This document shows, one piece after another, positions 1-64,000 of a DNA stretch of 64,000 bases. The notes under the pieces were generated by a model, which was not told the origin of the DNA, ran no database searches, and saw nothing but the letters and a program-made list of their open reading frames with translations. This stretch comes from an uncultured virus (IMG/VR IMGVR_UViG_3300037067_013436) (lineage: Duplodnaviria; Heunggongvirae; Uroviricota; Caudoviricetes), in IMG/VR virus record IMGVR_UViG_3300037067_013436; one strand, 5' to 3'. A program made the translations under genes and the position numbers. How positions within the stretch are numbered: position 1 is the first letter of the stretch; each line of letters begins with the position of its first letter.

Positions 1-765
1 ATATTCACCATATCCTAATACGCCAGTATTTCTTTCTGGTTGTCTGGTGGTGCTTGTGCTATTATTCGCGTTAATGGTGGAGTCATGATAGTCGCCAGCT
101 ACACCAGTCCCTATTTCATCGAGATGCCATGCCCCTTTATAATCTGTGCTCCAGGTACTAGCTGCCGCTTCTCCATCTGGTGCATTTGGATTACCGTAGT
201 AAATGTAAAAGTCCGTTGGCTCTGTGTGGCTGATGAGCGGGATCTGTACCCAAAAGACAGCAGTGACGGCTGAGCCATTCCCACCAGACCAATATTCACG
301 TTCGTAATTCAACAAAGTAACGCCGTCAACTGCACTGAATCTGATGTCGTACCCAGTAGCCAGCGCCGTTGTCATATCAACATCAGCGTTTATTTTGACA
401 CAGAGTGGAAAATTGACCAGATCATCAGCGCCGACGTTTGTGTTGTCGATGGTGATTCGTTTGCGGTATTTCCAGTAATATCTCCAAACTGGTAGGCCAG
501 AAAACGAGCTGGAATATAAATTCAACGCTTGGTATGTGTCGATATCTGAGAGTGTGGAATAGCCGACACTATCGATCAGGCCAACAAACCATTTGGAATA
601 TTGTGCTCCATCATGAAAATTGGCATCGAGGATACTGTCTTTACCAGCATTTAGAACGCCGTTTGGGATTCGGTAGGAATTAATTACCTTCCCGTGGCGT
701 AAATGCTCGACGAAGAATTCACCTCTCGGCCTAACGGAATTTTCAGCACTCGACTGTGTTTTCAT
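1..765 (-). CDS. Partial (3' end outside window) virion protein: N-terminal domain paralogous to 12833..13369, then DUF2341-like domain leading into a LamG-like region
   Basis: Absent from the ORF track because it has no stop in the window. Manual translation from ATG 765: MKTQSSAENSVRPRGEFFVEH...WKYRKRITID...NFPLCV...GYDIRFSAVDGVTLLNYERE...FWVQIP...FYIYYGNP...WHLDE, which are DUF2341/LamG-type motifs. Confidence 0.8.
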   Translation of the reverse strand, partial: MKTQSSAENSVRPRGEFFVEHLRHGKVINSYRIPNGVLNAGKDSILDANFHDGAQYSKWFVGLIDSVGYSTLSDIDTYQALNLYSSSFSGLPVWRYYWKYRKRITIDNTNVGADDLVNFPLCVKINADVDMTTALATGYDIRFSAVDGVTLLNYEREYWSGGNGSAVTAVFWVQIPLISHTEPTDFYIYYGNPNAPDGEAAASTWSTDYKGAWHLDEIGTGVAGDYHDSTINANNSTSTTRQPERNTGVLGYGEY

Positions 766-781
766 AATATAAATTTGTCAT

Positions 782-2206
782 TTAGAGCTTGTTGTAATGC
801 CTTGACAGGCAGAAATCAACCGGCACGTCATCCAGTGCGTAACCAATTTTCACGATCGTTGTGGCGGTGAATGGTATTCCATAGAGAATACCGCTCGGAG
901 CCAAGATTACGCCAGCCCATTTTGTGGCACCAGAACCAAGAGCTCCGAAAGTTGCAGCTGTATCGTTTGTTGGGTCGATTCTCAGTACTGTGGCTATACC
1001 TGTGCTATGTGGTGGAGCATAAATCATACCGTTCGGAGCCAATGCCCCAGCCATCCATTTATATGTTGTAGCACCAAGAGCACCGAAATAAGTGGCTGTA
1101 TCTGTTGTTGTATCGATCTTCAAGAATGTTGCGGCGCTACACGGTATTCCGTAAATCATTCCATTTGGTGCTAGAACTCCATTATTCCATTTTGCTGCAC
1201 TAGCACCAAGACTACCAAATGTCGTAGCCGTATCTGTATCTGGATCGATCTTTAGGACTGTTGCACTTGTATAAGGTGTACCATAAATGCATCCATTTGG
1301 AGCGAGACAACCGCCGACCCATTTTAATCCGGCACCGAGACTACCAAATGTTGTAGCTGTGTCTGTAGTCGGATCGATCTTCAAGACTGTTGTGCTGTTG
1401 CACGGAATGCCATAAATCATACCATTCGCAGCCAAAACCGCACCCGCCCAATCGCTAGCACCAGCGCCGATCCCATCGGCAAATGTCGTTGATGTGTCCG
1501 TGGCCGGATCGATCTTCAAAATTGCGGTGCTGTCAGTAAAAGGGACGGCATAGATGTAACCGTTAGGAGCGAGCACACCACCATACCATTTTGCATTACC
1601 GGCATAGGTATCAAACGTCGTTGCCGTATCTGTGGTTGGATCGATCTTTAAGATCGAGTTTGATGCGTACGGAATACCATAAATGTAACCATTCGTTGCT
1701 AGTACACCTCCAAACCATTTATTTCCACCTGCTAATGACCCAAATACTGTGGCAACTTGATTAAAGCATGCCGCATTTGCTTCAGCTCTAATATTGATAG
1801 CTTGTCGTGTTTGAGTCCAAGCTAGGCTATTAGTATCCCATAGTGGAAAGTCGCCGTGGTTTACAACATCAACGTCAGTCAATTTTTGTATTGTACCGGA
1901 CTTCACAACCATTGGCTTTTCATATTCTGGTGCAGCCGCATCTACGAGAGGGCTGGCGATTTGACCTAACACTAACGTATTCGATCCATCTAAGTCGTAA
2001 TATGGCTCTGCTGTCAATATTTCAATGACTTGTCTGGTAGCTCGTGTCGTCCCATAAAGATATGGCGGTAAAGCATTGCCACCGCTTATCAGAACTTCTG
2101 TGATTTGTCTCGTGGCTCGCGTCGTCCCATACGTAAACGATGGCAAAACGTTGCCAGAGACCAAAACTTCCATTATTTGACGTGTGACTCGTGCTGTGCC
2201 AGCCAT
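782..2206 (-). CDS. Repeat beta-propeller protein (putative receptor-binding/fibre tip) with three N-terminal RxTRQxxEVL repeats
   Basis: About seven ~43-aa repeats KWxGGxLAPNGxIYxxPxxxxxxLKIDPxTDTATTFG; paralog of 2209..3630 and 13457..14590. Confidence 0.75.
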   Translation of the reverse strand: MAGTARVTRQIMEVLVSGNVLPSFTYGTTRATRQITEVLISGGNALPPYLYGTTRATRQVIEILTAEPYYDLDGSNTLVLGQIASPLVDAAAPEYEKPMVVKSGTIQKLTDVDVVNHGDFPLWDTNSLAWTQTRQAINIRAEANAACFNQVATVFGSLAGGNKWFGGVLATNGYIYGIPYASNSILKIDPTTDTATTFDTYAGNAKWYGGVLAPNGYIYAVPFTDSTAILKIDPATDTSTTFADGIGAGASDWAGAVLAANGMIYGIPCNSTTVLKIDPTTDTATTFGSLGAGLKWVGGCLAPNGCIYGTPYTSATVLKIDPDTDTATTFGSLGASAAKWNNGVLAPNGMIYGIPCSAATFLKIDTTTDTATYFGALGATTYKWMAGALAPNGMIYAPPHSTGIATVLRIDPTNDTAATFGALGSGATKWAGVILAPSGILYGIPFTATTIVKIGYALDDVPVDFCLSRHYNKL

Positions 2207-2208
2207 GA

Positions 2209-3630
2209 TTAAAACCTATTGAAATGCCGAGATAAACAGAAATCTAAAGGAACGTCATCGAGATCGCTACCAAGCTTCAATATTGTTGTGGCTCCAAAAG
2301 GGATACCATATATAATGCCGCTTGGTGCTAATATCATACCGGTAAATTTGTAATCTTCAGCGGCAAGCGCTCCGAAAGTGGTAACAATATCAGTCGTTGG
2401 ATCGATCTTCAATACCTGCAATATTGAAGAGTAGTATGGAGCGCAGTAGATCATTCCGTTTGGCGCTAGAGCACCAGTCCTCCATTTATATGTTGTTGTA
2501 CCGAGACTGCCAAATGTCGTTGCCGTGTCTGTCGAAGGATCGACTTTTAGAACCGTCGCACTTGAATATGGAACTCCGTAGATACAGCCACTTGTGGCCG
2601 ACATACCACCAAACCATTTGAATGTCCCAGTTAATGATCCGAAAGTCGTTGCCGTGTCTGTCGAAGGATCGACTTTTAGAACCGTTGTGCTTGAATATGG
2701 AATTCCGTAGATGCAACCGTTTGGAGCGAGACAACAACCCACCCATTTTGAACCAGCACCAAGACTACCAAAGGTTGTGGCCGTGTTGGTTGTTGGGTCG
2801 ATCTTTAAAATAGACGTGTTGTTACATGGGACACCATAAATCATGCCGTTGGCCGCTAGTACCGCACCGGACCAGTCGCTAGCACCGGTACCGATCCCAT
2901 CAGCAAATGTTGTTGACGTATCGGTGGACGGATCGATCCTTAGAATAGCAGTGCTAGTAAATGGCACTGCATATATGTAACCATTAGGAGCTAGTACACC
3001 GCCACGCCATTTCGCACTACCAGCATAGTCGTCGAAGGTAGTCGCTGTATCTGTGGTCGGATCGATTTTCAATATTGAAGTACTGGTATATGGTATGCCA
3101 TAAATCATACCGTTTGGTGCTATTACACCGCCCGCCCATTTATTGCCACCAGTGCTAAAACTTCCGAATGTTGTTGCGATTTGATTAAAGCAAGCTGCAT
3201 TTGCTTCCGCTCTGACATCGATTGCCTGCCGTGTCTGTGTCCAGGCTAGGCTATCCGTCGACCAAAGCGGGAAGTCGCCGTGATTTACAACGTCTGTATT
3301 AGGTAGTGTTTGTATTCTGCCAGATCCAGATACAAGTGGTGCTTGATATTCTGCTGTAGTAGCGACCGACAATGGGCCAGCCAATTGACTAAGCACTATC
3401 GTGCTTGATCCATTGAGGTCATAATATGGGTCTGCGGTCAGGACTTCTATTATCTGTCTGCAAGCTGATGATGAGCCATAAGTATATGGAGGCAACGCAT
3501 TGCCGCCGCTGACTAGAATTTCAACGATCTGTCTGGTCGTTCTCGATGTTCCGTAAGTATATGGCGGTAGTATATTGCCAGTCACCAAAACTTCAATTAT
3601 TTGTCTCGTAGCACGTGCTGTTCCAGCCAT
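2209..3630 (-). CDS. Repeat beta-propeller protein, paralog 2
   Basis: Same repeats and C-terminus (DDVPxDFCLSRHxN) as 782..2206. True start is ATG 3630 (MAGTARAT), overlapping the upstream TAA (TAATG). Confidence 0.75.
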   Translation of the reverse strand: MAGTARATRQIIEVLVTGNILPPYTYGTSRTTRQIVEILVSGGNALPPYTYGSSSACRQIIEVLTADPYYDLNGSSTIVLSQLAGPLSVATTAEYQAPLVSGSGRIQTLPNTDVVNHGDFPLWSTDSLAWTQTRQAIDVRAEANAACFNQIATTFGSFSTGGNKWAGGVIAPNGMIYGIPYTSTSILKIDPTTDTATTFDDYAGSAKWRGGVLAPNGYIYAVPFTSTAILRIDPSTDTSTTFADGIGTGASDWSGAVLAANGMIYGVPCNNTSILKIDPTTNTATTFGSLGAGSKWVGCCLAPNGCIYGIPYSSTTVLKVDPSTDTATTFGSLTGTFKWFGGMSATSGCIYGVPYSSATVLKVDPSTDTATTFGSLGTTTYKWRTGALAPNGMIYCAPYYSSILQVLKIDPTTDIVTTFGALAAEDYKFTGMILAPSGIIYGIPFGATTILKLGSDLDDVPLDFCLSRHFNRF

Positions 3631-4646
3631 TACATCACCCTCACTCCAATCAATGCCGATCCTAAACCAGCTATCGTCCAAGGTTGTCCGGTGTTTGGAT
3701 CTATCGTACTGATATGTCGCACGTCGCCATAAGACGAGCTACTTAGTACTGTATCAGGCCCTAATTCAGTGACGCCGTTTGATACGATAGGTGCTTCGAA
3801 CACAATCGATACGCCTGCAGACAAAGCAACAGTAGAATTAACCTGTAATCCTAAAATAGTACCAGAACCAACTAGTGTTGGATATTCATATAGATCTGTG
3901 TTTGCTTGTGTGCTAGTTGAGACGTAATCTGTAGCAGCATTTGGCGGGTTTTCATCCACAAGATTATAGTGTGTTGAGCCGGTACTGGGTGCCCATTGTA
4001 CTGTCGCCGTATCGGCCTTAGGAAAAATCCCGACGACATTGCAGACACCTTGAAAGTTATTCAAGCTGGTGCCGGTACCATCACATATATAATAATCATC
4101 AATATAACCATATTCAAGATAGATTCTAACTCGATCACAAAAAGCGTCAGCACCATTCTTCGTATCTATGCCGGATATCGACACGACTGTTGCGCCATTA
4201 ATGCGTACTTCTACAGCTCCGCTTGTGTCGTGACAGAACGACTTGACTTCAACATAATACCACGTATTGGTTAATAAAGTTGACGCTAATGTTGTTGTAC
4301 TTAATGTAGTAGAACCGCGTTTAAGGACGACGGTTGATGGTACTGTTGGGTTAAATGTTACGTTTATACCTGCAGTCGCATTATCGACAAACGAAATAGC
4401 TCCAAAAGCATTTGTCTGTAGAAAGTAAAACGCACAGCCAACAATGAGTGTTGGATCAATTGTCAAGGCTGGCGTAATAAAGCTCCAATTTATGTAGGCC
4501 GAATTCCAGCAATAACCAGAGACTCGGCCAGCAGCAATATATAAGTTACTAGCGGAAGAATCGGGATATCTATATTGTAATGACGCATTTGCAACACTGC
4601 CACTTGTCCCGTATCCTTCGAATCCATCTATCCAGATCAATGCCAT
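3630..4646 (-). CDS. Tandem-array paralog 9 (concanavalin/LamG-like beta-sandwich virion protein)
   Basis: MALIWIDGFEGYG...WYYVEVK...VEVRING...DDYYICDG...THYNLVDENP...GVRVM. Confidence 0.75.
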   Translation of the reverse strand: MALIWIDGFEGYGTSGSVANASLQYRYPDSSASNLYIAAGRVSGYCWNSAYINWSFITPALTIDPTLIVGCAFYFLQTNAFGAISFVDNATAGINVTFNPTVPSTVVLKRGSTTLSTTTLASTLLTNTWYYVEVKSFCHDTSGAVEVRINGATVVSISGIDTKNGADAFCDRVRIYLEYGYIDDYYICDGTGTSLNNFQGVCNVVGIFPKADTATVQWAPSTGSTHYNLVDENPPNAATDYVSTSTQANTDLYEYPTLVGSGTILGLQVNSTVALSAGVSIVFEAPIVSNGVTELGPDTVLSSSSYGDVRHISTIDPNTGQPWTIAGLGSALIGVRVM

Positions 4647-4656
4647 TTTAACCTCA

Positions 4657-5673
4657 CTACATAACTTTTAGACCGATTTGTGCTTCTGCAAGATTTGCTG
4701 CTGTCCAACCTGCTCCTGTATTCGGGTCTGTTTCACTTATTCGGCGTATTTCTCCAAAAGTAGTACTTGTTAATGTCGTATCGACACCAAGGTCTATTAC
4801 GCTATTTGATGAAATTGGTGCTTCGATAATTATTCCTATTCCAGATGCAAGTTTGCAGATGGTCGAAATTTGAATCCCGATTATAGTGTTCGCTATGCTC
4901 AGCATCTGATAATTATATAAGTCTATCTGTGCTTGTGTGCCGCTAGAGACGTAATCTGTCGTACTGTATGGATTTTCGTCGACTAGATTATAGTGCGTTA
5001 AACCAGTGCTTGGAGTCCATTGGACGGTTGCGGTGTCAGCTTTTGGTAATAATGGAAGTATCTTACAGACGCCCTGAAAATCGTTTGTAGTTGTACCAGA
5101 ACTGTCGCAGATGTAAAAATCATCGTACCAGCACCAATTAGATGATGAGAGTCTGACCTTATTATGGCACAGGTTTGTTCCAGCTTGTGTATTGATATCT
5201 GTAAGTGATATAATTGAAGTACCATTTATTCTTATTTCCACAGTCCCAGCAGTAGGATGACAGAACACCTTAAGCTCGAAGTAGTACCAAGCGCCAGTCT
5301 GTAATGCTGGAACGATGTTAGTAGTATTAATGACTGTACCACCTAGCTTCACTACTATAGTCGATGTAGGAGCAGTCGCACTAATAACTATATTCAAGCC
5401 GATGACTGCAGTATCTAGAAACGTTAGCGTTGCTGTGGTAGTGGTACCTTCGAAGTATAATGCTATGCCCGTAATCAGTGTTTGGTCGCCTGTTAATACG
5501 GGCGTCGTAAATGAGTTGGTATAGGATTGCATACTGTAGCCAGTTGATCGACCGGCTTTTAAATAGCAATTGCTAGTACTAGAGCCAGGATATCTGAAAG
5601 TTAAACTAGAAGACGGCGTACCACCTACTGTCACGCCATAACTCTCAAATCCGTCTATCCAAAGCAGTGCCAT
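4657..5673 (-). CDS. Tandem-array paralog 8
   Basis: Same conserved motifs as the other eight copies. Confidence 0.75.
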   Translation of the reverse strand: MALLWIDGFESYGVTVGGTPSSSLTFRYPGSSTSNCYLKAGRSTGYSMQSYTNSFTTPVLTGDQTLITGIALYFEGTTTTATLTFLDTAVIGLNIVISATAPTSTIVVKLGGTVINTTNIVPALQTGAWYYFELKVFCHPTAGTVEIRINGTSIISLTDINTQAGTNLCHNKVRLSSSNWCWYDDFYICDSSGTTTNDFQGVCKILPLLPKADTATVQWTPSTGLTHYNLVDENPYSTTDYVSSGTQAQIDLYNYQMLSIANTIIGIQISTICKLASGIGIIIEAPISSNSVIDLGVDTTLTSTTFGEIRRISETDPNTGAGWTAANLAEAQIGLKVM

Positions 5674-6714
5674 TTACATCACCCTCACGCCTATCTGTGC
5701 TGCGTTCAATCCAGCCGCCGTCCATGGTTGATTTGTGTTCGGATCGAATTCACTTATATGTTGATATTCATAATAGCTGCTACTGGTTAGAGTGTAATCG
5801 GGGCCGAGATCAGTCGCCCCATTTGATACAATAGGCGACTCAAGAATAATAGAATCACCGGCAGATAACGATGCCTCTGTGTTAAGCTGAATACCAAGAA
5901 TTTCACCATTACCATCGTAATTAATCAAGCTTGGGTAAGTAAAAAGATCTGTATCAGTTTGTGTACTGCTAGAAATATAAGTAGTATTGCCATCTGCTGG
6001 ATTTTCATCTACTCTGTTATAATGAGTGGTGCCTGAATTTGGTGTCCAATCTACAATCTCAGTGTCTGCACTTGGAAATAAACCTATTATTCTGCATATA
6101 CCTTGAAACCCATTTACTCCAGAGCCAGTGGCATCACAGATATAGAAGTCATCTAAAAATTGTTTCAGATATAATGATATTCTGACCTTATCGTGATATG
6201 TATTTGCACCAGCTTGAGTATTAATACCGGCTAGCAGTATAATTGTTTTACCATCTATCCGTACCTCTACTGTACCGCTTGTTGGATGACAAAACACTTT
6301 CATTTCCAAATAGTACCAAGTATCAAGCAGCAACGTGCTGCTAGAATATGTTGCGAGTGTCGTGTCACCAAGACTTAATGTTATGATGGATGGATAGTTG
6401 TGAGGATGAATCGTTATATTAATGCCTTTAGTAGCTCCATCAAATAATTCAATCGTTGTTATAGCTTCGACAACCTGCCACGATAACGCACATCCGATTG
6501 TTAGTGTTGGGTCGATTGTCAGAGCAGGTGTTGTTATGGCACTTGTTGCACCAGTAGTAAAATGATAGCAGCAATATCCACCAACCCGACCAACTCCGAC
6601 ATACCAGCGATCGTCTTGTACACCGTAGCGTCTTTGTTGCAATAGAGACGTTATGGCTGAAGAGATCTGTGGCGGGCCATATCCCTCGAATCCGTCTATC
6701 CAAAGCAATGCCAT
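5674..6714 (-). CDS. Tandem-array paralog 7
   Basis: Same conserved motifs. Confidence 0.75.
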   Translation of the reverse strand: MALLWIDGFEGYGPPQISSAITSLLQQRRYGVQDDRWYVGVGRVGGYCCYHFTTGATSAITTPALTIDPTLTIGCALSWQVVEAITTIELFDGATKGINITIHPHNYPSIITLSLGDTTLATYSSSTLLLDTWYYLEMKVFCHPTSGTVEVRIDGKTIILLAGINTQAGANTYHDKVRISLYLKQFLDDFYICDATGSGVNGFQGICRIIGLFPSADTEIVDWTPNSGTTHYNRVDENPADGNTTYISSSTQTDTDLFTYPSLINYDGNGEILGIQLNTEASLSAGDSIILESPIVSNGATDLGPDYTLTSSSYYEYQHISEFDPNTNQPWTAAGLNAAQIGVRVM

Positions 6715-7734
6715 TTACATCACCTTTATTCCAAATTGCGCTGCAGCTAAGCCTTCTATTGTCCAAGGTTCTCCTGTGTTGGGGTCTACTTCACTAATAT
6801 GTCTCAATTCTTGATAGCTAGAGCTTGAATAAACAGATTTTGGTCCTAAATCGACTATATCATTCGATACGATCGGGGCCTCAATAATCACTGATGTACC
6901 ACTATTCAACATAACCATAGAGCTTATTTGTATTCCAAGAATAGGATCGGTCCTAATTATACTTGGGTAAGAGTATAAATCCTCTTGTGCTTGCACATTA
7001 CCTAATACATAACCTGCGGTATCAGGTGGATTTTCATTCACCAGATTATAGTGTGTTATCCCAGTGCTTGGTGTCCACTGGTTTGTTTCTGTGTCAGCAT
7101 CCGGAAATAAACCGATAATTGAGCATATACCCTGAAAATCGTTGCATGCAGTTCCAGAGCCATCACAGATGTAAAAGTCGTCTGTCCACGAATGTGGTGT
7201 CATGTCGAATCTAACTATATTGTGGAAAGCATCTATACCTGCTTGTGTATTGATATCAGCAATAGACACGATTGTTGTGCCATTTAGACGAACTTCAATG
7301 CTACCGTTTGTTGGATGGCATACCACTTTCATTTCGATATAGTACCATACATTCATTAAAAATGTGAAATCGGTGAAAGTGTCGACAACAGATCCTCCTA
7401 CTTTTACAACGATAGTTGAGGGGCTACTTGCACTTAGTCTAATATTGACGCCTTGCTGTGAATTATCATAAAACGAAATAATCTGAGTATAAGTTGTGGC
7501 GTCCCACATGAATGCGGCACCGAAAATAAGCGTGGGATCTTCTGTTAATGGTGGCGTCCAAAATCCAGTAACAGTACTATTTGCTGTGTTATGGTATGAA
7601 AATCCAGATAACCGTCCGACACCCACACCGGCATATGCTCCGCCATAGACGCCATAGCCACGCTGCGAGAGCTTGGTGTCGAGAGCACCAGTCGTCCCGT
7701 ATCCTTCAAATCCGTCTATCCAAAGTAAAGCCAT
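6715..7734 (-). CDS. Tandem-array paralog 6
   Basis: Same conserved motifs. Confidence 0.75.
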   Translation of the reverse strand: MALLWIDGFEGYGTTGALDTKLSQRGYGVYGGAYAGVGVGRLSGFSYHNTANSTVTGFWTPPLTEDPTLIFGAAFMWDATTYTQIISFYDNSQQGVNIRLSASSPSTIVVKVGGSVVDTFTDFTFLMNVWYYIEMKVVCHPTNGSIEVRLNGTTIVSIADINTQAGIDAFHNIVRFDMTPHSWTDDFYICDGSGTACNDFQGICSIIGLFPDADTETNQWTPSTGITHYNLVNENPPDTAGYVLGNVQAQEDLYSYPSIIRTDPILGIQISSMVMLNSGTSVIIEAPIVSNDIVDLGPKSVYSSSSYQELRHISEVDPNTGEPWTIEGLAAAQFGIKVM

Positions 7735-8765
7735 TACATCACCCTCACGCCTATTTGTGCTGCGTTCAGTCCATCTACCGTCCAGACAGAACCGGTGTGC
7801 GGATTTGTCGTACTGATATGTTTAAAGTCCGTATAGGTGCCGCTCGTCAGCGTATAGTCAGGACCTAAATCGGTAGTCCCATCCGATACTACCGGTGTTT
7901 GTAGAACAATCGAAGTACCATCCGATAGCATCGCTTGTGTGTTCAATTGGAATCCAATGATCGTACCAGTACCGATTAGATCTGGATATGTGTAAAGATC
8001 GGTATTGGTTTGAGTACTGCTAAAAATATAATCACTGGTATTTGGTGGGTTGCTATCAACGAGGTTGTAGTGTGTGCTCCCAGAACTTGGTGTCCATTCG
8101 ATAGTGTCTGTATCGGCGTTCGGTAGTAGGCCGACCACTTTACAAACGCCCTGTAAGTTGTTGACTGTCGTACCAGAACCATCACAAACATAAAAATCGT
8201 CAAGATAATTAAATTGGGCACCAGTTAAGCTCACTTTATCGTGATATGCATGAGCACCAGTCTGTGTGTTAATGCCTGTTAGTGATATGACCGTAACTCC
8301 ATCTATCCGTACCTCTACTGTACCACTCGTAGGATGGCAGAACACTTTCATTTCTAGGTGATACCACTCACTATATCGCATAGTAAAAGAAGAATATGTA
8401 GTGATTGTACTTGCGCCAAGATTTAATGTGAGTGTCGACGGTGCAGTCGGTCTCAATATAGCATTTATCCCAAGTGTCGCTCCATCATAGAAATTAATCG
8501 ATGATGTGTTATTGCCAAAAAACATAAAAGCACAACCTGCTATCAATGTCGAATCTGTTGTTAGTGCTGGAGTAGTGAATATCACCTTATTTAGGCTGTC
8601 ATGTGCGACGTTATTACGTATGCTATAACCAAACATTTTCCCTGCTGCGATATAAGTGTAGCTAGAAACGTCTGAGTAACCACGTGCGGCTAAAATAGAA
8701 GAGCTGACATAGCTACCAGTAACCACTCCGTATCCTTCGAATCCATCTATCCAAAGTAATGCCAT
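7734..8765 (-). CDS. Tandem-array paralog 5
   Basis: Same conserved motifs; TAATG overlap with the next gene. Confidence 0.75.
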   Translation of the reverse strand: MALLWIDGFEGYGVVTGSYVSSSILAARGYSDVSSYTYIAAGKMFGYSIRNNVAHDSLNKVIFTTPALTTDSTLIAGCAFMFFGNNTSSINFYDGATLGINAILRPTAPSTLTLNLGASTITTYSSFTMRYSEWYHLEMKVFCHPTSGTVEVRIDGVTVISLTGINTQTGAHAYHDKVSLTGAQFNYLDDFYVCDGSGTTVNNLQGVCKVVGLLPNADTDTIEWTPSSGSTHYNLVDSNPPNTSDYIFSSTQTNTDLYTYPDLIGTGTIIGFQLNTQAMLSDGTSIVLQTPVVSDGTTDLGPDYTLTSGTYTDFKHISTTNPHTGSVWTVDGLNAAQIGVRVM

Positions 8766-9788
8766 TTACATTGCCTTTATTCCAATTTGGGCTGCTGCCA
8801 AGTCCGCAACCGTCCATGCTGTTCCCGTATCTGGATTTGTCATACTGATATGGCGAGCGTCGTAATAAGATGAGCTTAAAATTTGGGTATCTGGTCCAAA
8901 ATCGATTATCCCGTTTGACACTATTGGTGACTCGATAATAACGGATGTACCTGATGGCAGACTCGCTTGTGTGTTTACTTGGATGCCAATGATTGTAGTA
9001 TCGCCAGTCAGGGAAGGATACGAATATAGATCTGTATCCGATTGTGTGCCAGTCGAGACGTAATCTGATGTATTTCGCGGATTTTCATTTACCAAATTGT
9101 AGTGAGTCGTTCCGGTACTCGGTGCCCATTGTATTGTGGCTGTATCAGCATTTGGAAAGATACCAATAACCTTACAGACTCCCTGGAAATCGTTACAGGT
9201 CGCACCAGTGCCATCGCAGACGTAAAAATCGTCACATTGACTGTGATAACTCCCTCCCAAGCTGACCATATTATAATAGGGCTCAGCTCCCGTTTGTGTA
9301 TTTATACCACTTAGTGAAATGATTGTCGTGCCGTTTAGGCGTACTTCAATTGTACCGTCAGTTGGATGACAAAGTACTTTAACTTCTAGATAATACCAGA
9401 TATTTGTATTAATTAAGACTTGGAAACCAGAAAAGGTTTCAAGCGCAGTATCGCCCAAGTTCGCCGTAATACTTGATGAAGAGGCTGGATTAAATACGAC
9501 ATTCACACCCAATGTGCCGTTATAATAAAAACTGATACCAGCGTAGCGATCACTAAAGGGAAAATAAAAAGCACAGCCAGCTATCAGCGTAGAATCAGTG
9601 GTCAGTGCTGGAGTTGTAAGCAAACTCCCAAAGTTGGATATATTTGGCTTCGCGCCATATCCAAACATTCTTCCAGTAGTTAAGTAAGTAGAGCTATTAA
9701 CATATGAATAGCCTCTTGCTGGTATGTAGGCATTGCTACCGATCGTTGTGCCGTATCCTTCGAAGCCTTCGATCCAAAGTAGTGCCAT
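8766..9788 (-). CDS. Tandem-array paralog 4
   Basis: Start corrected to ATG 9788 (MALLWIEGFEGYG), TAATG overlap. Confidence 0.75.
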   Translation of the reverse strand: MALLWIEGFEGYGTTIGSNAYIPARGYSYVNSSTYLTTGRMFGYGAKPNISNFGSLLTTPALTTDSTLIAGCAFYFPFSDRYAGISFYYNGTLGVNVVFNPASSSSITANLGDTALETFSGFQVLINTNIWYYLEVKVLCHPTDGTIEVRLNGTTIISLSGINTQTGAEPYYNMVSLGGSYHSQCDDFYVCDGTGATCNDFQGVCKVIGIFPNADTATIQWAPSTGTTHYNLVNENPRNTSDYVSTGTQSDTDLYSYPSLTGDTTIIGIQVNTQASLPSGTSVIIESPIVSNGIIDFGPDTQILSSSYYDARHISMTNPDTGTAWTVADLAAAQIGIKAM

Positions 9789-10813
9789 TACATCACCCTC
9801 ATTCCGATATGTGCTGCTGTGAGATCGGCTATTGTCCACGGTTGGTTTGTATTGGGGTCTATTTCGCTTATGTGTCTTATCTCTACATAGCTTGCACTAG
9901 ACAACAGATAATCCGGGCCAAGATCGGTTATACCATTTGACACAATCGGTGCTTCGACAATTATTGACGCCCCAGCCGATAATATGATCTGTGAGGTTAC
10001 TTGTAGGCCGATAATGGTGCCGGTACCAATCAATGACGGATAATGGTAGAGATCGGTGTCGCCCTGCGTGCTTGTGTAAACATAATCTGTTGTATTCGCA
10101 GGATTTTCATCAATGAGATTATAGTGTGTTGTACCCGAACTCGTGGTCCATTGTACTGTCTCGGTATCTGAATCTGGAAACAGACCCAGGACTCTACAAG
10201 CACCTTGAAAATCATTGCATGTACCTGTACTATCACATATATAAAAATCATCAAAGCGCTGTGATTGATATGCTGAAACCTTAACCATATTATGCCAAGC
10301 ATTCGTACCAGACTGCGTATTGATACCTGTTAACGATATAATAGTGACACCATTTAAACGGACTTCTGCAGTACCGCTAGTTGCATGACAAAAAACCTTA
10401 AATTCGATGTAGTACCATGTACCGAGTATGAATGTGAAATCTGTGAAAGTTGCTAACGTAGTAGCTCCGCGTTTAAGCACAATTGTTGATGTTGGGGTAG
10501 TTGGAGTCAATGTTATATTTATGCCTAGTGTCGCATTATCATATAATGCAAGTGTTGATGTAGAAATTGCGTTTAATGCAGTATAAGCACAACCAACTAT
10601 GAGCGTCGAATCGGATGTCAGTACTGGTGTCTGAAATGTAGCTGTTGCTGTGCTATCGGTGTGACCGAATGCACATCCTGTTATTCTGCCCACGGCAAGT
10701 TCCATATAACTGCTGCCTGATGCAGTATATCCACGGACTCCCAATCTAGCATATAATCCGGCTGTGCCAACAGGGCCGTATCCTTCAAATCCGTCAATCC
10801 AAAGTAAAGCCAT
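9788..10813 (-). CDS. Tandem-array paralog 3
   Basis: Start corrected to ATG 10813 (MALLWIDGFEGYG), TAATG overlap. Confidence 0.75.
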   Translation of the reverse strand: MALLWIDGFEGYGPVGTAGLYARLGVRGYTASGSSYMELAVGRITGCAFGHTDSTATATFQTPVLTSDSTLIVGCAYTALNAISTSTLALYDNATLGINITLTPTTPTSTIVLKRGATTLATFTDFTFILGTWYYIEFKVFCHATSGTAEVRLNGVTIISLTGINTQSGTNAWHNMVKVSAYQSQRFDDFYICDSTGTCNDFQGACRVLGLFPDSDTETVQWTTSSGTTHYNLIDENPANTTDYVYTSTQGDTDLYHYPSLIGTGTIIGLQVTSQIILSAGASIIVEAPIVSNGITDLGPDYLLSSASYVEIRHISEIDPNTNQPWTIADLTAAHIGMRVM

Positions 10814-11826
10814 TATATCGCCTTTATCCCAATTTGTGCTGCGTTTAGACCGTCTATAGTCCATGCAGAACTTGTATATGGATCTGTAGTGCTTATATGC
10901 CGATAATCGGCATATGAAGCACTCGTCAGTGTTGTATCAGGCCCAATTTCAGTGGTTCCGTTTGATATGATTGGTGTTTGTAGGATAATCGACGTTCCAG
11001 CAGATAATCGTGCTTGCGTGTTTAACTGCAAGCCCTTGATCGTACCTGTACCAATTAGATGAGGATAATCATATAGATCCATCAACGTTTGTGTGCTCGT
11101 ATAGACATAATCGGTATCACCATTTGCCGGATTATCGTCTACGAGACTGTAGTGAGTAGATTCTGCACTCGGTGTCCACTGCACTGTATCTGTATCACCG
11201 CTTGGCAATAAACCAACGACTTTGCAAATGCCTTGGAAATCGTTGCATGTCGATCCAGAGCCGTCGCAGACGTAGAAGTCGTCAACATACGTATTTGTGG
11301 CAGCGTTGAAATTAAGTTTGTTATGATAGTCATGAGCACCAGCTTTCGTATTAATGCCGGTGATCGATATTATCGTTTTATTGTCTATTCGTACTTCAAC
11401 GGAACCGCTAGACGCATGACAGAACACCTTCATTTCGATATAATGCCATTTCGGCATAGTAGAAAACGACGAGTCCGAAGCGATCGTAGAATTGCCAAGT
11501 CTAACTGTCACTGTTGCTGGCGTACCTGGCTGAAACGTAACGTTCATGCCGTACGTTCCGTCGTCATACATTCCAAGGTTGATGTAATTACTAGAGCCAA
11601 AATAAACAGCACAACCGAATATGAAGGTAGAATCAGTTGTCAATGCTGGCGTTATTAGCACATTAGATTGACCTACGTTAAAATATAAGCAATAGCCGAT
11701 TTTGTTGCCTATGCCAATATAATAACTGCCGCCTGTGTTACCATAACCACGTGCAGCTAATAGACTAGAAGCGATACCATCGGTTCCGCCGTATCCTTCG
11801 AATCCATCTATCCAAAGTAGTGCCAT
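10813..11826 (-). CDS. Tandem-array paralog 2
   Basis: Same conserved motifs. Confidence 0.75.
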   Translation of the reverse strand: MALLWIDGFEGYGGTDGIASSLLAARGYGNTGGSYYIGIGNKIGYCLYFNVGQSNVLITPALTTDSTFIFGCAVYFGSSNYINLGMYDDGTYGMNVTFQPGTPATVTVRLGNSTIASDSSFSTMPKWHYIEMKVFCHASSGSVEVRIDNKTIISITGINTKAGAHDYHNKLNFNAATNTYVDDFYVCDGSGSTCNDFQGICKVVGLLPSGDTDTVQWTPSAESTHYSLVDDNPANGDTDYVYTSTQTLMDLYDYPHLIGTGTIKGLQLNTQARLSAGTSIILQTPIISNGTTEIGPDTTLTSASYADYRHISTTDPYTSSAWTIDGLNAAQIGIKAI

Positions 11827-12821
11827 TACATTACCCTTACACCGATCTTGGCTGCTGCTAGGGTATCAACTGTCCACGCTTCACCTGTTCCTGGATCAAC
11901 TGTACTGGTGCGTCGAATATCAACATATCCAGCACCACTTGTCTGGATATCATCACCAACGTCTGTCACGCCATTAGATAATATCGGCGATTCAATCAAG
12001 ACAGAAGATCCTGACTGAACTGATACTTGCGTGTTTATCTGTAATCCTAAGATTGTGCTGTCGCCAGTTAAACTCGGATATCCATATAAATCGGTTTGGG
12101 TTTGCGTTCCACTCGAAACGTAATCCGTCGAATTAGCTGGATTTTCATCAACCAGATTATAATGCGTTGTGCCTGTGCTTGGTGTCCATTGTATTGTTTC
12201 TGTGTCTGAATTCGGAAATATGGCGGCTATTTTGCAAACTCCCAAGAGATCATTAGCCGTGTCTCCAGACCCATCACAAATATAAAAATCATCTATTCGA
12301 GCAGTTGAGCCACCTGTTACTCTGACAATGTTGTAGTAAGCCTCGGTACCAGTTTGAGTATTGATGTCAGTTATGAGCGTAATTGTAGTGCCATTTATTC
12401 GGACTTCTATGCTGCCATTTGTTGGATGGCATATACACTTCATTTCTATATAGTACCAGGGATTAGAAAGAGTGAACGACGTATTTGTGTCGAGAGTAGT
12501 ACCACCGAGTTTGGTTGTTAAAGACGTTGACGTTATCAAAATGTTTGGACCTTGAACGCCATTGTAATAAAACTGTAGTCCTATACCTGAACCAACCTGA
12601 AAAGCGATACCAGAAATAAGTGTGCTATCTGTTGTTAGGATTGGCGTTATCAATGTGTTGCCATTTGATATATTACAATATAGGCTATAACCATAAAGTC
12701 TGCCGATAGCAATATTTGGGCTACCGCCGACAGTCGTGTAGCCGCGAGCATATATTAAAGCTGCTGCGACACCGCCGGTTCCGCCGTAGCCCTCGAATCC
12801 ATCAATCCAAAGTAAAGCCAT
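11826..12821 (-). CDS. Tandem-array paralog 1
   Basis: ATG at 12821; same conserved motifs. Confidence 0.75.
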   Translation of the reverse strand: MALLWIDGFEGYGGTGGVAAALIYARGYTTVGGSPNIAIGRLYGYSLYCNISNGNTLITPILTTDSTLISGIAFQVGSGIGLQFYYNGVQGPNILITSTSLTTKLGGTTLDTNTSFTLSNPWYYIEMKCICHPTNGSIEVRINGTTITLITDINTQTGTEAYYNIVRVTGGSTARIDDFYICDGSGDTANDLLGVCKIAAIFPNSDTETIQWTPSTGTTHYNLVDENPANSTDYVSSGTQTQTDLYGYPSLTGDSTILGLQINTQVSVQSGSSVLIESPILSNGVTDVGDDIQTSGAGYVDIRRTSTVDPGTGEAWTVDTLAAAKIGVRVM

Positions 12822-12832
12822 CACACTACCCT

Positions 12833-13369
12833 TTACGCATTTACGGTATAGACGACTCTAAGTAAGCTTCCAATGAACACTGGGATGTTGCCGGCAGTGA
12901 ACAGAGCGGTTGCCCAAAGAATGCTGTTGTCGCCTGTGTGGTCGTTTTTGAACTGTGCATTCGGAGAGCCGCCAACTACAAACAAACCTTTGACGATGCC
13001 AACAGCAGTACATGTAAATAAAGCTTTGGTCGTGTTCGTTGTAGCTTGACCAGACGCCGCATCAGTGACCCAGATCGGCCTAGTCGTCGCATCATCGGCG
13101 TTATTTGTATCTGTATAGCTGTCAAATTCGTCCCAGCCGTTAGTCAGATTGATATTCCGATAAACATCAGTAGCGGCTAATGCGGAATAGCCAACATTGT
13201 CGATCAGACTAAGATACCAAGCGGTGATCTTCGGAGTATCATTCCATCCGATGTCGAGGAATCTATTCTTACCCTCGTTTGTTGTATCGTTCTTGCACGG
13301 ATAGATGCCTATCAACTCGCCATTATACCAGTGCTCAACGGAAAATCTGCCGCGTAAATGAAGATCCAT
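12833..13369 (-). CDS. Putative virion structural protein (178 aa)
   Basis: RGRFSVEH...NEGKNRFLD...WYLSLIDNVGYSAL is clearly paralogous to the N-terminus of the 1..765 gene. Confidence 0.7.
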   Translation of the reverse strand: MDLHLRGRFSVEHWYNGELIGIYPCKNDTTNEGKNRFLDIGWNDTPKITAWYLSLIDNVGYSALAATDVYRNINLTNGWDEFDSYTDTNNADDATTRPIWVTDAASGQATTNTTKALFTCTAVGIVKGLFVVGGSPNAQFKNDHTGDNSILWATALFTAGNIPVFIGSLLRVVYTVNA

Positions 13370-13456
13370 GGCAATTTCTTCTTTTAGTAGTAGTACGAAA
13401 TGGTTTACGATAAATTTGAATTATCGTTAACCATACCTACTAAACGGCAAAGTACA

Positions 13457-14590
13457 TCAGTACTTGTTGAAATGCCGAGATAAGCAGAAATCGAGTGGAA
13501 CGTCATCTGCTTCCGTGCCAATTTTTATAACCGTCGTTCCAGCGTTATTCGGCACAGCATAAATGATCCCATTTGGAGCAAGAGCACAACCGCTCCATTT
13601 TGCACCAGTTCCTAAGCTACCAAAGGTGACAACTGTATCAGTTGTCGGATCGATCATTAAAATAGTTGTTATAGAAGCACTATTCGTAGCGGCATAAATC
13701 ATTCCATTTGGAGCTAGAGACCCGCCGAACCACTTGTATGTAGTGGTGCCGAGCGAGCCGAAGGTCGTCACCGTATCTGTAGTAGGATCGATTTTCAACA
13801 CTGCTGCATTACTGGACGGTATTCCATAAATCATTCCATTCGGAGCCAGCACAGCACCAGACCATTTATAAGTCCCCGTGACCACAGAACCAAACGTCGT
13901 TATTGTATCAGTTGTTGGGTCGATCTTTAATATAGTCGTTGCGGTATATGGAATAGCATAAATCATGCCATTTGGAGCTAGGCAACCACCATACCAATTA
14001 TCGGCACTTGCTAAATCACCGAATATCGTATATGTATCGGTCGTAGGGTCGATCTTTAGCACACCAGCATAATAACGTGGTGGCGAATAAATCATTCCAT
14101 TTGCAGCAAGAATACTGCTTACAAATTTAGAGCTGCCGCTAAAAGTTCCGAAGGTTGTGCATGTGTCCGTCGTTGGGTCGATCTTTAATATAGCATCCGA
14201 TCCATATGGTGCAGCATAAATCATGCCGTTTGGCGCTAAGCAACCACCGGCCCATTTATATGTCGTTGCTCCTAGGTCGCCGAATGTGGTAATGGCATCT
14301 GTGGTTGTATCAATCTTAAGTACTACTGCACTTGTAGACGGTATTCCATAGATGCATGAGTTAGGTGCCAATACAGCACCTTGGAATCCGGTAGCGGTAG
14401 AAATCTGAGAGGTCGTTCTTTGAGAACAAGCATAATTTAATCCGACCCGCGCACAAACGGCTTTCTGTACTTGCTGCCATGCTAGCTTATTCACCTCCCA
14501 TGCAGGGAAGTCGCCATGATTCAGCATATCTCCGCTACTTAACGAGCTTATAGAGTTAGCTTTTTCGACTAGTGGTTTTTGATATGCCAT
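13457..14590 (-). CDS. Repeat beta-propeller protein, paralog 3 (lacks the RxTRQxxEVL N-terminal repeats)
   Basis: NHGDFP..W motif, LAPNGMIY/LKIDPTTD repeats, C-terminal DDVPLDFCLSRHFNKY. Confidence 0.75.
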   Translation of the reverse strand: MAYQKPLVEKANSISSLSSGDMLNHGDFPAWEVNKLAWQQVQKAVCARVGLNYACSQRTTSQISTATGFQGAVLAPNSCIYGIPSTSAVVLKIDTTTDAITTFGDLGATTYKWAGGCLAPNGMIYAAPYGSDAILKIDPTTDTCTTFGTFSGSSKFVSSILAANGMIYSPPRYYAGVLKIDPTTDTYTIFGDLASADNWYGGCLAPNGMIYAIPYTATTILKIDPTTDTITTFGSVVTGTYKWSGAVLAPNGMIYGIPSSNAAVLKIDPTTDTVTTFGSLGTTTYKWFGGSLAPNGMIYAATNSASITTILMIDPTTDTVVTFGSLGTGAKWSGCALAPNGIIYAVPNNAGTTVIKIGTEADDVPLDFCLSRHFNKY

Positions 14591-14650
14591 AACAAAATAA
14601 TTTTGACATATAACAAGCCTGTCGTCCGCTGCTCGGAAAGTGCATCCGGA

Positions 14651-16378
14651 CTAAATTGATTGCCAGGTATCGCCGTTGAACCGCAAGAACGTCGTACCGT
14701 TATACCACTCGTCGCCCCAAATCGGGCTTCTTCCACCGAGTAGAATTATCAAACGCGGAAGAACATATTCCTCGTAGAATGCGTTTGCTGCTGTGTCAGT
14801 GTCGGGAGGTAGCTTCGTGTAATCGATACAAAGTTGGACCGTTCGACGTACAAGACCACCAGTATTACCATATCGGCTAATACCTTCAACGGGGATGATT
14901 CCCGTCTGCGAGTCGAGATCGATCGTGTTACCAAGACCTTGATCTCGCTCGCAGACGAACCGGTTTTCCTCGGAGGGAGGAATTGGTGTGGTAAGGCTGG
15001 ATGTTGACCCAACCATTGCTCTGCATTGACCGTCCGTAGGCGTCCATCTCGGCACTCGGCTAATCGAGAAGGAACTCAATCTGGTGGCGGTTTGCAGGAA
15101 TGTTGCAGACTGTTCCGGCAGAAGTGATTCGAAAGCATTGAAGAAGAGGTCAACGACGTTCGACGTCGAACCCCACAAGCTGCTCAGAACCACGTGTCCC
15201 CTACCGAAATCCTGGAAGTAAAGTTCGAAATCAGTTCCAGATTGTAGTAGAAGGTCGTTGATTGGTTCAATCGCCACGATGTCGCCAGTTACCATATTCC
15301 GCATCAAGTCCAATCGTGCAAATTCGATTGGGTCTGGCGACGGGCTTAATCTGGTGACGTTATGCGTTGCGAAGAAGAACCGCAATTGATCGTTTGTCGT
15401 TCCGACCGGTTGGATTCTACTGATCCACACCGGAAAGAATGTACCACTTGTGTCGCCGGTCGGTTCATCTCCAGCGGGTGCCACGATGTTGAACTCGCGG
15501 AATATCGCGGCTGGGATTGTTACGACGAATGTGCCGCTTGACGTCCTCGTGGCTTCGGCACCGAAAGGGAAGTTGAATGCATTTAACCACGACGACGCAT
15601 CGCTTGCGATATTCGGGATGGCATTATTGCAACTATCAACTAACATACCAGTGCCGTGACTTACCGGTATCGGAGAATAGCTGTTGATTTCGGACGGCGT
15701 AGCGCCAGTATTTGCGATCTGGTAGACTGTCGGTAGTATTGATCCAGGCGCGACAAGATTGTAGAACGCCTGGACAAGTGGGTCGTTCTGCGGTAGAGTT
15801 CGGAAGGTAATGAATCCGTCGATAGTCGCCGTTTCGCTAATATCGATGTTTATCGGCTCTTCCGTGCATACGGTCAACCGCGATCTCTGATAGGTCAACT
15901 CGCTGTCAATCGTATAGTCGGCGGTGAACAGAGCGATCTCGGTCGGATTGTCGCCTTTGACAGCCGTGAAGATCAAGCGCAGAATGCCATTATAGGTGCC
16001 GGTTGTGCCTGGATTAGTACCAGTTTCGCGTTTGATTTTCGCCAGTCTAAAGTCATGCCAATCCTTTGGCGTCGACATATGCAAGTCCCAAATCCAGCCA
16101 TTCGGCAACTGGGCATTGGTAGTCGAATTGACTACTATTGCTTGGATAAGGAATGGGAAAATTGCCTCGTGACCGATGCTGATGCTCAGCGAATCGAGGG
16201 TCTTCGCAAGGATGAGTTGTCGGAGAGTGATGTCCGCCATCGGGCGATTCATTGCTTCGTAGTATACTGGGTCTGTTGGCGTGATCCAGCGAACGTTCAG
16301 GGTCGAATCAGCGGTTAGTGCCTGGAAAAGATTTCCAGGTGCAACCGTTGGGACCAGGCTGGGATTGATTGTCGGCAT
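14651..16378 (-). CDS. Hypothetical, probable virion structural protein (575 aa)
   Basis: Long ORF with GGAGAG RBS, located in the structural block. Confidence 0.6.
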   Translation of the reverse strand: MPTINPSLVPTVAPGNLFQALTADSTLNVRWITPTDPVYYEAMNRPMADITLRQLILAKTLDSLSISIGHEAIFPFLIQAIVVNSTTNAQLPNGWIWDLHMSTPKDWHDFRLAKIKRETGTNPGTTGTYNGILRLIFTAVKGDNPTEIALFTADYTIDSELTYQRSRLTVCTEEPINIDISETATIDGFITFRTLPQNDPLVQAFYNLVAPGSILPTVYQIANTGATPSEINSYSPIPVSHGTGMLVDSCNNAIPNIASDASSWLNAFNFPFGAEATRTSSGTFVVTIPAAIFREFNIVAPAGDEPTGDTSGTFFPVWISRIQPVGTTNDQLRFFFATHNVTRLSPSPDPIEFARLDLMRNMVTGDIVAIEPINDLLLQSGTDFELYFQDFGRGHVVLSSLWGSTSNVVDLFFNAFESLLPEQSATFLQTATRLSSFSISRVPRWTPTDGQCRAMVGSTSSLTTPIPPSEENRFVCERDQGLGNTIDLDSQTGIIPVEGISRYGNTGGLVRRTVQLCIDYTKLPPDTDTAANAFYEEYVLPRLIILLGGRSPIWGDEWYNGTTFLRFNGDTWQSI

Positions 16379-16415
16379 ATGTTCTCTCCATGTTAAACAA
16401 TATTATCTTTGATTC

Positions 16416-16970
16416 CTACGAGCAAACACCAACCTGCTCAATGGGAGGTGGATTGGTATGTTGCGTCGGATGGTCGTTAACTGTCTTTTCGCGATGGTGT
16501 GGGCAATAACCATAAATAGCTTTGGCGTGATTACAGTTAGCACAAAGAACCTGGAATCCAGGTGGGAAGTTGTTTCTAATTATCCACCAAATCACACTAT
16601 AGCCTTTGCCGATATGCCTTCTGTGTTCTGCACCGTCGTTGTCAATATGGTCAATTTGTAGGAATTCTGGGGTTGTTTCGCCGCAGCAGGTGCATTTATA
16701 ACCACCATACGCCATTATCACTTGATGGCGGATTCTACGATTTGCTTTCTTGACACCCTCTCGACAAAATACACAGGTTTCTCCGTCTGATGCCGGTAGT
16801 CTACCACATTTACACAGTCCCTTTTCACGATATTTTGCTCTATAGCCACGATACCGTTTCCTGCATTCAGCACAAGCTCTACCTCCGTCGACCGGCTCGC
16901 GTCGACCACACATTGAACATAGACCCGCCGCAACCCAAGCAGCTCGACGTTTTCGCGTACTGTCTGACAT
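16416..16970 (-). CDS. HNH-type endonuclease with N-terminal Cys-rich Zn-binding motifs
   Basis: CTCCGE...LQIDHIDNDG...FQVLCANCNHAK; several CxxC pairs. Start uncertain (16970 or 16988). Confidence 0.75.
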   Translation of the reverse strand: MSDSTRKRRAAWVAAGLCSMCGRREPVDGGRACAECRKRYRGYRAKYREKGLCKCGRLPASDGETCVFCREGVKKANRRIRHQVIMAYGGYKCTCCGETTPEFLQIDHIDNDGAEHRRHIGKGYSVIWWIIRNNFPPGFQVLCANCNHAKAIYGYCPHHREKTVNDHPTQHTNPPPIEQVGVCS

Positions 16971-17029
16971 AAAGTATCTACGAAACACAGTTTTGGCGGC
17001 ATAATAGAAACGCTCCCTATGTCATGCTT

Positions 17030-17854
17030 TTAGACGCTGAACAAATAAGGGTATTGTTCGAATATCCAATCTTCAGCTACACGGTATTGATGATGCTTGT
17101 GGAAATTATTTTGTACTTGTGGTGTGTGGTTATTATATAATTCTGGTGAAAGCCTAATAATAATTTTATCTAACTCGTCGAGGTCGTTAAACGTAAATAT
17201 GCCGCCTGCGTCGAAATATCGTTCGATATTCTTCGTACCCCAATAAATCGGGATAGTCCCCACTGCAAAACAATCTATCAGTTTCTCTGTAAAGTAGTCA
17301 TCAAATTTCGAATTCTCCACTACTATAGAGAACATGAAATCAATTAATGCATCTTCTTTATATTGTGTCGCTCGGTATTGTGGTCCGAATGGAGATATAC
17401 ATGGATATCGGCTAATTATTGCGTGGCGTAGTTGATGTCCAAGTGTCTGAGTCTTATCCGATGCTATAATTGAAACTAATTGTCGCTTTAGGTGAATGCC
17501 GACAGTGTGTTGGCGTGCACGCTGATCACCTACGCCAGGTATCCAGCAACCACCGTATGGATAGAATAGGAATTTCTTATCGTCGACTAACGCTCGGTCA
17601 TATGTCAGGATATAGTTGAATTGATTTGAATTCTTTTGTATGTAGTCATAACTAGCTTGACATATGGCTGGTGGTTCTAATAACCAAGCTATCTTTCTGG
17701 CTGCTTGTGTAGAAGCAGCATTATTGAGGTAATGGTCTGTGAAGAAACAGATATTTTGCGGTGTCCGACACCAATTGAAATATTTTGGCATATTCCATCC
17801 ACTTGACGAATAGACATGTGCAAAATTTGCGTCATACAACCCAATTTGAAGCAT
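17030..17854 (-). CDS. Glycosyltransferase family 10 (alpha-1,3-fucosyltransferase-like)
   Basis: FSIVVENSKFDDYFTEKLIDCFAVGTIPIYWG is the GT10 signature; upstream EPP motif. Confidence 0.85.
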   Translation of the reverse strand: MLQIGLYDANFAHVYSSSGWNMPKYFNWCRTPQNICFFTDHYLNNAASTQAARKIAWLLEPPAICQASYDYIQKNSNQFNYILTYDRALVDDKKFLFYPYGGCWIPGVGDQRARQHTVGIHLKRQLVSIIASDKTQTLGHQLRHAIISRYPCISPFGPQYRATQYKEDALIDFMFSIVVENSKFDDYFTEKLIDCFAVGTIPIYWGTKNIERYFDAGGIFTFNDLDELDKIIIRLSPELYNNHTPQVQNNFHKHHQYRVAEDWIFEQYPYLFSV

Positions 17855-17862
17855 TATTATCC

Positions 17863-18489
17863 CTAAATGCGAAACTTCGTCTTAATTCCAACTTCAACAT
17901 GGACTCTGTTGAACATCTCGTTTGTTATATGATGGGCAGTTATTATATTATTACTAGCGGTCGGTCGCTCGTCTTCTTTGCCATAGGCAACAAATCGTTT
18001 GTCATTTATAATTGGTATCCCACTAGCACGCAGCAGTCCTCCGACCATTACGTCTTCGGCACCATGCGTGATCGTCATATGCTCAGCTACGATCTGAGCA
18101 CATCGCCTCGATAATAGATAGCCAGCTCCACCAGAACAGAATGAGCCAAAATCGATACCAACGTACTCGCCTTTTGGGCAATATTCCATTAAACGTATTG
18201 CTGCTACATAGGTGTCGTCGTCGCATTTAAATAGGTAATCCCAGTCATCTCGCTCTAATGCCCATTTACAAAACCATCTTGTTCGTTGCGGTAACGTTTC
18301 GTAGGAATCAGGACACGGTAACAATAGTGCGTGCCCATAAAGTTCTGGTGTAGATAATTTCTCAACGCCGAACAGCAACATTGATGGAATGCCAAGCAAA
18401 TCGCAATCTGCCATCCATGTTCGCAGACAATTGTTTCGGCGATCAGGAGTTTTCCATCCAGCGGATGCACCAATTAGATAGCGTACCAT
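17863..18489 (-). CDS. Glycosyltransferase family 31 (Fringe / beta-1,3-galactosyltransferase-like)
   Basis: RRxxCLRTW, YLFKCDDDTYV (DxD), FCSGGAGYLLS, EDVMVG motifs. Confidence 0.85.
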   Translation of the reverse strand: MVRYLIGASAGWKTPDRRNNCLRTWMADCDLLGIPSMLLFGVEKLSTPELYGHALLLPCPDSYETLPQRTRWFCKWALERDDWDYLFKCDDDTYVAAIRLMEYCPKGEYVGIDFGSFCSGGAGYLLSRRCAQIVAEHMTITHGAEDVMVGGLLRASGIPIINDKRFVAYGKEDERPTASNNIITAHHITNEMFNRVHVEVGIKTKFRI

Positions 18490-18550
18490 AGATTGTCAAA
18501 GATACTCAGGGAATTAAGTATAATGCCGTTCGAATTCCAAGGAGCTGATC

Positions 18551-19471
18551 GTGGATAAGCTTTACACAGTTCACAGATATTTTAATCAAGCATGCTCTGA
18601 TGCTGGAATTCGTGCTGAATTGCTCGTCAGTGAAGACGATGTGCGAGTCGCACTCGTCAGACAGCCGCTAGCCAAAATAACCGAAGGTCTTCGGAAAGCT
18701 GCAGTAGCTAGTGGAATTATCGCAGAGACGAGGATTATGCCGTCTGGCACAATGGTAATCATAACGTCGAATCCAAGTCTCAGCATATCGTCCATCGCGA
18801 ATGCTGCCGAGTACAAATTCGGTAAGTTCTACCGCGATCTCAACGAGGCTTTCGACAAGCCGTGGGAGAAGAAGGACGAGAAGGACGAGAAGGACGAGAA
18901 GGAAGATGACAAGGATAAGCCGGATGAGAAGAAGAAAGATTGGGAGCCGGACGAGGACGAACCACCTCGTGCTAAGGACCGCTTCTTCGAAGACCGCGAA
19001 GCTATGCTGACCAAGAGTATTGATGAGGCTCTTGACGGTATCGCTGTCCCTGATGGTGCTGCGCAGCCGGGGGTTGGCGTCAAAATGCTCAACAAAGCAT
19101 TGGCTGCCAAAACCAGATCTGGCATGACGTTAAAGGATGCATTGAAGAAACAAGGTATCGTGTGGCATGTTGCGGAGCCGGGCTCTCATGTTGTCGTCTT
19201 CAAGGGTAAGAATGGCGATGAGAAGTGGCGAGTGGAGCCCATGACGCTCTCTGATACGAAAGTATTTGAGAAGACGATGGAGGCTCTTTGGTCCGTGGCG
19301 TTGGGTAAAGCACCGAATGCCAAAGAGCTTGAACTCGACGCCGCCAAGCAGCGTGCTAAAGAATTAGGTGATCACCAGAAAGAAATTTCTGGACTGGTGG
19401 ATCAGATCACCGGCAAGTATGCACCGCAACCAGTAGCAGGGGATAAGAATGCCGCCGTCAATCCCAGATAA
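18551..19471 (+). CDS. Hypothetical protein with acidic/basic KDE tract
   Basis: 306-aa ORF, AAGGAG RBS before GTG; 9-bp tandem repeat AAGGACGAG x3 at 18872-18898. Confidence 0.65.
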   Translation: MDKLYTVHRYFNQACSDAGIRAELLVSEDDVRVALVRQPLAKITEGLRKAAVASGIIAETRIMPSGTMVIITSNPSLSISSIANAAEYKFGKFYRDLNEAFDKPWEKKDEKDEKDEKEDDKDKPDEKKKDWEPDEDEPPRAKDRFFEDREAMLTKSIDEALDGIAVPDGAAQPGVGVKMLNKALAAKTRSGMTLKDALKKQGIVWHVAEPGSHVVVFKGKNGDEKWRVEPMTLSDTKVFEKTMEALWSVALGKAPNAKELELDAAKQRAKELGDHQKEISGLVDQITGKYAPQPVAGDKNAAVNPR

Positions 19472-20099
19472 TAGGCTTCGGTTTCCGGCACCGCTCATTG
19501 ATTTTGCCGCCGAAGTTGGTCTAACTGGGCAGGATCATGAGAGATTTCCCTATCCCGACGCGCAACCGCGATGGGATTGGATGTTGATGTGGTATATCAG
19601 CCTCCTGGCGAATCAAGCGTCTTATCAAGAACCGACACAATATCGCGATGGGACGTTGTGGTTCGACTTGAACACTCTGACTCTGAAGATCTGGCGTAGC
19701 AGCCTAGAGAACATAACTGGCTCGTGGATGAGCTTAGGTAGCGTTATTGATCTTGAAACTATATCGGGCGTACCAGTCAAGCTGAGCGACTGGTATATCT
19801 CTACGAACAATAAGCTCTCTGGCGGTTCGCCGCAAATCACTTTCAGTGGTAGCGTAACATCTGCCACAGCGACAGAAATTCCGGTACCAGTGACTCTGCA
19901 AGGCAACATTGACACATTTAAGACCAGGCCGTTTGTCTATATCAACGGTATATTGGTGGATCCACGAAAAGCTGAGTACTACACCGCGACGACCATTAAG
20001 CTAGTGAATCCGATTCAACTCGTTAAGGACGACAGATTCACTATCGTCATTATGAACATATTACCAGCCAACTTCTCAATCCCGGATGTAGTGATTTAA
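19449..20099 (+). CDS. Hypothetical, probable virion protein
   Basis: 216-aa ORF in an operon; beta-rich C-terminal domain (VYINGILV). Confidence 0.6.
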   Translation: MPPSIPDNRLRFPAPLIDFAAEVGLTGQDHERFPYPDAQPRWDWMLMWYISLLANQASYQEPTQYRDGTLWFDLNTLTLKIWRSSLENITGSWMSLGSVIDLETISGVPVKLSDWYISTNNKLSGGSPQITFSGSVTSATATEIPVPVTLQGNIDTFKTRPFVYINGILVDPRKAEYYTATTIKLVNPIQLVKDDRFTIVIMNILPANFSIPDVVI

Positions 20100-20725
20100 T
20101 GATTACCATACTATTAGCAATCGATGGCATCGCGTTTTTAGCCATATTGGCAGTTCTCAGCATCATCTTTATCGTCTTGTCTGCCGTTGATGAGCCAAGC
20201 CCGCAAGGCTCCAGTATTGTTTTGCTCGTTGTATTGGTTCTAGCTGCGCTTTTCACGGAAGCCGGTCCTGCTGCATGGGCACAGCCATGGGCCGCAGCGC
20301 TGTACGCTGGCGGCTATTTTCTTGCCGGTTGTATCTATTCAATTTTCATCCGCTGGCCATTGTATCTTTATGGCTTGCGTAAGCGAGTGAAGACGGCAAG
20401 AGAAGAAATATCTGCCAAATACAGTTTGGCTCTCGCTGATTTTGTAAAGAACAAGGATGCGTTCAAGAATTGGATGTCAAGCGTCTATGAGATCGGTCGA
20501 TACAATGGTATGCGGGTTAACGATGATGGCGTCCTTACTCCGCCGCAGTACCACGACAATAAAGCACGACTACTAACGTGGGCGATACTTTGGCCGTGGA
20601 ACGTTTTGTGGGTTTGCGTCCGCAAGCCCATCATCTGGATTTTCGAGGAACTGCTCAACCTGCAAATCCTGAAGCGCATTTCGCAGGCAATGTCGAACTG
20701 GATGTTCAAGGATTTCAACAAGTAA
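20099..20725 (+). CDS. Hypothetical multi-pass membrane protein
   Basis: Three to four hydrophobic segments; TAATG coupling at both ends. Confidence 0.7.
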   Translation: MITILLAIDGIAFLAILAVLSIIFIVLSAVDEPSPQGSSIVLLVVLVLAALFTEAGPAAWAQPWAAALYAGGYFLAGCIYSIFIRWPLYLYGLRKRVKTAREEISAKYSLALADFVKNKDAFKNWMSSVYEIGRYNGMRVNDDGVLTPPQYHDNKARLLTWAILWPWNVLWVCVRKPIIWIFEELLNLQILKRISQAMSNWMFKDFNK

Positions 20726-21819
20726 TGGACGATTTGCCAAAGCGCGTCCTGTACCTAGACGATGAAAGATCTGATATGGAAAACGTCATAAATCTTAATG
20801 AATCATTTGGCAACATTTATGCCGGTAAGATCGAGATAATCGTCAAGGACAGGCATGGGCGAGTGCTTGAGCATATGTGCGATCACAACATCGTCAAGAT
20901 CGGGGCCAAAGAGATACTGGCGCACCGTTTGCCTTACGAGAAGATCTGGGACCCGAATGCAAGCAGCGGAGCCGGTGCTTGGGTAGCTAGCGGACTCAAT
21001 GCTGCTGATTACGCACCGAAGTATATTATTTTTGGTGCTTCGTTCGATCCTGTTACTCTCGCTGCGCTCGACACGATGGACCCGCGATATTATACAACAG
21101 ACCCGATTACGGGTCTGACGGTGCCGATCACTCTCGGTGTTGGTGCTGAATATGAGGGTGGCCTCATCAACGCCATTCCACTTTCCGACCCAGGAAGGCC
21201 ATTGAAGAGGGTCGAACAGATTTATTACCAGGCGACATATCAGCCTGCTGGAACGCCGTTAATGCAAGATGATGTTCGTGCGATGAACAACATTGTCGTA
21301 TTCGAGACAACTCTTACTAAGGATGAGTACAACGGATTCGGTCTGACCGATACCGACTATTTCACCATAACCGAAGTTGCATTGGCTGGCGGTAAAGAGC
21401 TAGGTAATGACGATGTGGGCCAGTGCGAATGCGACCCGAAAACTCTATTCTTACAGGGTAAACCTGATGGGACACCTATAACTGTTAATGCTAGCGGCAC
21501 CTCGACAGTTTCTATTGCCGTTCAAGATTTACCGTATTCCGATGTCGTTAATGTTGGCGACCAGATCAAGTTGGTTGCAGCTAATGGCTCGGTGCTATCG
21601 CAAATCAACGACCACTATTTGGTGACATCCAAATTGATCGGTGGCAGTGATATTGGGTTAGACCGAACACCAGTTGATCAAAACGGTGACCCAATTATCG
21701 GCACAATAGGGATGTTTAGAGACTCGCTACGAATCTTCTCTCATCGCATCCTAAAGACGCCATTCAAGAAGTCCACAGATTTCATGATCGTCGTGCGTTG
21801 GTCGATCATAATGAACTGA
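20725..21819 (+). CDS. Putative tail-collar/baseplate-associated structural protein
   Basis: HNIVKIGAKEILA...ITEVAL...PFKKSTDFMIVVRWSI pattern is typical of phage baseplate/collar proteins. Start 20725 (TAATG) or 20776. Confidence 0.55.
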   Translation: MDDLPKRVLYLDDERSDMENVINLNESFGNIYAGKIEIIVKDRHGRVLEHMCDHNIVKIGAKEILAHRLPYEKIWDPNASSGAGAWVASGLNAADYAPKYIIFGASFDPVTLAALDTMDPRYYTTDPITGLTVPITLGVGAEYEGGLINAIPLSDPGRPLKRVEQIYYQATYQPAGTPLMQDDVRAMNNIVVFETTLTKDEYNGFGLTDTDYFTITEVALAGGKELGNDDVGQCECDPKTLFLQGKPDGTPITVNASGTSTVSIAVQDLPYSDVVNVGDQIKLVAANGSVLSQINDHYLVTSKLIGGSDIGLDRTPVDQNGDPIIGTIGMFRDSLRIFSHRILKTPFKKSTDFMIVVRWSIIMN

Positions 21820-21941
21820 TCGACAAAAGTGATCTTGCAAGCGGAGGCATGTTGTGTTTTAATATGCATTACAAGATCCGCCACTGGCTGCATCGACGAC
21901 TTTCGTCGGTCTGGCTGCTCTTTCATTCATGGAGGGACCTG

Positions 21942-22457
21942 ATGAAGAAGGAGATGCAACGAGAGCCTGCTCAAAGTAATTGCAAAACCTATAAAAATCT
22001 CATCCAATCAATTCCTGCTAGCATCCGCTTTGTTTCCGGTCGCGATTTCCGACAAATTACAACAATAGAACGCGACAGCTTCAAATATCCCTGGACTACT
22101 AAAGATCTTCATTCTAAGCTGTGCGAAGATCACGTCGTTTGCTACGTCGTCGAGCATAATGGATTTATTGTGGCGTATGCCATAATTCAATATTACAAAG
22201 ACCACATTGAATTATGTAATCTGGCTGTCGATAGTCATTATCGCCGACGCAAAATAGCTTCTCTCATTATCAATATGCTCAAGATCAAGGCGTATCTTGA
22301 GGCTAAGGAATATATCTCGGCGTACGTAAGCGAATATAATCTAGAGGCCCAGCTATTCCTCGGTAATAAAGATAATGGATTTGTCGCCAAGGAGGTGTTA
22401 CGAGATTTTTATTCTGATGGGCATAGCGCATATTATATGGAATTTAGCCTTGTTTAG
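21942..22457 (+). CDS. GNAT N-acetyltransferase, RimI-like
   Basis: IERDSFKYPW, NLAVDSHYRRRKIA, VSEYNLEAQLF, FYSDGHSAYYM; GGAGGG RBS before ATG 21942. Confidence 0.85.
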   Translation: MKKEMQREPAQSNCKTYKNLIQSIPASIRFVSGRDFRQITTIERDSFKYPWTTKDLHSKLCEDHVVCYVVEHNGFIVAYAIIQYYKDHIELCNLAVDSHYRRRKIASLIINMLKIKAYLEAKEYISAYVSEYNLEAQLFLGNKDNGFVAKEVLRDFYSDGHSAYYMEFSLV

Positions 22458-22509
22458 ACAAATATAAAATTGTCCGGTGAGTGTCCATTTAACATAAGGA
22501 ATCTGACCT

Positions 22510-22725
22510 ATGCCAGCCGTTAGCAAAGCGCAGCAAAATTTCATGGGTATGGTCCACAAGCATAAGGAAGAGGGCGGAAAGGCATCGCCAGCAGTCAAGA
22601 AAGCCGCCAAGAGCATGACGGACAAAGCGGCCAAGGACTTTGCTTCGACGAAAACGAAGGGCCTTCCGAAGCACGTCAAGAAAGAGTCCTTTGACCAGAA
22701 GCTGACAACCGCCCTATTTAGCTAA
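22510..22725 (+). CDS. DUF3008-like small basic protein
   Basis: MPAVSKAQQNFMGMVH...KDFASTKTKGLP motif; AAGGA RBS. Confidence 0.7.
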   Translation: MPAVSKAQQNFMGMVHKHKEEGGKASPAVKKAAKSMTDKAAKDFASTKTKGLPKHVKKESFDQKLTTALFS

Positions 22726-22727
22726 TC

Positions 22728-23348
22728 ATGGCGGAAGATTATTGTCAGATAGTACGTGACGAATTTCAATTGCTTGACAAGCGTAATCCGGACCAGTTGA
22801 GCAATTTCTTTATCCGCTATAGATTCTTCAGCACAGACGACCTTGCGCAGGTTTTGTCTGTAAGTGGCAGATATATCAGAAAGATGAAGAATAGAACTGA
22901 TATTAAGCGTACTACCTATAAACGTCAGATTACCAAGACTATCAAGACACTACCTGATATTAAGCTAGAACCCGGTTGGGATTGTGCTGAATGGTGGCGG
23001 CATTATTATCGGATATATGGCGTTCGGATGCTATCAAAAATCACTCACTTTAGCATACCGACCGTATGGCGGAAGTTGCATAAGCATAACATCCCTATAC
23101 ATCCAAAAGGAAAAAGGCTTTCTGCTAATCCGTGTTGTAATTATGAATGGCTGAATGAGCATTATGTCGAAAAGCATTGGACCATTCCGAATTGTGCAAA
23201 AGCCGCTGGTGTATCAAACGACAGCATCACGACTTGGCTAAATCGCTTCAAAATCCAGGTAAGAACGAGAAATGCACCGAAGGTGGGCTTACCCTGGGAT
23301 AGTACCGCTGTGGGTGAAACTCCTTGCGTCACAGTTGGATCAGAGTGA
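22728..23348 (+). CDS. Putative DNA-binding protein with multiple helix-turn-helix-like segments
   Basis: STDDLAQVLSVSGRYI; WLNEHYVEKHWTIPNCAKAAGVSNDSITTWL. Confidence 0.55.
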   Translation: MAEDYCQIVRDEFQLLDKRNPDQLSNFFIRYRFFSTDDLAQVLSVSGRYIRKMKNRTDIKRTTYKRQITKTIKTLPDIKLEPGWDCAEWWRHYYRIYGVRMLSKITHFSIPTVWRKLHKHNIPIHPKGKRLSANPCCNYEWLNEHYVEKHWTIPNCAKAAGVSNDSITTWLNRFKIQVRTRNAPKVGLPWDSTAVGETPCVTVGSE

Positions 23349-24363
23349 CATAGTTAAGATTGTATATGTAGAACAAACTCTTGTTCAAGCTGTCTACAAG
23401 ACAGGTATACGCGAGACCTATAATTTCAAGATAAAGAGACGTAAGAAAAAGAGACCAGACAATCATTACAACGTCTCACCAAGGTCAGCGGCGATACGGC
23501 ATGAGATTCCAATATTTAAGGAATTCCGCCATGATCCGTTAGATGATTCACCCACTTATCATTGGTGTATCAACCGCAATCACTTCAATGAATCGACGCT
23601 GTTGGAACGACGCATAGCGTTCCACCATTTGCTGCGTGAGATACTAAATACGAAGCCTGACCCAGACTGGTATCCTGATGAGATTCTAGAAGAAGATTGG
23701 AAACGCATCTTAGAATATCCGTCTGAGAAGTATATGCGAAACGGTGCGTTGACGTGTTTTCCATACGGCAGATCCCCGCACTTCCATTTCAGAATACTTG
23801 AACATTTCTTCAATCCTGGCGGGAATCATCTTAGCCGTACGCTATGTTTGGCATTAAGGCTCGTCTGCCGCAGGAAGAAATTACATATAAATTCATCAAA
23901 TGTTCGGAAGGTCGCTAGATGGTATAGCAGACGAAGAATAATAAGTCCTCTTCTATATTGTGCCTTATTTAAGGCGCTGAAAATCACTGGGCCTGTCGGC
24001 GACTTGCATCCCGGTCACGGTGCAAAAGCTCTTGCTTGTGCTATAATGGGGTTGCCATATTATACGGTGAGAGATGAGCGATTCCAGAAAGCACTTGATT
24101 TAGGGTTATCTAGTTTAACACGAGCTGATTTCGGTTGGCTAGAAGGCCAACAGGTTGATCTTCTTATATCTGACGACAATTTCAACAGTTTTCAGATGCC
24201 GACAGGCGACATATTAAACCAAGCTCGTAAGATGCTTTGTTATGTCCCGAAGGATGAGAGACGAGCATTAGTAGAGCAGTATAATCCTAGCACCACTTTA
24301 CAACTATTCAACGATTCACAAGATAAGATGCTTCGAAATCCTAATTATCTGTTCTTGTGGTAG
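23272..24363 (+). CDS. Hypothetical protein with degenerate class I SAM-methyltransferase-like C-terminus
   Basis: VGDLHPGHGAKALAC resembles motif I (D-x-x-x-G-x-G); VDLLIS follows, with no NPPY/SPPY-type motif. Confidence 0.45.
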   Translation: MHRRWAYPGIVPLWVKLLASQLDQSDIVKIVYVEQTLVQAVYKTGIRETYNFKIKRRKKKRPDNHYNVSPRSAAIRHEIPIFKEFRHDPLDDSPTYHWCINRNHFNESTLLERRIAFHHLLREILNTKPDPDWYPDEILEEDWKRILEYPSEKYMRNGALTCFPYGRSPHFHFRILEHFFNPGGNHLSRTLCLALRLVCRRKKLHINSSNVRKVARWYSRRRIISPLLYCALFKALKITGPVGDLHPGHGAKALACAIMGLPYYTVRDERFQKALDLGLSSLTRADFGWLEGQQVDLLISDDNFNSFQMPTGDILNQARKMLCYVPKDERRALVEQYNPSTTLQLFNDSQDKMLRNPNYLFLW

Positions 24364-24371
24364 GTACCAGT

Positions 24372-24644
24372 ATGAAGATATTAACTCTACACATGACTTA
24401 TTTCAGGCTTCCAGACGATTTTTCTGGTAGTATATCAGATGCACTCAGAGCCATGGCGGACTACCGCGATAGTGTAGCTAGCACTTCGAAGCACAAACCA
24501 ATGTTACCGCTACATACTCCATTATCTGAAGCGTTTGGTCTGATGTTTGATGAATTCATCGATGAGACACAGAATGGCAAGCGATTGGTTGGCATGATCC
24601 AACTCAATGACTTCGATCCGAAGGTGAAAGTTGCAGACCTGTAA
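24372..24644 (+). CDS. Hypothetical protein
   Basis: ATG 24372 follows directly after the previous stop. Confidence 0.55.
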   Translation: MKILTLHMTYFRLPDDFSGSISDALRAMADYRDSVASTSKHKPMLPLHTPLSEAFGLMFDEFIDETQNGKRLVGMIQLNDFDPKVKVADL

Positions 24645-24722
24645 TTCTACAAAAATACTTTATACAGTCGCCCCGGCTGGTGAGGCCGTTTGAATGTATA
24701 ATTATCGCAAGAGTGAGTCACT

Positions 24723-27700
24723 ATGATACCAGCCACAGGATCAATATTTTTCCGAGATGACTATGGCACGTTGTATTGGACTGAGTGGGAGACACTAAAT
24801 GTAGACGGCATCAACATAGTGGATTATACCACTATTACGAAGATGCCGTACGTTTGGGGCGATATGCGAACCTACGATATTAGGTTCGTCGTCAACAATT
24901 CTTCGGCCACCGTTCGTGTGCAGGCTCCGAATGCTGATGCAGCCGAACAGATCATCTATGCCAGATATTATTGTTTCCAGGTCGTAATAATGTCGGTCAC
25001 TGAAGTCGATATGGGAATCGACTACGGTAGGATCGATATGGACACGAAAAATGTCTATCGACGCGGTATCTGTACGGTAGAACGGCAAATTATCGAACCA
25101 AGTGCACTTGGATATATCGGATACATAATCGCTGAGAACAATTCGCAATCTAAGTGCTATTTCAAGACAAGTTTTAATTGCAGTATCGCGCCGACAGATC
25201 GGTTCAGATATCACATGGACAACGCTGTATCTGGCAATGAATCTTCGCCAGTCTTAGTTGGTCCGAGATTTACATGTCCAGGTGATTCCGATTTTGCATG
25301 CGTTTTCCAATGGGTGCTGCCTGATGGTAGCCTGCGGCCAGTTTGTGATAAAGAATCATTCTGGTTTGTTGATGTGTGGGGTCCAGACACTCTAATTTTA
25401 TTGTCGCCAGCACCGTGCTTATCGCCATCGCTTTCACCATCGATGTCGCCCTCGCTTAGTCCGTCGCTATCGCTATCACCATCTGCTAGCTTGTCGTTAT
25501 CGTTGAGTCCGTCATTGTCGAGATCTTTAAGCCCATCGGTTTCGAGGTCTCCAAGTCCATCACTCTCGCTGTCACCATCAACTTCTAGATCACCGTCGTT
25601 ATCAATTTCGCCATCTCTATCAGTATCGCTTTCGCCATCAACCTCTAGATCGTTATCACCTTCAGCGTCAGTATCCGCATGGCGGTCCTTCTCAGTGTCG
25701 CCATCAATGCTGTCGCCGTCGCTTTCGCCGTCGCCTTCACTCAGTAGGTCACCATCTGTAAGTTTGTCACCTTCAACCTCGTTATCTGTTTCGCCCTCGC
25801 CATCGGTATCACCATCGATCAGCTTATCGCCATCAGCTTCTAAGTCGTTGTCGCCTTCGATATCCATATCTCCATCAACAAGTATATCATTTTCACCATC
25901 AACTTCATTATCGCCATCTACTAGTATATCGCAGTCACCCAGTACGTCGTTTTCACCATCTCCGTCGTTATCACCGTCTAGAAGTGTTTCACCGTCGCCA
26001 TCTACATCGACATCACCGGAGCCGTCCCCAGATCCAACATCGCATGACTATGAAGACCCGCGTGTCGCATCTTCAAATGATGGAAGATTTGCAATCACTT
26101 GGATGGATATGACAAGCTCGTCAAATCCGATAGTTATGGCACAAGCTTTTAGTGCTGCCGGAACGCCAGTCTCAGTGCAGTTTGTTGTCCCGAGTTATGG
26201 TAATCCATTAAGTAAGAATCCTGCTATTGTTATGGCCGATGACGGCTCATTCTTTGTAGTAGTTTGGGTCGGTCCTGATAACGACTTCACGGGATGGAAT
26301 GTTTGCGGTCGCATGTATACTGCTAATGGTATTCCGATGGGCGACCAGTTCCGTATTAGTGCTTTAGCGGATGCCGCGTGTTATACGCCATCTGTTGGTA
26401 TTCGGCGTTATACTAGAGACTTTGTTGTTGTATGGTCCGAATACTACAACATCAGCACAAATAACCCAGGTGTGCGCGTTTACGGGCAGCGTTTTAATTC
26501 TAGTGCCACAAAACAAGGTGGACAGTTCCAAATCTCACCGAACACCGGTGCCGACAGCAGCTATGGTTGGTTCCATAAATACCATCCAGATGTCGATGTT
26601 GCCGATAATGGCGATTTTGTCGTTGTTTGGGATGACGATTGGCGATCTGGCCAGAGCACGTTCTTGATTTATGGTATTCGCTTCAACGCTTCTGGTAGTC
26701 AGCTTGGGAATGAGTTCCAAATCTGCCAAAATCCGTCTATGATGGACAGCGATGACTATATGATGCCGAGAGTGTCGGTTGCTGCTGATGGAAGGTTTGT
26801 AGTCGCATGGCATAAATATCAGGACGCTAGTGGATTCGGTGTTTATGCTCGATGTTTTAATGCTGGTGGTGGTGCAACGACAAATGAATTCATAGTAAAC
26901 CAACATCAAACAAGCTATCAGTATTATCCGGATGTTGGATGCGATAGAGCTGGTAACTTTACAATCGCATGGCATAGCTACAATAATCCCGATGATCCCA
27001 TTACGACAGATTATGGTATTATTGCACGTCAGTTTAATGCTGCTGGCGGTGCGACGACAGATGAATATTGTGTTAACAACCCATATCTATCACATCGCGG
27101 CATTGGACATCAATATAACCCTGCTGTCGACCGCAAGTGCGGTAGTGGCCGATGGGTCACAGCTTGGTGGGGCTATCGAGGTGGAGCACCCTCTGGTGGC
27201 ATATTAGGAATATGGCATGCGGAGAATGCAGGCAACCCATTACCAGCAGTCACATGGGCATTGTCGGCTCCTACCTCAGGCACATACGGACAGGGTACAT
27301 TAATCACTGGCGATTGGACTGGTAAGCACTGGAAGTCTGCTGGTTTTTATGAACCTACTACGTCCAGCTTCTTTTTAAGAAATTCGAATACATCAGGTAG
27401 AGCCGATATAGGTCTCAGTTATGGTCCTGGCAATTGGAAACCGATAGCTGGCGATTGGACGAATAAGGGCTATGATAGCATCGGCTTGTATAATCCTGCA
27501 AATGCTACGTTTTATCTAAGAAATTCGAACACAAGCGGTGTTGCTGATACTTCGTTCGGATATGGTGGTGCTGGAAATAACTGGACGCCGATAGCTGGTG
27601 ATTGGACAAATAAAGGTTACGACAGCATCGGCTTGTATAATCCTGCAACTTCAACTTGGTATCTGCGAAATTCGAACACGGGCGGCGTAGCCGATATCAC

Positions 27701-28274
27701 GTTCATTTTTGGTACACCTAATGTTGGCTGGCTACCGATCATAGGAGATTGGAACGGCGATGGTGTCGATACAGTCGGCTTATACGATCCAGCGACATCA
27801 ACGTTTCACTTGCGGAATTCGAATTCTGCTGGTGGTGACGACATAACGTTTGTGTTCGGTACGCCGAGTTCTTGGAAGCCTGTTGCTGGTGACTGGAATG
27901 AGAAGGGCTACGATAGCGTCGGCTTATATGATTATTCTACTGCGACATTCCACTTACGGAATTCAAACTCCGCTGGTAGCGACGACATAAGTTATCTTTA
28001 CAGATGTGCAATACGAATTGCCTGGGACGGGTACGGCATGCAGAATGGTTATACTGTATGCTTGGGAGTTGCACCGGGCACAGACTTCACCAATGTCAGA
28101 TGGGTTTCAATTGGTGCTATCCCTGCAATTAATGGTGGAGATATGTGGTATTGGGATAGGTGTGATACTAATGGTACGCCTATCCCGGCGGGGACCTGGT
28201 ATGTTTGTGGATATGTATGGGACGGGGCCAACCCGCATTATAACCACGCTAGCACGTCGTTCGTTATCAGCTAA
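24723..28274 (+). CDS. Large adhesin-like protein: N-terminal domain, ~210-aa Ser/Pro stalk, beta-propeller repeats, FG-GAP/VCBS-like repeats
   Basis: (SPSxS)n tract ~25400-26040; FVVVW...RFN..G...G.EFQ repeats; five PIAGDWxxxGxDSxGLY..xSTFxLRNSN repeats. Confidence 0.75.
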   Translation: MIPATGSIFFRDDYGTLYWTEWETLNVDGINIVDYTTITKMPYVWGDMRTYDIRFVVNNSSATVRVQAPNADAAEQIIYARYYCFQVVIMSVTEVDMGIDYGRIDMDTKNVYRRGICTVERQIIEPSALGYIGYIIAENNSQSKCYFKTSFNCSIAPTDRFRYHMDNAVSGNESSPVLVGPRFTCPGDSDFACVFQWVLPDGSLRPVCDKESFWFVDVWGPDTLILLSPAPCLSPSLSPSMSPSLSPSLSLSPSASLSLSLSPSLSRSLSPSVSRSPSPSLSLSPSTSRSPSLSISPSLSVSLSPSTSRSLSPSASVSAWRSFSVSPSMLSPSLSPSPSLSRSPSVSLSPSTSLSVSPSPSVSPSISLSPSASKSLSPSISISPSTSISFSPSTSLSPSTSISQSPSTSFSPSPSLSPSRSVSPSPSTSTSPEPSPDPTSHDYEDPRVASSNDGRFAITWMDMTSSSNPIVMAQAFSAAGTPVSVQFVVPSYGNPLSKNPAIVMADDGSFFVVVWVGPDNDFTGWNVCGRMYTANGIPMGDQFRISALADAACYTPSVGIRRYTRDFVVVWSEYYNISTNNPGVRVYGQRFNSSATKQGGQFQISPNTGADSSYGWFHKYHPDVDVADNGDFVVVWDDDWRSGQSTFLIYGIRFNASGSQLGNEFQICQNPSMMDSDDYMMPRVSVAADGRFVVAWHKYQDASGFGVYARCFNAGGGATTNEFIVNQHQTSYQYYPDVGCDRAGNFTIAWHSYNNPDDPITTDYGIIARQFNAAGGATTDEYCVNNPYLSHRGIGHQYNPAVDRKCGSGRWVTAWWGYRGGAPSGGILGIWHAENAGNPLPAVTWALSAPTSGTYGQGTLITGDWTGKHWKSAGFYEPTTSSFFLRNSNTSGRADIGLSYGPGNWKPIAGDWTNKGYDSIGLYNPANATFYLRNSNTSGVADTSFGYGGAGNNWTPIAGDWTNKGYDSIGLYNPATSTWYLRNSNTGGVADITFIFGTPNVGWLPIIGDWNGDGVDTVGLYDPATSTFHLRNSNSAGGDDITFVFGTPSSWKPVAGDWNEKGYDSVGLYDYSTATFHLRNSNSAGSDDISYLYRCAIRIAWDGYGMQNGYTVCLGVAPGTDFTNVRWVSIGAIPAINGGDMWYWDRCDTNGTPIPAGTWYVCGYVWDGANPHYNHASTSFVIS

Positions 28275-28615
28275 AGTACTCGCACTCCGCGATGTAGAAT
28301 CATCACAAAGGTGGCTGGCTTATCGACAGCTATCGGTTTTTGCCACTCTTGAACTGTGATGTTCGCTTTCGGGTTGATATTAACCTGAAATCTGAAGGCT
28401 TCCTTCATCTGCTCGACGGTGCCTCTCTTGACTTCTTCACCATTGATGAGTAGCCGCGCTCGTTGTGATTCATCGGGATTCACATAATGGGCTTTCGCTA
28501 AGAACTCATTAGCCGTTAGAGCGTCGGCCAAGACTTTCTCTACTAGCTTACCTTCGCTCTCCGAAGCGATTGGAATGACGAGGTTTATCGGGAACTGAGG
28601 AATTACTGTTGCGAT
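28271..28615 (-). CDS. Hypothetical protein, probably starting at non-canonical ATC 28615
   Basis: The frame is open upstream of the track's TTG start. GAGGTG RBS lies 5 nt before ATC GCA ACA GTA. Confidence 0.55.
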   Translation of the reverse strand: MATVIPQFPINLVIPIASESEGKLVEKVLADALTANEFLAKAHYVNPDESQRARLLINGEEVKRGTVEQMKEAFRFQVNINPKANITVQEWQKPIAVDKPATFVMILHRGVRVL

Positions 28616-28746
28616 GATGTCACCTCGTTTGTGTTGTGCGATTACATTTTTAGATACGACTACTACAGGCTAGGAATAAAATACGCATCTACGTATTTTA
28701 AAAGGTTCACGTAGAATATAACCATCTCCCTAATTGGAGTTCAAAC

Positions 28747-29148
28747 ATGGACAAATGCAAGTGCAGCTGTGCTGTTCCGCCAGCGGTGAAGGATGAAGAG
28801 CAGAAGATTGAAGTGCCGCAGGTTTCTCCGGAGGTGCTGGCTCGGTCGAAGGAAGTCGACGACATGAGCACGCCGATCAGAACCATTATGTATGTCGAAG
28901 TCGGCAATCTCCCGCCAAACGAAGTCCGTGATATCGTTGCTTCTTTGACGGCGACTCTCCACCCCGGCCATCCACACTTCGTCGTGCCGCTTCGCAACGG
29001 CAAGATGAACACAGACCTCGACTTCGAGGCTGAAGTCCTAGAGTTTGTCAACGCGATCTGCGAAATCACCGATGATGGTGGCAGCGGTGCGAAGATCGTA
29101 TTGAAGGACGGCTGCCACAACGTTGATGTGATCAGAGTCAGGATCTGA
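28747..29148 (+). CDS. Hypothetical protein with portal-like YVEVGNLPP motif
   Basis: GGAG RBS; 133-aa ORF. Confidence 0.65.
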   Translation: MDKCKCSCAVPPAVKDEEQKIEVPQVSPEVLARSKEVDDMSTPIRTIMYVEVGNLPPNEVRDIVASLTATLHPGHPHFVVPLRNGKMNTDLDFEAEVLEFVNAICEITDDGGSGAKIVLKDGCHNVDVIRVRI

Positions 29149-29150
29149 CG

Positions 29151-29324
29151 ATGATCGAGGCGTCGGTATCGATTGAAGACCTGAAAAGCCTTAAATCGAT
29201 ACATAATATCGATGCCGCGAAGGTCTTAGCTAGTACGATAGTCGACGAGATAGCTTGCGCATTAAAAGAGCCGGGTCAGCAATCCACTAACCCGGCTCTG
29301 TTTATCTTGTACTTGCGCGACTAG
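29151..29324 (+). CDS. Possible 57-aa peptide
   Basis: ATG 2 nt after the previous stop: MIEASVSIEDLKSLKSIHNIDAAKVLASTIVDEIAC...; runs through a terminator hairpin. Confidence 0.3.
   Translation: MIEASVSIEDLKSLKSIHNIDAAKVLASTIVDEIACALKEPGQQSTNPALFILYLRD
29267..29299. terminator. Bidirectional intrinsic terminator-like hairpin between convergent genes
   Basis: AGAGCCGGGT / ACCCGGCTCT 10-bp stem, flanked by an A run (left) and a T-rich run (right). Confidence 0.65.
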
Positions 29325-29800
29325 ACGCCTGGTTCGAACGTGCAGGCGAGAACGGCTTTGTCGATCATCGCGGTCAGAGCCGTCAGCATCGTCTCGATGT
29401 TGGTCGGCAATGTCGCCAATGGTGTCGTTGTGGAATGGTTGACGATGGCACCGTTCTCGTAAGTCACCGAGATTGGCACTGTCGTGTTGTCGTCCAATGT
29501 GAATGTCAGATTCAGGTGAATCACGACATCGTTGATGATTCTCGCGTCAGCGGGCGGCGTACTCATCCAGGAGAATCCTTCTGACAGCCCGACGCCTGCG
29601 ATGAGGTTGGCTAACGGGTAGTACCATGCCAGATTGTACATCTCGCCGGTAGCAATCTTGCTGCCGTCCTCATCAACGCTCCAGAGTAGATCGTTGACTA
29701 GATCGCGGGACTCAATCTGGCAATGGAAGTTGCCAACGTCGTTGTTGGAGTAAGCAATTACTCCAGAAAGAAAGCCAACTACACTATTAGCCGCTGCCAT
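29321..29800 (-). CDS. Hypothetical protein
   Basis: GGAGGA RBS before ATG 29800 (MAAANSVVG). Confidence 0.7.
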   Translation of the reverse strand: MAAANSVVGFLSGVIAYSNNDVGNFHCQIESRDLVNDLLWSVDEDGSKIATGEMYNLAWYYPLANLIAGVGLSEGFSWMSTPPADARIINDVVIHLNLTFTLDDNTTVPISVTYENGAIVNHSTTTPLATLPTNIETMLTALTAMIDKAVLACTFEPGV

Positions 29801-29835
29801 ATGATGTTCCTCCAATACTATAAATTTGCCTGTGC

Positions 29836-32800
29836 CTAGGGGTTAATAATATTCAACTCGCCTGTTGACGAGTTGAATATCAACCACAACTGATCCAAGA
29901 AGGTTCCGTCTAGGATGGTTTTTGTGTGTGTCTCGCTCAACTCACCATTCTGGTAGATTCGGAACGTAAAATCGGCATTACTACCGGTAGTACCAAGCCA
30001 AGTGCCATAACCATGTATTCCCTTCGTGCTGCCGGTCAGTTCCGATATGAGTCCAGAGTTTATTGTTCCTGTCTCAGAAAAATTACCTGGTTGGTTGTTT
30101 GTGTTGAGGGGATCAAATCGAACCCATTGGTCGAACTCGTCATAAACTGCAATGACTCCAGCGACAACAGGCTGTCCGGTATTATATGGGCTGTTGAAAT
30201 CTGCTCTGACACCAGCACCAATACCAGGGTCGAGATCTCCCCACTGTCCCTCTAGTTCGCATGTCCAAATTGGAGGCTCTGGTGATGGCGACGGTGACGG
30301 ATAAATGGTAACTGTACCATCTGTCGTATTGATCATCGCCCATGTGGTATCATTCGTGGAGTCGCGGGTCGTAGTATAGGTGCCGATGGAGATGCCATTT
30401 TTCTTGATATTCAGGTCAAGCTGTACCGACAATCTACCATAACCGCTCTCATCAACATAGACCGAGGGGCTGATGTAAAAGATGTTGGCGTTTGTATTAG
30501 CACTTAGGTTAGCCGTAATATTCCATGTCGTTGTGCCTTCATTCCAGATAATTGTTCCAGCCTCTGGTACTGACACGAATTGAATCCACGGCGGTTCCTC
30601 AAGCATTTGCATGTAATAAAACTGTCTCCCGCCCTGTTCATCTAATGAGAATGCTTCTATCCACTGCGCGTCTCCTTGATATGACCAAAATAGCGATGGA
30701 TCATAAATGAAAGGATCAACGCTCCATTGCAACCCGAAATTAAGTGCCATATATCGGCTTGTTTCTGGATCAGGCTGCGTTCCAGATGGTGTTGCTGCAA
30801 CCGTTAGCTCTGCAGTGTACTCATCAGTCACAGGAGATGGTTCTATGGAAGATGAAGGTTCAGGTGATGGCTCTGGAGAGGTGGAAGCTGAAGCTGAAGG
30901 TTCAGGCGATTCAGAAGGCGAAGGCGATAGGCTTAATGATGCAGACGGTGATAACGAGGTCGATGGCGACGGGCTAAGAGACAGCGACGGAGATAAACTC
31001 GGCGACGGAGATGGTGACGGCGATGTCGTCATGAGCGTGACTTCTGTCGTTTCACGAGCACCCATAACTTCACTATCAGCAGTCAGAATTATAGTTCGAC
31101 CATAATCTGTTCCTGGGCCGACGTCGATATCTAGTGCGACTACCGATCCCCAAGCACCATTTATGAACATGTAAGGTGATTCAACAGAATCAATATAAGA
31201 CTCCTGGCCAGCAAAGCGTAGCTGGCATAGGTATCCATCGATCGTCGCTGACCATGTAATTCGTGCAGTGCTAGGCGGTGCAGGTGTCTGATAAGCAGAG
31301 GTGCTATGCAGAAAAGCCGATGCAACTAGAGTGCTGCCTGGATTTAATAGCTCTGGTGCTTCGACTGCTAGAGTGTAAATCGGGACCGGAGGCACCAGAT
31401 AGTCTGGTGTATATCCGGGGCTGTCAATCGCCACAGCAGTACCATACTGACATGACAATGAGCCGAGACAAAGCTCGAACATGTTTATTTGTCGTTGGAA
31501 GGTCTGACCATCGGGGTACTCATCCCAAACGAGCTGGCCGTCAAAAGCGAGATCAGAGACACCGATCTTCTCTTCGGCATACAGCATCGTATCTATTGTT
31601 ATTTTATCAGGATTGAAGTCATAGCCGTATCTCGTTTCGCCATCTGAGAAGGTAAATGGCAAAGCATCGTCTTGATAGTCGTGTATCGGGCAGAGTAGAA
31701 CATCGGTCCCGGCTGTTGGTGATGTACCGCCGTCGCATAGCAGAGCTGCACATCCACAATCTGTTCTATATCCATTTGTATAAAGTATGCCGCTGATAAA
31801 GAAGAATAACACATCTGTGCCTGTTGGCATAGATCTATCGATTTCTAGTTCATTGAATAATTCTGTAAACGTACCATTTCTATCGAAATCATCCGGCACG
31901 TAAGGCTGGTAGCCGTGTGCAGCAGGATAACCATCAATATAATCAATGTAATACGGTGACGTTCCTTGACATCTCGCTGCTGTTGAGAACAGCGGCGTTG
32001 TCATGGCGTTTATCACATTATCAGCCGTGCAAGAGCTGATGTTAACCACTACATCATCTGTGTCGCACTCGCTGAACACTAAATCAGCCGAGTCAAGAAC
32101 CGTCTTATACACTTTGACGGTAACGTAACTCTCAGTAGCCTCTATAATCTTAGCAGATAAAGAATAAATGCTGTCAGGTAGGTTTTTAAGCTCGATACCG
32201 ATTGTGATTGTTGGCAACCGGCTAAAAGTGTAGCCATATGACCATCTGACGCCACCGACAACGTAATCTTTCGCTATGGAGATTATTGATCTCGATGGCG
32301 GCAACATCGTCTCTAGCGTGATGGCTGGGTTGCCAGTCGATTGAGTAGAATAAATCGAATGTATAACATCGCTGTCGTCGAATCTCTTATTTGTGCCGAG
32401 GATATGTGAACCGAAGCTTGGAATATCTGGTTGCAATCCATTCGCGACAATAACAAACGGAGCGTAGTCGAATACCAGATATTGGTCGCCAGATGTTGCC
32501 GTCTCAAGCTTCGCGTGTAGATAAGTCGGCTGTCTACATGCTTGGTCATATGGTCCGCAATTTGTGCTGTATTGATCGTCCCAAGGCTTCGCTACCCATT
32601 TTGGATGTGTGAAGTCGGATTCGAGCTTGTTGATTGTTGCGAATCTAGTGCCAGGAAAATGCATCAGCGGTACTTGGATACCAAGACTACGCCTCTGCAA
32701 TGCGAGCATGTTCTTTTCACCACAAGCTCCATCCGTTAAATAGGGCCGGTTAGTAAAATGGACATTCTCGCCATCGACGGTATCGTATCCTCGCAACAGT

Positions 32801-35800
32801 CGTCCTAAGAAGTTATTGTTGGTCGAAGGCAGATTCTCGTTGTATGATTGTTTTAATGCCGGACCCTGCACTGAATTCGTCAGTTCAGATGTGGCCTGGA
32901 ATGAATAATAGACGCCATCCCCAAAGTTTATCTTACAGATAGTAGCCTGGTATTGCTCCGTGCTAACCATCGTCATTCTGCGAAGTATTTCGTCTTCAAC
33001 GCGACCTTTATAGCAGTAGTCAGATATACCATCAAGCTTACAGAATCGATTGGGAAATACCGAGAATTCTTTCGTGAATGGCCCATATTCAGAAGCATCG
33101 TTATTCGTCGAAGCATCAGCACCGGTCGGATAGAAGCTGCCATGAATGATATTGTCGATAGGAGACAAATCAGTTGTTGATTGACTTGCTATGCTTGGCG
33201 TATTCGATATCGGGGTTGGATCATATACAATGCTTTCGTTTTCGGTATTCTGACCCGGTACAAGTCTATCTTGACCGCGATAGGTGAATTTGCAGCAAGG
33301 ATTATCAATGTCATCTACACACGGCTTAGATGGATCACCCCATGCACAACTATCTGCCGGTGGTGTAGGCGGTAGCTTCTCATCACCAATCTGTGTGACG
33401 ATTCTCTCAATGCAAGTCGGGTTGGGAGAATCGATAGTTGCTGGCTTTTCCAGATAGCGATTAACGTCAACCCATGCTTGAAATTCTTCCGGAAGATTCG
33501 CCAGTATTCTCTTACGTAGCGCAATATCTTCTGGCTTATATCCGAGATCACTTGGATCAACTGAGCATTCGCCAGTTGGAATTTCTGGTAAAATGGCCGG
33601 TGGCACCTGTAACTTACCGGCATCGATATCCCAGCGTTGCTCTAGATCACCACCGACACAGAACGGAGTGACTTGATATGTCTCATCTAGATTGGAATGA
33701 TAGATAAGAGTGTTCAATAATGAATGGAATGCTTTGATCTTGAACAGATAATCGATCAAGAACTCAAGTATATCACCACCAATCTGCTCGCCATTTTGTG
33801 TCAGCAATTGTATGTCAAAACGGTTGCTATATAAGTCTTTAATACTATCAGGAACAATCAACTCTTCGCGGCTATACGTAGCGAAGGCATATAATAGAAG
33901 CTCACTATCCGCAGCGTGTGGCCCTTTCTGACCGTACTTGTCGTCAAATTGAATCGAACCGTTAAATGTGAGATGTAGCAGGTTGGCATTTCTATCAATT
34001 CTGACACCGTTCGACACAAACGGTGGCTGGTCGCCGGTAGATCGATCGTCACCATTACCAACCGTAGCCGATCGATCAATCACAACCCTGGACCAGCTTA
34101 CAACACCAGCAGTCTCGTCATTCAGCAGCGTCGTCGTTCTGCATACCTTCGGGATGCGCGTATATAACAAGCTTTGAGCGATGTTTTGGAACGGTACTGA
34201 AACCGTAATGAGAGAATCGCTAAGGACTGCCGTAACTGTCCTTTCAGTTTCACCATTGACGATAACCGTGTCGCCAATCTCGAAGTCAGTTAAGAATAAG
34301 GTGCTGCTGTTGCCATACAGATTCGTGTTTTCGTTGGTAGAGACGGTACCTCGACCCGGTATTTTCCAGCTACCGGGATCATTATTACAATTCGCTGCGG
34401 CTGTCCCGATGCTGCACGAAATCTCTTCTAGGCGTTTGTATGCCCTACTGACATAAGCATAGGTCGTCCATTGGCTATCTGATCCAGTATTGCTTGTGTC
34501 GTTTTGGAACGGTATCGTAACAGTCAAATGATGGTTATCTAAAATAGTGGCTACGATTCTGGTAGTTTCGTTCGCCACCGATACCGTATCGCCTACTACG
34601 AAATCATTCGTGAATTGTGTGTCTGAATCGCCGAAAAGATCGATAGTCTGGTTTGTAGAGACTTGACCAGAGCCTATGATGTTCTTCTGCACCAGGTACG
34701 CATCTAATGTGATATCGCCTTCTTGAACCGTGTTGACGATACCTTGAACTTCATCAGTGAATGTTGGTCGATATAAGAGCGGAATGGTTAATTCACCGAA
34801 ACCGCTTGTGTTATAGCCGACAAGCACAGGCTCAATCTGGCAACTCTCTTCTATCTTAATCTCTTGGTTGGCGTAGGCTGATGGCAGCTTTTCCCCAGGA
34901 CGTATTAGTCTCTTGCCGTCCTTAGACCAGTATAGCTTGTTGACATAGACGATATAACCGAACAACTCAAAGAGATCGTAGATGGCGTTCCGTGAGCCCT
35001 TTAACTGTTGCAATCTTACAACATTGCGTAGCATCGTCTTACGCAGACGATAAAGGCTCTGTGGGAAGTATGGTAGATCAAGGCCAAGCAGGAAGCTAAG
35101 ATATGGAACGAATTGCGGTGTTATCCAATCGACCCAGTTGACGCTACCAAGCAAATACTGTTCGTCGAAAATGTCTTGTAGAATGTCGGTGAAAGGGCGA
35201 TAGAATTCGATTGTCGTATCTATGCTCTTCTGGTCGCTGGTCATGTAAGGAGCAGGAGTCAGATTAACCGTCTCCTGCATGACCTGACCGGGGTGATTCA
35301 TTCTGAACCGCTTGACCGACGTGGCTTTTCTGGTCGGATCAATGCAATTTAGCTGCCCTGGTGTTGATCTGCTCTCGACTCTAGCATAGTACTGTGCTTG
35401 ATAAGTGATATTATACCAATCTGGTGGCAGTTGTTCGGTATCGATCTTGATATCGCTGAGATCGTAGTAGTTAGCAGTCGGGTAATATCTGATCAGACCA
35501 CAGCATCCTGACGCGGTAGTGTATTGCATCAAGTCGCCACCGACAGCCTCTGAATAATCAATCGGCTGTAGTGTCTCTAGAATAGCGGTTTCTATAGTAC
35601 AATCGGCGTACAGATAAGGATTGGAGTCATTCTGATATTGGTTGCCAGTAGCTACAATCCTGAAGAATTGTTGTGAATCTGGATGGATCATTCTGTCGAT
35701 GAGTTCATTCATCGACACATTCTTCGCGAATAGCTCGTGATCGGGCGACATCAGCCCTATCGGTATCTGCCCAGCAACCAATGCCTTATGTGGTACGTCT

Positions 35801-36066
35801 TCTATGACGATTCTTACCGCAGCACCACTGCAGAATTCGTTGCATGTGGTCGTTTTGACACCCATACAATCGCATTCTACTCCGCCACCACAATCGCAGT
35901 TCTGGACGATAATGCTAGAATTATCTATAGGCAATCCCGCGATATCTCTGCGATCAGTCTCCATCAAAATCATCGGGAGTCCGAAGGGTCGATACGCGGT
36001 GCGATTATTGTTGACTGGCAGCAGAACCCATGTGGGAATGTGCGGGTTTGTTTGCATAGTACTCAT
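29836..36066 (-). CDS. Baseplate wedge-like protein (P2 gpI / T4 gp7-type region) with inserted domains and Ser/Pro stalk, ~2076 aa
   Basis: FVPYLSFLLGLDLP...LRKTMLRNVVRLQQLKGSRNAIYDLFELFGY is the wedge motif of contractile tails; AAGGA RBS before ATG 36066. Confidence 0.7.
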   Translation of the reverse strand: MSTMQTNPHIPTWVLLPVNNNRTAYRPFGLPMILMETDRRDIAGLPIDNSSIIVQNCDCGGGVECDCMGVKTTTCNEFCSGAAVRIVIEDVPHKALVAGQIPIGLMSPDHELFAKNVSMNELIDRMIHPDSQQFFRIVATGNQYQNDSNPYLYADCTIETAILETLQPIDYSEAVGGDLMQYTTASGCCGLIRYYPTANYYDLSDIKIDTEQLPPDWYNITYQAQYYARVESRSTPGQLNCIDPTRKATSVKRFRMNHPGQVMQETVNLTPAPYMTSDQKSIDTTIEFYRPFTDILQDIFDEQYLLGSVNWVDWITPQFVPYLSFLLGLDLPYFPQSLYRLRKTMLRNVVRLQQLKGSRNAIYDLFELFGYIVYVNKLYWSKDGKRLIRPGEKLPSAYANQEIKIEESCQIEPVLVGYNTSGFGELTIPLLYRPTFTDEVQGIVNTVQEGDITLDAYLVQKNIIGSGQVSTNQTIDLFGDSDTQFTNDFVVGDTVSVANETTRIVATILDNHHLTVTIPFQNDTSNTGSDSQWTTYAYVSRAYKRLEEISCSIGTAAANCNNDPGSWKIPGRGTVSTNENTNLYGNSSTLFLTDFEIGDTVIVNGETERTVTAVLSDSLITVSVPFQNIAQSLLYTRIPKVCRTTTLLNDETAGVVSWSRVVIDRSATVGNGDDRSTGDQPPFVSNGVRIDRNANLLHLTFNGSIQFDDKYGQKGPHAADSELLLYAFATYSREELIVPDSIKDLYSNRFDIQLLTQNGEQIGGDILEFLIDYLFKIKAFHSLLNTLIYHSNLDETYQVTPFCVGGDLEQRWDIDAGKLQVPPAILPEIPTGECSVDPSDLGYKPEDIALRKRILANLPEEFQAWVDVNRYLEKPATIDSPNPTCIERIVTQIGDEKLPPTPPADSCAWGDPSKPCVDDIDNPCCKFTYRGQDRLVPGQNTENESIVYDPTPISNTPSIASQSTTDLSPIDNIIHGSFYPTGADASTNNDASEYGPFTKEFSVFPNRFCKLDGISDYCYKGRVEDEILRRMTMVSTEQYQATICKINFGDGVYYSFQATSELTNSVQGPALKQSYNENLPSTNNNFLGRLLRGYDTVDGENVHFTNRPYLTDGACGEKNMLALQRRSLGIQVPLMHFPGTRFATINKLESDFTHPKWVAKPWDDQYSTNCGPYDQACRQPTYLHAKLETATSGDQYLVFDYAPFVIVANGLQPDIPSFGSHILGTNKRFDDSDVIHSIYSTQSTGNPAITLETMLPPSRSIISIAKDYVVGGVRWSYGYTFSRLPTITIGIELKNLPDSIYSLSAKIIEATESYVTVKVYKTVLDSADLVFSECDTDDVVVNISSCTADNVINAMTTPLFSTAARCQGTSPYYIDYIDGYPAAHGYQPYVPDDFDRNGTFTELFNELEIDRSMPTGTDVLFFFISGILYTNGYRTDCGCAALLCDGGTSPTAGTDVLLCPIHDYQDDALPFTFSDGETRYGYDFNPDKITIDTMLYAEEKIGVSDLAFDGQLVWDEYPDGQTFQRQINMFELCLGSLSCQYGTAVAIDSPGYTPDYLVPPVPIYTLAVEAPELLNPGSTLVASAFLHSTSAYQTPAPPSTARITWSATIDGYLCQLRFAGQESYIDSVESPYMFINGAWGSVVALDIDVGPGTDYGRTIILTADSEVMGARETTEVTLMTTSPSPSPSPSLSPSLSLSPSPSTSLSPSASLSLSPSPSESPEPSASASTSPEPSPEPSSSIEPSPVTDEYTAELTVAATPSGTQPDPETSRYMALNFGLQWSVDPFIYDPSLFWSYQGDAQWIEAFSLDEQGGRQFYYMQMLEEPPWIQFVSVPEAGTIIWNEGTTTWNITANLSANTNANIFYISPSVYVDESGYGRLSVQLDLNIKKNGISIGTYTTTRDSTNDTTWAMINTTDGTVTIYPSPSPSPEPPIWTCELEGQWGDLDPGIGAGVRADFNSPYNTGQPVVAGVIAVYDEFDQWVRFDPLNTNNQPGNFSETGTINSGLISELTGSTKGIHGYGTWLGTTGSNADFTFRIYQNGELSETHTKTILDGTFLDQLWLIFNSSTGELNIINP

Positions 36067-36140
36067 TCTTCCTTCATCGTATCTACCAACCACTTATCTT
36101 TCATAGGCAAACATATAACGAACAAACGCATAGAGATCTC

Positions 36141-36389
36141 ATGTATACTACCAGAATTGCCTCAACAATTTCAGAACAGATAGGCGAACAGCCACAAGAA
36201 TTGTTCGACAGATATTTAGAATCTGTCGAAGCCATAACGTTCGAGGAATTCCAAGGCTATTGCTCTATGAAAGGAATTACGATCACGGAAGATATGTTCG
36301 TTGATCTTTTAGCGAACAACCGCGAATACCTTTTCACAGAGAGCGAAGAAGGTTGGCTACCGACCAAACTGGACGAGCTAGGATTATAA
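36141..36389 (+). CDS. Hypothetical acidic protein
   Basis: 82-aa ORF, preceded by the CAAACATAT motif. Confidence 0.55.
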   Translation: MYTTRIASTISEQIGEQPQELFDRYLESVEAITFEEFQGYCSMKGITITEDMFVDLLANNREYLFTESEEGWLPTKLDELGL

Positions 36390-36602
36390 GTCTGAGGAGC
36401 AAGCTGGCTCGGGAATGCACTTGCTATAGAGCATCTTTTGAAGGTCGCCATCTGGAGTTATGTCTATCCAGAACTGATATATTACAATCGGGCGATTATC
36501 AACGATGAACTTCATCTGCTCTTCGCGTGTCTTGCACGAATAGACTTCCGCTTTGCTTGTTGTGTAGGTCACAGTGATATCCTCGCCATTTACTCTTATC
36601 AT
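36384..36602 (-). CDS. Hypothetical protein
   Basis: Last gene of a tightly packed minus-strand small-gene run. Confidence 0.55.
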   Translation of the reverse strand: MIRVNGEDITVTYTTSKAEVYSCKTREEQMKFIVDNRPIVIYQFWIDITPDGDLQKMLYSKCIPEPACSSDL

Positions 36603-36621
36603 GACTTATAGAATACTTAAA

Positions 36622-36924
36622 TCATTCATCCAGTATAGCGCTTCTGCGGCGCTGTGATTGAATGTTAGTATCTACCAAGTCAGTGACTCGTGTCTCCCAT
36701 GCGTGAACTATTGAATCTATAGCAGCTTTATGCTTCACATCGGCGACATTAGCGATGCACTTGAATATCCACATCGGCCATTCGCCTTTACGATATATAT
36801 GGTAATACTTGGCAACTACATTGCCATCGTAATCTGTAATATATAATTCACTCGATGTCGGGATATACCAGACTTTCGCCCATACATTGTATTTGTCGAA
36901 TTTGATCGTCTGTGGGTCGAGCAT
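36622..36924 (-). CDS. Hypothetical protein
   Basis: Part of the packed run. Confidence 0.6.
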   Translation of the reverse strand: MLDPQTIKFDKYNVWAKVWYIPTSSELYITDYDGNVVAKYYHIYRKGEWPMWIFKCIANVADVKHKAAIDSIVHAWETRVTDLVDTNIQSQRRRSAILDE

Positions 36925-36926
36925 AA

Positions 36927-37205
36927 TTAATCCAAATTGATAACACGTTCGACATCCACCGGCGTAGGTGTTAATTCTGGCTTCGAATCAGGATCGATTA
37001 TGTGCCGATATTTTGTACGCAGCTTCTTAATCGTCTCTGGATCTGGACGCCATCTCGGCTCTTGTTGCGGTGGCGGTTGTGCCTTAAGCCATTCGGAATA
37101 GCCCTCTAGAATTTGGGCATTCCTGTGTTGCTGACTTCTAGCCTGCTTTAAGACGAGCAAGACGGCTAGTGGAACAATACCAGCGACAACCCACAGAAAA
37201 ATCAT
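36927..37205 (-). CDS. Hypothetical protein with N-terminal TM anchor
   Basis: Hydrophobic N-terminus; AAGGA RBS. Confidence 0.6.
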   Translation of the reverse strand: MIFLWVVAGIVPLAVLLVLKQARSQQHRNAQILEGYSEWLKAQPPPQQEPRWRPDPETIKKLRTKYRHIIDPDSKPELTPTPVDVERVINLD

Positions 37206-37224
37206 ATCTCAATCCTTTGAGTGA

Positions 37225-37554
37225 CTATCGCATCTTTGCCAAGTCAGAGCGGTCCAATTTCAAACCGAACGTTATTAGGGCTTCTCTGGCGTCGAACCAT
37301 TCCTTGATCTTAGTTTGACATTCTGGGTGAGTGCCGCTGATCTTGCTAGATATCCAACAATGGCTGCACCCAGGATCGGCTCTTGCGGCCATGAATCTGG
37401 TGAATTCATCTGGCATTGCATCACTTTCGACCAAGCTGAATAAGGTACGATCCATCTTGCCTACTTCAACCATCATTTCACCAGATACTTTACCCTTGGC
37501 GTATTCGTGTATCAACGCCCAGTCGTAGATTGTCCGCTGCTGTTCTGGTGTCAT
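37225..37554 (-). CDS. Hypothetical protein
   Basis: ATGA overlap with the upstream gene. Confidence 0.6.
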   Translation of the reverse strand: MTPEQQRTIYDWALIHEYAKGKVSGEMMVEVGKMDRTLFSLVESDAMPDEFTRFMAARADPGCSHCWISSKISGTHPECQTKIKEWFDAREALITFGLKLDRSDLAKMR

Positions 37555-37811
37555 TTCTTATTCTTGCATGGGCAATCTGGATCGTGCATTAGCTGTGTCC
37601 CGGATAATTCTGGGCCTGAACGTCCGAGGGTCCACTCCATAATCATATATCGATGGCCCTCGAAGTCAAATGACGATTGTTTCACAAGCGTCGTATTGAC
37701 TTCGACTCGGGCTGCTTGTTTGTGTGGGTTGAGAATGAAATAGCCGAATATCGCTATACCAGTCATAATCATAGTGCCAGCGATAATCGTAACGATTTGG
37801 GATGTTTTCAT
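37551..37811 (-). CDS. Hypothetical membrane-anchored protein (C-terminal HDPDCPC)
   Basis: N-terminal TM segment; ATGA overlaps. Confidence 0.6.
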   Translation of the reverse strand: MKTSQIVTIIAGTMIMTGIAIFGYFILNPHKQAARVEVNTTLVKQSSFDFEGHRYMIMEWTLGRSGPELSGTQLMHDPDCPCKNKK

Positions 37812-38032
37812 TTCTTATCAACAGCTTTCGCCAGTGCAGAGATACCATGCGAGATCTGGTTAGCCGCCTTCGCCAATTCGCTGATTTCGTGGCCAACAGA
37901 AAGAGTAGCGCAGACTTGAGCTAAAGCGATTCGTTCGGAAAGTGTAAGCGGCTCTTTCTTAGACTTCGCTCTATCCTTGACGATCTCACTAACTAGATTG
38001 CAGGCTTCTAGGCTGGCTTGACTCGGGAACAT
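37808..38032 (-). CDS. Hypothetical protein
   Basis: Part of the packed run. Confidence 0.55.
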   Translation of the reverse strand: MFPSQASLEACNLVSEIVKDRAKSKKEPLTLSERIALAQVCATLSVGHEISELAKAANQISHGISALAKAVDKK

Positions 38033-38040
38033 ATGTACAC

Positions 38041-38298
38041 CTATGGTAAATTGTAATGTTTCTTAACTCGCTCAACCAACTCCTTGTCAACTGTTTGTGG
38101 CTTGTCGAGTTTTTGTAATTCGTTGTCGTAATAATAAACAGCTACAATCAACGACGACCGCACAATTGTCCAAGACGCGATGAAGATCAAAAGGGCACAA
38201 ATCAGTCGCCATCGCCATTTATTCATGGTTTGCCCAGCCTGATAGTTTGGCCTATGTGCTGGCCTGTCAATACATATCGCCAAGTTGTTTTGCACCAA
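38041..38298 (-). CDS. Hypothetical membrane protein
   Basis: One TM segment; start uncertain (38298 or 38226). Confidence 0.5.
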   Translation of the reverse strand: MVQNNLAICIDRPAHRPNYQAGQTMNKWRWRLICALLIFIASWTIVRSSLIVAVYYYDNELQKLDKPQTVDKELVERVKKHYNLP

Positions 38299-38307
38299 TG
38301 GCCCTCT

Positions 38308-38595
38308 TTAACCCACCATTGGTGTGGTAGTGCGTTCCAAAATCTTAGCAATAATCTCATTGCGATCCCTATTGAACAGCGTTGAACTACAACCGCAACC
38401 AAAAGCGGGGCAGTCATCTTTATGTCCGCAGTCTTCTACATGAGCAATGATCTCCGCATAGCGACCGCATAGATAAGTCCCATCTTGTTGCGCTTCTAGA
38501 AAAGTGCATTGATGTTTATCCTTATCCCATTCACCCCACGGGCATGGCCCTTGCTTACAGCAAAAACCACATCTCACACAGCCTCGCGATCTCAT
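38308..38595 (-). CDS. YkgJ-like CxxCxxCC cysteine-cluster protein
   Basis: CVRCGFCCKQGPC...CTFL...YLCGRY. Start reassigned to ATG 38595 because the upstream codons are the T-arm of the RNA gene. Confidence 0.65.
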   Translation of the reverse strand: MRSRGCVRCGFCCKQGPCPWGEWDKDKHQCTFLEAQQDGTYLCGRYAEIIAHVEDCGHKDDCPAFGCGCSSTLFNRDRNEIIAKILERTTTPMVG

Positions 38596-38606
38596 GTCGT
38601 CGCAGC

Positions 38607-38754
38607 GGGAGTCGATGGGAGTCGAACCCATAATCACGCCTCCGTGATACCTGAAAGCCCTAACTTATGCTGGGCTATGTGCCGCACGGGCCGTTGCGCT
38701 GACGGCTGGACCGGCACTTTGGTTTTCGGTTGACGTGTCGCACCTGCCGACCCC
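38607..38754 (-). ncRNA. Miniature tmRNA-like RNA (~148 nt)
   Basis: Acceptor stem GGGGUCG/CGACUCC with G3-U wobble; canonical T-arm AUGGG-UUCGACU-CCCAU; no D-stem; helix ACGUC/GGCGU in place of the anticodon arm; CCA not encoded. Confidence 0.7.
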
Positions 38755-39492
38755 GGAAGGTTTATCGAACCAACGGTCATACATGCCGGAGAGAAATTCC
38801 TTCGAGAACACATATCCAGATCTATCGCCGATAACTGCATCGACGTTGCATCGTGGGCAGATAGCAGTATTCAAATTATCTGCCCACTTCTTGACCTCTG
38901 ATGGTGCGAATATTTCTCCACAATAGAAACACCCGCAATTAGTGCTTCGAATAACTTCGCTGCGATTATTGACTGCGTGAATGTGTGCTTTTTCATAATC
39001 TGACTGGTCAGGGGCTTCAATCGGCTCGTCTTCATCGCCGTTCTCTTGTGCCTCTAAGACTGTCAGTTTCTTGATGTAATAATCATCAACGATATCAAGA
39101 GTCTTCAATCGCTCTGCAATCTCTTTTCGTTCTTTTCGAACTTCCTCCAATAACTCACGGACCATCGCAGCAGTGATCTTCGGAGGCTTTTCAGATCGTT
39201 CCATCGGTACCAGCTTGATAGTACCTATTTTGGGCGGTTTTTGTGCCTTCGGTGGTTTGAGCGTGTATTCTTTCAACCCACGCTCCTTGATGAGAGCTAA
39301 CGTTGCGTTTCGAACTTCTTCTGATACTTTTCGAATATGCCGTGTGAATTGAGCGTTTACTCGACCGGCACCATTCATATACATCCCAACTAGCTTCTCG
39401 GCAGTCATACTATTGGACATGTTTGGCGACCTTAGCGTCTTTGATAGTGGTATCTGTAGATTGTAGCGCTTGTCGGCTTCGATGCCGACCAT
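38665..39492 (-). CDS. Hypothetical protein with coiled coil and C-terminal Cys-rich Zn-binding domain
   Basis: CGCFYC...AICPRCNVDAVIGDRSG. Start uncertain (39492, 39420 or 39408); the last ~30 codons overlap the RNA gene. Confidence 0.65.
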   Translation of the reverse strand: MVGIEADKRYNLQIPLSKTLRSPNMSNSMTAEKLVGMYMNGAGRVNAQFTRHIRKVSEEVRNATLALIKERGLKEYTLKPPKAQKPPKIGTIKLVPMERSEKPPKITAAMVRELLEEVRKERKEIAERLKTLDIVDDYYIKKLTVLEAQENGDEDEPIEAPDQSDYEKAHIHAVNNRSEVIRSTNCGCFYCGEIFAPSEVKKWADNLNTAICPRCNVDAVIGDRSGYVFSKEFLSGMYDRWFDKPSGVGRCDTSTENQSAGPAVSATARAAHSPA

Positions 39493-39627
39493 ATTTCTTC
39501 ATTCTGGAGTAGGACTTTCGATGTCCTTGATTAACCTTCTCTTCTCTACCAGATCGGCTCATATTAGTAAAACAACCATTTGAAGATATCGACGCTCCAG
39601 AAACCGACACTGGCGGCACATATTCCT

Positions 39628-39665
39628 ATTATACTATTCCGGCCTATTGCACGCAATGGTATATT
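39628..39665 (-). promoter_or_regulatory. Sigma70-type promoter
   Basis: TTGCGT-N17-TATAAT on the minus strand in an intergenic gap. Confidence 0.6.
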
Positions 39666-39755
39666 TCTCTTATAGGAAACGCGAACAAGCACCCATGCAA
39701 ATTTGTCGAGAGAACAAGTATAATAACAAACACGAACTTGTATACTTGCCCCATA

Positions 39756-39995
39756 TCACCACCCGTCGAAATCCGTTAGGTTGATAGTTTCACCGGTCAG
39801 GTTATTCTTGACCTCGGTAACGAGTCCGAGAGACGTTGGTGTGAACATATAGGTCAAAGCCCCACCAGAGCACCCATAATAAGCTTCTCCCTCATGCTCC
39901 ACGCTTGTCCCCTTTTGTTGCTCGATGACTTTCTTGTCCTGCTCAGCGGACCAAGCTCTAAGTTGCTCCGCTTGTTTCGCATCTAATCCGAACAT
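39756..39995 (-). CDS. Hypothetical protein (GxSGGxxTYxFTPTxLG motif)
   Basis: TAATG overlap; GGAGG RBS. Confidence 0.65.
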   Translation of the reverse strand: MFGLDAKQAEQLRAWSAEQDKKVIEQQKGTSVEHEGEAYYGCSGGALTYMFTPTSLGLVTEVKNNLTGETINLTDFDGW

Positions 39996-40261
39996 TATAA
40001 GTCAGCCTCCATGTCGTCGTCGAATTCGTTTATAGCATGATTGAGTCGCACCACGATGGTTTTGGCGATTTTTCTTGCATCAGCCAACGTAGTTTTTCGT
40101 TTTCCGGGTTTGCCGCCATATGCTTCTTGCTGCCCTGCTGGGCAGTGCCCGCGTTCAATCAGGCCATCGATTATTGGTTGCAACATATCACGACATGTTG
40201 CAACTTCATTTGAGAAATGGCCGCAAATCACCGCTCTTTCGCCAGCATCCAACTTTTTCAT
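39995..40261 (-). CDS. Hypothetical protein
   Basis: ATGA overlap with the upstream gene. Confidence 0.6.
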   Translation of the reverse strand: MKKLDAGERAVICGHFSNEVATCRDMLQPIIDGLIERGHCPAGQQEAYGGKPGKRKTTLADARKIAKTIVVRLNHAINEFDDDMEADL

Positions 40262-41343
40262 ATTTCAATTCTGTGCAGTTCTGGTACTTCTCGTGCATAG
40301 TATTTGATGTTCCCTAACATACGGCACTGCTCACCGGCACAAATGCTACCGTGCCCCAGCAGATTCACAAAGAACCAGTTGAGGTCGCCATCGGGAATGG
40401 TCCACAATATCTCATTTACTTCCTCTATTGCACCACAAGGAATGATTTTCTTAGTCGTAGGTGCACCGTGGACGTAGGTGTGGCTATGAATCATGAAATT
40501 GATTCGTGGGAAGGTCTTATATAGAGCTAGTTGGATTGGCGTATCGACAGATGGTTTGTTACTACCGTAATAGCCAACACTTTTCGGGGTGTCCTCGACA
40601 GCCACAAAGCTGTTGATGCCTAGGCTACGTTTATCGATATTCCTTCTCGTAACGTAGATCTTGTCTTTGCTGCGAAATGATGAAAATCCAACCTCGCATC
40701 TGAACGATGCATTACCCAAGAATCTACTGGTTGGAGCGTGTATCAGCCTATGAAACTTCGCGGCATACATCCCAACCAATGCCATGAACTCGTCGGTAAT
40801 TTCTTCATCCAAATTAGGAATTGGTGCTGCTTCGCCAACTTGCATACTTGGCTTTCTGGTGAATTCGCGAAGCTGTTTTAGCCTGCCCGAAATTGCCAGG
40901 GCCAACTGTTTGGGGTCGTGGGCTGACCTTATAAAACAGTTACCAAGTGGGTCGAGAAGATTGGCGTCCACGCCTTCTCTCTGTTTGATGAACTCTACTA
41001 ACAGGTTGCTCTTCGTTTGCAATGCTCTGGCGATGAGTTCTAGACAGCTATACTTGTTCCCGTCGTTGCGTTTCGACGTTATCAGCATGCATGTTGGATT
41101 GATTTTCTTAATCTCTCTGACCAACTTCGGCTTATGGTTCGGAACGTCAGCGAACCATAAGATGGTGTTGAATTTGGTGAAGTCGATATTGGCCAAATCA
41201 TCGAATTTGCCACCATTGAATACCTTATAGCTTTTGAATTGGCCATTAGCGAGCAAGTGGCTAATTAACGCATCGCCATAAGATGAAGGCCGACCACCAG
41301 CATCGCTGAAGGTTCCAACAACGAATAGAGCTTTCATTTTCAT
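40258..41343 (-). CDS. Class II aldolase/adducin-domain protein
   Basis: GNASFR, KPSVDTPIQLALY, FMIHSH and LLGHG metal-binding pattern. Confidence 0.65.
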   Translation of the reverse strand: MKMKALFVVGTFSDAGGRPSSYGDALISHLLANGQFKSYKVFNGGKFDDLANIDFTKFNTILWFADVPNHKPKLVREIKKINPTCMLITSKRNDGNKYSCLELIARALQTKSNLLVEFIKQREGVDANLLDPLGNCFIRSAHDPKQLALAISGRLKQLREFTRKPSMQVGEAAPIPNLDEEITDEFMALVGMYAAKFHRLIHAPTSRFLGNASFRCEVGFSSFRSKDKIYVTRRNIDKRSLGINSFVAVEDTPKSVGYYGSNKPSVDTPIQLALYKTFPRINFMIHSHTYVHGAPTTKKIIPCGAIEEVNEILWTIPDGDLNWFFVNLLGHGSICAGEQCRMLGNIKYYAREVPELHRIEI

Positions 41344-41345
41344 AG

Positions 41346-41549
41346 TTAGCAGGAGCCGAATTTGAACGAGTAAAAACTATCACCATCTGAATTCGGCTGG
41401 ACACCCAATTCTTCAAGTCGTTTCAGGTCTTCTGGAGACACACCATCTGGCGAAACGGCAATCATGAGTTCGTCATGTGTGCAATTCGTCGGATACGACG
41501 GGTTGCCGTATTTTCGCAGGATCGTCAGAGCTTCAATCAAATCGTCCAT
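41346..41549 (-). CDS. Hypothetical protein
   Basis: TAATG overlap; GAGGAG RBS. Confidence 0.65.
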   Translation of the reverse strand: MDDLIEALTILRKYGNPSYPTNCTHDELMIAVSPDGVSPEDLKRLEELGVQPNSDGDSFYSFKFGSC

Positions 41550-41818
41550 TATAGCAGCTTCTCCTCAGTGATTTTGAACAAACCGTCGATGTGCAAGTTG
41601 CAGACATCGAACTCCTCATGCCCGAAATTCTCTTGCAAAAAATCAAACAAGCTGTCGTCATGATGATCTGCAGCCTTTATCTGCAGATCAACCAAGAACT
41701 CTCTTGCCTGCTTTTCATCACCGAATTTCTTGGTGAACGGTAGTGCTAGGTAATGATTACCGTCAGCGGCAGATTCCGAAACGCCAACTCGAATCCTGAT
41801 TTCAAAATGGGTGTTCAT
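41549..41818 (-). CDS. Hypothetical protein
   Basis: ATGA overlap. Confidence 0.6.
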   Translation of the reverse strand: MNTHFEIRIRVGVSESAADGNHYLALPFTKKFGDEKQAREFLVDLQIKAADHHDDSLFDFLQENFGHEEFDVCNLHIDGLFKITEEKLL

Positions 41819-42285
41819 GGTTGTATTGCGTCTTGAGGAAGCCCTTTTTCGTAGAGATCGAATGAGTCTAAATCACCGAACACACCATACTTCTTTCTCT
41901 GCAGCGCTCTTTGATAGACGAAAGACTTGTTCAGATGGACGCCGAGATACGCAACGCCACCCTCATCCCATGTCGGATCAATGACGCGATTTGAAGCATC
42001 GACACACCAGCCGTGATGAACCGGGAAGAGGGTATTAGCTGGCATGGCTATACCTTCGACGTAGATATAGCCCTTATTGCTCATGAGCCTGAATGCATTC
42101 ATGAAGCACAATTTTGCTTTGCCACGCTTGATGTCTGCCGGTAGCGGGCTTACGACGTCAAATCTGCCGATCTTCGACACGATATCCTCGACACCGCGAT
42201 ATATCCAGTCGCTAGCGAACAGATCACGCTGTAGCTTCGCCATCTGTTCGACATATTGCTTCAAGTTTTCTTCGTGTTCAGTCAT
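41815..42285 (-). CDS. Hypothetical protein with Cys-His-Asp pattern (papain/transglutaminase-like fold?)
   Basis: CFMNA...YVEG...HGW...VIDPTW; ATGA overlap at 42282-42285. Confidence 0.55.
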   Translation of the reverse strand: MTEHEENLKQYVEQMAKLQRDLFASDWIYRGVEDIVSKIGRFDVVSPLPADIKRGKAKLCFMNAFRLMSNKGYIYVEGIAMPANTLFPVHHGWCVDASNRVIDPTWDEGGVAYLGVHLNKSFVYQRALQRKKYGVFGDLDSFDLYEKGLPQDAIQP

Positions 42286-42590
42286 TTCAGCATCAACCAA
42301 ATCGGACGACCGAATTTACTAGATGGCTTTCTCGGCTGCGACCACAACCGATAATGTTTCTCGCATGCTTTCTTTGCTGCGTTCATCGTCTTAAATAGCC
42401 GCTTTGGCGACACAAAATCCCACATTTCGCTATCGTTCGGCAAGACTATTCTGACCGAAGCTTGAAATCTTGGTAGTACCTCAACATCGTAGCATCTGTC
42501 TCGCCACACTATGCGATATTGTTCTTTGGACAGCCACACCTTATGGTGTTTCTGGCTCTGTCCCTTGATTCGTTTGCGTTTGAAATCCAT
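42282..42590 (-). CDS. Hypothetical basic protein
   Basis: Part of the packed run. Confidence 0.6.
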   Translation of the reverse strand: MDFKRKRIKGQSQKHHKVWLSKEQYRIVWRDRCYDVEVLPRFQASVRIVLPNDSEMWDFVSPKRLFKTMNAAKKACEKHYRLWSQPRKPSSKFGRPIWLMLK

Positions 42591-42593
42591 TTA

Positions 42594-43307
42594 TTAATTT
42601 CGGTGCCTTCCAGTTCGCACCCGGCTTCTCGCCGACCACTCTGTGTTGTTAGATTCGTGCCCGTTGTCTGGTTTCAATACGCCTTGCGGATCTTTTGCAA
42701 TTATGCCTTCGAGCACAGGCTCACCACCAGTCTCAGTCGACCACCCAGCGGCTTTGTTGACGGCCTGGGTGAACTCCCAAATGCTGTTGAAGTCTTCGGA
42801 AACTCGCGGCAGAAAGATGTGTTCGCTGAGTCGGACGCCGAAATCGAACTCTTTGCCGTTGATTGTGACGATGAACGACTTGCCACCGGCTGCGACCGCT
42901 TTTTCGAGCAACCAATTGTAGCGTTCTTGGTAGGTCGAGCCGATCAGCCAATCACCTTCGCGAACCAGGATGTCCCAGATGACGAATAGGCCGGAGATAT
43001 GCTTATTCTTGCCGTCGAGAAGGCCACCGTCGAGGTAGGACCAATTCGAGATATCAAGGCCAAGAACATCGCGGAAGACTGTCAATAGTTCTTCACGGAG
43101 TTCGGCGGTGAGTTTGAACGTCTTATGGGTGCTGTTGTGGCGGTTGAATATCTCGACACCACTGTTGCTTACAGCGATCTCGGTCCGCTTGTCGTTGTAC
43201 TTGATCTGCCCGACCCACCCATACTGGGAGTACATCTGAACTTGGGAGAATGGGATAGCATCCTTCATCGGACGCGGCGGGTAGATGTATCTTTGAGCTA
43301 TTTTCAT
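42594..43307 (-). CDS. ATP-dependent ligase / capping-enzyme superfamily nucleotidyltransferase, adenylation domain only
   Basis: Motif I QIKYNDKR, Ia FNRH, III YLDGGLL, IIIa VIWDIL, IV LEGIIAKDP; no OB domain. Confidence 0.7.
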   Translation of the reverse strand: MKIAQRYIYPPRPMKDAIPFSQVQMYSQYGWVGQIKYNDKRTEIAVSNSGVEIFNRHNSTHKTFKLTAELREELLTVFRDVLGLDISNWSYLDGGLLDGKNKHISGLFVIWDILVREGDWLIGSTYQERYNWLLEKAVAAGGKSFIVTINGKEFDFGVRLSEHIFLPRVSEDFNSIWEFTQAVNKAAGWSTETGGEPVLEGIIAKDPQGVLKPDNGHESNNTEWSARSRVRTGRHRN

Positions 43308-43308
43308 G

Positions 43309-43394
43309 ATTTCCTCTGATTTATTATAGCACGACGATCGATCTCTCTTAATTAACGATGAATACTCGTGATGCTATAATAAATCAGAGGAAAT
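43309..43394. promoter_or_regulatory. Perfect 23-bp inverted repeat forming two divergent extended -10 promoter + RBS units
   Basis: 43309-43331 is the exact reverse complement of 43372-43394 (TGCTATAATAAATCAGAGGAAAT); each arm leads into a start codon. Confidence 0.85.
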
Positions 43395-43397
43395 TAT

Positions 43398-43676
43398 ATG
43401 CAAGACATCTGGCCGAAATTCGTCGAATGTATTCAAGGGATGTCATTTGGCGTTAAATATTACAGGTACGATAACGCCACTTCCAAAGGTGTTCCGTTCG
43501 ATACAAACAATAGGCAAGTTGTGTTGAGCGATAATCCACTGACCAGGATGCTTCAAGAGGGTAAGCCTTTTGAGACCCCACACCCGCGATGCCTTTGGAA
43601 GGTGCGGCTTGAGGAACCGCGATACAATAGGCCAAGGCAAAGGCCAGTTTGCGAACGATTCATCATGCTAGACTAG
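43398..43676 (+). CDS. Hypothetical protein
   Basis: AGAGGA RBS within the inverted-repeat arm. Confidence 0.6.
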   Translation: MQDIWPKFVECIQGMSFGVKYYRYDNATSKGVPFDTNNRQVVLSDNPLTRMLQEGKPFETPHPRCLWKVRLEEPRYNRPRQRPVCERFIMLD

Positions 43677-43686
43677 AGAGGCAACA

Positions 43687-44235
43687 ATGAGAACGGTTTT
43701 GAAAAGAGGGCAACGAGTCGACATTTATCGTCCGGCTGTTATGGGCACTGTGGCTGAAATAGAGGGTGCTGCTACTCTCATTCAGTTAGTGCGGAAAAAT
43801 CACACATCGATTCCGCCATTCGAGACTTGGACGGTCAAGTTCGACGATGATGAAGAGCCGGTGCAGCGAGATATACCAGTCAAGCTGCCTCAAATTGCTG
43901 GTATGGCATCAAGTCTTGCTAGGCTTCCAGAAAGCCGAAATCTTTTGGCATTCATGGCGGAGGCTGGCATATCGAACGACTGGGTTGATACTTCCGGCAT
44001 CGCAGCTTACACAAGCGGTAAGGTCTTGAGCAACGAGGTCGGTGCCGTGGAACTGGCTGGCAGTAGGAAGATCAACGAAGAGATGCTCATACATCTTGAG
44101 CATGGCAAGACCAAGATCGTTCTCAACCTCAATACGCTGTTGGTGTTGGCGTCAAGCTACATACGCCAACAATTCAACATAGCAGCCGAAGCAGCAGAAA
44201 ACAGAAATGAATTGCCAGATAGTGATTCCCGCTAG
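43687..44235 (+). CDS. Hypothetical protein
   Basis: GAGG RBS; 182 aa. Confidence 0.65.
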   Translation: MRTVLKRGQRVDIYRPAVMGTVAEIEGAATLIQLVRKNHTSIPPFETWTVKFDDDEEPVQRDIPVKLPQIAGMASSLARLPESRNLLAFMAEAGISNDWVDTSGIAAYTSGKVLSNEVGAVELAGSRKINEEMLIHLEHGKTKIVLNLNTLLVLASSYIRQQFNIAAEAAENRNELPDSDSR

Positions 44236-44950
44236 GATCGGTTCGACACGCTTAGAACGTAAGCTCTTACTGCGGGCAACCGGTAAACCTCTCATCCAAC
44301 ACACATGGGAAGCTGCTATCGGCTCCACTCGTGCATCAGGCGTTTGTGTAGCTACCGATAGTAAGGAAATCTTTGATGAGGTCGAGTCGTTTGGTGGTAT
44401 AGCTGTTATAACTAGCTCGCTACCAAATAGCGGCACTGATAGGGTAGCAGAAGTCGCAAGGCGTATGACAAACGTCGACATCTTCGTCAATCTGCAAGGC
44501 GACGAGCCTGAGATATCGGCCAGGACCATCGATCTAGCTATCGAAATGTTGGCGAATCCATACATCAATATGAGCACGATAGCTACTCCGATTCGAGACA
44601 AGAAGCATCTTGATGATCCTGCTTGTGTCAAGGTGATATTCGATGTTATAGGCAAGACTGCGTACTATTTCAGCCGAAGTGCTATCCCTTATCCGCGATG
44701 CTGGGACGACGCCTACCTATCATTGCCTACCTTTTTCCAGCATATAGGCATCTATGCCTATCGACGAAGATTCCTATTACAAATGGCTGCTATGCCTCCA
44801 GGTAGATTAGAAACGATTGAGAAGCTGGAGCAACTTAGAGTCATAGAAGCTGGCTTGCCAATAGCTGTCGGTGTTGTAGATGAACCGACGTTCGGAATAG
44901 ATACTCTCGAAGACTATTTAGAATTCGTGAGAAGGCAGAAGACTACTTAG
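44207..44950 (+). CDS. kdsB: 3-deoxy-manno-octulosonate cytidylyltransferase (CMP-Kdo synthetase)
   Basis: IPARIGSTRL..K, VATD, SGTDRVAE, VNLQGDEP, YFSRSAIPY, HIGIYAYR, LETIEKLEQLR, GIDTLED. Confidence 0.93.
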   Translation: MNCQIVIPARIGSTRLERKLLLRATGKPLIQHTWEAAIGSTRASGVCVATDSKEIFDEVESFGGIAVITSSLPNSGTDRVAEVARRMTNVDIFVNLQGDEPEISARTIDLAIEMLANPYINMSTIATPIRDKKHLDDPACVKVIFDVIGKTAYYFSRSAIPYPRCWDDAYLSLPTFFQHIGIYAYRRRFLLQMAAMPPGRLETIEKLEQLRVIEAGLPIAVGVVDEPTFGIDTLEDYLEFVRRQKTT

Positions 44951-45234
44951 GGCTGCCACGGATATTTCTGATCCGACCGCACGTTGGTCTGATATGCGGT
45001 TTTACCTACTTCAAGCTCGGCGGCAGTCAACTCGACCCATTCTTGTTTGCCGAACCTGTGGCCATTTCTGCCCATGCCGCTCGCCATTGACAGGCGATTC
45101 ACGACACCGCCAGTCACTCCAACAAACTCAGAAACAGGAGCACAGGTGATTTTGGATGGCAGGTTGTTCGCTAGAACTACGAAGCCATTAATCACTGGGA
45201 CTTGCCGAACGACCGTAATTGTTTCAAAGCTCAT
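44947..45234 (-). CDS. Hypothetical protein
   Basis: ATGA overlap with 45231..45470. Confidence 0.6.
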   Translation of the reverse strand: MSFETITVVRQVPVINGFVVLANNLPSKITCAPVSEFVGVTGGVVNRLSMASGMGRNGHRFGKQEWVELTAAELEVGKTAYQTNVRSDQKYPWQP

Positions 45235-45470
45235 GATGCATAGCTCTGTGCGACTGTCAGCAGATTCTGACTAGCCAAATTGTGGAGTTGGCCATAGTTG
45301 ACGCGAGATTGCTCGATGACGACCTTCTTACCTGGTGAGATGGTCAGTAGGCCGTGAGCAGTCTGTGCCACATCACCGACAGCAGCCGCATCACCTGCCT
45401 GATAATTGATGCTAACTGGCTGATGAGAGTTGTTGCCAAGAACGTATACTGGTATGCTTGCGGTCGCCAT
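45231..45470 (-). CDS. Hypothetical protein
   Basis: AGGAG RBS; CAAAGCTAC motif upstream. Confidence 0.65.
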   Translation of the reverse strand: MATASIPVYVLGNNSHQPVSINYQAGDAAAVGDVAQTAHGLLTISPGKKVVIEQSRVNYGQLHNLASQNLLTVAQSYAS

Positions 45471-45510
45471 ATCGAATCTCCTGTTCTATGGTAGCTTTGA
45501 ATAGAAGCAC

Positions 45511-45681
45511 TCAGGTTTTCTCGGCGTAGTATTCGTGCTCTATTTCTTCCTGCTCATCAGGATCGAGCTTTTCGACACCAAGCTTCTTAGCGGTTGCGAT
45601 TGATCTTTTTGCCTTTTCCGGCAACAGATTCTTGTCGTCTTCCACCAGAATTGCGTTTAGCACTGCGTCGAAGTGTCTCAT
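45511..45681 (-). CDS. Small acidic 56-aa protein not in the ORF track
   Basis: MRHFDAVLNAILVEDDKNLLPEKAKRSIATAKKLGVEKLDPDEQEEIEHEYYAEKT*; CAAATATAC motif 4 nt upstream. Confidence 0.55.
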   Translation of the reverse strand: MRHFDAVLNAILVEDDKNLLPEKAKRSIATAKKLGVEKLDPDEQEEIEHEYYAEKT

Positions 45682-46069
45682 CCGTGTATATTTGAATATC
45701 GCCGCTTCCTGGATTAGAGAAGATAATATATTTCCCTATCTTCTGACGCATAGATTCCTCGTATTCTTTGCGGGGCGATTTTAAGAGATCGAGGAATAAT
45801 TTTATGGCTGCGTCAACATCTTCGTCTTTGAATGTAACGTAATAAATAGTCGGGAGAGGCATCTTACCCGATTCTGGGTCGTCATCCCACGATTCTTCTA
45901 CAGCTATTTCCCACTCTTTACCTTTTTTCATCCGACTGATACATACAAGCTTCGGATCGTGGGCGAAGACGTGTGCCGTCCCCTCGTATGGGTTATTTAG
46001 AACTTGGAGGATCTTCTGGTACGTTAACTTGACTGACCGGCCAAATGTATCAGAAGCGATTATTTCCAT
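45587..46069 (-). CDS. Hypothetical protein
   Basis: 160-aa ORF; its 3' end overlaps the 56-aa gene in another frame. Confidence 0.55.
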   Translation of the reverse strand: MEIIASDTFGRSVKLTYQKILQVLNNPYEGTAHVFAHDPKLVCISRMKKGKEWEIAVEESWDDDPESGKMPLPTIYYVTFKDEDVDAAIKLFLDLLKSPRKEYEESMRQKIGKYIIFSNPGSGDIQIYTDETLRRSAKRNSGGRRQESVAGKGKKINRNR

Positions 46070-46127
46070 AGTGATTTAGAATACCAAATAGGTGATTTCT
46101 GCGCCTGTGGCAGCCCTAGCCAAAAAT

Positions 46128-46165
46128 AATATACCATTGCACGGGAGTCCTCTGTGTATTTTAAT
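46128..46165 (+). promoter_or_regulatory. Possible sigma70-type promoter
   Basis: TTGCAC-N17-TTTAAT; shares AATATACCATTGC with the promoter at 39653-39665. Confidence 0.45.
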
Positions 46166-46227
46166 GGTATAGTTCCTGATGACACAGGAGTGATTACAGG
46201 TTTCGTTAACCCTCGGAGGAATCTGAC

Positions 46228-46722
46228 ATGTTGAGTTCCATTCTAGTTTCTGTGGCGATGCTTGGTTCACCATGCACTCCCGCCGCCTGTGCTCCAGCCG
46301 CTTGTGCCCCTGCCGCTACTTGTGCTACTACCGAGAAGGTCCGTGAAGTGCGAGCTCCGGTTCGTAAGATCGTCACCGCCTTGGCCAGTATCCACGAGAA
46401 TCGGAAGGAAGCCCGTACGGCGAGAAGCGAAGAGCGAAAAGCGAAGAGAGCTTGCGCCCCTGCGGCTTGTGCTCCAGCAGCCTGTGCCCCTGCAGTTTGT
46501 GCTCCAGCGGCCTGCGCTCCGGCAGCTTGCACCGAAGTGGCTTGTGCCAAAAGAGTCGCCAGAGTCGAACGAGTCCGCGAGGTTAAGGTCCGCGAGGTCA
46601 AGATTGTGAAGGTTGAGCGTCGTCGTCATAAGGAGCCGAAGGCTTGTGCCCCGGCAGCTTGTGCTCAAGCCGCTCCGACTTGCCCTATGACCAGTCCAGC
46701 GCCTCCGGTACCCAGCAAGTAA
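46228..46722 (+). CDS. Secreted Cys/Ala/Pro-rich repeat protein (CAPAA repeats)
   Basis: Signal-like N-terminus, GGAGGA RBS, ~8 PAACA-type pentapeptides, followed by a terminator. Confidence 0.7.
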   Translation: MLSSILVSVAMLGSPCTPAACAPAACAPAATCATTEKVREVRAPVRKIVTALASIHENRKEARTARSEERKAKRACAPAACAPAACAPAVCAPAACAPAACTEVACAKRVARVERVREVKVREVKIVKVERRRHKEPKACAPAACAQAAPTCPMTSPAPPVPSK

Positions 46723-46745
46723 TTGCAGGTCCGGATCGACACATA

Positions 46746-46775
46746 CAACGGCGTACTGATCCCAGTACGCCGTTG
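46746..46775 (+). terminator. Stem-loop (terminator-like)
   Basis: Perfect 13-bp stem CAACGGCGTACTG/CAGTACGCCGTTG with a 4-nt loop. Confidence 0.65.
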
Positions 46776-46810
46776 CTGTATAGGTAAATAATTAAGACAA
46801 GGAATTCACA

Positions 46811-47029
46811 ATGCAAATCTATCAGCTTACCGATGCGGAACGAGAAACGATCGAGCATACCACAGGACCAAGGAATGTAATCTTGGTTGTCTGCGATTAC
46901 GGCGGAGATATCGGATGTTGCGTCGATTATGCGGCGTTAATTAGTGAAGAGTTCGTACTCTACCACGACGCAATCGCACCGTTAGATACCAGTAGAATTA
47001 AAGAGTATACGCCGACGCAGCCAGAGTGA
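46811..47029 (+). CDS. Hypothetical protein
   Basis: AAGGA RBS. Confidence 0.6.
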   Translation: MQIYQLTDAERETIEHTTGPRNVILVVCDYGGDIGCCVDYAALISEEFVLYHDAIAPLDTSRIKEYTPTQPE

Positions 47030-47284
47030 TCAGACTAGCAAATACGTGATGATTTGCGTCTGATCCATATGCTTCAAGATGAAGTCGTCTGTCGCCTCAA
47101 GTTCTAAGTATGTCTTCGGCGTCGGATTCGTCGCCGTATTCGGGATCGAGGAGTCCGCAATAACGCGAGGCTCCGTTGAAGCCTGCGTCATTTGGCCAAT
47201 TGTGGCTTCATTCTTCTTGATCACCACGCCAAGCGAGTTGACCGGCAATAACGCAATTTGTGCTATATGAATTGGTGTAGCCAT
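47030..47284 (-). CDS. Hypothetical protein
   Basis: AAGG RBS; 84 aa. Confidence 0.6.
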   Translation of the reverse strand: MATPIHIAQIALLPVNSLGVVIKKNEATIGQMTQASTEPRVIADSSIPNTATNPTPKTYLELEATDDFILKHMDQTQIITYLLV

Positions 47285-47314
47285 CGTTCAGCCTTCTTTC
47301 AAGAGGGATCTATT

Positions 47315-47605
47315 CTAGATTTGCTGTAGTCTATCTACCAGCTTTAATTTTCTCTCTTCTAAACGTCTCAATATCTCGCCAGCTATAGCCTCATCATCGC
47401 CACCAAATGGATTATCTGGTGCCGACTTGACTGCGGCGAGAGCTTTATCAATCCACGCGGCTGACTCTTTCGCTATCTGAGTCAGTTTATTCGGAGTTGT
47501 TATCGCTTCGAAGACGTCTTTTGGACCGCCGTTCGGCGGTACTATAATTGAAGACATGCGATGGCATATGAGCTTTCGCACGTTTGGCCCAATTACTTTA
47601 CCCAT
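47315..47605 (-). CDS. Hypothetical protein
   Basis: GGAGG RBS. Confidence 0.65.
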   Translation of the reverse strand: MGKVIGPNVRKLICHRMSSIIVPPNGGPKDVFEAITTPNKLTQIAKESAAWIDKALAAVKSAPDNPFGGDDEAIAGEILRRLEERKLKLVDRLQQI

Positions 47606-47696
47606 TCCGGCCTCCGCGATATCTACACAAAGTTATTGGTGTCCCAGATTTGTCTTGGTTTCTATCAACGCCGCAAAAATAAGAGGGTGACCGCAT

Positions 47697-47975
47697 ATGA
47701 ATACAATATATGACACCAGGATAAATTATGCCAGCGGTGGGGTTGTATGGACTTTCGACATGCCATTCGAACATCCTCCAGTGGTGTGTATAGGAGTGCA
47801 GCTAAATAACCTGCCTGACAGCATATATCCCATATCGCACAAAATTGTTAGTTTGACAGCAACATCGGTGACGATCAAGGTCTATAAGGTTGAATTGACG
47901 GATCTTAGAGACCTTCTCTTTAGTGAGTGTGCGACCAATGATGTCGTCGTTCACATAACGGCTGAGGGAGAATAA
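47697..47975 (+). CDS. Small beta-sandwich protein (H-type-lectin/gp53-like), homologous to an internal domain of the baseplate protein
   Basis: F..PP.V.IGVQL.NLPDSIY...S.TIKVYK...FSEC.T.DVVV; GAGGGTGA RBS. Confidence 0.6.
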
Positions 47976-50900
47976 TGTTAAGTAATACTGACAGGTTGGT
48001 CACAAAAGCAGCCGCCGACTACACTATAAGAGTAGGCGCAACCGATTCTGAATATACGTCAATTCAAGAAGCTATCAACCATGCGGTCGATAAAGACGTC
48101 ATCTTTGTCAAGCCGGGTGTGTATAATGAAAATCTGGTAGTCAACAAACTACTAACGATTTATGCAGAAGATAGCGACAACACGACCATCACTGGCGATG
48201 GCGTAACTCCTGCTGTCCATATCACCGCCCCAGGTGGAGCATTCAAGCAGTTCGGTATCACCGCCTTATCGAATAACCAGACAGGCATCTTTTTAGATAA
48301 TTCGGCCAGTATTGATTCATTCCTTATCGAAGGATGCGCGTGCTTTGGGAATAAGAACGGCATCGAGCTAAACAACAGCAAGAACAACAATATTGGCAAC
48401 AACGTATTAACTGGCAATCGACAGTTCGGTATCTTGTTGCGTGACGGATCAGACAACAATACTGTAAGTGCTAATATTGCAACTGGCAACGCTGACGGTA
48501 TCGGAGTCAATAATTCGACCGGCAATGTCGGTGAAGAGAATAACGTCACTGGAAACGTCAACACCGGTTATTCCTTTGTATATGCTTCTGGGAACAACTT
48601 CTCGGAATGCACAACAAAGTCGAATAATATCGGCATGTACTTCCAGAACTCAACGAACAATAGATTCCACTATAACGAAGTAGTCGACAACCTCGACGCG
48701 ATCAAAATGGTTGCTTCTTCATCCAATACGGTGGAGAGCAACACGATTCTTGAGCGGACTGTAGGATCATCGATTACTCTTGATGCCGACTGCAGCAGCA
48801 ATAGAATAAATCATAATACTTATCGTATCCCGGCTATTGATCTCGGGACAGATAACGTTTTTGTCAACAACCATTCTCTTTCGCCATCATTGCAATACGA
48901 CGTAGCGACTGTCCGATACGTCAACAGCATGATCCAGCCAGGCGGTGAGAGTAGCGACGTTGTTTGTGGTGTACTTCGCGCTATCAACGGTGCGACTCTC
49001 AAGTGGAAGTTTTACTCATCTAACCATATCAGGTTATATAATACTGACGTTTCAGCTTGGGAGATAATCGAAGTCGGTACAGAACCGACAGCCGCAAACA
49101 CAGACCAGGACATGTGTGGTGATGTCCTTGCGGCAGATCTCGTTTATGACGTTTTCGCCGTCTATAACTCGACGCTGACTTCATTTGACATCACGTTTGC
49201 ACCATGGAAGATCGTGTCGACTGATGGAGCCAATAATCCAGGGACAACAACATGCACGACAACGATGACGTCGGATGTCACACCTGTGCCAGAGGTTGTG
49301 AGTGCAAGTAGTGAATTATATGGTGCGTGGAATGCTTTCAGCGACGATCCAGTACGATATTGGTCGTCTACACCGACGCCGCTAGCTACGTCCGCATTCA
49401 TTAAATATGACTTCAACGTTCCAACAATCGTCAATAAGTATGCATTGAAGTCAAACCAGAACATCGCATTCCCGACTACTTTTTCACTTGCTGGATCAAA
49501 TAACGACATCGATTATACGTTATTGGATTCGCGAACGGGCATTGTCGGTCCTGGCGACGACGCATGGACGACGTATTACACATTCAATAACGGTACGGCT
49601 TATCGTTATTATAAGCTAGTAACGAATTGCCCTGCTGATGCTGGCTACGGTGCGATGTATGTCGAGCTAACTGCGGTTAAGTTGGTTCGAGGTCTACCAT
49701 CGAATTCCAGAGCTAATTATTGGATCACCGGAACAAATTATCGCGTCGGCGATCGTGTCATTCACGGTGACGCCTACATCTGCTTGGTAGCTCATACCGC
49801 TGATGATTTCGCTACTGATTTAGCCAGCGGTAGATGGGTTCTTGGCGATCCTTGTGGGCTTGGTATCTTCGAAGGCGTACCGGTTTATGCAGATTCAGGC
49901 GTATATCGCAGCTATCGATGGCTCGGTATGGTATCACTCTACACGCAAGGAGGCGCAGCAAATTTCAGCAACTCGCTGATAAGCAACTTCTACAACCCAA
50001 TTGATAGAAATAAAGAGAATGGAGATGTTGTAGTCGAGACTGGTGCTCTCGGCAATGTGGTGCTCGGCACGATCGATTTTCCACGTGGCGATGGTCTTCC
50101 AGGCCAAGTCCTTGAGACTGATGGTGCTGGGCATTTAAATTGGGTTAATAACGGTGCTGACTTACTAAGCACCGACGTTGTTGGCGGCAACTTACATGTT
50201 GCTAGCCCAACTAACCTGACATGGAACTACGTAGAATCCAATGAGATTCGGTTGTTCAATGGTTCTATAAATTCATGGCAGACTGTACGATGTGCAACGC
50301 CACCATCTGCATCGAACATCGTTAACGATATGGACGCGACCCCATTGATGTCGCATAGAGTTTATGACGTCTTTGGTTTCTTCCGCACCGATACGGTTTT
50401 TGAATTAGAATTCGCTCCTTGGAAGTTTGTTCCATCGGACGGTATATACAATCCCGGTACGACCACGTGCACGGCGAAGATGACTGGCTTCAATTCGCCG
50501 ACGCCAAATGCTATAATCACAAGCTCAACCGGCGTTACATATGCCGATATTGACAACACTTATTATTATGGTTGGTATGCATTTAGCCAGTTAAATAATA
50601 ACGTCGGTTGGGCAGTTCAAATTGGCGGTTATTCGTACACGCCCGGTGATCCGTTCCAACAGCCTATGTGGATCACCTACGATTTTGGGCCAACCACCAA
50701 GAAGGTCATCAACAAGTACGCTTGGAAAGCGAAAAAATACTATCCATCGTTGCCGAGAGACTGGACGGTATCTGGATCGAACGACAATGTTAACTGGTCA
50801 ATACTCGATACGAAAGTTGGTATTGATCCGCCACCGGGCATTGGCATATGGTCGCAATACTTCACGTTCAATAATGCGATCGCCTATAGGTTCTATCGTA

Positions 50901-53900
50901 TCGATGTCACGGCGTGCACATATCCATGGCAATGCTCATATTGGTATGTGTATTATCTAGCTACGATTGGCGAGATCGTGTTGATCGAGTCGAATGCTGT
51001 AGCAGAAAGCCGTATCGATACTTGGTTGTCCGGCGTGCATTATGGTGTTGGTACGAGAGTATCACACTCATATGTTTATGCTTGTGTTAGCAGCCACGTG
51101 TCATACGATTTTGATACCGATCTGGCAGCCGGTCGATGGATTCAGGTCGATTCGGACGGTCTTGCGACTTTAGATGGCGTTCCTGTTTATGTGCCATCTG
51201 GTGATTACAAGGGACATCGCTGGCTCGGCACTATCGTCATGGACGATAACGCTGGGACGCCGGTTTATAATCCTGACCGTTTGACGAATTTTTATAATCT
51301 TATTGAGCGGCGCAGAGATGGTGAGCAGGTAACAATCAGCGGCGAGCAAGTTGGAATCGGTTTGTATAATCCAACGGCTCGTCTGCACATCAAAGCAGGT
51401 GAGGCAGCACCGGGCGGGGCACCTCTCAAGTTAACGACTGGCGATGTGCTAGCTGTTCCGGAGCCAGGAGCAGTCGAGTTCATTAGAGACGACGTTTATT
51501 TCACCATTACTACAGATGGAGCTAGAAAAGGCTTCGTGTTGAATGATGGTACTCGTCTTACTCCAAACAGAATACCGTTTGCTGGAACACGTGGTCGCCT
51601 AGTTGACAGCACAGGGCTATCATATAGTGCTGCTGATGGGCTACAAGTCAACGGTGTCCACTCCCAAACGGATCAAGACTTGTTACTTGATGCTTGGGGT
51701 ACTAACAAGCATGTCATCATTAGCAATCTGAGATTCCCGAACACTGACGGTACTACAGGTCAAGTGTTGGTGACTGATGGCTTGCGGCATCTGTCGTGGT
51801 CGTCAAATGGCGTATTCGGTGCAACTGGACCCATTGGACTTACTGGTGCTACTGGTCCTTCTGGCGGACCAGTTGGTGCTACTGGTTCAACTGGACCGGT
51901 CGGTTCGGTTGGCCCAATCGGGCCTCGTGGTGCCACTGGTTTAGGTGCTACTGGCTCTACTGGTCCGGTTGGAGCGTCCGGGCCTGCCGGTGGACCGATT
52001 GGAGCAACCGGTGAAGCTGGTCCAGTTGGTGCTACCGGTTTCACAGGACCGAGAGGTTCTACTGGTATCGGCGACATTGGCTCAACTGGAGCAACTGGTG
52101 TTCCAGGTTCTACTGGTCCTTCTGGCGGTCCTGTTGGTGCAACTGGAGCAACAGGTTTCACCGGCGAAACTGGTGCTACTGGACCTGCTGGTGGTCCTAC
52201 TGGAGCAACTGGAGCAACTGGTATTGGTCTAACAGGCTCCACAGGTGCATACGGCTCTACTGGTGCAACTGGTCTTTCCGGTGCTACTGGTCCTGGTGGA
52301 GGACCGACCGGTGCGACCGGTCCTACTGGCGCAATCGGTGCGACCGGTATGGGTGCCTCAGGTTCGGGTGCTGAAGGTGCTACTGGTCCAGCAGGACAGC
52401 CTGGTGCTACTGGTCCAAGTGGTGGCGAACCAGGTGCAACTGGCACACATGGTGCGACAGGTGCAACTGGCTGGACCGGCTTTACAGGTGCGACTGGTGC
52501 GACTGGTATAGGTATCACTGGTTTACCAGGTGCCAGCGGTGCAATAGGTGCAACAGGCACACATGGGTCTACTGGCCCTTCTGGTGGTCCAATTGGTGCA
52601 ACCGGTACACAAGGGTCAAGCGGTATCAGTGGCTCAACCGGTTATTCTGGTGCTACTGGTGCCACAGGCGTGAGCGTCACTGGTCCTCCTGGTGCTACTG
52701 GTCCTTCTGGCGGTCCTGTTGGTGCGACAGGTGCAACCGGAACTGCTGGCGGTACCGGTGCCACGGGCTGGGGTGGTGCCACAGGCACAAGAGGTGCAAC
52801 AGGTGCGATTGGCCTGACCGGTTCTACTGGCCTTTCTGGCGCTAGTGGCATTGGTGCAACAGGTCCACTTGGCCCTATTGGTTCATCTGGTGCGACGGGC
52901 TTCATTGGTGCTACTGGTCTTCCTGGTGCATCAGGCCCATATGGTGGCCCAATTGGTGCAACTGGCCCATCTGGTGCTAGCGGTGCTACCGGCTTCGATG
53001 GTGCAACCGGATTCACTGGTGCTACCGGATTAGCTGGTTCAACAGGTGTCGACGGTGCTTCGGGTGCTTCTGGCGCAACAGGTGTTCAGGGAGCAAGCGG
53101 TACTCAAGGAGCAAGTGGCTTAGCTGGTGCTACGGGCATCGGGGCTTCTGGTGCAACAGGTATTGATGGGGCGACAGGCTCAACTGGTCCTATTGGCTTG
53201 ACTGGAGCAACAGGTATCGACGGAGCTAGCGGCGCTTCTGGAGCTACAGGCGTTCAAGGAGCAAGCGGCATTGGTGCTTCAGGCGTTCAAGGCGCATCAG
53301 GCTTGACCGGATATACCGGTCTTACTGGCTCAACCGGACCACAAGGCGCTACTGGTGCTGGCCTCACTGGTGCTACAGGTATCGACGGTGCATCTGGTGC
53401 GACTGGGGTACAAGGATCAACAGGCCCGCAGGGTGCGACTGGACCTGGTGCTTCAGGTGCAACTGGTATTGGTGCTTCTGGTGCGACAGGCTACACTGGT
53501 TTTCAAGGCGACCCAGGCCCTCAAGGTGCTAGCGGTGCAACAGGCGTCCAAGGTGCTTCTGGTATTGGTGCCACTGGTCTTGAGGGAGCGTCTGGTGCTT
53601 CCGGCGCAACTGGTGTTCAAGGAGCAAGTGGTGCTGAAGGTGCTACAGGGGCAGGAGCCACTGGAGTAGACGGAGCTTCTGGTGCTACAGGCATCGGAGC
53701 TACTGGTCCTCAAGGTGCGACTGGACCAGGAGCTACAGGCATTGATGGTGCCTCTGGTGCAACAGGCGCAGATGGAGCGACCGGCCCTCAAGGTTCGACA
53801 GGACCAGAGGGAGCAACTGGACCCGGAGCTACTGGTATTGATGGGGCTTCTGGTGCCACTGGCGTGCAAGGCGCTTCTGGTATCTCTGGTGCATCTGGTA

Positions 53901-55825
53901 CTATTGGAGTTGACGGTGCATCTGGACCAACTGGTTCTACTGGCCCGATCGGTGCGACCGGCATTGGGGCTTCTGGTGCTACTGGCTTTGAGGGAGCATC
54001 TGGCGTTGTCGGTGCTTCAGGCCCTCAAGGTGCTACCGGTATTGATGGTGCAACCGGCCCTGTTGGTGCTTCCGGTGCTATCGGGGTTATCGGCACGCCG
54101 ACTATTGGTGATTACACTAGTGGTCTATTTCCGTGGACGCCGACAACACTTATAGCAGATGCCGAACAGTCTGTGAATGAATTCATGGCAGCACTAGCAC
54201 CACCATTAGCACCGGAGTTCAGCATGTATGACGGCACGCAGCTTGGTGTTACCGGCAAGATGAGCTATGATGCTTCGCATATCATAACTGACATCTACGG
54301 TGTTGACGGCATCGGCAATCTCACCGCCGTAAATGTTGATGAAGCCTTCACAGCAGCGGCATTGACTGGAATGCGAAGAGGCATATTCAGTGCTTCTACA
54401 ACAACCTTTACTGGCAAGCTTGCTTCCAATGTTCAGCAAGGCACTGGTGATCCGACACCGGCATATCCGGCTTACGCTTTCAAGGATGGCGATGAAGGCA
54501 CGTTGGATCTATACATCAACACCGACGCTGCTCCAACTTATAGCCTCGACCTCGCTGCCAACCAAGGCTCTGGCACTTATGTTAATGGCGATGGCAGTGG
54601 ATTTGTGCTGACTGCTGTTACGAGCGAGAAATTCCCGAACGGGACTGACTTCACACTATTCAAGTACCGCACTGGCACGTGGGTCGTCGGCGGTAACGAT
54701 TTGCGAGAAGGTTGGAACTACATTCGCATCACCCACACTGTCGGCACCAGCAGGCCAGTAGTCAACCTTTATCTCGACTTCGTTCGTGATTTGAATACGA
54801 CTGCTACAGCTTTCAGCAGCGAATCGATGTCGGGATTCAGCGGAACAGGCAGTAAGTACCTGTCAGGCGTTGAATTCTACACTGGTGGGTCTGCCACCTA
54901 CAACAACACCGTTGATAACCTCTACCGGAACACGTATTATTCTGGTAGCGATGCATTGGCTTACACGGTCACTAATGCCCAAGCGATTGCCAGCGATACT
55001 TTGGCTACCGGTGCTGGTGATGAAGCCAAACAAGTTGTTATTAGTAAGACTGCTCATCTCATTGCTTCTGGTACACGATTGATTAGCCAGTCTATGACCG
55101 TGAGAACTGTTGCTAAACGGACGGTCCAGACACAACAAACTTCAACCGGCGCATCAATCAGCGGAATCTTGTTGGATAACGTAGCAGCAACATCAACTAT
55201 CACCTTGGAGGGATTTGATGATGAGAACTACCGGTTACCGTCCGGCAGTGATTTTGATTCTTCCAGCACGGCTGTAACTGGCTCTTGGGATTCCACAATT
55301 TCGCTGGTTGATAGTGGATCTTATCCCGATGGTTTGCAAGAGATAACTAGCCAACTAGTTTATCCGGTGGCGGATTACTCAATCATCCCGAATGGTCCGC
55401 CGTCGAACGTCAATTACTCAACAGGAGTGAGTGGCGCTAGGACATATTACCGATTCTTCGATATGTCGCCAACTGGTCGATCCAATTTCATGATCTCTGT
55501 GAATGGAGCTGGCACGATCAGAGCTAATAGCTACAGCATGACTAATGGCTCTGATGATCTGAAAGTCGATATCAAGCTGCCCAATGGCAGTGCGGAAGGT
55601 ACTGGCTGGTTAGATGTGACAGCATTATTTATCAGTGGAAACTGGGCTGACGGCGATGGATGTTTGTTGGGTGGAACGTTTGCAATGAATACGCCATTGC
55701 AAGCACTCACTGTTGGCACGAAAAATACAGCGGCGACATCGGTTAATGGCAAGGTCTTTATTCGAATTCGAGTGCCACAGGCGTGGACCGGGAATTTGAC
55801 GAGCATCACTTTCGCTGGAGTTTAA
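47975..55825 (+). CDS. Giant fibre protein (2616 aa): NosD/pectate-lyase-like beta-helix, two discoidin (F5/8C)+CBM5/12-like modules, ~750-aa collagen-like region, C-terminal domain
   Basis: [22 protein letters not shown] with Asn-rich beta-helix repeats; W..YDF....VNKY...P..W..SGSND...W..LD...YRYYK; G-X-Y run ~51820-54090. Confidence 0.8.
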
Positions 55826-55826
55826 T

Positions 55827-57320
55827 ATGGCGTTGTCAACCGATACAATGGCCCAGATGGCGTTGAAATTCCTACTCGGGAAGAGCGACACCAATTATGC
55901 ACAAAAGGGTCCGAATAACGAGGCCGAGGCGTATAATCTTATTATCGCTGCATCTAAGGTCTGGGTCGATATTATACCGACTACGCCACCTGCTCACGAT
56001 ACAGCTATAGTTTCATGTCTTGATGGCGGTTCTGGCAACTATGCCAAAGCTGATCTTGTTGCAGATCCAACATCTAACGGCCAGGCATTCTTTGCAGTTT
56101 ATCCCACTGGCCATCCGAATGTTGGCGAACGAGTTAAGAACGCAATCGCACCGAATTATGGCACCGGATATGAAGCACAGTTGTATGCCGGTGCTACATT
56201 AATTGGTGGTGGTGATGCAAGAAATTGGATTTATCAATATGAATCTGGCGTGCTATTCCAGCAGACCGCTAGTGCATCACCAACACCAACAACAATTAAG
56301 CTTTACGTTTATATTGGTGAAACGCTTGCCAGTAAAATCGCTTCAGGTCTATTGACTGGTGCCACAGGAGCTACAGGTGTCGCCGGAGCGACTGGACCTG
56401 TTGGGGCCACAGGTATCGCAGGTGCATCTGGAACGATTGGTCTCGACGGTGCTTCAGGTGCAACTGGTGTTCAGGGCGCTTCAGGCATCGATGGTGCTTC
56501 TGGTTACATTGGCGTCGATGGAGCGTCTGGTGCGACCGGCCCAATAGGTGCCACTGGCTTAGGTGCTTCTGGTGCCACAGGTGCAGACGGTGCCACAGGG
56601 CCGGTTGGTGCTACTGGGCCTATCGGAGCAACCGGTGTTGACGGAGCATCAGGTGCCTCGGGAGCTACAGGAGTTCAAGGTGCCTCTGGCGTAATAGGTG
56701 TTGATGGAGCATCCGGAGCATCAGGAGCCACAGGTGTTCAAGGTGCTAGCGGTATCGGTGCTACCGGTATCGACGGTGCCTCTGGAGCTACCGGAGCAAC
56801 TGGTGTACAGGGTGCATCAGGTCCAACGGGGATTGATGGTGCTTCTGGTGCCACAGGACCAGTAGGTGCTACCGGTGCAGGTGAGCCTGGTGCGACTGGT
56901 TCTATTGGCCCAGATGGTGCATCTGGTGCGACCGGCCCAGTAGGCGCTACCGGTATTGCTGACTTCATTACCGGAACATTTACTAATGACGATCTAGTTG
57001 GTACGATTTTAACGATCACACATACCAGAGGTAATGTAATATTGCCCTTCATAGTAAGCGATGATGACGGCAATAATATAGCATTCGATACGACGGCAGT
57101 CATATTTAGCAACAATCAAATTACTATCGATTTTACTGGCTTTGGGGCGTTGGTTGGGACCTGGAAGTATGCTTTTGGTGGTTCAAGTGCACCGGGTGCA
57201 ACAGGACCCGCTCCATCTGGGTTGAGCGGCACTAAGATTTATTACGTTGCTGATACGAGCGGTGGTTCGCCAACTAGGAAGTTGACTTTCATCAACGGTA
57301 TCTTGGTGTCCGAAACGTAA
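55827..57320 (+). CDS. Collagen-like fibre protein (497 aa)
   Basis: ~200-aa GAT/GAS run flanked by globular domains. Confidence 0.8.
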
Positions 57321-57370
57321 GGGCTAATCCGCAATCAAAAATCTTGTAGCCCCAATAAGAGGACAAGAAC

Positions 57371-58975
57371 ATGAACTTCCTGAAGTATAGAAATATCAAG
57401 CTTGACACCGCACCAACCAACAATCCACCGGCTGGTACGATTTATGAGTGGCACACTACCGTAGGTACGGAGGTGTTTGTCCACTATCGCCTACCAGACG
57501 GAACGGACGTAACCGGCAACATCAGTGGTGCCACCGGTGCGACTGGTGTGCCCGGTGCTACTGGTATTTCTGGGGCCACCGGCGTTGATGGTGCTTCAGG
57601 TGCTACAGGAGCAGACGGAGCCACTGGCTTAACAGGTGCCACTGGTATTTCTGGAGCTACTGGTGTTGACGGAGCTTCAGGAGCCACAGGCGTTCAAGGT
57701 GCTTCTGGTATTGCTGGGGCTACTGGTGTTGACGGAGCTTCAGGTGCGACCGGAGCTGATGGTGCTACGGGCCTAACCGGTGCTACAGGCATCGACGGGG
57801 CAAGTGGTGCATCAGGGGCTACTGGCGTACAGGGTGCTTCTGGTATCGGTGCTACCGGTATCGACGGAGCTTCAGGTGCGACTGGTGCAGATGGAGCCAC
57901 CGGTTTAACTGGAGCTACAGGAATTGATGGGGCTAGCGGTGCTTCAGGCGCAACTGGCGTTCAGGGTGCCTCAGGTATCGCAGGAGCAACCGGTGTTGAC
58001 GGAGCATCAGGTGCGACTGGTGCAGATGGAGCCACCGGTTTAACAGGTGCCACTGGTGTTGATGGAGCATCCGGAGCATCAGGAGCCACAGGTGTTCAAG
58101 GTGCTAGCGGTATCGGTGCTACCGGTATCGACGGTGCCTCTGGAGCTACCGGAGCAGACGGAGCATCTGGTCTTACTGGTGCTACCGGTATTGACGGTGC
58201 TTCTGGTGCTACGGGCGTTCAAGGCGCTTCTGGTATTGGTGCTACAGGCATCGACGGTGCCTCTGGAGCTACCGGAGCAGACGGAGCATCTGGTCTTACT
58301 GGTGCTACCGGTATTGACGGAGCTTCCGGTATCGGTGCGACCGGTATTGACGGAGCCTCTGGTGCTACTGGTGCTCAAGGCTCAACAGGACCTATTGGTG
58401 CAACTGGTGTCACAGAGTACATCGAAGGTACGTTCACCAATGACGATCTGGTTGTCGGGGCAACCGGCCTCTTAACAATCAGCCACACCAAGGGTAATGT
58501 CGCGTTGCCATTCATTATCACCGACAACAATGGTGATAATGTGACGGTTGATTCGACTGCCGTTAGATTCGCCAATAACCAGATCACGGTCGATCTATAC
58601 AATAATGGTGCGATTGCTGGAACCTGGAAGTATGCCTTTGGTGGTTCTTCTGATTCGTACAACATCCAGGGGATTAATCCACAAATAGGTACCACCTACG
58701 AACTAGCCATTGGCGATGCCGGTAAGATGGTCACCCTGACAAATGCTAATCCAATTACTGTTACTATACCAGCCAGTGGTACAGTAGGCTTCTTGCTTGG
58801 TACACGCATTGACCTAGTTCAAGGCGGAGCTGGAAAGGTAACAGTTGCCGGTGCATCTGGCGTCGTCGTTAATTCGAAGGCAAGCAATAAGTCAATAGCT
58901 GCCACTAATGTGGAGGTCACTCTCAAGAAAGAGGCTACCGACACTTGGTATCTGTTCGGTGACTTGATTGCCTAA
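57371..58975 (+). CDS. Collagen-like fibre protein (534 aa) with C-terminal phage fibre domain
   Basis: G-X-Y run; C-terminal [14 protein letters not shown]...ITVTIP...[17 protein letters not shown]...[10 protein letters not shown]. Confidence 0.8.
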
Positions 58976-59004
58976 CGCCAAGCGGCGTAAAACTAGATTC
59001 TTAC

Positions 59005-59035
59005 CAGCACGGCCCGCAATTCGCGGGCCGTGCTG
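59005..59035 (+). terminator. Intrinsic terminator-like hairpin
   Basis: Perfect 13-bp GC stem CAGCACGGCCCGC/GCGGGCCGTGCTG followed by TTCTGT. Confidence 0.7.
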
Positions 59036-59121
59036 TTCTGTAAGTACTATAGGAGCATCTGCCTAACGGCGTATCAAACATATGATAGCAGACCTGCATT
59101 AAGCAATAGTAGGTAATAACT

Positions 59122-62100
59122 ATGGATTTCGTAAAATTTCAAAGCATCAAGTTATCAGATGCACCCGCCCAGGGCGATAATCCACCTCCGGGGGTAGTCT
59201 ACGAATGGGCTACTGTTGTCGGAACTGATGTTTTGACCCATTATCGTCATTCTGATGGAACCGATGTTATAGAGAGTGTCGACGGAGCTACCGGTGCGAC
59301 TGGGGCTGACGGTGCTTCTGGATTAACTGGTGCGACTGGAATCGGTGGGGCTACTGGTATAACGGGATCTTCAGGGGCAGAGGGGGCCACAGGTTTAACC
59401 GGTGCTACTGGTATAGGTGCTTCAGGTGCTACTGGGGCTGATGGAGCCACGGGCTTAACTGGTGCTACCGGTGCTGGTATCGATGGAGCCACTGGTCTTT
59501 CTGGTGCTAGCGGTGCTACTGGTATAGGTGCATCGGGAGCTACTGGGGCTGACGGAGCCACAGGCCCGCAGGGTGCTACCGGCGTTGGGATTGACGGTGC
59601 TACCGGTATCGACGGTGCCTCTGGAGCTACCGGAGCAGACGGAGCCACTGGCTTAATCGGTGCCACAGGCTTAACCGGTGCCACAGGTCTTGGTGCTTCT
59701 GGTGCAACTGGGTCCGCTGGTGTCGATGGTGCTACCGGTATCAACGGTGCCTCTGGAGCCACTGGGACTCAGGGTGCTTCTGGTGCCATCGGAGCAACGG
59801 GAGCTGGTATCGACGGGGCTACTGGTGTCGACGGGGCATCTGGAGCCACCGGTGCCGATGGTGCAACGGGATTAACAGGAGCCACCGGAGCTGGTATAGA
59901 CGGGGCCACAGGTGTAGACGGGGCCTCTGGGGCTACAGGAACAGACGGAGCATCGGGAGCGACTGGTACCCAGGGTGCATCCGGGGCTATCGGAGCCACT
60001 GGTGTTGGGATCGACGGCGCTACAGGCCCACAGGGTATTGATGGGGCTTCAGGTGCCACAGGCGTCCAAGGTGCTAGCGGTGCTATCGGAGCCACTGGTG
60101 TTGGGATCGATGGTTCTACTGGCGTCGATGGGGCGTCTGGTGCTACAGGAGTAGACGGAGCATCAGGTGCCACAGGTACACAAGGAGCTTCAGGTACTGC
60201 CGGTGCTACTGGCACTGGTCTTGATGGTGCATCTGGTGCCACAGGTATACAGGGAGCTTCAGGCCCTCAAGGCGAAACTGGTGGAGCATCTGGTCCTGCT
60301 GGTTCTACTGGTCCTGTCGGCGTTGACGGTGCTTCTGGTACTGTTGGAGCGACAGGTGCTACTGGTGCTGGTATTGATGGTGCATCCGGCCCACAAGGTA
60401 TCGATGGAGCTTCAGGTGCAACCGGTGTACAAGGAGCTTCTGGTACTGCTGGTGCGACTGGTGCTGGTGTCGACGGTGCTTCTGGAATTGCAGGGTCAAC
60501 CGGTCTTGATGGTGCATCTGGTGCTACAGGCCCACAAGGTGAAACTGGTGGAGCATCTGGTCCTTCAGGTGCCACTGGTGCTACCGGTTCAGAGGGTGTT
60601 TCTGGTGCAACAGGTACAGTAGGTGCGTCAGGCCCTGGTACTGCAGATGGTGCCTATAATTCCGGCACAACGACTGCTACTGGCCAGATGACATCGATGA
60701 CAGAACCAGCACCTTATGAGGTGATTGTTAGCTCTACTGGTATCATCTATAAGGAAATAGACAACGATTATTTATATGGTTGGTATGCTTTCGACCAGAT
60801 AACGCGATCGATTGGTTGGGGTGTTTGTATTGGTGGTTCCGGATACACACCAGGCGATCCGTTCGAAACAGCGATGTGGGTGATATACGACTTTAGTGAT
60901 GGACAGAAGAAAGTCATTAACAAGTATGCATTCTATGCAAGAATACTCAATACAGCATTGCCACGCGATTGGACGTTATCAGGTTCCAATGATAATTCAA
61001 ATTGGACGGTGCTTGATGCGAGAACGGGAGTTGAACCACCTGGCTCGACAGTAACATGGTCTGATTACTTCACATTCTATAACAGTGTAGCCTATCGCTA
61101 CTACAAGATCGACGTAACCAAATGTACATATCCATACTATCATCAATATAACAGTGTGCCATATTGGTTTGCGGAAATCGGCCAGCTAAAACTTGTCGAA
61201 TATCCGATGGTTTATGGTGCGACTGGATATACCGGCGCGACTGGATACACCGGTGCTACTGGTATTCAAGGTGAAACTGGCGGAGCATCTGGTCCTTCAG
61301 GTGCCACAGGTGCTACAGGCATTGGAGCCACAGGCCCACAAGGTGCCACTGGTGCTGGTGTCACTGGAGCTACTGGCCCAACGGGTGCTACAGGTATCCA
61401 AGGTGAAACAGGTGGAGCATCTGGACCTGAAGGTCCCACAGGAGCATCTGGAGTTCAAGGCGCAACAGGTATCCGTGGCGCTTCAGGTGCTTCAGGCGCA
61501 ACAGGACCTGAAGGACAAATCGGTGCTACAGGCATTCAGGGCGAGACTGGCGGTGCATCTGGGCCTTCTGGAGCTTCGGGTGCTTCAGGGGCAACGGGTG
61601 TTCAAGGTGCTTCAGGATCTATTGGCGCTACCGGTCTCGGTGCTTCTGGGGCTACTGGACTTACTGGTGCCACCGGCGTACAAGGCCAGACAGGTACCGG
61701 TGTTAATGGTGCAACAGGATCAACAGGACCTGTTGGGGCAACTGGTGAAACAGGCTCTACAGGTCCGCAAGGAGAAACAGGCGGAGCATCAGGCCCTGTC
61801 GGTGCTTCGGGACCGCAAGGTGAAACCGGAGCTACCGGTCCTGTCGGTTTAAATGGTGCTTCTGGATCGACTGGTCCTGTTGGTGCTTCGGGTGCTACTG
61901 GCCTCACTGGTGCTAGTGGTGTCGGCTTAACTGGTGCGACAGGACCAGGTGCTACTGGCCTTACCGGCGCAACAGGTGTAACAGGCTCATCAGGCCCGCA
62001 AGGTGAAACTGGTGGAGCATCAGGACCTGCTGGAGCATCTGGAGCTACCGGCACTTCCGGTTTATCTGGTGCGACCGGTTCTACAGGCATTCAAGGTGCA

Positions 62101-63474
62101 ACAGGCATCCGTGGAGCATCTGGTGTTGGTGCCACTGGAGCAACTGGTGTTGCTGGGGCCACAGGCCCCAGCCAAGGGCCTGTTGGTGCCACCGGTTACA
62201 CTGGCCCGACAGGATCAACAGGTCCTGCTGGTGCCACAGGCATCAGAGGAGCAAGTGGTGCTTCTGGTACAGACGGTGCTACCGGTTATACTGGTGCTAC
62301 AGGTATTCAAGGTGAGACTGGTGGAGCATCTGGTCCGCAAGGCGTTGATGGTGCCACAGGCCCTCAAGGCGAAACTGGTGGAGCATCTGGTCCTGCTGGT
62401 TCTACTGGTATTTCTGGTGCGACTGGTGCAACAGGTCTCTCCGGCTCGGCTGGTGCGACAGGCTCGACAGGACCGCAGGGCGTACAGGGTGCATCTGGAG
62501 TACAAGGAGAACAGGGTGCTTCTGGCGTTCAAGGTGCTTCTGGTGATCTTGGTTTAACTGGTTCCACAGGCCCAGAAGGTGCTACTGGAATTGGTGCCAC
62601 CGGAATGGTTGGTGCCACTGGTGCTTCTGGTGCAACCGGTCCAGAAGGATCGACGGGTCCGGTCGGAGCGTCTGGCCCGCAAGGCGAGACTGGCGGTGCG
62701 TCTGGCCCAGTTGGAGCTACAGGCCCGCAAGGTGAAACTGGCGGTGCATCTGGTCCAGTTGGTTCAACTGGCCCGCAAGGTGAAACTGGTGGTGCTTCTG
62801 GTCCAGTTGGTTCAACTGGTGCTACTGGCATCGAAGGAGCAACAGGCGTAGCTGGTGCGACCGGTATTGACGGTGCTAGCGGTGCTTCTGGTGCCACAGG
62901 CGTTCAAGGTGCTTCGGGATTAACTGGTGCAACAGGATCTGTAGGATTGACAGGAGCTACCGGAAGCACCGGTATTAGAGGAGCAAGTGGTGCATCAGTA
63001 ACAGGTGCATCTGGTGCATCTGGTGCAACAGGATTCATCGGTGCAACTGGTGTTGTCGGCTTATCAGGAGCAACAGGATCGACCGGCCCACAAGGTGCGA
63101 CAGGAGCAGGCTTAACCGGGTCTACCGGAATTGAAGGTGCTACCGGCGCGACTGGATTAGCTATCGATGGTGCTACTGGTTATACTGGCGCTACTGGATA
63201 TACCGGTGCAACTGGAATTCAAGGTGACACAGGCGGTGCATCTGGTCCAGTTGGTCCAACTGGCTCCACTGGCCCTGGAGGCGGTGATCCTGGTGCGACT
63301 GGACCCGCTGGAATCGATGGAGCATCTGGACTTGATGGAGCATCTGGGACAGCTGGAGCATCGGGTATAGCTGGAGCAACAGGACCGTCGACACTCCCAG
63401 AAACACCAGTCACAGATGGTGACTATATATTAAGAGTGACTGACGGCGTTGCGGCTTGGATGATTCCGACCTAA
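59122..63474 (+). CDS. Collagen-like fibre protein (1450 aa) with a central discoidin (F5/8C)-like domain
   Basis: Two long G-X-Y runs interrupted by a discoidin-like domain at ~60650-61210. Confidence 0.8.
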
Positions 63475-64000
63475 GAAACAAGAGCACGTTCGATTTCTTT
63501 TGATGCATTCTCTAATCCGCCGTCAAAGCGGATCAAACGTGCACCTTTCTTCATGTTCGCAGTAATCTGCGATTGGAACGAATGAGAGATGAACTTCTTC
63601 CACATAATGATAATGTCTGCGGAAGAATCGAACCGGCTGCGGTTCTTGTCAATGACGTCGACCCTGATCCTGCCCCTCAGAGAGTCGACAACGATTGCGA
63701 TTTGATCGGCCTTAAAACCGACGAACGCAACCTGAGGAAGCTTGGCAGGGGCCGCAGCCTTTTCTTGTTGTTGTCGGCGTAACTTCTCTGTCGGCAACTC
63801 TGCGAGTAGCCGGGACAACATCGTCAGATTCTCTTCTAATAGCTTAGAATGCTGCGTAGTGTGCGAAATCACTCGCATGAAAGCTTGGGCGATGATGGCA
63901 TCTGGCGAAATGCAGTCAAGGATCGTCTGCTCAGAGAAGCGAGAGCAGAGATCATATGGCGACAGATTATCGATGACCTTGGTCGTCAGATGTTGAATCT
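63471..64000 (-). CDS. Partial hypothetical protein (5' end outside window), C-terminus DUF2325-like
   Basis: Frame is open from the window edge; [13 protein letters not shown]...GG motif. Confidence 0.5.

Follow-up and report, generated by a model that had tools for sequence, protein, structure and literature searches.

Phage host range depends on the mounting and exchange of receptor-binding parts. In an uncultured jumbo phage, two beta-propeller proteins begin with short repeated peptides that belong to a wider, unnamed family, and their genes directly follow nine tandem genes for phrog_2448 proteins with a lectin fold. Across this family the linkage between peptide and lectin genes holds in both directions, the cargo behind the repeats varies, and the repeats lack a stand-alone monomer fold. 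It is roughly an even call, in our judgement, that the peptide is a multivalent docking tag which couples its carrier to the ConA-like phrog_2448 proteins. The linkage suggests a previously undescribed mode of joining receptor-binding parts, and the tag itself is a conserved module without a name, a Pfam family or a solved structure. The window analysed here is the 64,000-nucleotide stretch of IMG/VR record IMGVR_UViG_3300037067_013436 (Caudoviricetes), which lies in a 388,105-bp contig.

Results

Repeated peptides at the N-termini of two propeller proteins

Gene A (2209..3630, minus strand; 473 aa from the ATG at 3630) and gene B (782..2206, minus strand; 474 aa, 73% identical to A) each join an N-terminal repeat module to a DUF6923 beta-propeller, with Pfam scores of 54.6 and 68.4 bits against a gathering cutoff of 27; residues ~150-456 of gene A are modelled by AF2 as all-beta, with block-mean pLDDT of 81-95. 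A sequence-only reading had reported three N-terminal RxTRQxxEVL repeats in both genes; they are present in the translations and in the DNA, and the Pro-Tyr-Gly linkers that it described take the form P-x-Y/F-x-Y-G between units. The proteins start with MAGTARATRQIIEVLVTGNILPPYTYGTSRTTRQIVEILVSGGNALPPYTYGSSSACRQIIEVLTADPYY (gene A) and MAGTARVTRQIMEVLVSGNVLPSFTYGTTRATRQITEVLISGGNALPPYLYGTTRATRQVIEILTAEPYY (gene B). In both, the three units span residues 3-26, 27-51 and 52-70, are 19-25 aa long and have the core (A/T)R(V/A/T)TRQxxE(V/I)L, a tandem of three copies of [LA]R[VA][TS]RQxhEhL. Each complete 93-aa N-terminal extension consists of the three units and a linker after them. On the minus strand, the extension of gene A occupies 3352..3630, with its units at 3553-3624, 3478-3552 and 3421-3477, and that of gene B occupies 1928..2206, with its units at 2129-2200, 2054-2128 and 1997-2053.

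The tag is confined to the two propellers that follow the array. A short paralog of 377 aa (13457..14590, minus strand; identified by translation and by a DUF6923 score of 53.9 bits) lacks repeats, as had been noted, and its start, MAYQKPL, lines up with residue ~94 of the long proteins; three more paralogs just beyond the window (genome positions 53423-56830) also lack them, making four untagged paralogs on the 388-kb jumbo-phage contig. The TAATG (3628..3632, minus strand) described as coupling gene A translationally to the last array gene was confirmed in the DNA: the stop codon of that array gene overlaps the ATG of gene A in a junction reading GTG ATG TAA TGG, with TAA at 3632-3630 and ATG at 3630-3628. 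Genes A and B are separated by 2 nt.

Profile A4, which was made solely from other phages and contains no window sequences, was run on 8620 ORFs and matched gene B at E 1.2e-10 and gene A at E 9.8e-9, which shows that the repeats are a real, conserved motif. The pattern [TCSA]RQ[IVLM].[ED][IVL]L matches seven times in the six frames of the contig, and six of the seven matches are the repeats of genes A and B. Their cores (RQIIEVL, RQIVEIL, RQIIEVL, RQIMEVL, RQITEVL and RQVIEIL) are nearly identical. Tandem Repeats Finder detected no DNA-level repeat here, and the copies are therefore old and conserved at the protein level. At 24-25 aa, the window units depart from the family's 17-residue period with a Gly-rich linker; an (N)(A)LPPYTY element is inserted in the linker, a variant common to loci L002 and L003 and protein P0003. 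Conserved residues of the tag fall on both faces of the putative strand.

The AF2 monomer model of the gene A extension has pLDDT of 25-32 and no secondary structure, and the same absence, with block means of 25-39, holds for residues 1-128; the N-terminal alignment behind the model is shallow (10 rows, five of them with the extension). The tag thus seems to need a partner, and the unfolded monomer is compatible with either a trimer or a docking peptide.

The array encodes ConA-like proteins

The nine tandem array genes (MALLWIDGFEGYG..., phrog_2448; 3630..12821, minus strand) encode proteins of 331-346 aa with pairwise identities of 45-59%. The two paralogs tested against the phrog_2448 profile matched at E 2.8e-28 and 1.7e-32 over 333/335 positions, and all nine match an HMM made in this analysis at E <= 1.8e-125. 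The AF2 model of the last array protein (3630-4646; pLDDT 94.3) is a ConA-like jelly roll plus a beta-sandwich, complete without any donor, and is not an incomplete Ig-like fold of the pilin type. Its best fold matches are lectins, CBMs and lyases; the N-terminal domain also matches siphophage baseplate domains (8zdo_a, Z 16.0; 9n6a, Z 15.5; 5ly8, Z 15.4), and one structural look-alike carries the depositor's name 'virion structural protein'. A database search found no solved structure of a relative.

Among 55 members of the lectin family, conservation peaks in the first 10 residues (majority identity 0.88 versus 0.25-0.69 in each of the other blocks), which makes them, on conservation, a candidate interface. 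The nine paralogs diverge mainly in blocks 2-6 and 8-13, a pattern that looks like ligand diversification.

Directly upstream of the array lies a gene for a 178-aa phrog_8123 protein (12833..13369, minus strand; PHROG match), for which the ESM Atlas returned only unnamed viral clusters, with PF23140 on 14% of the members of one. The 5' part of a 532-aa gene (1..765, minus strand) belongs to a protein with phrog_8123-like ends, an inserted DUF2341 domain and a LamG-like region, the last assigned provisionally because its sequence resembles the LamG regions in P0003. A 575-aa protein of no known family (14651..16378, minus strand; no Pfam or PHROG match) is syntenic: in L002 and L003, too, it heads this cluster. 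Positions 700-4700 had no blastn match among GenBank phages. With gene B as tblastn query, 84 records matched; in the 30 listed, no match begins before query residue 151, so what gene B shares with them is the propeller alone.

Tag and array genes are linked in both directions

The window repeats belong to a family, defined in this analysis by profile A4 and a PSSM, with the consensus LRVTRQxVEVLxxGxGK, found in at least 118 database proteins and well over 100 viral contigs. The best 80 of 235 tblastn-confirmed IMG/VR matches were retrieved. Our sample of array runs comprised 72 IMG/VR loci plus the window; it contains near-duplicates and is reduced to 61 runs by dereplication. Of the 72 runs with a downstream ORF, 67 are followed by an ORF that starts with at least one motif, and 61 by one with at least two. 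The PSSM was trained on the loci that it scored; its background, taken at a threshold stricter than needed, is 0.002 matches per 1000 aa. In the reverse test, an array gene ends within 250 nt upstream of the tag in 52 of 56 evaluable motif-selected loci. Peptide and array family thus co-occur across genomes, with exceptions at 5/72 and 4/56 loci. Among these, L114 has a gene combining the tag with an Ad1-like part but no array gene adjoining it, and on the L009 and L065 contigs a distance of 4 kb or more separates every array gene from a 290-aa protein made almost wholly of repeats. No tag was seen downstream of more distant array relatives on bacterial genome contigs (0/59 runs), and the motif is absent from phiCbK and Sphingomonas phage Kharn, where the array-like gene is the last tail gene.

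Linkage to phrog_8123, which precedes the array in 47 of 74 runs, is looser than linkage to the tag. The array-tag pair occurs in varied contexts: on sipho-like contigs it follows the tape measure and phrog_8123 genes (a phrog_8123 family gene comes after the tape measure gene in L030 and L022), and in L070 it sits between Ad1 adaptor and scaffold genes. The cargo behind the repeats is equally varied, with propellers, fibres and head-tail-adaptor-like domains. Among 59 dereplicated tails, three are DUF6923 propellers, six are DnaT_2/Ad1-like, one is DUF5050 and 49 match no Pfam family; further carriers are a phrog_837 minor tail protein (P0006) and P0222, which has a weak, sub-threshold DUF2460 match. 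Attachment modules usually have this arrangement, with a constant tag and varied cargo.

A word-index homolog search with residues 1-95 gave no match among 838 candidates, and phmmer gave seven proteins at E <= 1e-3. Three of the seven are relevant, namely a fragment of the query protein itself, P0003 and P0006, and the remaining four are long, repetitive and lack the motif. In a tblastn search of GenBank phages, a 62-aa tag matched one record, an uncultured 595-kb phage whose tag ORF adjoins two array genes on the opposite strand, and the canonical tag was found in no phage isolate. We found no natural array-tag fusions; apparent long N-terminal extensions were out-of-frame read-through in stop-to-stop frames. 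Mirror-tree comparison (Mantel test, 45 dereplicated loci) gave r 0.44 for array versus tag and 0.42 for array versus head, with no difference between them. There is no Pfam family for the tag module, and a literature search found no paper on phrog_2448, DUF6923 or the motif.

Discussion

If the tag docks onto the lectins, the RxTRQxxEVL units would be a local variant, with expanded linkers, of a short and widespread beta-strand tag that physically couples its carrier to the ConA-like phrog_2448 proteins encoded just upstream. Here, two beta-propeller heads would be tied to nine diversified lectin paralogs, which would give the jumbo phage a receptor-binding organ that is both composite and multivalent. 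Rather than each copy addressing one paralog, the tag would be generic, and its equivalent copies, mostly three, would provide avidity or bridge several lectin subunits. In this scheme we infer direct binding of peptide to lectin, the geometry of that binding, and which partner sits on the virion; the placement of the tag next to the array also fits co-assembly without direct contact.

The sequence-only reading went further, casting every peptide as a donor strand for one array paralog, with trimeric fibres offering 3x3=9 sites. The window does have nine paralogs and three repeats per gene, and L002 has three array genes and three repeats, but across 54 dereplicated loci the numbers of repeats and of paralogs show no co-variation (Spearman 0.17, p 0.21), and only 11/54 loci have as many of one as of the other. 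Three repeats is the commonest number (23/54) in loci with one to nine array genes; the closest relatives have three array genes with 3 or 3.5-4 repeats, and other loci combine three repeats with five array genes or with one. Since the one number does not follow the other, the match to nine is a coincidence, and the counts already disfavour strict pairing; with two tagged genes there would be 6 or 18 sites here, not 9. The six window peptides differ too little to discriminate between nine paralogs, and the acceptor is not an incomplete Ig-like fold. Such strict pairing is very improbable. What stands of the docking claim is a specific functional link between peptides and arrays (67/72; 52/56); the counting rule does not.

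The main competing view is that the repeats self-assemble: strands of three chains would intertwine to form a short trimeric stalk of beta-structure, by which the protein is anchored in the tail tip or baseplate, and the array proteins would be neighbours that do not bind the peptide. Most carriers run on into fibre-like SLxLSQ-type repeats, a typical feature of trimeric fibres, three is the modal number of tag copies, variable positions are often alike in all repeats of one protein, as in stacked ladders, and an unfolded monomer model is predicted by a trimer too; array relatives without a tag exist (phiCbK, Kharn and the bacterial runs). We nevertheless think a stalk unlikely: it leaves the nearly constant position of the tag right after an array gene unexplained, carriers of the tag also include beta-propellers and Ad1-like domains, neither of them a typical trimeric fibre, the 290-aa nearly all-repeat protein is hard to view as a stalk, and 11-residue strands with 6-residue Gly-rich links would, by a geometric estimate, give a very wide prism. 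More improbable still is that the array proteins are non-virion assembly factors or chaperones recognising the tag on nascent fibre and propeller proteins. Translational coupling and strict adjacency would suit a co-translational helper, but the ConA-like lectin/CBM fold resembles receptor-binding domains of siphophage baseplates, one look-alike is named as a virion protein, and the divergence of the paralogs looks like ligand diversification. Known fibre chaperones are encoded downstream of their fibre genes.

Returning to docking, a tag blind to paralog identity would allow a tandem array of diversifying lectins, nine here, to be displayed in changing combinations. More tentatively, we raise the possibility of a portable two-part phage coupling system in which a ConA-like lectin recognises a short beta-strand tag (LRVTRQxVEVL), and any virion protein gaining a few tag copies, be it a fibre, propeller, head-tail adaptor paralog or minor tail protein, would be joined to the lectins. 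Such a system would resemble cohesin-dockerin, but with a peptide as its basis and host recognition as its role, and would amount to a ready-made natural tag-and-catcher pair. Binding of tag to lectin would account for the use of nine lectin paralogs and six propellers by one jumbo phage, supply an annotation rule for the attachment ends of tail proteins without known function, and offer engineers a small natural docking pair for swapping receptor-binding heads. Should there be no binding, the linkage would still mark out a conserved organ of the tail tip, composed of phrog_8123, lectin and tagged protein, that comes after the tape measure gene in many uncultured siphophages.

Comparison with known systems

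The nearest look-alikes among cultured phages come from Chi-like phages and from Brevundimonas phage Delta. Chi gp32-35 are array-like (matching the array profile at E 1e-17, 1e-34, 4e-35 and 3e-7), and the next gene, gp36, has many short ...GE(A/V)L... units. Delta genes 31-33 comprise two array-like genes and then a 'minor tail protein' ending in ARxxHxALxVL units ~17 aa apart; both likenesses were drawn by eye. They differ from the window in that the RQ core is absent, the PSSM finds no match and the Delta units are C-terminal. In the parts of the sources available to us, CHI_31 is given as a putative fibre (PMC10399903), the known long fibre is YSD1_29, not one of the genes described above (PMC12264135), and YSD1_30 to YSD1_35 receive no mention (PMC7385642).

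The array N-terminal domain shares its fold with Douge 8zdo, TM4 gp23 (9n6a) and the evolved Dit CBM2 of phage J-1 (5ly8) over 170-174 residues, at 6-10% identity and with no match by sequence; many unrelated lectins and glycoside hydrolases score alike, and the Z scores of 15.4-16.0 thus show the fold alone. As in chaperone-usher donor-strand complementation, a strand at the very N-terminus could complete or extend a partner's beta-sheet; unlike in those pili, the partner model is complete, conserved residues occupy both strand faces, and each chain carries several strands.

Cohesins (~140 aa) and dockerins (~70 aa) are both folded domains. Repeated docking sites could, as in a cellulosome scaffoldin, gather, in mix-and-match fashion, several subunits that are carbohydrate-binding or active; here each repeat is only a short peptide, either partner may be the one that recruits the other, and no cohesin or dockerin appears among the Pfam matches of the window proteins or the 59 tag carriers. 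The branched multi-RBP tail fibres of phages such as CBA120, G7C and phiK64-1 are built with folded, T4 gp10-like docking domains, which have no Pfam or PHROG match here. Unlike those phages, the window uses as its conserved element an 11-residue strand motif, repeated 1-9 times across the family, with a ConA-like partner; like them, it would combine adjacent RBP genes, conserved N-terminal attachment modules and exchangeable distal heads.

Results

The two long propeller genes that follow the nine-gene array, gene A (2209-3630) and gene B (782-2206), each begin with three units, 24, 25 and about 19 residues long; these repeats, first described in a sequence-only reading, were confirmed in the translations and in the DNA. 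The unit core is (A/T)R(V/A/T)TRQxxE(V/I)L, with ACRQ replacing TRQ in the third unit of gene A, and P-x-Y/F-x-Y-G links the units in both genes. Across the six frames of the whole contig a strict form of the pattern matched seven times, and six of the seven matches are gene A and B units. The two proteins are 73% identical overall, their first 66 residues being about equally conserved as the remainder by manual count. The paralog at 13457-14590 does lack the repeats, as had been claimed: it starts MAYQKPL, as do the other three short paralogs, and because this start matches residue ~94 of the long propellers, the latter possess a 93-aa N-terminal extension. Likewise legible in the sequence is the TAATG overlap between the stop of the last array gene and the ATG of gene A, on which the proposed coupling rests.

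When 1.84 billion representatives were searched exhaustively by phmmer with residues 1-95 (E <= 1e-3), seven proteins were returned, including the query protein's own fragment and two informative matches: P0003, a member of this propeller family that has just two repeats, and P0006, in which about eleven VTRQxVEVLVSG units precede a phrog_837 minor-tail domain. The remaining four were unrelated repetitive proteins. Two related jumbo contigs, L002 and L003, each have three array genes and then a long propeller, with three repeats in L002 and 3.5-4 in L003, where the first ATG falls inside the first motif; in a second L003 cluster, two array-like genes precede a propeller whose three LRVTRQQIEVL units are short and lack the PYTYG linker. 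Units recur every 17 residues with the consensus LRVTRQxVEVLxxGxGK, and those of the window share this motif, their linkers being longer by 7-8 residues. A profile of 15 N-termini that excluded the window recovered gene B (E 1.2e-10) and gene A (E 9.8e-9) among 8620 ORFs, and the tag profile matched 118 proteins, none informatively named, in a 5.8-billion-protein index (E <= 1e-3). The window repeats are real, and they are a local form of a tag that is widespread and not previously described; we found no relevant literature on phrog_2448, DUF6923, TRQxxEVL or VTRQ.

Linkage between tag and array genes was examined in both directions. In the forward test, IMG/VR was scanned with the array protein alignment and the best 80 of 235 confirmed matches yielded 72 loci, in which stop-to-stop frames were searched for array genes with the alignment's HMM and for the tag with a PSSM of its 11-residue core. 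At threshold 8, frames on the opposite strand gave a background of 0.002 hits per 1000 aa; threshold 6 was applied. These loci and the window contain 78 array runs, 72 of which have their downstream ORF within the locus; the start of that ORF has one or more motifs in 67 of the 72 and two or more in 61. In the reverse test, the tag profile identified 59 IMG/VR loci, about half of them absent from the forward set as judged by contig names, and an array gene ends within 250 nt upstream of the tag in 52 of the 56 loci with sufficient upstream sequence. The exceptions are L114, where no array gene lies between a tag-plus-Ad1-like gene and the Ad1 gene; L125 and L126, from the same contigs as L009 and L065, where a 290-aa, near-all-repeat protein is encoded and the available 4-6 kb on each side contains no array gene; and one diverged case, L129. 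Tag and ConA-like phrog_2448 genes are very tightly linked genetically. No natural fusion of array domain and tag was found, and a mirror-tree test gave no discrimination.

The 290-aa protein (L125 5639-6520, L126 1320-2201) comprises about 15 tandem units by eye and is possibly a pure scaffold; the contigs that encode it also bear three array genes. In a 595-kb uncultured phage (LR756511.1, 6853-9527), a 107-aa frame with three tag units adjoins two array genes, which it overlaps from the opposite strand.

What follows the tag varies. Among 59 dereplicated sequences behind it, three are DUF6923 propellers, six DnaT_2 (head-tail adaptor Ad1-like in PHROGs) and one DUF5050; many of the 49 without a Pfam family show fibre-like SLxLSQ repeats by eye. 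The sipho-like loci L030 and L022 share the order tape measure, phrog_8123, array gene(s), tagged protein, 127-133-aa protein and ~1000-aa protein, and L010 has gene sizes in the same series, a comparison of sizes only. In L070 the Ad1 adaptor gene is separated from the scaffold and capsid genes by the array gene and a tagged Ad1-like paralog. Fusion of the tag to an Ad1 paralog (Pfam DnaT_2) in a head-neck module occurs at L070 9470-11610 and also in L053, L114, P0110 and P0113; L070 has its array gene between the two Ad1-like genes, and L114 has none. A phrog_8123 gene directly precedes the array run in at least 47 of 74 cases, some frames being over-extended, and this link is looser than that between array and tag. 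In sipho-like contigs the phrog_8123 family directly follows the tape measure gene.

The window corresponds to positions 57667-121666 within a single contig of 388,105 bp, whose nearest relatives, 363,885 and 184,768 bp long, are viral contigs from IMG/VR. Its genes include ones for collagen-like tail fibres, HNH endonucleases and glycosyltransferases, and we read its source as a jumbo phage. Every gene in 1-16400 is on the minus strand. In transcription order, a gene for a 575-aa protein comes first, followed by the short propeller (13457-14590), a phrog_8123 gene for a 178-aa protein (12833-13369), the nine tandem array genes (3630-12821), long propellers A and B, and a 532-aa gene (1-765, extending past the window start); three further short propellers, outside the window at genome positions 53423-56830, come last. 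The 532-aa protein is a derivative of the 178-aa protein, which its ends resemble, with a DUF2341 domain and a LamG-like region inserted mid-protein.

Elsewhere in the window, four collagen-repeat tail-fibre-like genes (2616, 497, 534 and 1450 aa; 47975-63474, plus strand) occupy a region of 53-59% G+C, compared with about 42-49% in the remainder, and the 2616-aa product bears N-terminal NosD/right-handed beta-helix domains. GT10 fucosyltransferase-like and galactosyltransferase genes (17030-18489, minus strand) adjoin the adhesin cluster, and with a CMP-sugar-type cytidylyltransferase gene (CTP_transf_3, E 2.9e-46; 44207-44950, plus strand) they point to phage-encoded glycan synthesis or modification. 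A 1183-aa ORF (24723-28274, plus strand) and a 2085-aa ORF (29836-36093, minus strand) had no Pfam or PHROG match.

The array proteins match phrog_2448 over its full profile length and no Pfam family. The last of them was modelled with a pLDDT of 94.3 (55-sequence alignment) as an N-terminal ConA-like jelly roll and a C-terminal beta-sandwich. Fold searches returned lectins, CBMs and polysaccharide lyases; siphophage baseplate ConA-like receptor-binding domains were among the matches (8zdo_a, Z 16.0; 9n6a, Z 15.5; 5ly8, Z 15.4), at Z scores like those that many unrelated lectins reach. Among the predicted structures of many phages are full-length look-alikes (TM 0.8-0.88), one of them named by its depositor as a virion structural protein. 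The nine paralogs are 45-59% identical, and their first ten residues form the top block in the family (0.98 among the nine, 0.88 over 55 members). This decapeptide, MALLWIDGFE, is nearly invariant, and blocks 2-6 and 8-13 are the most variable. The closest jumbo relatives, L002 and L003, have three paralogs each against nine here, and the nine-gene array is a lineage-specific expansion.

The propellers score above the Pfam cutoff for DUF6923, and AF2 models that of gene A as all-beta, its pLDDT block means being 81-95. This one genome encodes six beta-propeller paralogs (782-3630, 13457-14590 and genome 53423-56830), in all of which the head segment (YQKPL...NHGDFPxW...WxQTRQA) and the C-terminal tail (DDVPLDFCLSRHFNKF) are conserved. 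The AF2 monomer gives low confidence for the two segments, which may provide additional points of attachment.

Discussion

The sequence-only reading took each peptide as a donor strand for one array protein and added that, should fibres be trimers, three repeats per chain would supply nine sites for nine paralogs, a match it allowed might be coincidental. Such matching predicts that peptide and paralog numbers co-vary, which they do not: over 54 dereplicated runs the Spearman coefficient is 0.17 (p 0.21), the counts are equal in 11, and the modal repeat number is three (23 of 54) whether the array genes number 1, 2, 3, 5 or 9. Moreover, the two tagged genes of the window give six peptides per set, not nine, and their cores are nearly identical. 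The agreement of three times three with nine is therefore a coincidence, and one peptide per paralog is unlikely.

In the AF2 monomer of gene A, built from a 10-row alignment of which five rows have the N-terminal extension, pLDDT is below 50 for residues 1-149, no secondary structure appears in 1-128, and the conserved C-terminal 17 residues are also low-confidence; a self-contained monomeric fold of the tag is thus weakly disfavoured by the model. This result fits a docking peptide and a homotrimeric stalk alike, and conserved tag positions lie on both faces of the putative strand. Sequence searches with the tag profile, P0006 and the array protein matched no solved structure. That the repeats instead constitute a self-assembling trimeric anchor is the main rival reading, and seems to us less likely. 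The best-supported reading, to which we give about an even chance, is that a putative multivalent docking tag joins a carrier, here two propeller lectins, to ConA-like proteins. With such a docking tag, the nine paralogs would be interchangeable partners, not addressed singly.

Array relatives are also found without the canonical tag. A collection of bacterial genomes yielded more distant ones, with identities mostly of 23-34%, and the canonical motif was present in the next ORF in none of 59 evaluable runs; by eye, spaced ...(V/G)E(V/T)L... units stand at the start of some of these next ORFs, which are ~520 aa long and come from gamma- and betaproteobacterial genomes. In the bacterial genome contigs L168-L200 (e.g. 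Hahella, Thermomonas, Caldimonas, Tepidicella), probable prophages of cultured Proteobacteria have a distant array-like gene and then such an ORF, whose ...GEVL, ...VETL and ...VEVLRR units have no RQ core. In phiCbK and Sphingomonas phage Kharn, an array-like gene is the last tail gene. Two further, cultured phages provide leads, not members of the tag family, and the PSSM finds no tag in the proteins concerned. In Chi (L001 7980-14376), the array HMM matches gp32-35, and the protein encoded next, gp36, has many N-terminal ...GE(A/V)L... units; in Brevundimonas phage Delta (L139 6001-9439), two array-like genes precede the minor tail protein gp33, where ARxxHxALxVL units are C-terminal, after a Gly-rich domain. 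The occurrence of array proteins without the tag suggests that they have their own route to the virion, and that tagged proteins may mount on them.

Follow-up and report, generated by a model that had tools for sequence, protein, structure and literature searches.

A short RNA gene of jumbo phages with a probable tmRNA-type domain, overlapped by two open reading frames

Reduced tmRNAs and the closest known relative

In the tmRNA plan, the pseudoknot PK1 is located between helix 2 and the resume codon, and the stop codon lies in or near helix 5. The tRNA region of phage T4 gives rise to small, stable tRNA-like RNAs ('species 1 and 2', about 120-140 nt long) that are processed with the tRNAs and may offer a parallel. 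Full-length phage tmRNAs have been described in Bacillus phage G (308 bp), in eight mycobacteriophages and in huge phages, where they were found by ARAGORN (PMC4131195, PMC12484599, PMC7162821, PMC9004378). According to PMC11915505, CDS-less tmRNAs and tmRNAs with a two-amino-acid tag also exist, the former in the organelles of jakobids (mitochondria) and Mallomonadaceae (plastids, ~65 bp). In the available portions of the literature searched, only the Mycobacterium phage DS6A is named as a CDS-less phage form (PMC4131195, PMC11915505). It is listed as 'TLD only' (tRNA-like domain; PMC4131195) and has the number tmID 11587 in the tmRNA Website. A DS6A-like molecule strongly inhibits tmRNA whether it is chargeable or not (PMC4131195), and the DS6A form inhibits the endogenous tmRNA in E. 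coli (PMC11915505).

The element described here is encoded on the minus strand, at 38754..38607, of a 64,000-nt stretch of DNA (the window), and is 148 nt long counting the discriminator C at 38607. The window belongs to the 388-kb virus record of an uncultured phage, of a lineage of jumbo phages from landfill and groundwater metagenomes. An earlier note on the same DNA had read the element as a phage mini-tmRNA. Its phage origin agrees with the virus record, and the structured RNA, the tmRNA-type TLD (at the strength given below) and the short form stood up to analysis; the proposed PK1 did not, and neither ARAGORN nor the Rfam tmRNA model, which the note had named as a check, recognised the element. 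It is almost certainly a real RNA gene: its structure, conservation, exact ends and independence from both of the ORFs that overlap it are established.

Among known RNAs, the TLD-only tmRNA of DS6A comes closest. The comparison was made with R1, a search model of the element (positions 1-148), the best non-self match of which in 412 kb is an 80-nt DS6A stretch (26.8 bits, E 7e-4), matched over positions 1-148 with 19 nt in place of the inner 90 positions. Since R1 also gives ordinary tRNAs 14-22 bits, this match is mostly one of acceptor stem and T-arm. The Rfam tmRNA model covers the same stretch end to end with 34.7 bits. By these model matches the DS6A RNA would be placed at JN698994 28478-28557, in the gp33-gp34 gap, coordinates that are absent from the papers. 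Both RNAs are phage-encoded and have a 7-bp acceptor stem with G3-U70, a stemless D-loop ending in CGAC, helix 2a and a T-arm, and both are devoid of pseudoknots and missed by ARAGORN. The DS6A form, however, is intergenic, is 'little more than the TLD' and has the discriminator A followed by CUA, whereas the element is overlapped by ORFs on both sides, has C followed by GCU and matches the Rfam tmRNA model at the T-arm only. At 148 nt it is too long for the TLD-only type, and conservation and covariation extend through the 90 nt enclosed by helix 2a. Relative to DS6A, the element is new in its nearly doubled length, in the covarying remnant that it keeps of the mRNA-like domain and in its C discriminator.

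The full-length phage tmRNAs share with the element that they are phage-borne ssrA-type RNAs of large genomes with tRNAs, built on the same tRNA-like-domain plan. They contain pseudoknots, show a clear tag frame and are visible to ARAGORN, whereas the element has less than half their length, is without PK1-4 and is invisible to both ARAGORN and Rfam. The organellar CDS-less tmRNAs are, by description, similarly reduced, with the TLD kept and neither tag frame nor pseudoknots, but they descend vertically from the ancestor of the organelle and have a nuclear-encoded SmpB partner.

Conservation and structure of the RNA

The element is found in six distinct copies (the window and loci L042, L049, L050, L053 and L002) of 147-149 nt, none of which is a full-length tmRNA, so that the short form and the strong covariation which the earlier proposal looked for in relatives are both present. 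The copies are closely related (93% mean column identity), and their acceptor stem and T-arm are nearly without variation to test. Identity between copies is 82-98% in the element versus 60-82% in homologous flanking coding DNA. Across differing contexts the homology is limited by 38755 and about 38604, where the contigs of other runs diverge. On the whole 388-kb genome, the sole match of R1 is the element itself (183.9 bits). A 19-mer scan of metagenome contigs gave 12 loci, seven of which were chance matches and were excluded before alignment, and in viral contigs, scans for exact 22-mers and 18-mers added one further contig only. The 40 loci from an 18-mer scan of genome contigs, mostly of high-GC bacteria, were all rejected as chance matches, each reaching 16.8 bits or less with R1. 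No match was obtained by blastn with a 1.2-kb query against 50,697 phage records, and no loci related to the protein of the upstream ORF were found in the viral contigs searched.

The RNA consists of two parts (Table 1). The TLD is formed by the 7-bp acceptor stem (G1-C72, G2-C71, G3-U70), the stemless D-loop, helix 2a and the T-arm; the stub is formed by the extended helix 2, a nested arm and a helix-5-like hairpin, the loop of which holds a stop codon. The acceptor with G3-U70, the T-arm, the missing D stem, helix 2a, the GCCGU/ACGGC hairpin and the UAA loop had all been read correctly from the sequence beforehand, as had the C discriminator and the missing CCA. The sole change in the acceptor stem is U5-A68 to U-G in L053. 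C73 is present in 6/6 copies, and the bases that follow it are GCU or GUU, not CCA. The linker GCAGGUGCGA holds a GG and, joined with C18, gives a ...CGAC motif; in an alignment by eye, this region matches the GG..CGAC stretch of the Rfam tmRNA consensus line. The T-arm is 100% conserved also in L042, where no ORF follows it, and in the contig of one run A124 is changed to G, which gives a G-U pair in the T-stem and a GUG start codon.

Table 1. Features of the element and of the overlapping ORFs (window coordinates)
Feature	Coordinates	Strand	Remarks
Acceptor 5' strand GGGGUCG (G1-C72, G2-C71, G3-U70, G4-C69)	38748..38754	-	7/7 pairs kept in 6/6 copies
D-loop analogue GCAGGUGCGA, 10-nt linker, no D stem	38738..38747	-	Invariant in 6/6 copies
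Helix 2, 5' strands: CACGUC (38732-38737), CCG (38727-38729), ACC (38721-38723)	38721..38737	-	
Nested arm: helix GUGCCG/CGGCAC (38712-38717 with 38679-38684) around hairpin GCCGU-CAGCGCA-ACGGC (38690-38706)	38679..38717	-	
Helix-5-like hairpin AGCCC/GGGCU, 11-nt loop with stop UAA (38665-38667)	38656..38676	-	Covariation in 3/5 pairs
Helix 2, 3' strands: GGU (38649-38651), CGG (38642-38644), GGCGUG (38635-38640)	38635..38651	-	
T-arm AUGGG-UUCGACU-CCCAU, 5-bp stem and 7-nt loop	38615..38631	-	Invariant in 6/6 copies
Acceptor 3' strand CGACUCC (38608-38614) and discriminator C (38607)	38607..38614	-	
Upstream 275-aa ORF, zinc-ribbon-like C-terminal domain, phrog_30788	38665..39492	-	Last 29 codons are the first 87 nt of the RNA; stop is the loop UAA
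Downstream 107-aa CxxCxxCC Cys-cluster ORF, YcgN-like	38308..38631	-	Start is the AUG in the T-stem

Helix 2a, in which ACGUC is paired with GGCGU, has 6 bp and is lengthened by covarying pairs; the changes in helix 2 are C26-G113 to U-A, A32-U106 to G-C and U22-G116 to U-A. The register drawn earlier, ACCGAAA with UUUCAGGU (written UUUC(A)GGU), gives way to CCG/CGG (26-28 with 111-113) and ACC/GGU (32-34 with 104-106), which are backed by covariation; the A25-U106 pair of the former register would turn into A-C in L002. The nested arm, four pairs of which are changed on both sides, occupies the position of PK1 in tmRNA. The PK1 suggested earlier, between loop GCGCA and UGCG, is contradicted by the only informative change, G72 to A in L002, which is compensated in the nested helix GUGCCG/CGGCAC and breaks the pseudoknot pair. 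The loop stop codon (UAA or UAG) is at the identical position in 6/6 copies.

Folding of the single sequence gives a modest z-score of -2.28 against shuffles, 4 out of 200 of which fold equally well. RNAalifold on the six copies gives 46 pairs, none of them broken and 10 with compensatory changes. For a structure of 41 pairs, all of the 246 pair cells are paired and nine pairs are changed on both sides; shuffle controls have 3.2 +/- 1.3 such pairs (0/500 reach nine), and slid controls are 35-46% paired with 0-1 compensated pairs. The fold is thus beyond chance, because the six copies keep all pair cells with nine compensated pairs, and the G-U pairs make it specific to the minus strand.

The layout was set by eye against the consensus and structure lines of RF00023. 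The features of tmRNA that are present are the UUCGAnU loop of the T-arm and the lack of a D stem, with a GG...CGAC linker leading straight into helix 2a; those that are absent are A73, PK1 and recognition by Rfam or ARAGORN. The TLD is likely to be of the tmRNA type.

Overlapping reading frames and alternative readings

The element had been thought to lie between two ORFs; in fact both neighbours overlap it. The 275-aa ORF crosses the first 90 nt of the element and, having no stop codon of its own, ends at the UAA of the hairpin loop. The first nine codons of the Cys-cluster ORF (MGSTPIDSR) run from the T-arm through the acceptor 3' strand to three bases past it, and in L049, L050 and L053 this ORF must start at the T-stem AUG because there is no alternative start before the first Cys. 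A Shine-Dalgarno-like GGAGG (38639-38643) is contained in the helix 2 3' strands, 7 nt 5' of the AUG, and both are base-paired within the fold; its variants, GAAGG in L002 and GGAGA in L049, track the RNA pairing. The position of both the GGAGG and the start codon inside the structure makes a role in cis conceivable.

Two of the copies separate the RNA from the proteins. In L002 the upstream ORF is absent and the element is intact, its 5' part being non-coding, with an early in-frame stop, behind an aldolase-like gene and a spacer. L042, likewise with an intact element, has lost the Cys-cluster gene and continues with the next gene. Summed over 10 pairs of copies, the differences in the fused tail of the 275-aa ORF are 7 synonymous versus 34 non-synonymous, the compensatory changes being non-synonymous, against 137 synonymous versus 96 non-synonymous in the adjacent protein domain. 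What is conserved in the tail is thus the RNA and not the protein. The element is an independent module, kept without either neighbouring ORF.

A purely cis-acting mRNA element, either a tRNA-like signal for RNase P/RNase Z that splits the cistrons or a trap that hides the start codon of the Cys-cluster gene together with its Shine-Dalgarno sequence, is unlikely. In its favour are the paired GGAGG and AUG, the obligatory T-stem start in three copies, an upstream ORF that has no stop of its own, and a scan in which promoter- and terminator-like sites around the element were not above shuffles. Against it, conservation is full both in L042, where the Cys-cluster gene is deleted, and in L002, where the upstream ORF is missing, and at 36 of 38 viral loci of the Cys-cluster gene there is no T-loop motif upstream, the two exceptions being L004 (on the same contig as L002) and L016 (a true tRNA-Trp). 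Neither a signal nor a trap needs the invariant G3-U70, the tmRNA-type D-loop and the covarying 90-nt stub. The narrower idea of a cis leader of the Cys-cluster gene, which should occur only with the regulated gene, was rejected, as L042 keeps the element without it.

A working minimal tmRNA would be alanylated despite C73, enter stalled ribosomes with SmpB and release them with a short non-degradation tag, its frame being GCA CAU AGC CCA GCA UAA or HDPV variants, ending at the stop in the helix-5-like loop. This we hold to be quite improbable. The invariant G1-C72, G2-C71 and G3-U70 form the identity set of tRNA-Ala, and A73 is conserved in tRNA-Ala (PMC9976931); alanylation is doubtful because the discriminator is C in 6/6 copies. 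The loop stop is kept in all six copies, even in L002, which has no upstream ORF that would need one, and within two sequence types four changes in the short frame are synonymous or stop-to-stop. Yet the stop has an ordinary explanation in 5/6 copies, where the AHSPA frame, earlier taken as a possible tiny tag, is the end of the 275-aa ORF, and one partial contig variant (run X10, 30 letters) seems to be without an in-frame stop there. Although CDS-less tmRNAs and tmRNAs with two-amino-acid tags provide a precedent (PMC11915505), the peptide of the element is variable (HSPA or HDPV) and lacks the usual hydrophobic ...AA end, and the would-be resume codon, which in tmRNA is single-stranded, is located in a covarying helix, only 2 nt from the hairpin; PK1 is lacking, as is any single-stranded stretch.

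An acceptor stem and a T-arm are common to tRNAs in general, and a derived tRNA, for instance a tRNA-Ala with the D arm lost and the anticodon arm expanded or intron-bearing, or else a tRNA-like decoy unrelated to tmRNA, has been considered and is very unlikely. The element shares with tRNA-Ala the G1-C72, G2-C71 and G3-U70 pairs and a standard T-arm, and differs from it in having neither D stem nor anticodon arm and in C73 versus A73. ARAGORN at default settings found no tmRNA in the window, and 5 tRNAs and 0 tmRNA in the whole genome; Rfam at the gathering score called no family in the window (47 bits for tmRNA). In E-value mode, Rfam gave no tmRNA match and only a tRNA match at the T-arm region, with 13.5 bits versus a gathering score of 29. 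R1 gives real tRNAs 14-22 bits. RF00023 aligns its positions 347-363 to the T-arm alone (12.9 bits). At the 50% threshold, ARAGORN drew the exact span 38607-38754 as a 'tRNA-Leu(tag) with a 58-nt intron', but at thresholds of 10-50% it also drew junk on both strands, including wrong-strand permuted 'tmRNAs', and such output was not counted as evidence. A canonical or intron-containing tRNA was rejected: default ARAGORN, also with -i, is silent, the change of CCG/CGG to UCG/CGA backs helix 2 and conflicts with the D and anticodon stems of that drawing, and a 7-nt anticodon loop is missing.

A long shot, finally, is a functional tmRNA of 148 nt, which would be the smallest message-bearing tmRNA in one piece and would be coupled to the overlapping gene. 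A cut at G1 would strip the 275-aa ORF of its stop codon, and the released RNA would rescue those same ribosomes, its internal frame completing the protein with the same last residues (...AHSPA or ...HDPV) and the same stop as read-through. If true, the locus would be a self-contained module of non-degradative trans-translation, giving the same protein processed or not.

A chance likeness within coding sequence, conserved through the two proteins alone, has next to no probability: both ends lie within ORFs, the single-sequence z-score is modest and a simple acceptor-plus-T-arm scan of the genome finds 7 places, some of them spurious, but the reading is refuted by the copies, by covariation with compensatory, non-synonymous changes, by the synonymous and non-synonymous counts and by a conservation that exceeds that of either protein's coding DNA and survives the loss of either ORF.

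Proposed role and its meaning

On balance, we lean towards a reduced tmRNA-like RNA of jumbo phages, composed of a tmRNA-type TLD and a 90-nt stub, that acts as an SmpB-binding competitor or as a reduced tmRNA. Such an RNA would be cut from a polycistronic transcript by tRNA-processing enzymes of the host, as would the phage's CCA-less tRNAs; the missing CCA is a weak caveat, because CCA is encoded in none of the phage's own five tRNA genes either. Through its TLD, the excised RNA would then bind the SmpB of the host and possibly also EF-Tu and the stalled ribosome. Neither an SmpB gene nor a CCA-adding enzyme was found in the phage genome. Within about 9 kb on each side, Pfam gave only a weak DNA-ligase domain, a cytidylyltransferase and a collagen/beta-helix giant protein, with no translation-related gene, and NCBIfam, applied to both overlapping ORFs and to the aldolase-like gene, gave only weak matches, none translation-related.

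The competitor, or decoy, mechanism is put forward tentatively, as close to an even call, by analogy with DS6A; it is favoured because C73 makes charging with alanine doubtful. A decoy had been among the alternatives of the earlier note, and DS6A is its published precedent. The RNA would divert SmpB or stalled ribosomes from the tag-and-degrade pathway of the host tmRNA, and phage proteins made from processed or truncated messages would be spared.

A simple SmpB decoy leaves the conserved, covarying 90-nt stub unexplained.

The element is invisible to standard annotation: ARAGORN and Rfam are silent, and gene callers overlay two ORFs on it. Reduced tmRNA-like phage RNAs are therefore probably under-counted. 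The double overlap, with the tail of one protein and the start codon of another both within one RNA gene, is a clean example of selection at the RNA level on DNA that is also read as protein. The element probably interferes with the host rescue system or replaces it; if it does block or replace host trans-translation, ribosome rescue would be a regular target of phage takeover.

Fold of the element and its overlap with two ORFs

The 388,105-bp virus record containing the window, rated 99% complete, is that of a jumbo phage with five tRNA genes and no tmRNA according to ARAGORN. The sequence and stems read by the earlier note on the minus strand, at 38754..38607, match exactly, and the C discriminator and lack of an encoded CCA that it claimed are both present. 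The element is not intergenic, as that note had placed it; ORFs overlap it on both sides. The single-sequence fold (-57.1 kcal/mol, z -2.28) has a modest advantage only, 4 of 200 shuffles being equally good.

Parts of the tmRNA-like element and the ORFs that overlap it
Feature	Sequence or pairing	Position in the window	Strand	Remark
Acceptor stem	GGGGUCG with CGACUCC		minus	includes G3-U70
T-arm	AUGGG-UUCGACU-CCCAU	38615-38631	minus	
D-arm position	GCAGGUGCGA		minus	10-nt linker instead
Helix 2a	CACGUC with GGCGUG		minus	
Hairpin	GCCGU/ACGGC		minus	
Hairpin	AGCCC/GGGCU	38665-38667 (UAA)	minus	loop holds the UAA
Upstream ORF, 275 aa		38665-39492	minus	spans the RNA's first 87 nt; stop is the loop UAA
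Downstream ORF, 107 aa		38631 (AUG)	minus	start codon is the first three T-stem bases

In the 275-aa protein the phrog_30788 match covers residues 165-242 only, and the family profile thus does not reach the last ~30 residues. The 107-aa product is a CxxCxxCC Cys-cluster protein, a homologue of which one source calls YcgN-like. A GGAGG lies 7 nt upstream of its AUG, within helix 2. More distant homologues begin MA(E/K/D)C..CGFCC, without the MGSTPIDSR extension that is encoded by the T-arm and acceptor strand. The two ORFs share one frame in the window with a single UAA between them (38631-38667, minus), which is probably incidental, since a 1-nt deletion breaks the frame in the related contig L053.

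Covariation and independence of the RNA

Exact-pattern scans found the element in one more viral contig, L002, and at 12 loci in metagenome contigs. Five of these are real (L042, L049, L050, L053 and L047) and seven were excluded as chance matches; L047 is the window's own record and not a separate copy. The six distinct copies are 147-149 nt long with a mean column identity of 93%, and none is a full-length tmRNA, which shows that the short form is conserved. The test for a conserved short form with covariation in relatives thus came out in its favour. RNAalifold gives 46 pairs, none broken in any sequence and 10 changed on both sides. In a stricter 41-pair structure all 246 of 246 cells (100%) are paired and nine pairs carry compensatory changes; shuffling yields 3.2 +/- 1.3 compensated pairs, with 0 of 500 shuffles reaching nine, and moving the 3' partners by 1-3 columns leaves 35-46% of cells paired and 0-1 pairs compensated. 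GUGCCG/CGGCAC becomes GUGUCG/CGACAC in L042 and GUAUUG/CAAUAC in L002, GCCGU/ACGGC becomes GCCGC/GCGGC in L042, CCG/CGG becomes UCG/CGA in L002, and AGCCC/GGGCU is replaced by GAUCC/GGGUC or GAUCC/GGAUC in other copies. The acceptor stem has a single change (U5-A68 to U-G, L053) and the T-arm none, so both helices are conserved and not tested by covariation. G-U pairs, among them G3-U70 in all copies and U22-G116 in five of six, restrict the fold to the minus strand. Two homologues of the 275-aa protein, read from protein sequence only, have T...V (P0006) and V...A (P0007) at the window's A...A; the simplest reading would be a G40-C74 to A-U change and its U-G intermediate, respectively, and both appear to point the same way as the covariation.

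The element is an independent module. It is intact in L002, where an aldolase-like gene and a non-coding spacer precede it and the window's open frame closes after 11 codons. It is also intact in L042, where the Cys-cluster gene is missing, the frame begun at the T-stem AUG is just 11 codons long and the gene that comes next is homologous to the ORF at 38041-38298 of the window. Contigs of other sequencing runs turn unlike exactly behind 38755, where they show two more 5' contexts, and ahead of 38604. Identity between copies is 82-98% in the element, and 60-82% upstream and 60-76% downstream in homologous coding flanks. Summed over 10 non-independent pairs, the fused tail has 7 synonymous versus 34 non-synonymous differences, against 137 versus 96 over the 40 codons that end the adjoining upstream protein domain. 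Conservation of the tail is thus at the RNA level, and the compensatory changes in it alter amino acids (A to V with A to T; V to A with T to A). The T-loop motif is absent upstream of the Cys-cluster gene in 36 of 38 viral loci, so the gene does not in general have this RNA as its leader. The two exceptions are L004, whose contig is that of L002, and L016, where the motif belongs to a genuine tRNA-Trp.

In the record of L002 a 147-aa ORF (G001:C1:24231-24461, locus L100), whose similarity to the 275-aa protein is confined to an N-terminal stretch (residues 29-105), is found downstream of both the element and the Cys-cluster gene, indicating that the neighbourhood was rearranged around the RNA gene. 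The Cys-cluster gene (window 38308-38631, minus; loci L005-L041) is widespread in phages. It stands beside tRNA genes in several loci, including L016 (tRNA-Trp 45 nt upstream and seven more tRNAs), L013, L032 and L028, and may have a tRNA-related role. Sugar metabolism is represented by a 361-aa protein (40258-41343, minus) that ends in a class II aldolase/epimerase-like domain and by a CMP-sugar-type cytidylyltransferase (44207-44950, plus; PF02348, E 2.9e-46). There are two giant ORFs, 29836-36093 (minus) and 47975-55825 (plus). Pfam gives no match for one of them (2085 aa); the other, of 2616 aa, has collagen repeats, NosD/beta-helix and carbohydrate-binding domains and looks fibre- or depolymerase-like.

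Relation to tmRNA and tRNA

The element has a 7-bp acceptor that opens with GGGG/CUCC and includes G3-U70, a D-loop that lacks a stem and contains GG and ...CGAC, a helix at the anticodon-stem position, a 3-nt linker and the T-arm. Aligned by eye with the consensus of RF00023, the Rfam tmRNA model, this is the plan of the tmRNA tRNA-like domain (TLD). Neither ARAGORN nor Rfam, the check proposed for tmRNA identity, makes a tmRNA call at the element: on the window ARAGORN reports 0 genes and Rfam 0 families at gathering score, and the sole match in E-value mode is to tRNA (13.5 bits, over the T-arm region), with none to tmRNA. R1, a covariance model of the six copies, matches once in the phage's own genome and once in the 122-kb record of L002. 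Its best non-self match in 412 kb of other loci (26.8 bits, E 7e-4) is an 80-nt stretch in the gp33-gp34 gap of mycobacteriophage DS6A, which the Rfam tmRNA model matches end-to-end at 34.7 bits. This stretch is presumably the 'TLD only' tmRNA that papers list, giving no coordinates, for DS6A. True tRNAs score 14-22 bits with R1, so the DS6A match mostly reflects the acceptor stem and T-arm. Because of these tRNA scores, and because RF00023 sees the T-arm alone (12.9 bits), the element is classed as tmRNA-like by its architecture, short of proven family membership.

Two features that define tmRNA fail. The discriminator is C in all six copies; every known prokaryotic tRNA-Ala is described as keeping A73, mutation of which severely affects AlaRS recognition of minihelices (PMC9976931). 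The second is the pseudoknot PK1 that had been proposed, which is absent; a nested helix with four compensated pairs stands there instead. CCA is encoded by none of the phage's five tRNA genes, so its absence from the element is nothing unusual.

Other tRNA-like sequences were noticed. A second non-canonical candidate of 107 nt with an odd middle (G000:C1:156441-156547, minus) lies in the virus record outside the window; its 7-bp acceptor GCAUCCG/CGGAUGC is perfect and its T-arm reads GGCUG-UUCGAUU-CAGCC. ARAGORN does not call it at default, and at a lowered threshold draws it as 'tRNA-SeC(tca) with a 27-nt intron'. Two R1 matches (L013:4288-4370 and L013:4503-4582, plus; 22.2 and 14.1 bits) adjoin three called tRNAs and are themselves uncalled by ARAGORN.

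Possible function and known forms

Given that the element and its neighbour genes lie on one strand and that promoter- or terminator-like sites near it do not exceed chance, it would be co-transcribed with them and then freed by host tRNA-processing enzymes. The DS6A form, reported to inhibit endogenous tmRNA in E. coli (PMC11915505), is a published precedent for a competitor of the host tmRNA-SmpB system; a molecule like it is reported to inhibit tmRNA strongly, chargeable or not (PMC4131195). Competition is tentatively the most likely role of the element, favoured by C73, by a fold that offers no single-stranded resume region and by a phage genome that has no SmpB gene, although the decoy idea leaves the conserved 90-nt stub unexplained. 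A cis element for processing or translation control, suggested by the burial of both GGAGG and AUG in the fold, is unlikely, as the element persists without either ORF. More doubtful still is a true rescue RNA that adds a short tag: the stop is in the loop in all six copies, the unfused L002 included, but the frame is that of the ORF tail in five of them and the peptide is variable.

Full-length tmRNAs have been described, all through ARAGORN, in phage G, several mycobacteriophages, marine myophages and huge phages (PMC4131195, PMC12484599, PMC9004378, PMC7162821), and CDS-less tmRNAs in organelles and DS6A (PMC11915505). The literature search returned no description of a phage form of ~150 nt or of one overlapped by ORFs. 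What is new here is a separate lineage whose RNA, nearly twice the size of that of DS6A, has C as its discriminator, is overlapped by genes on both sides and retains a remnant of the message domain that covaries.
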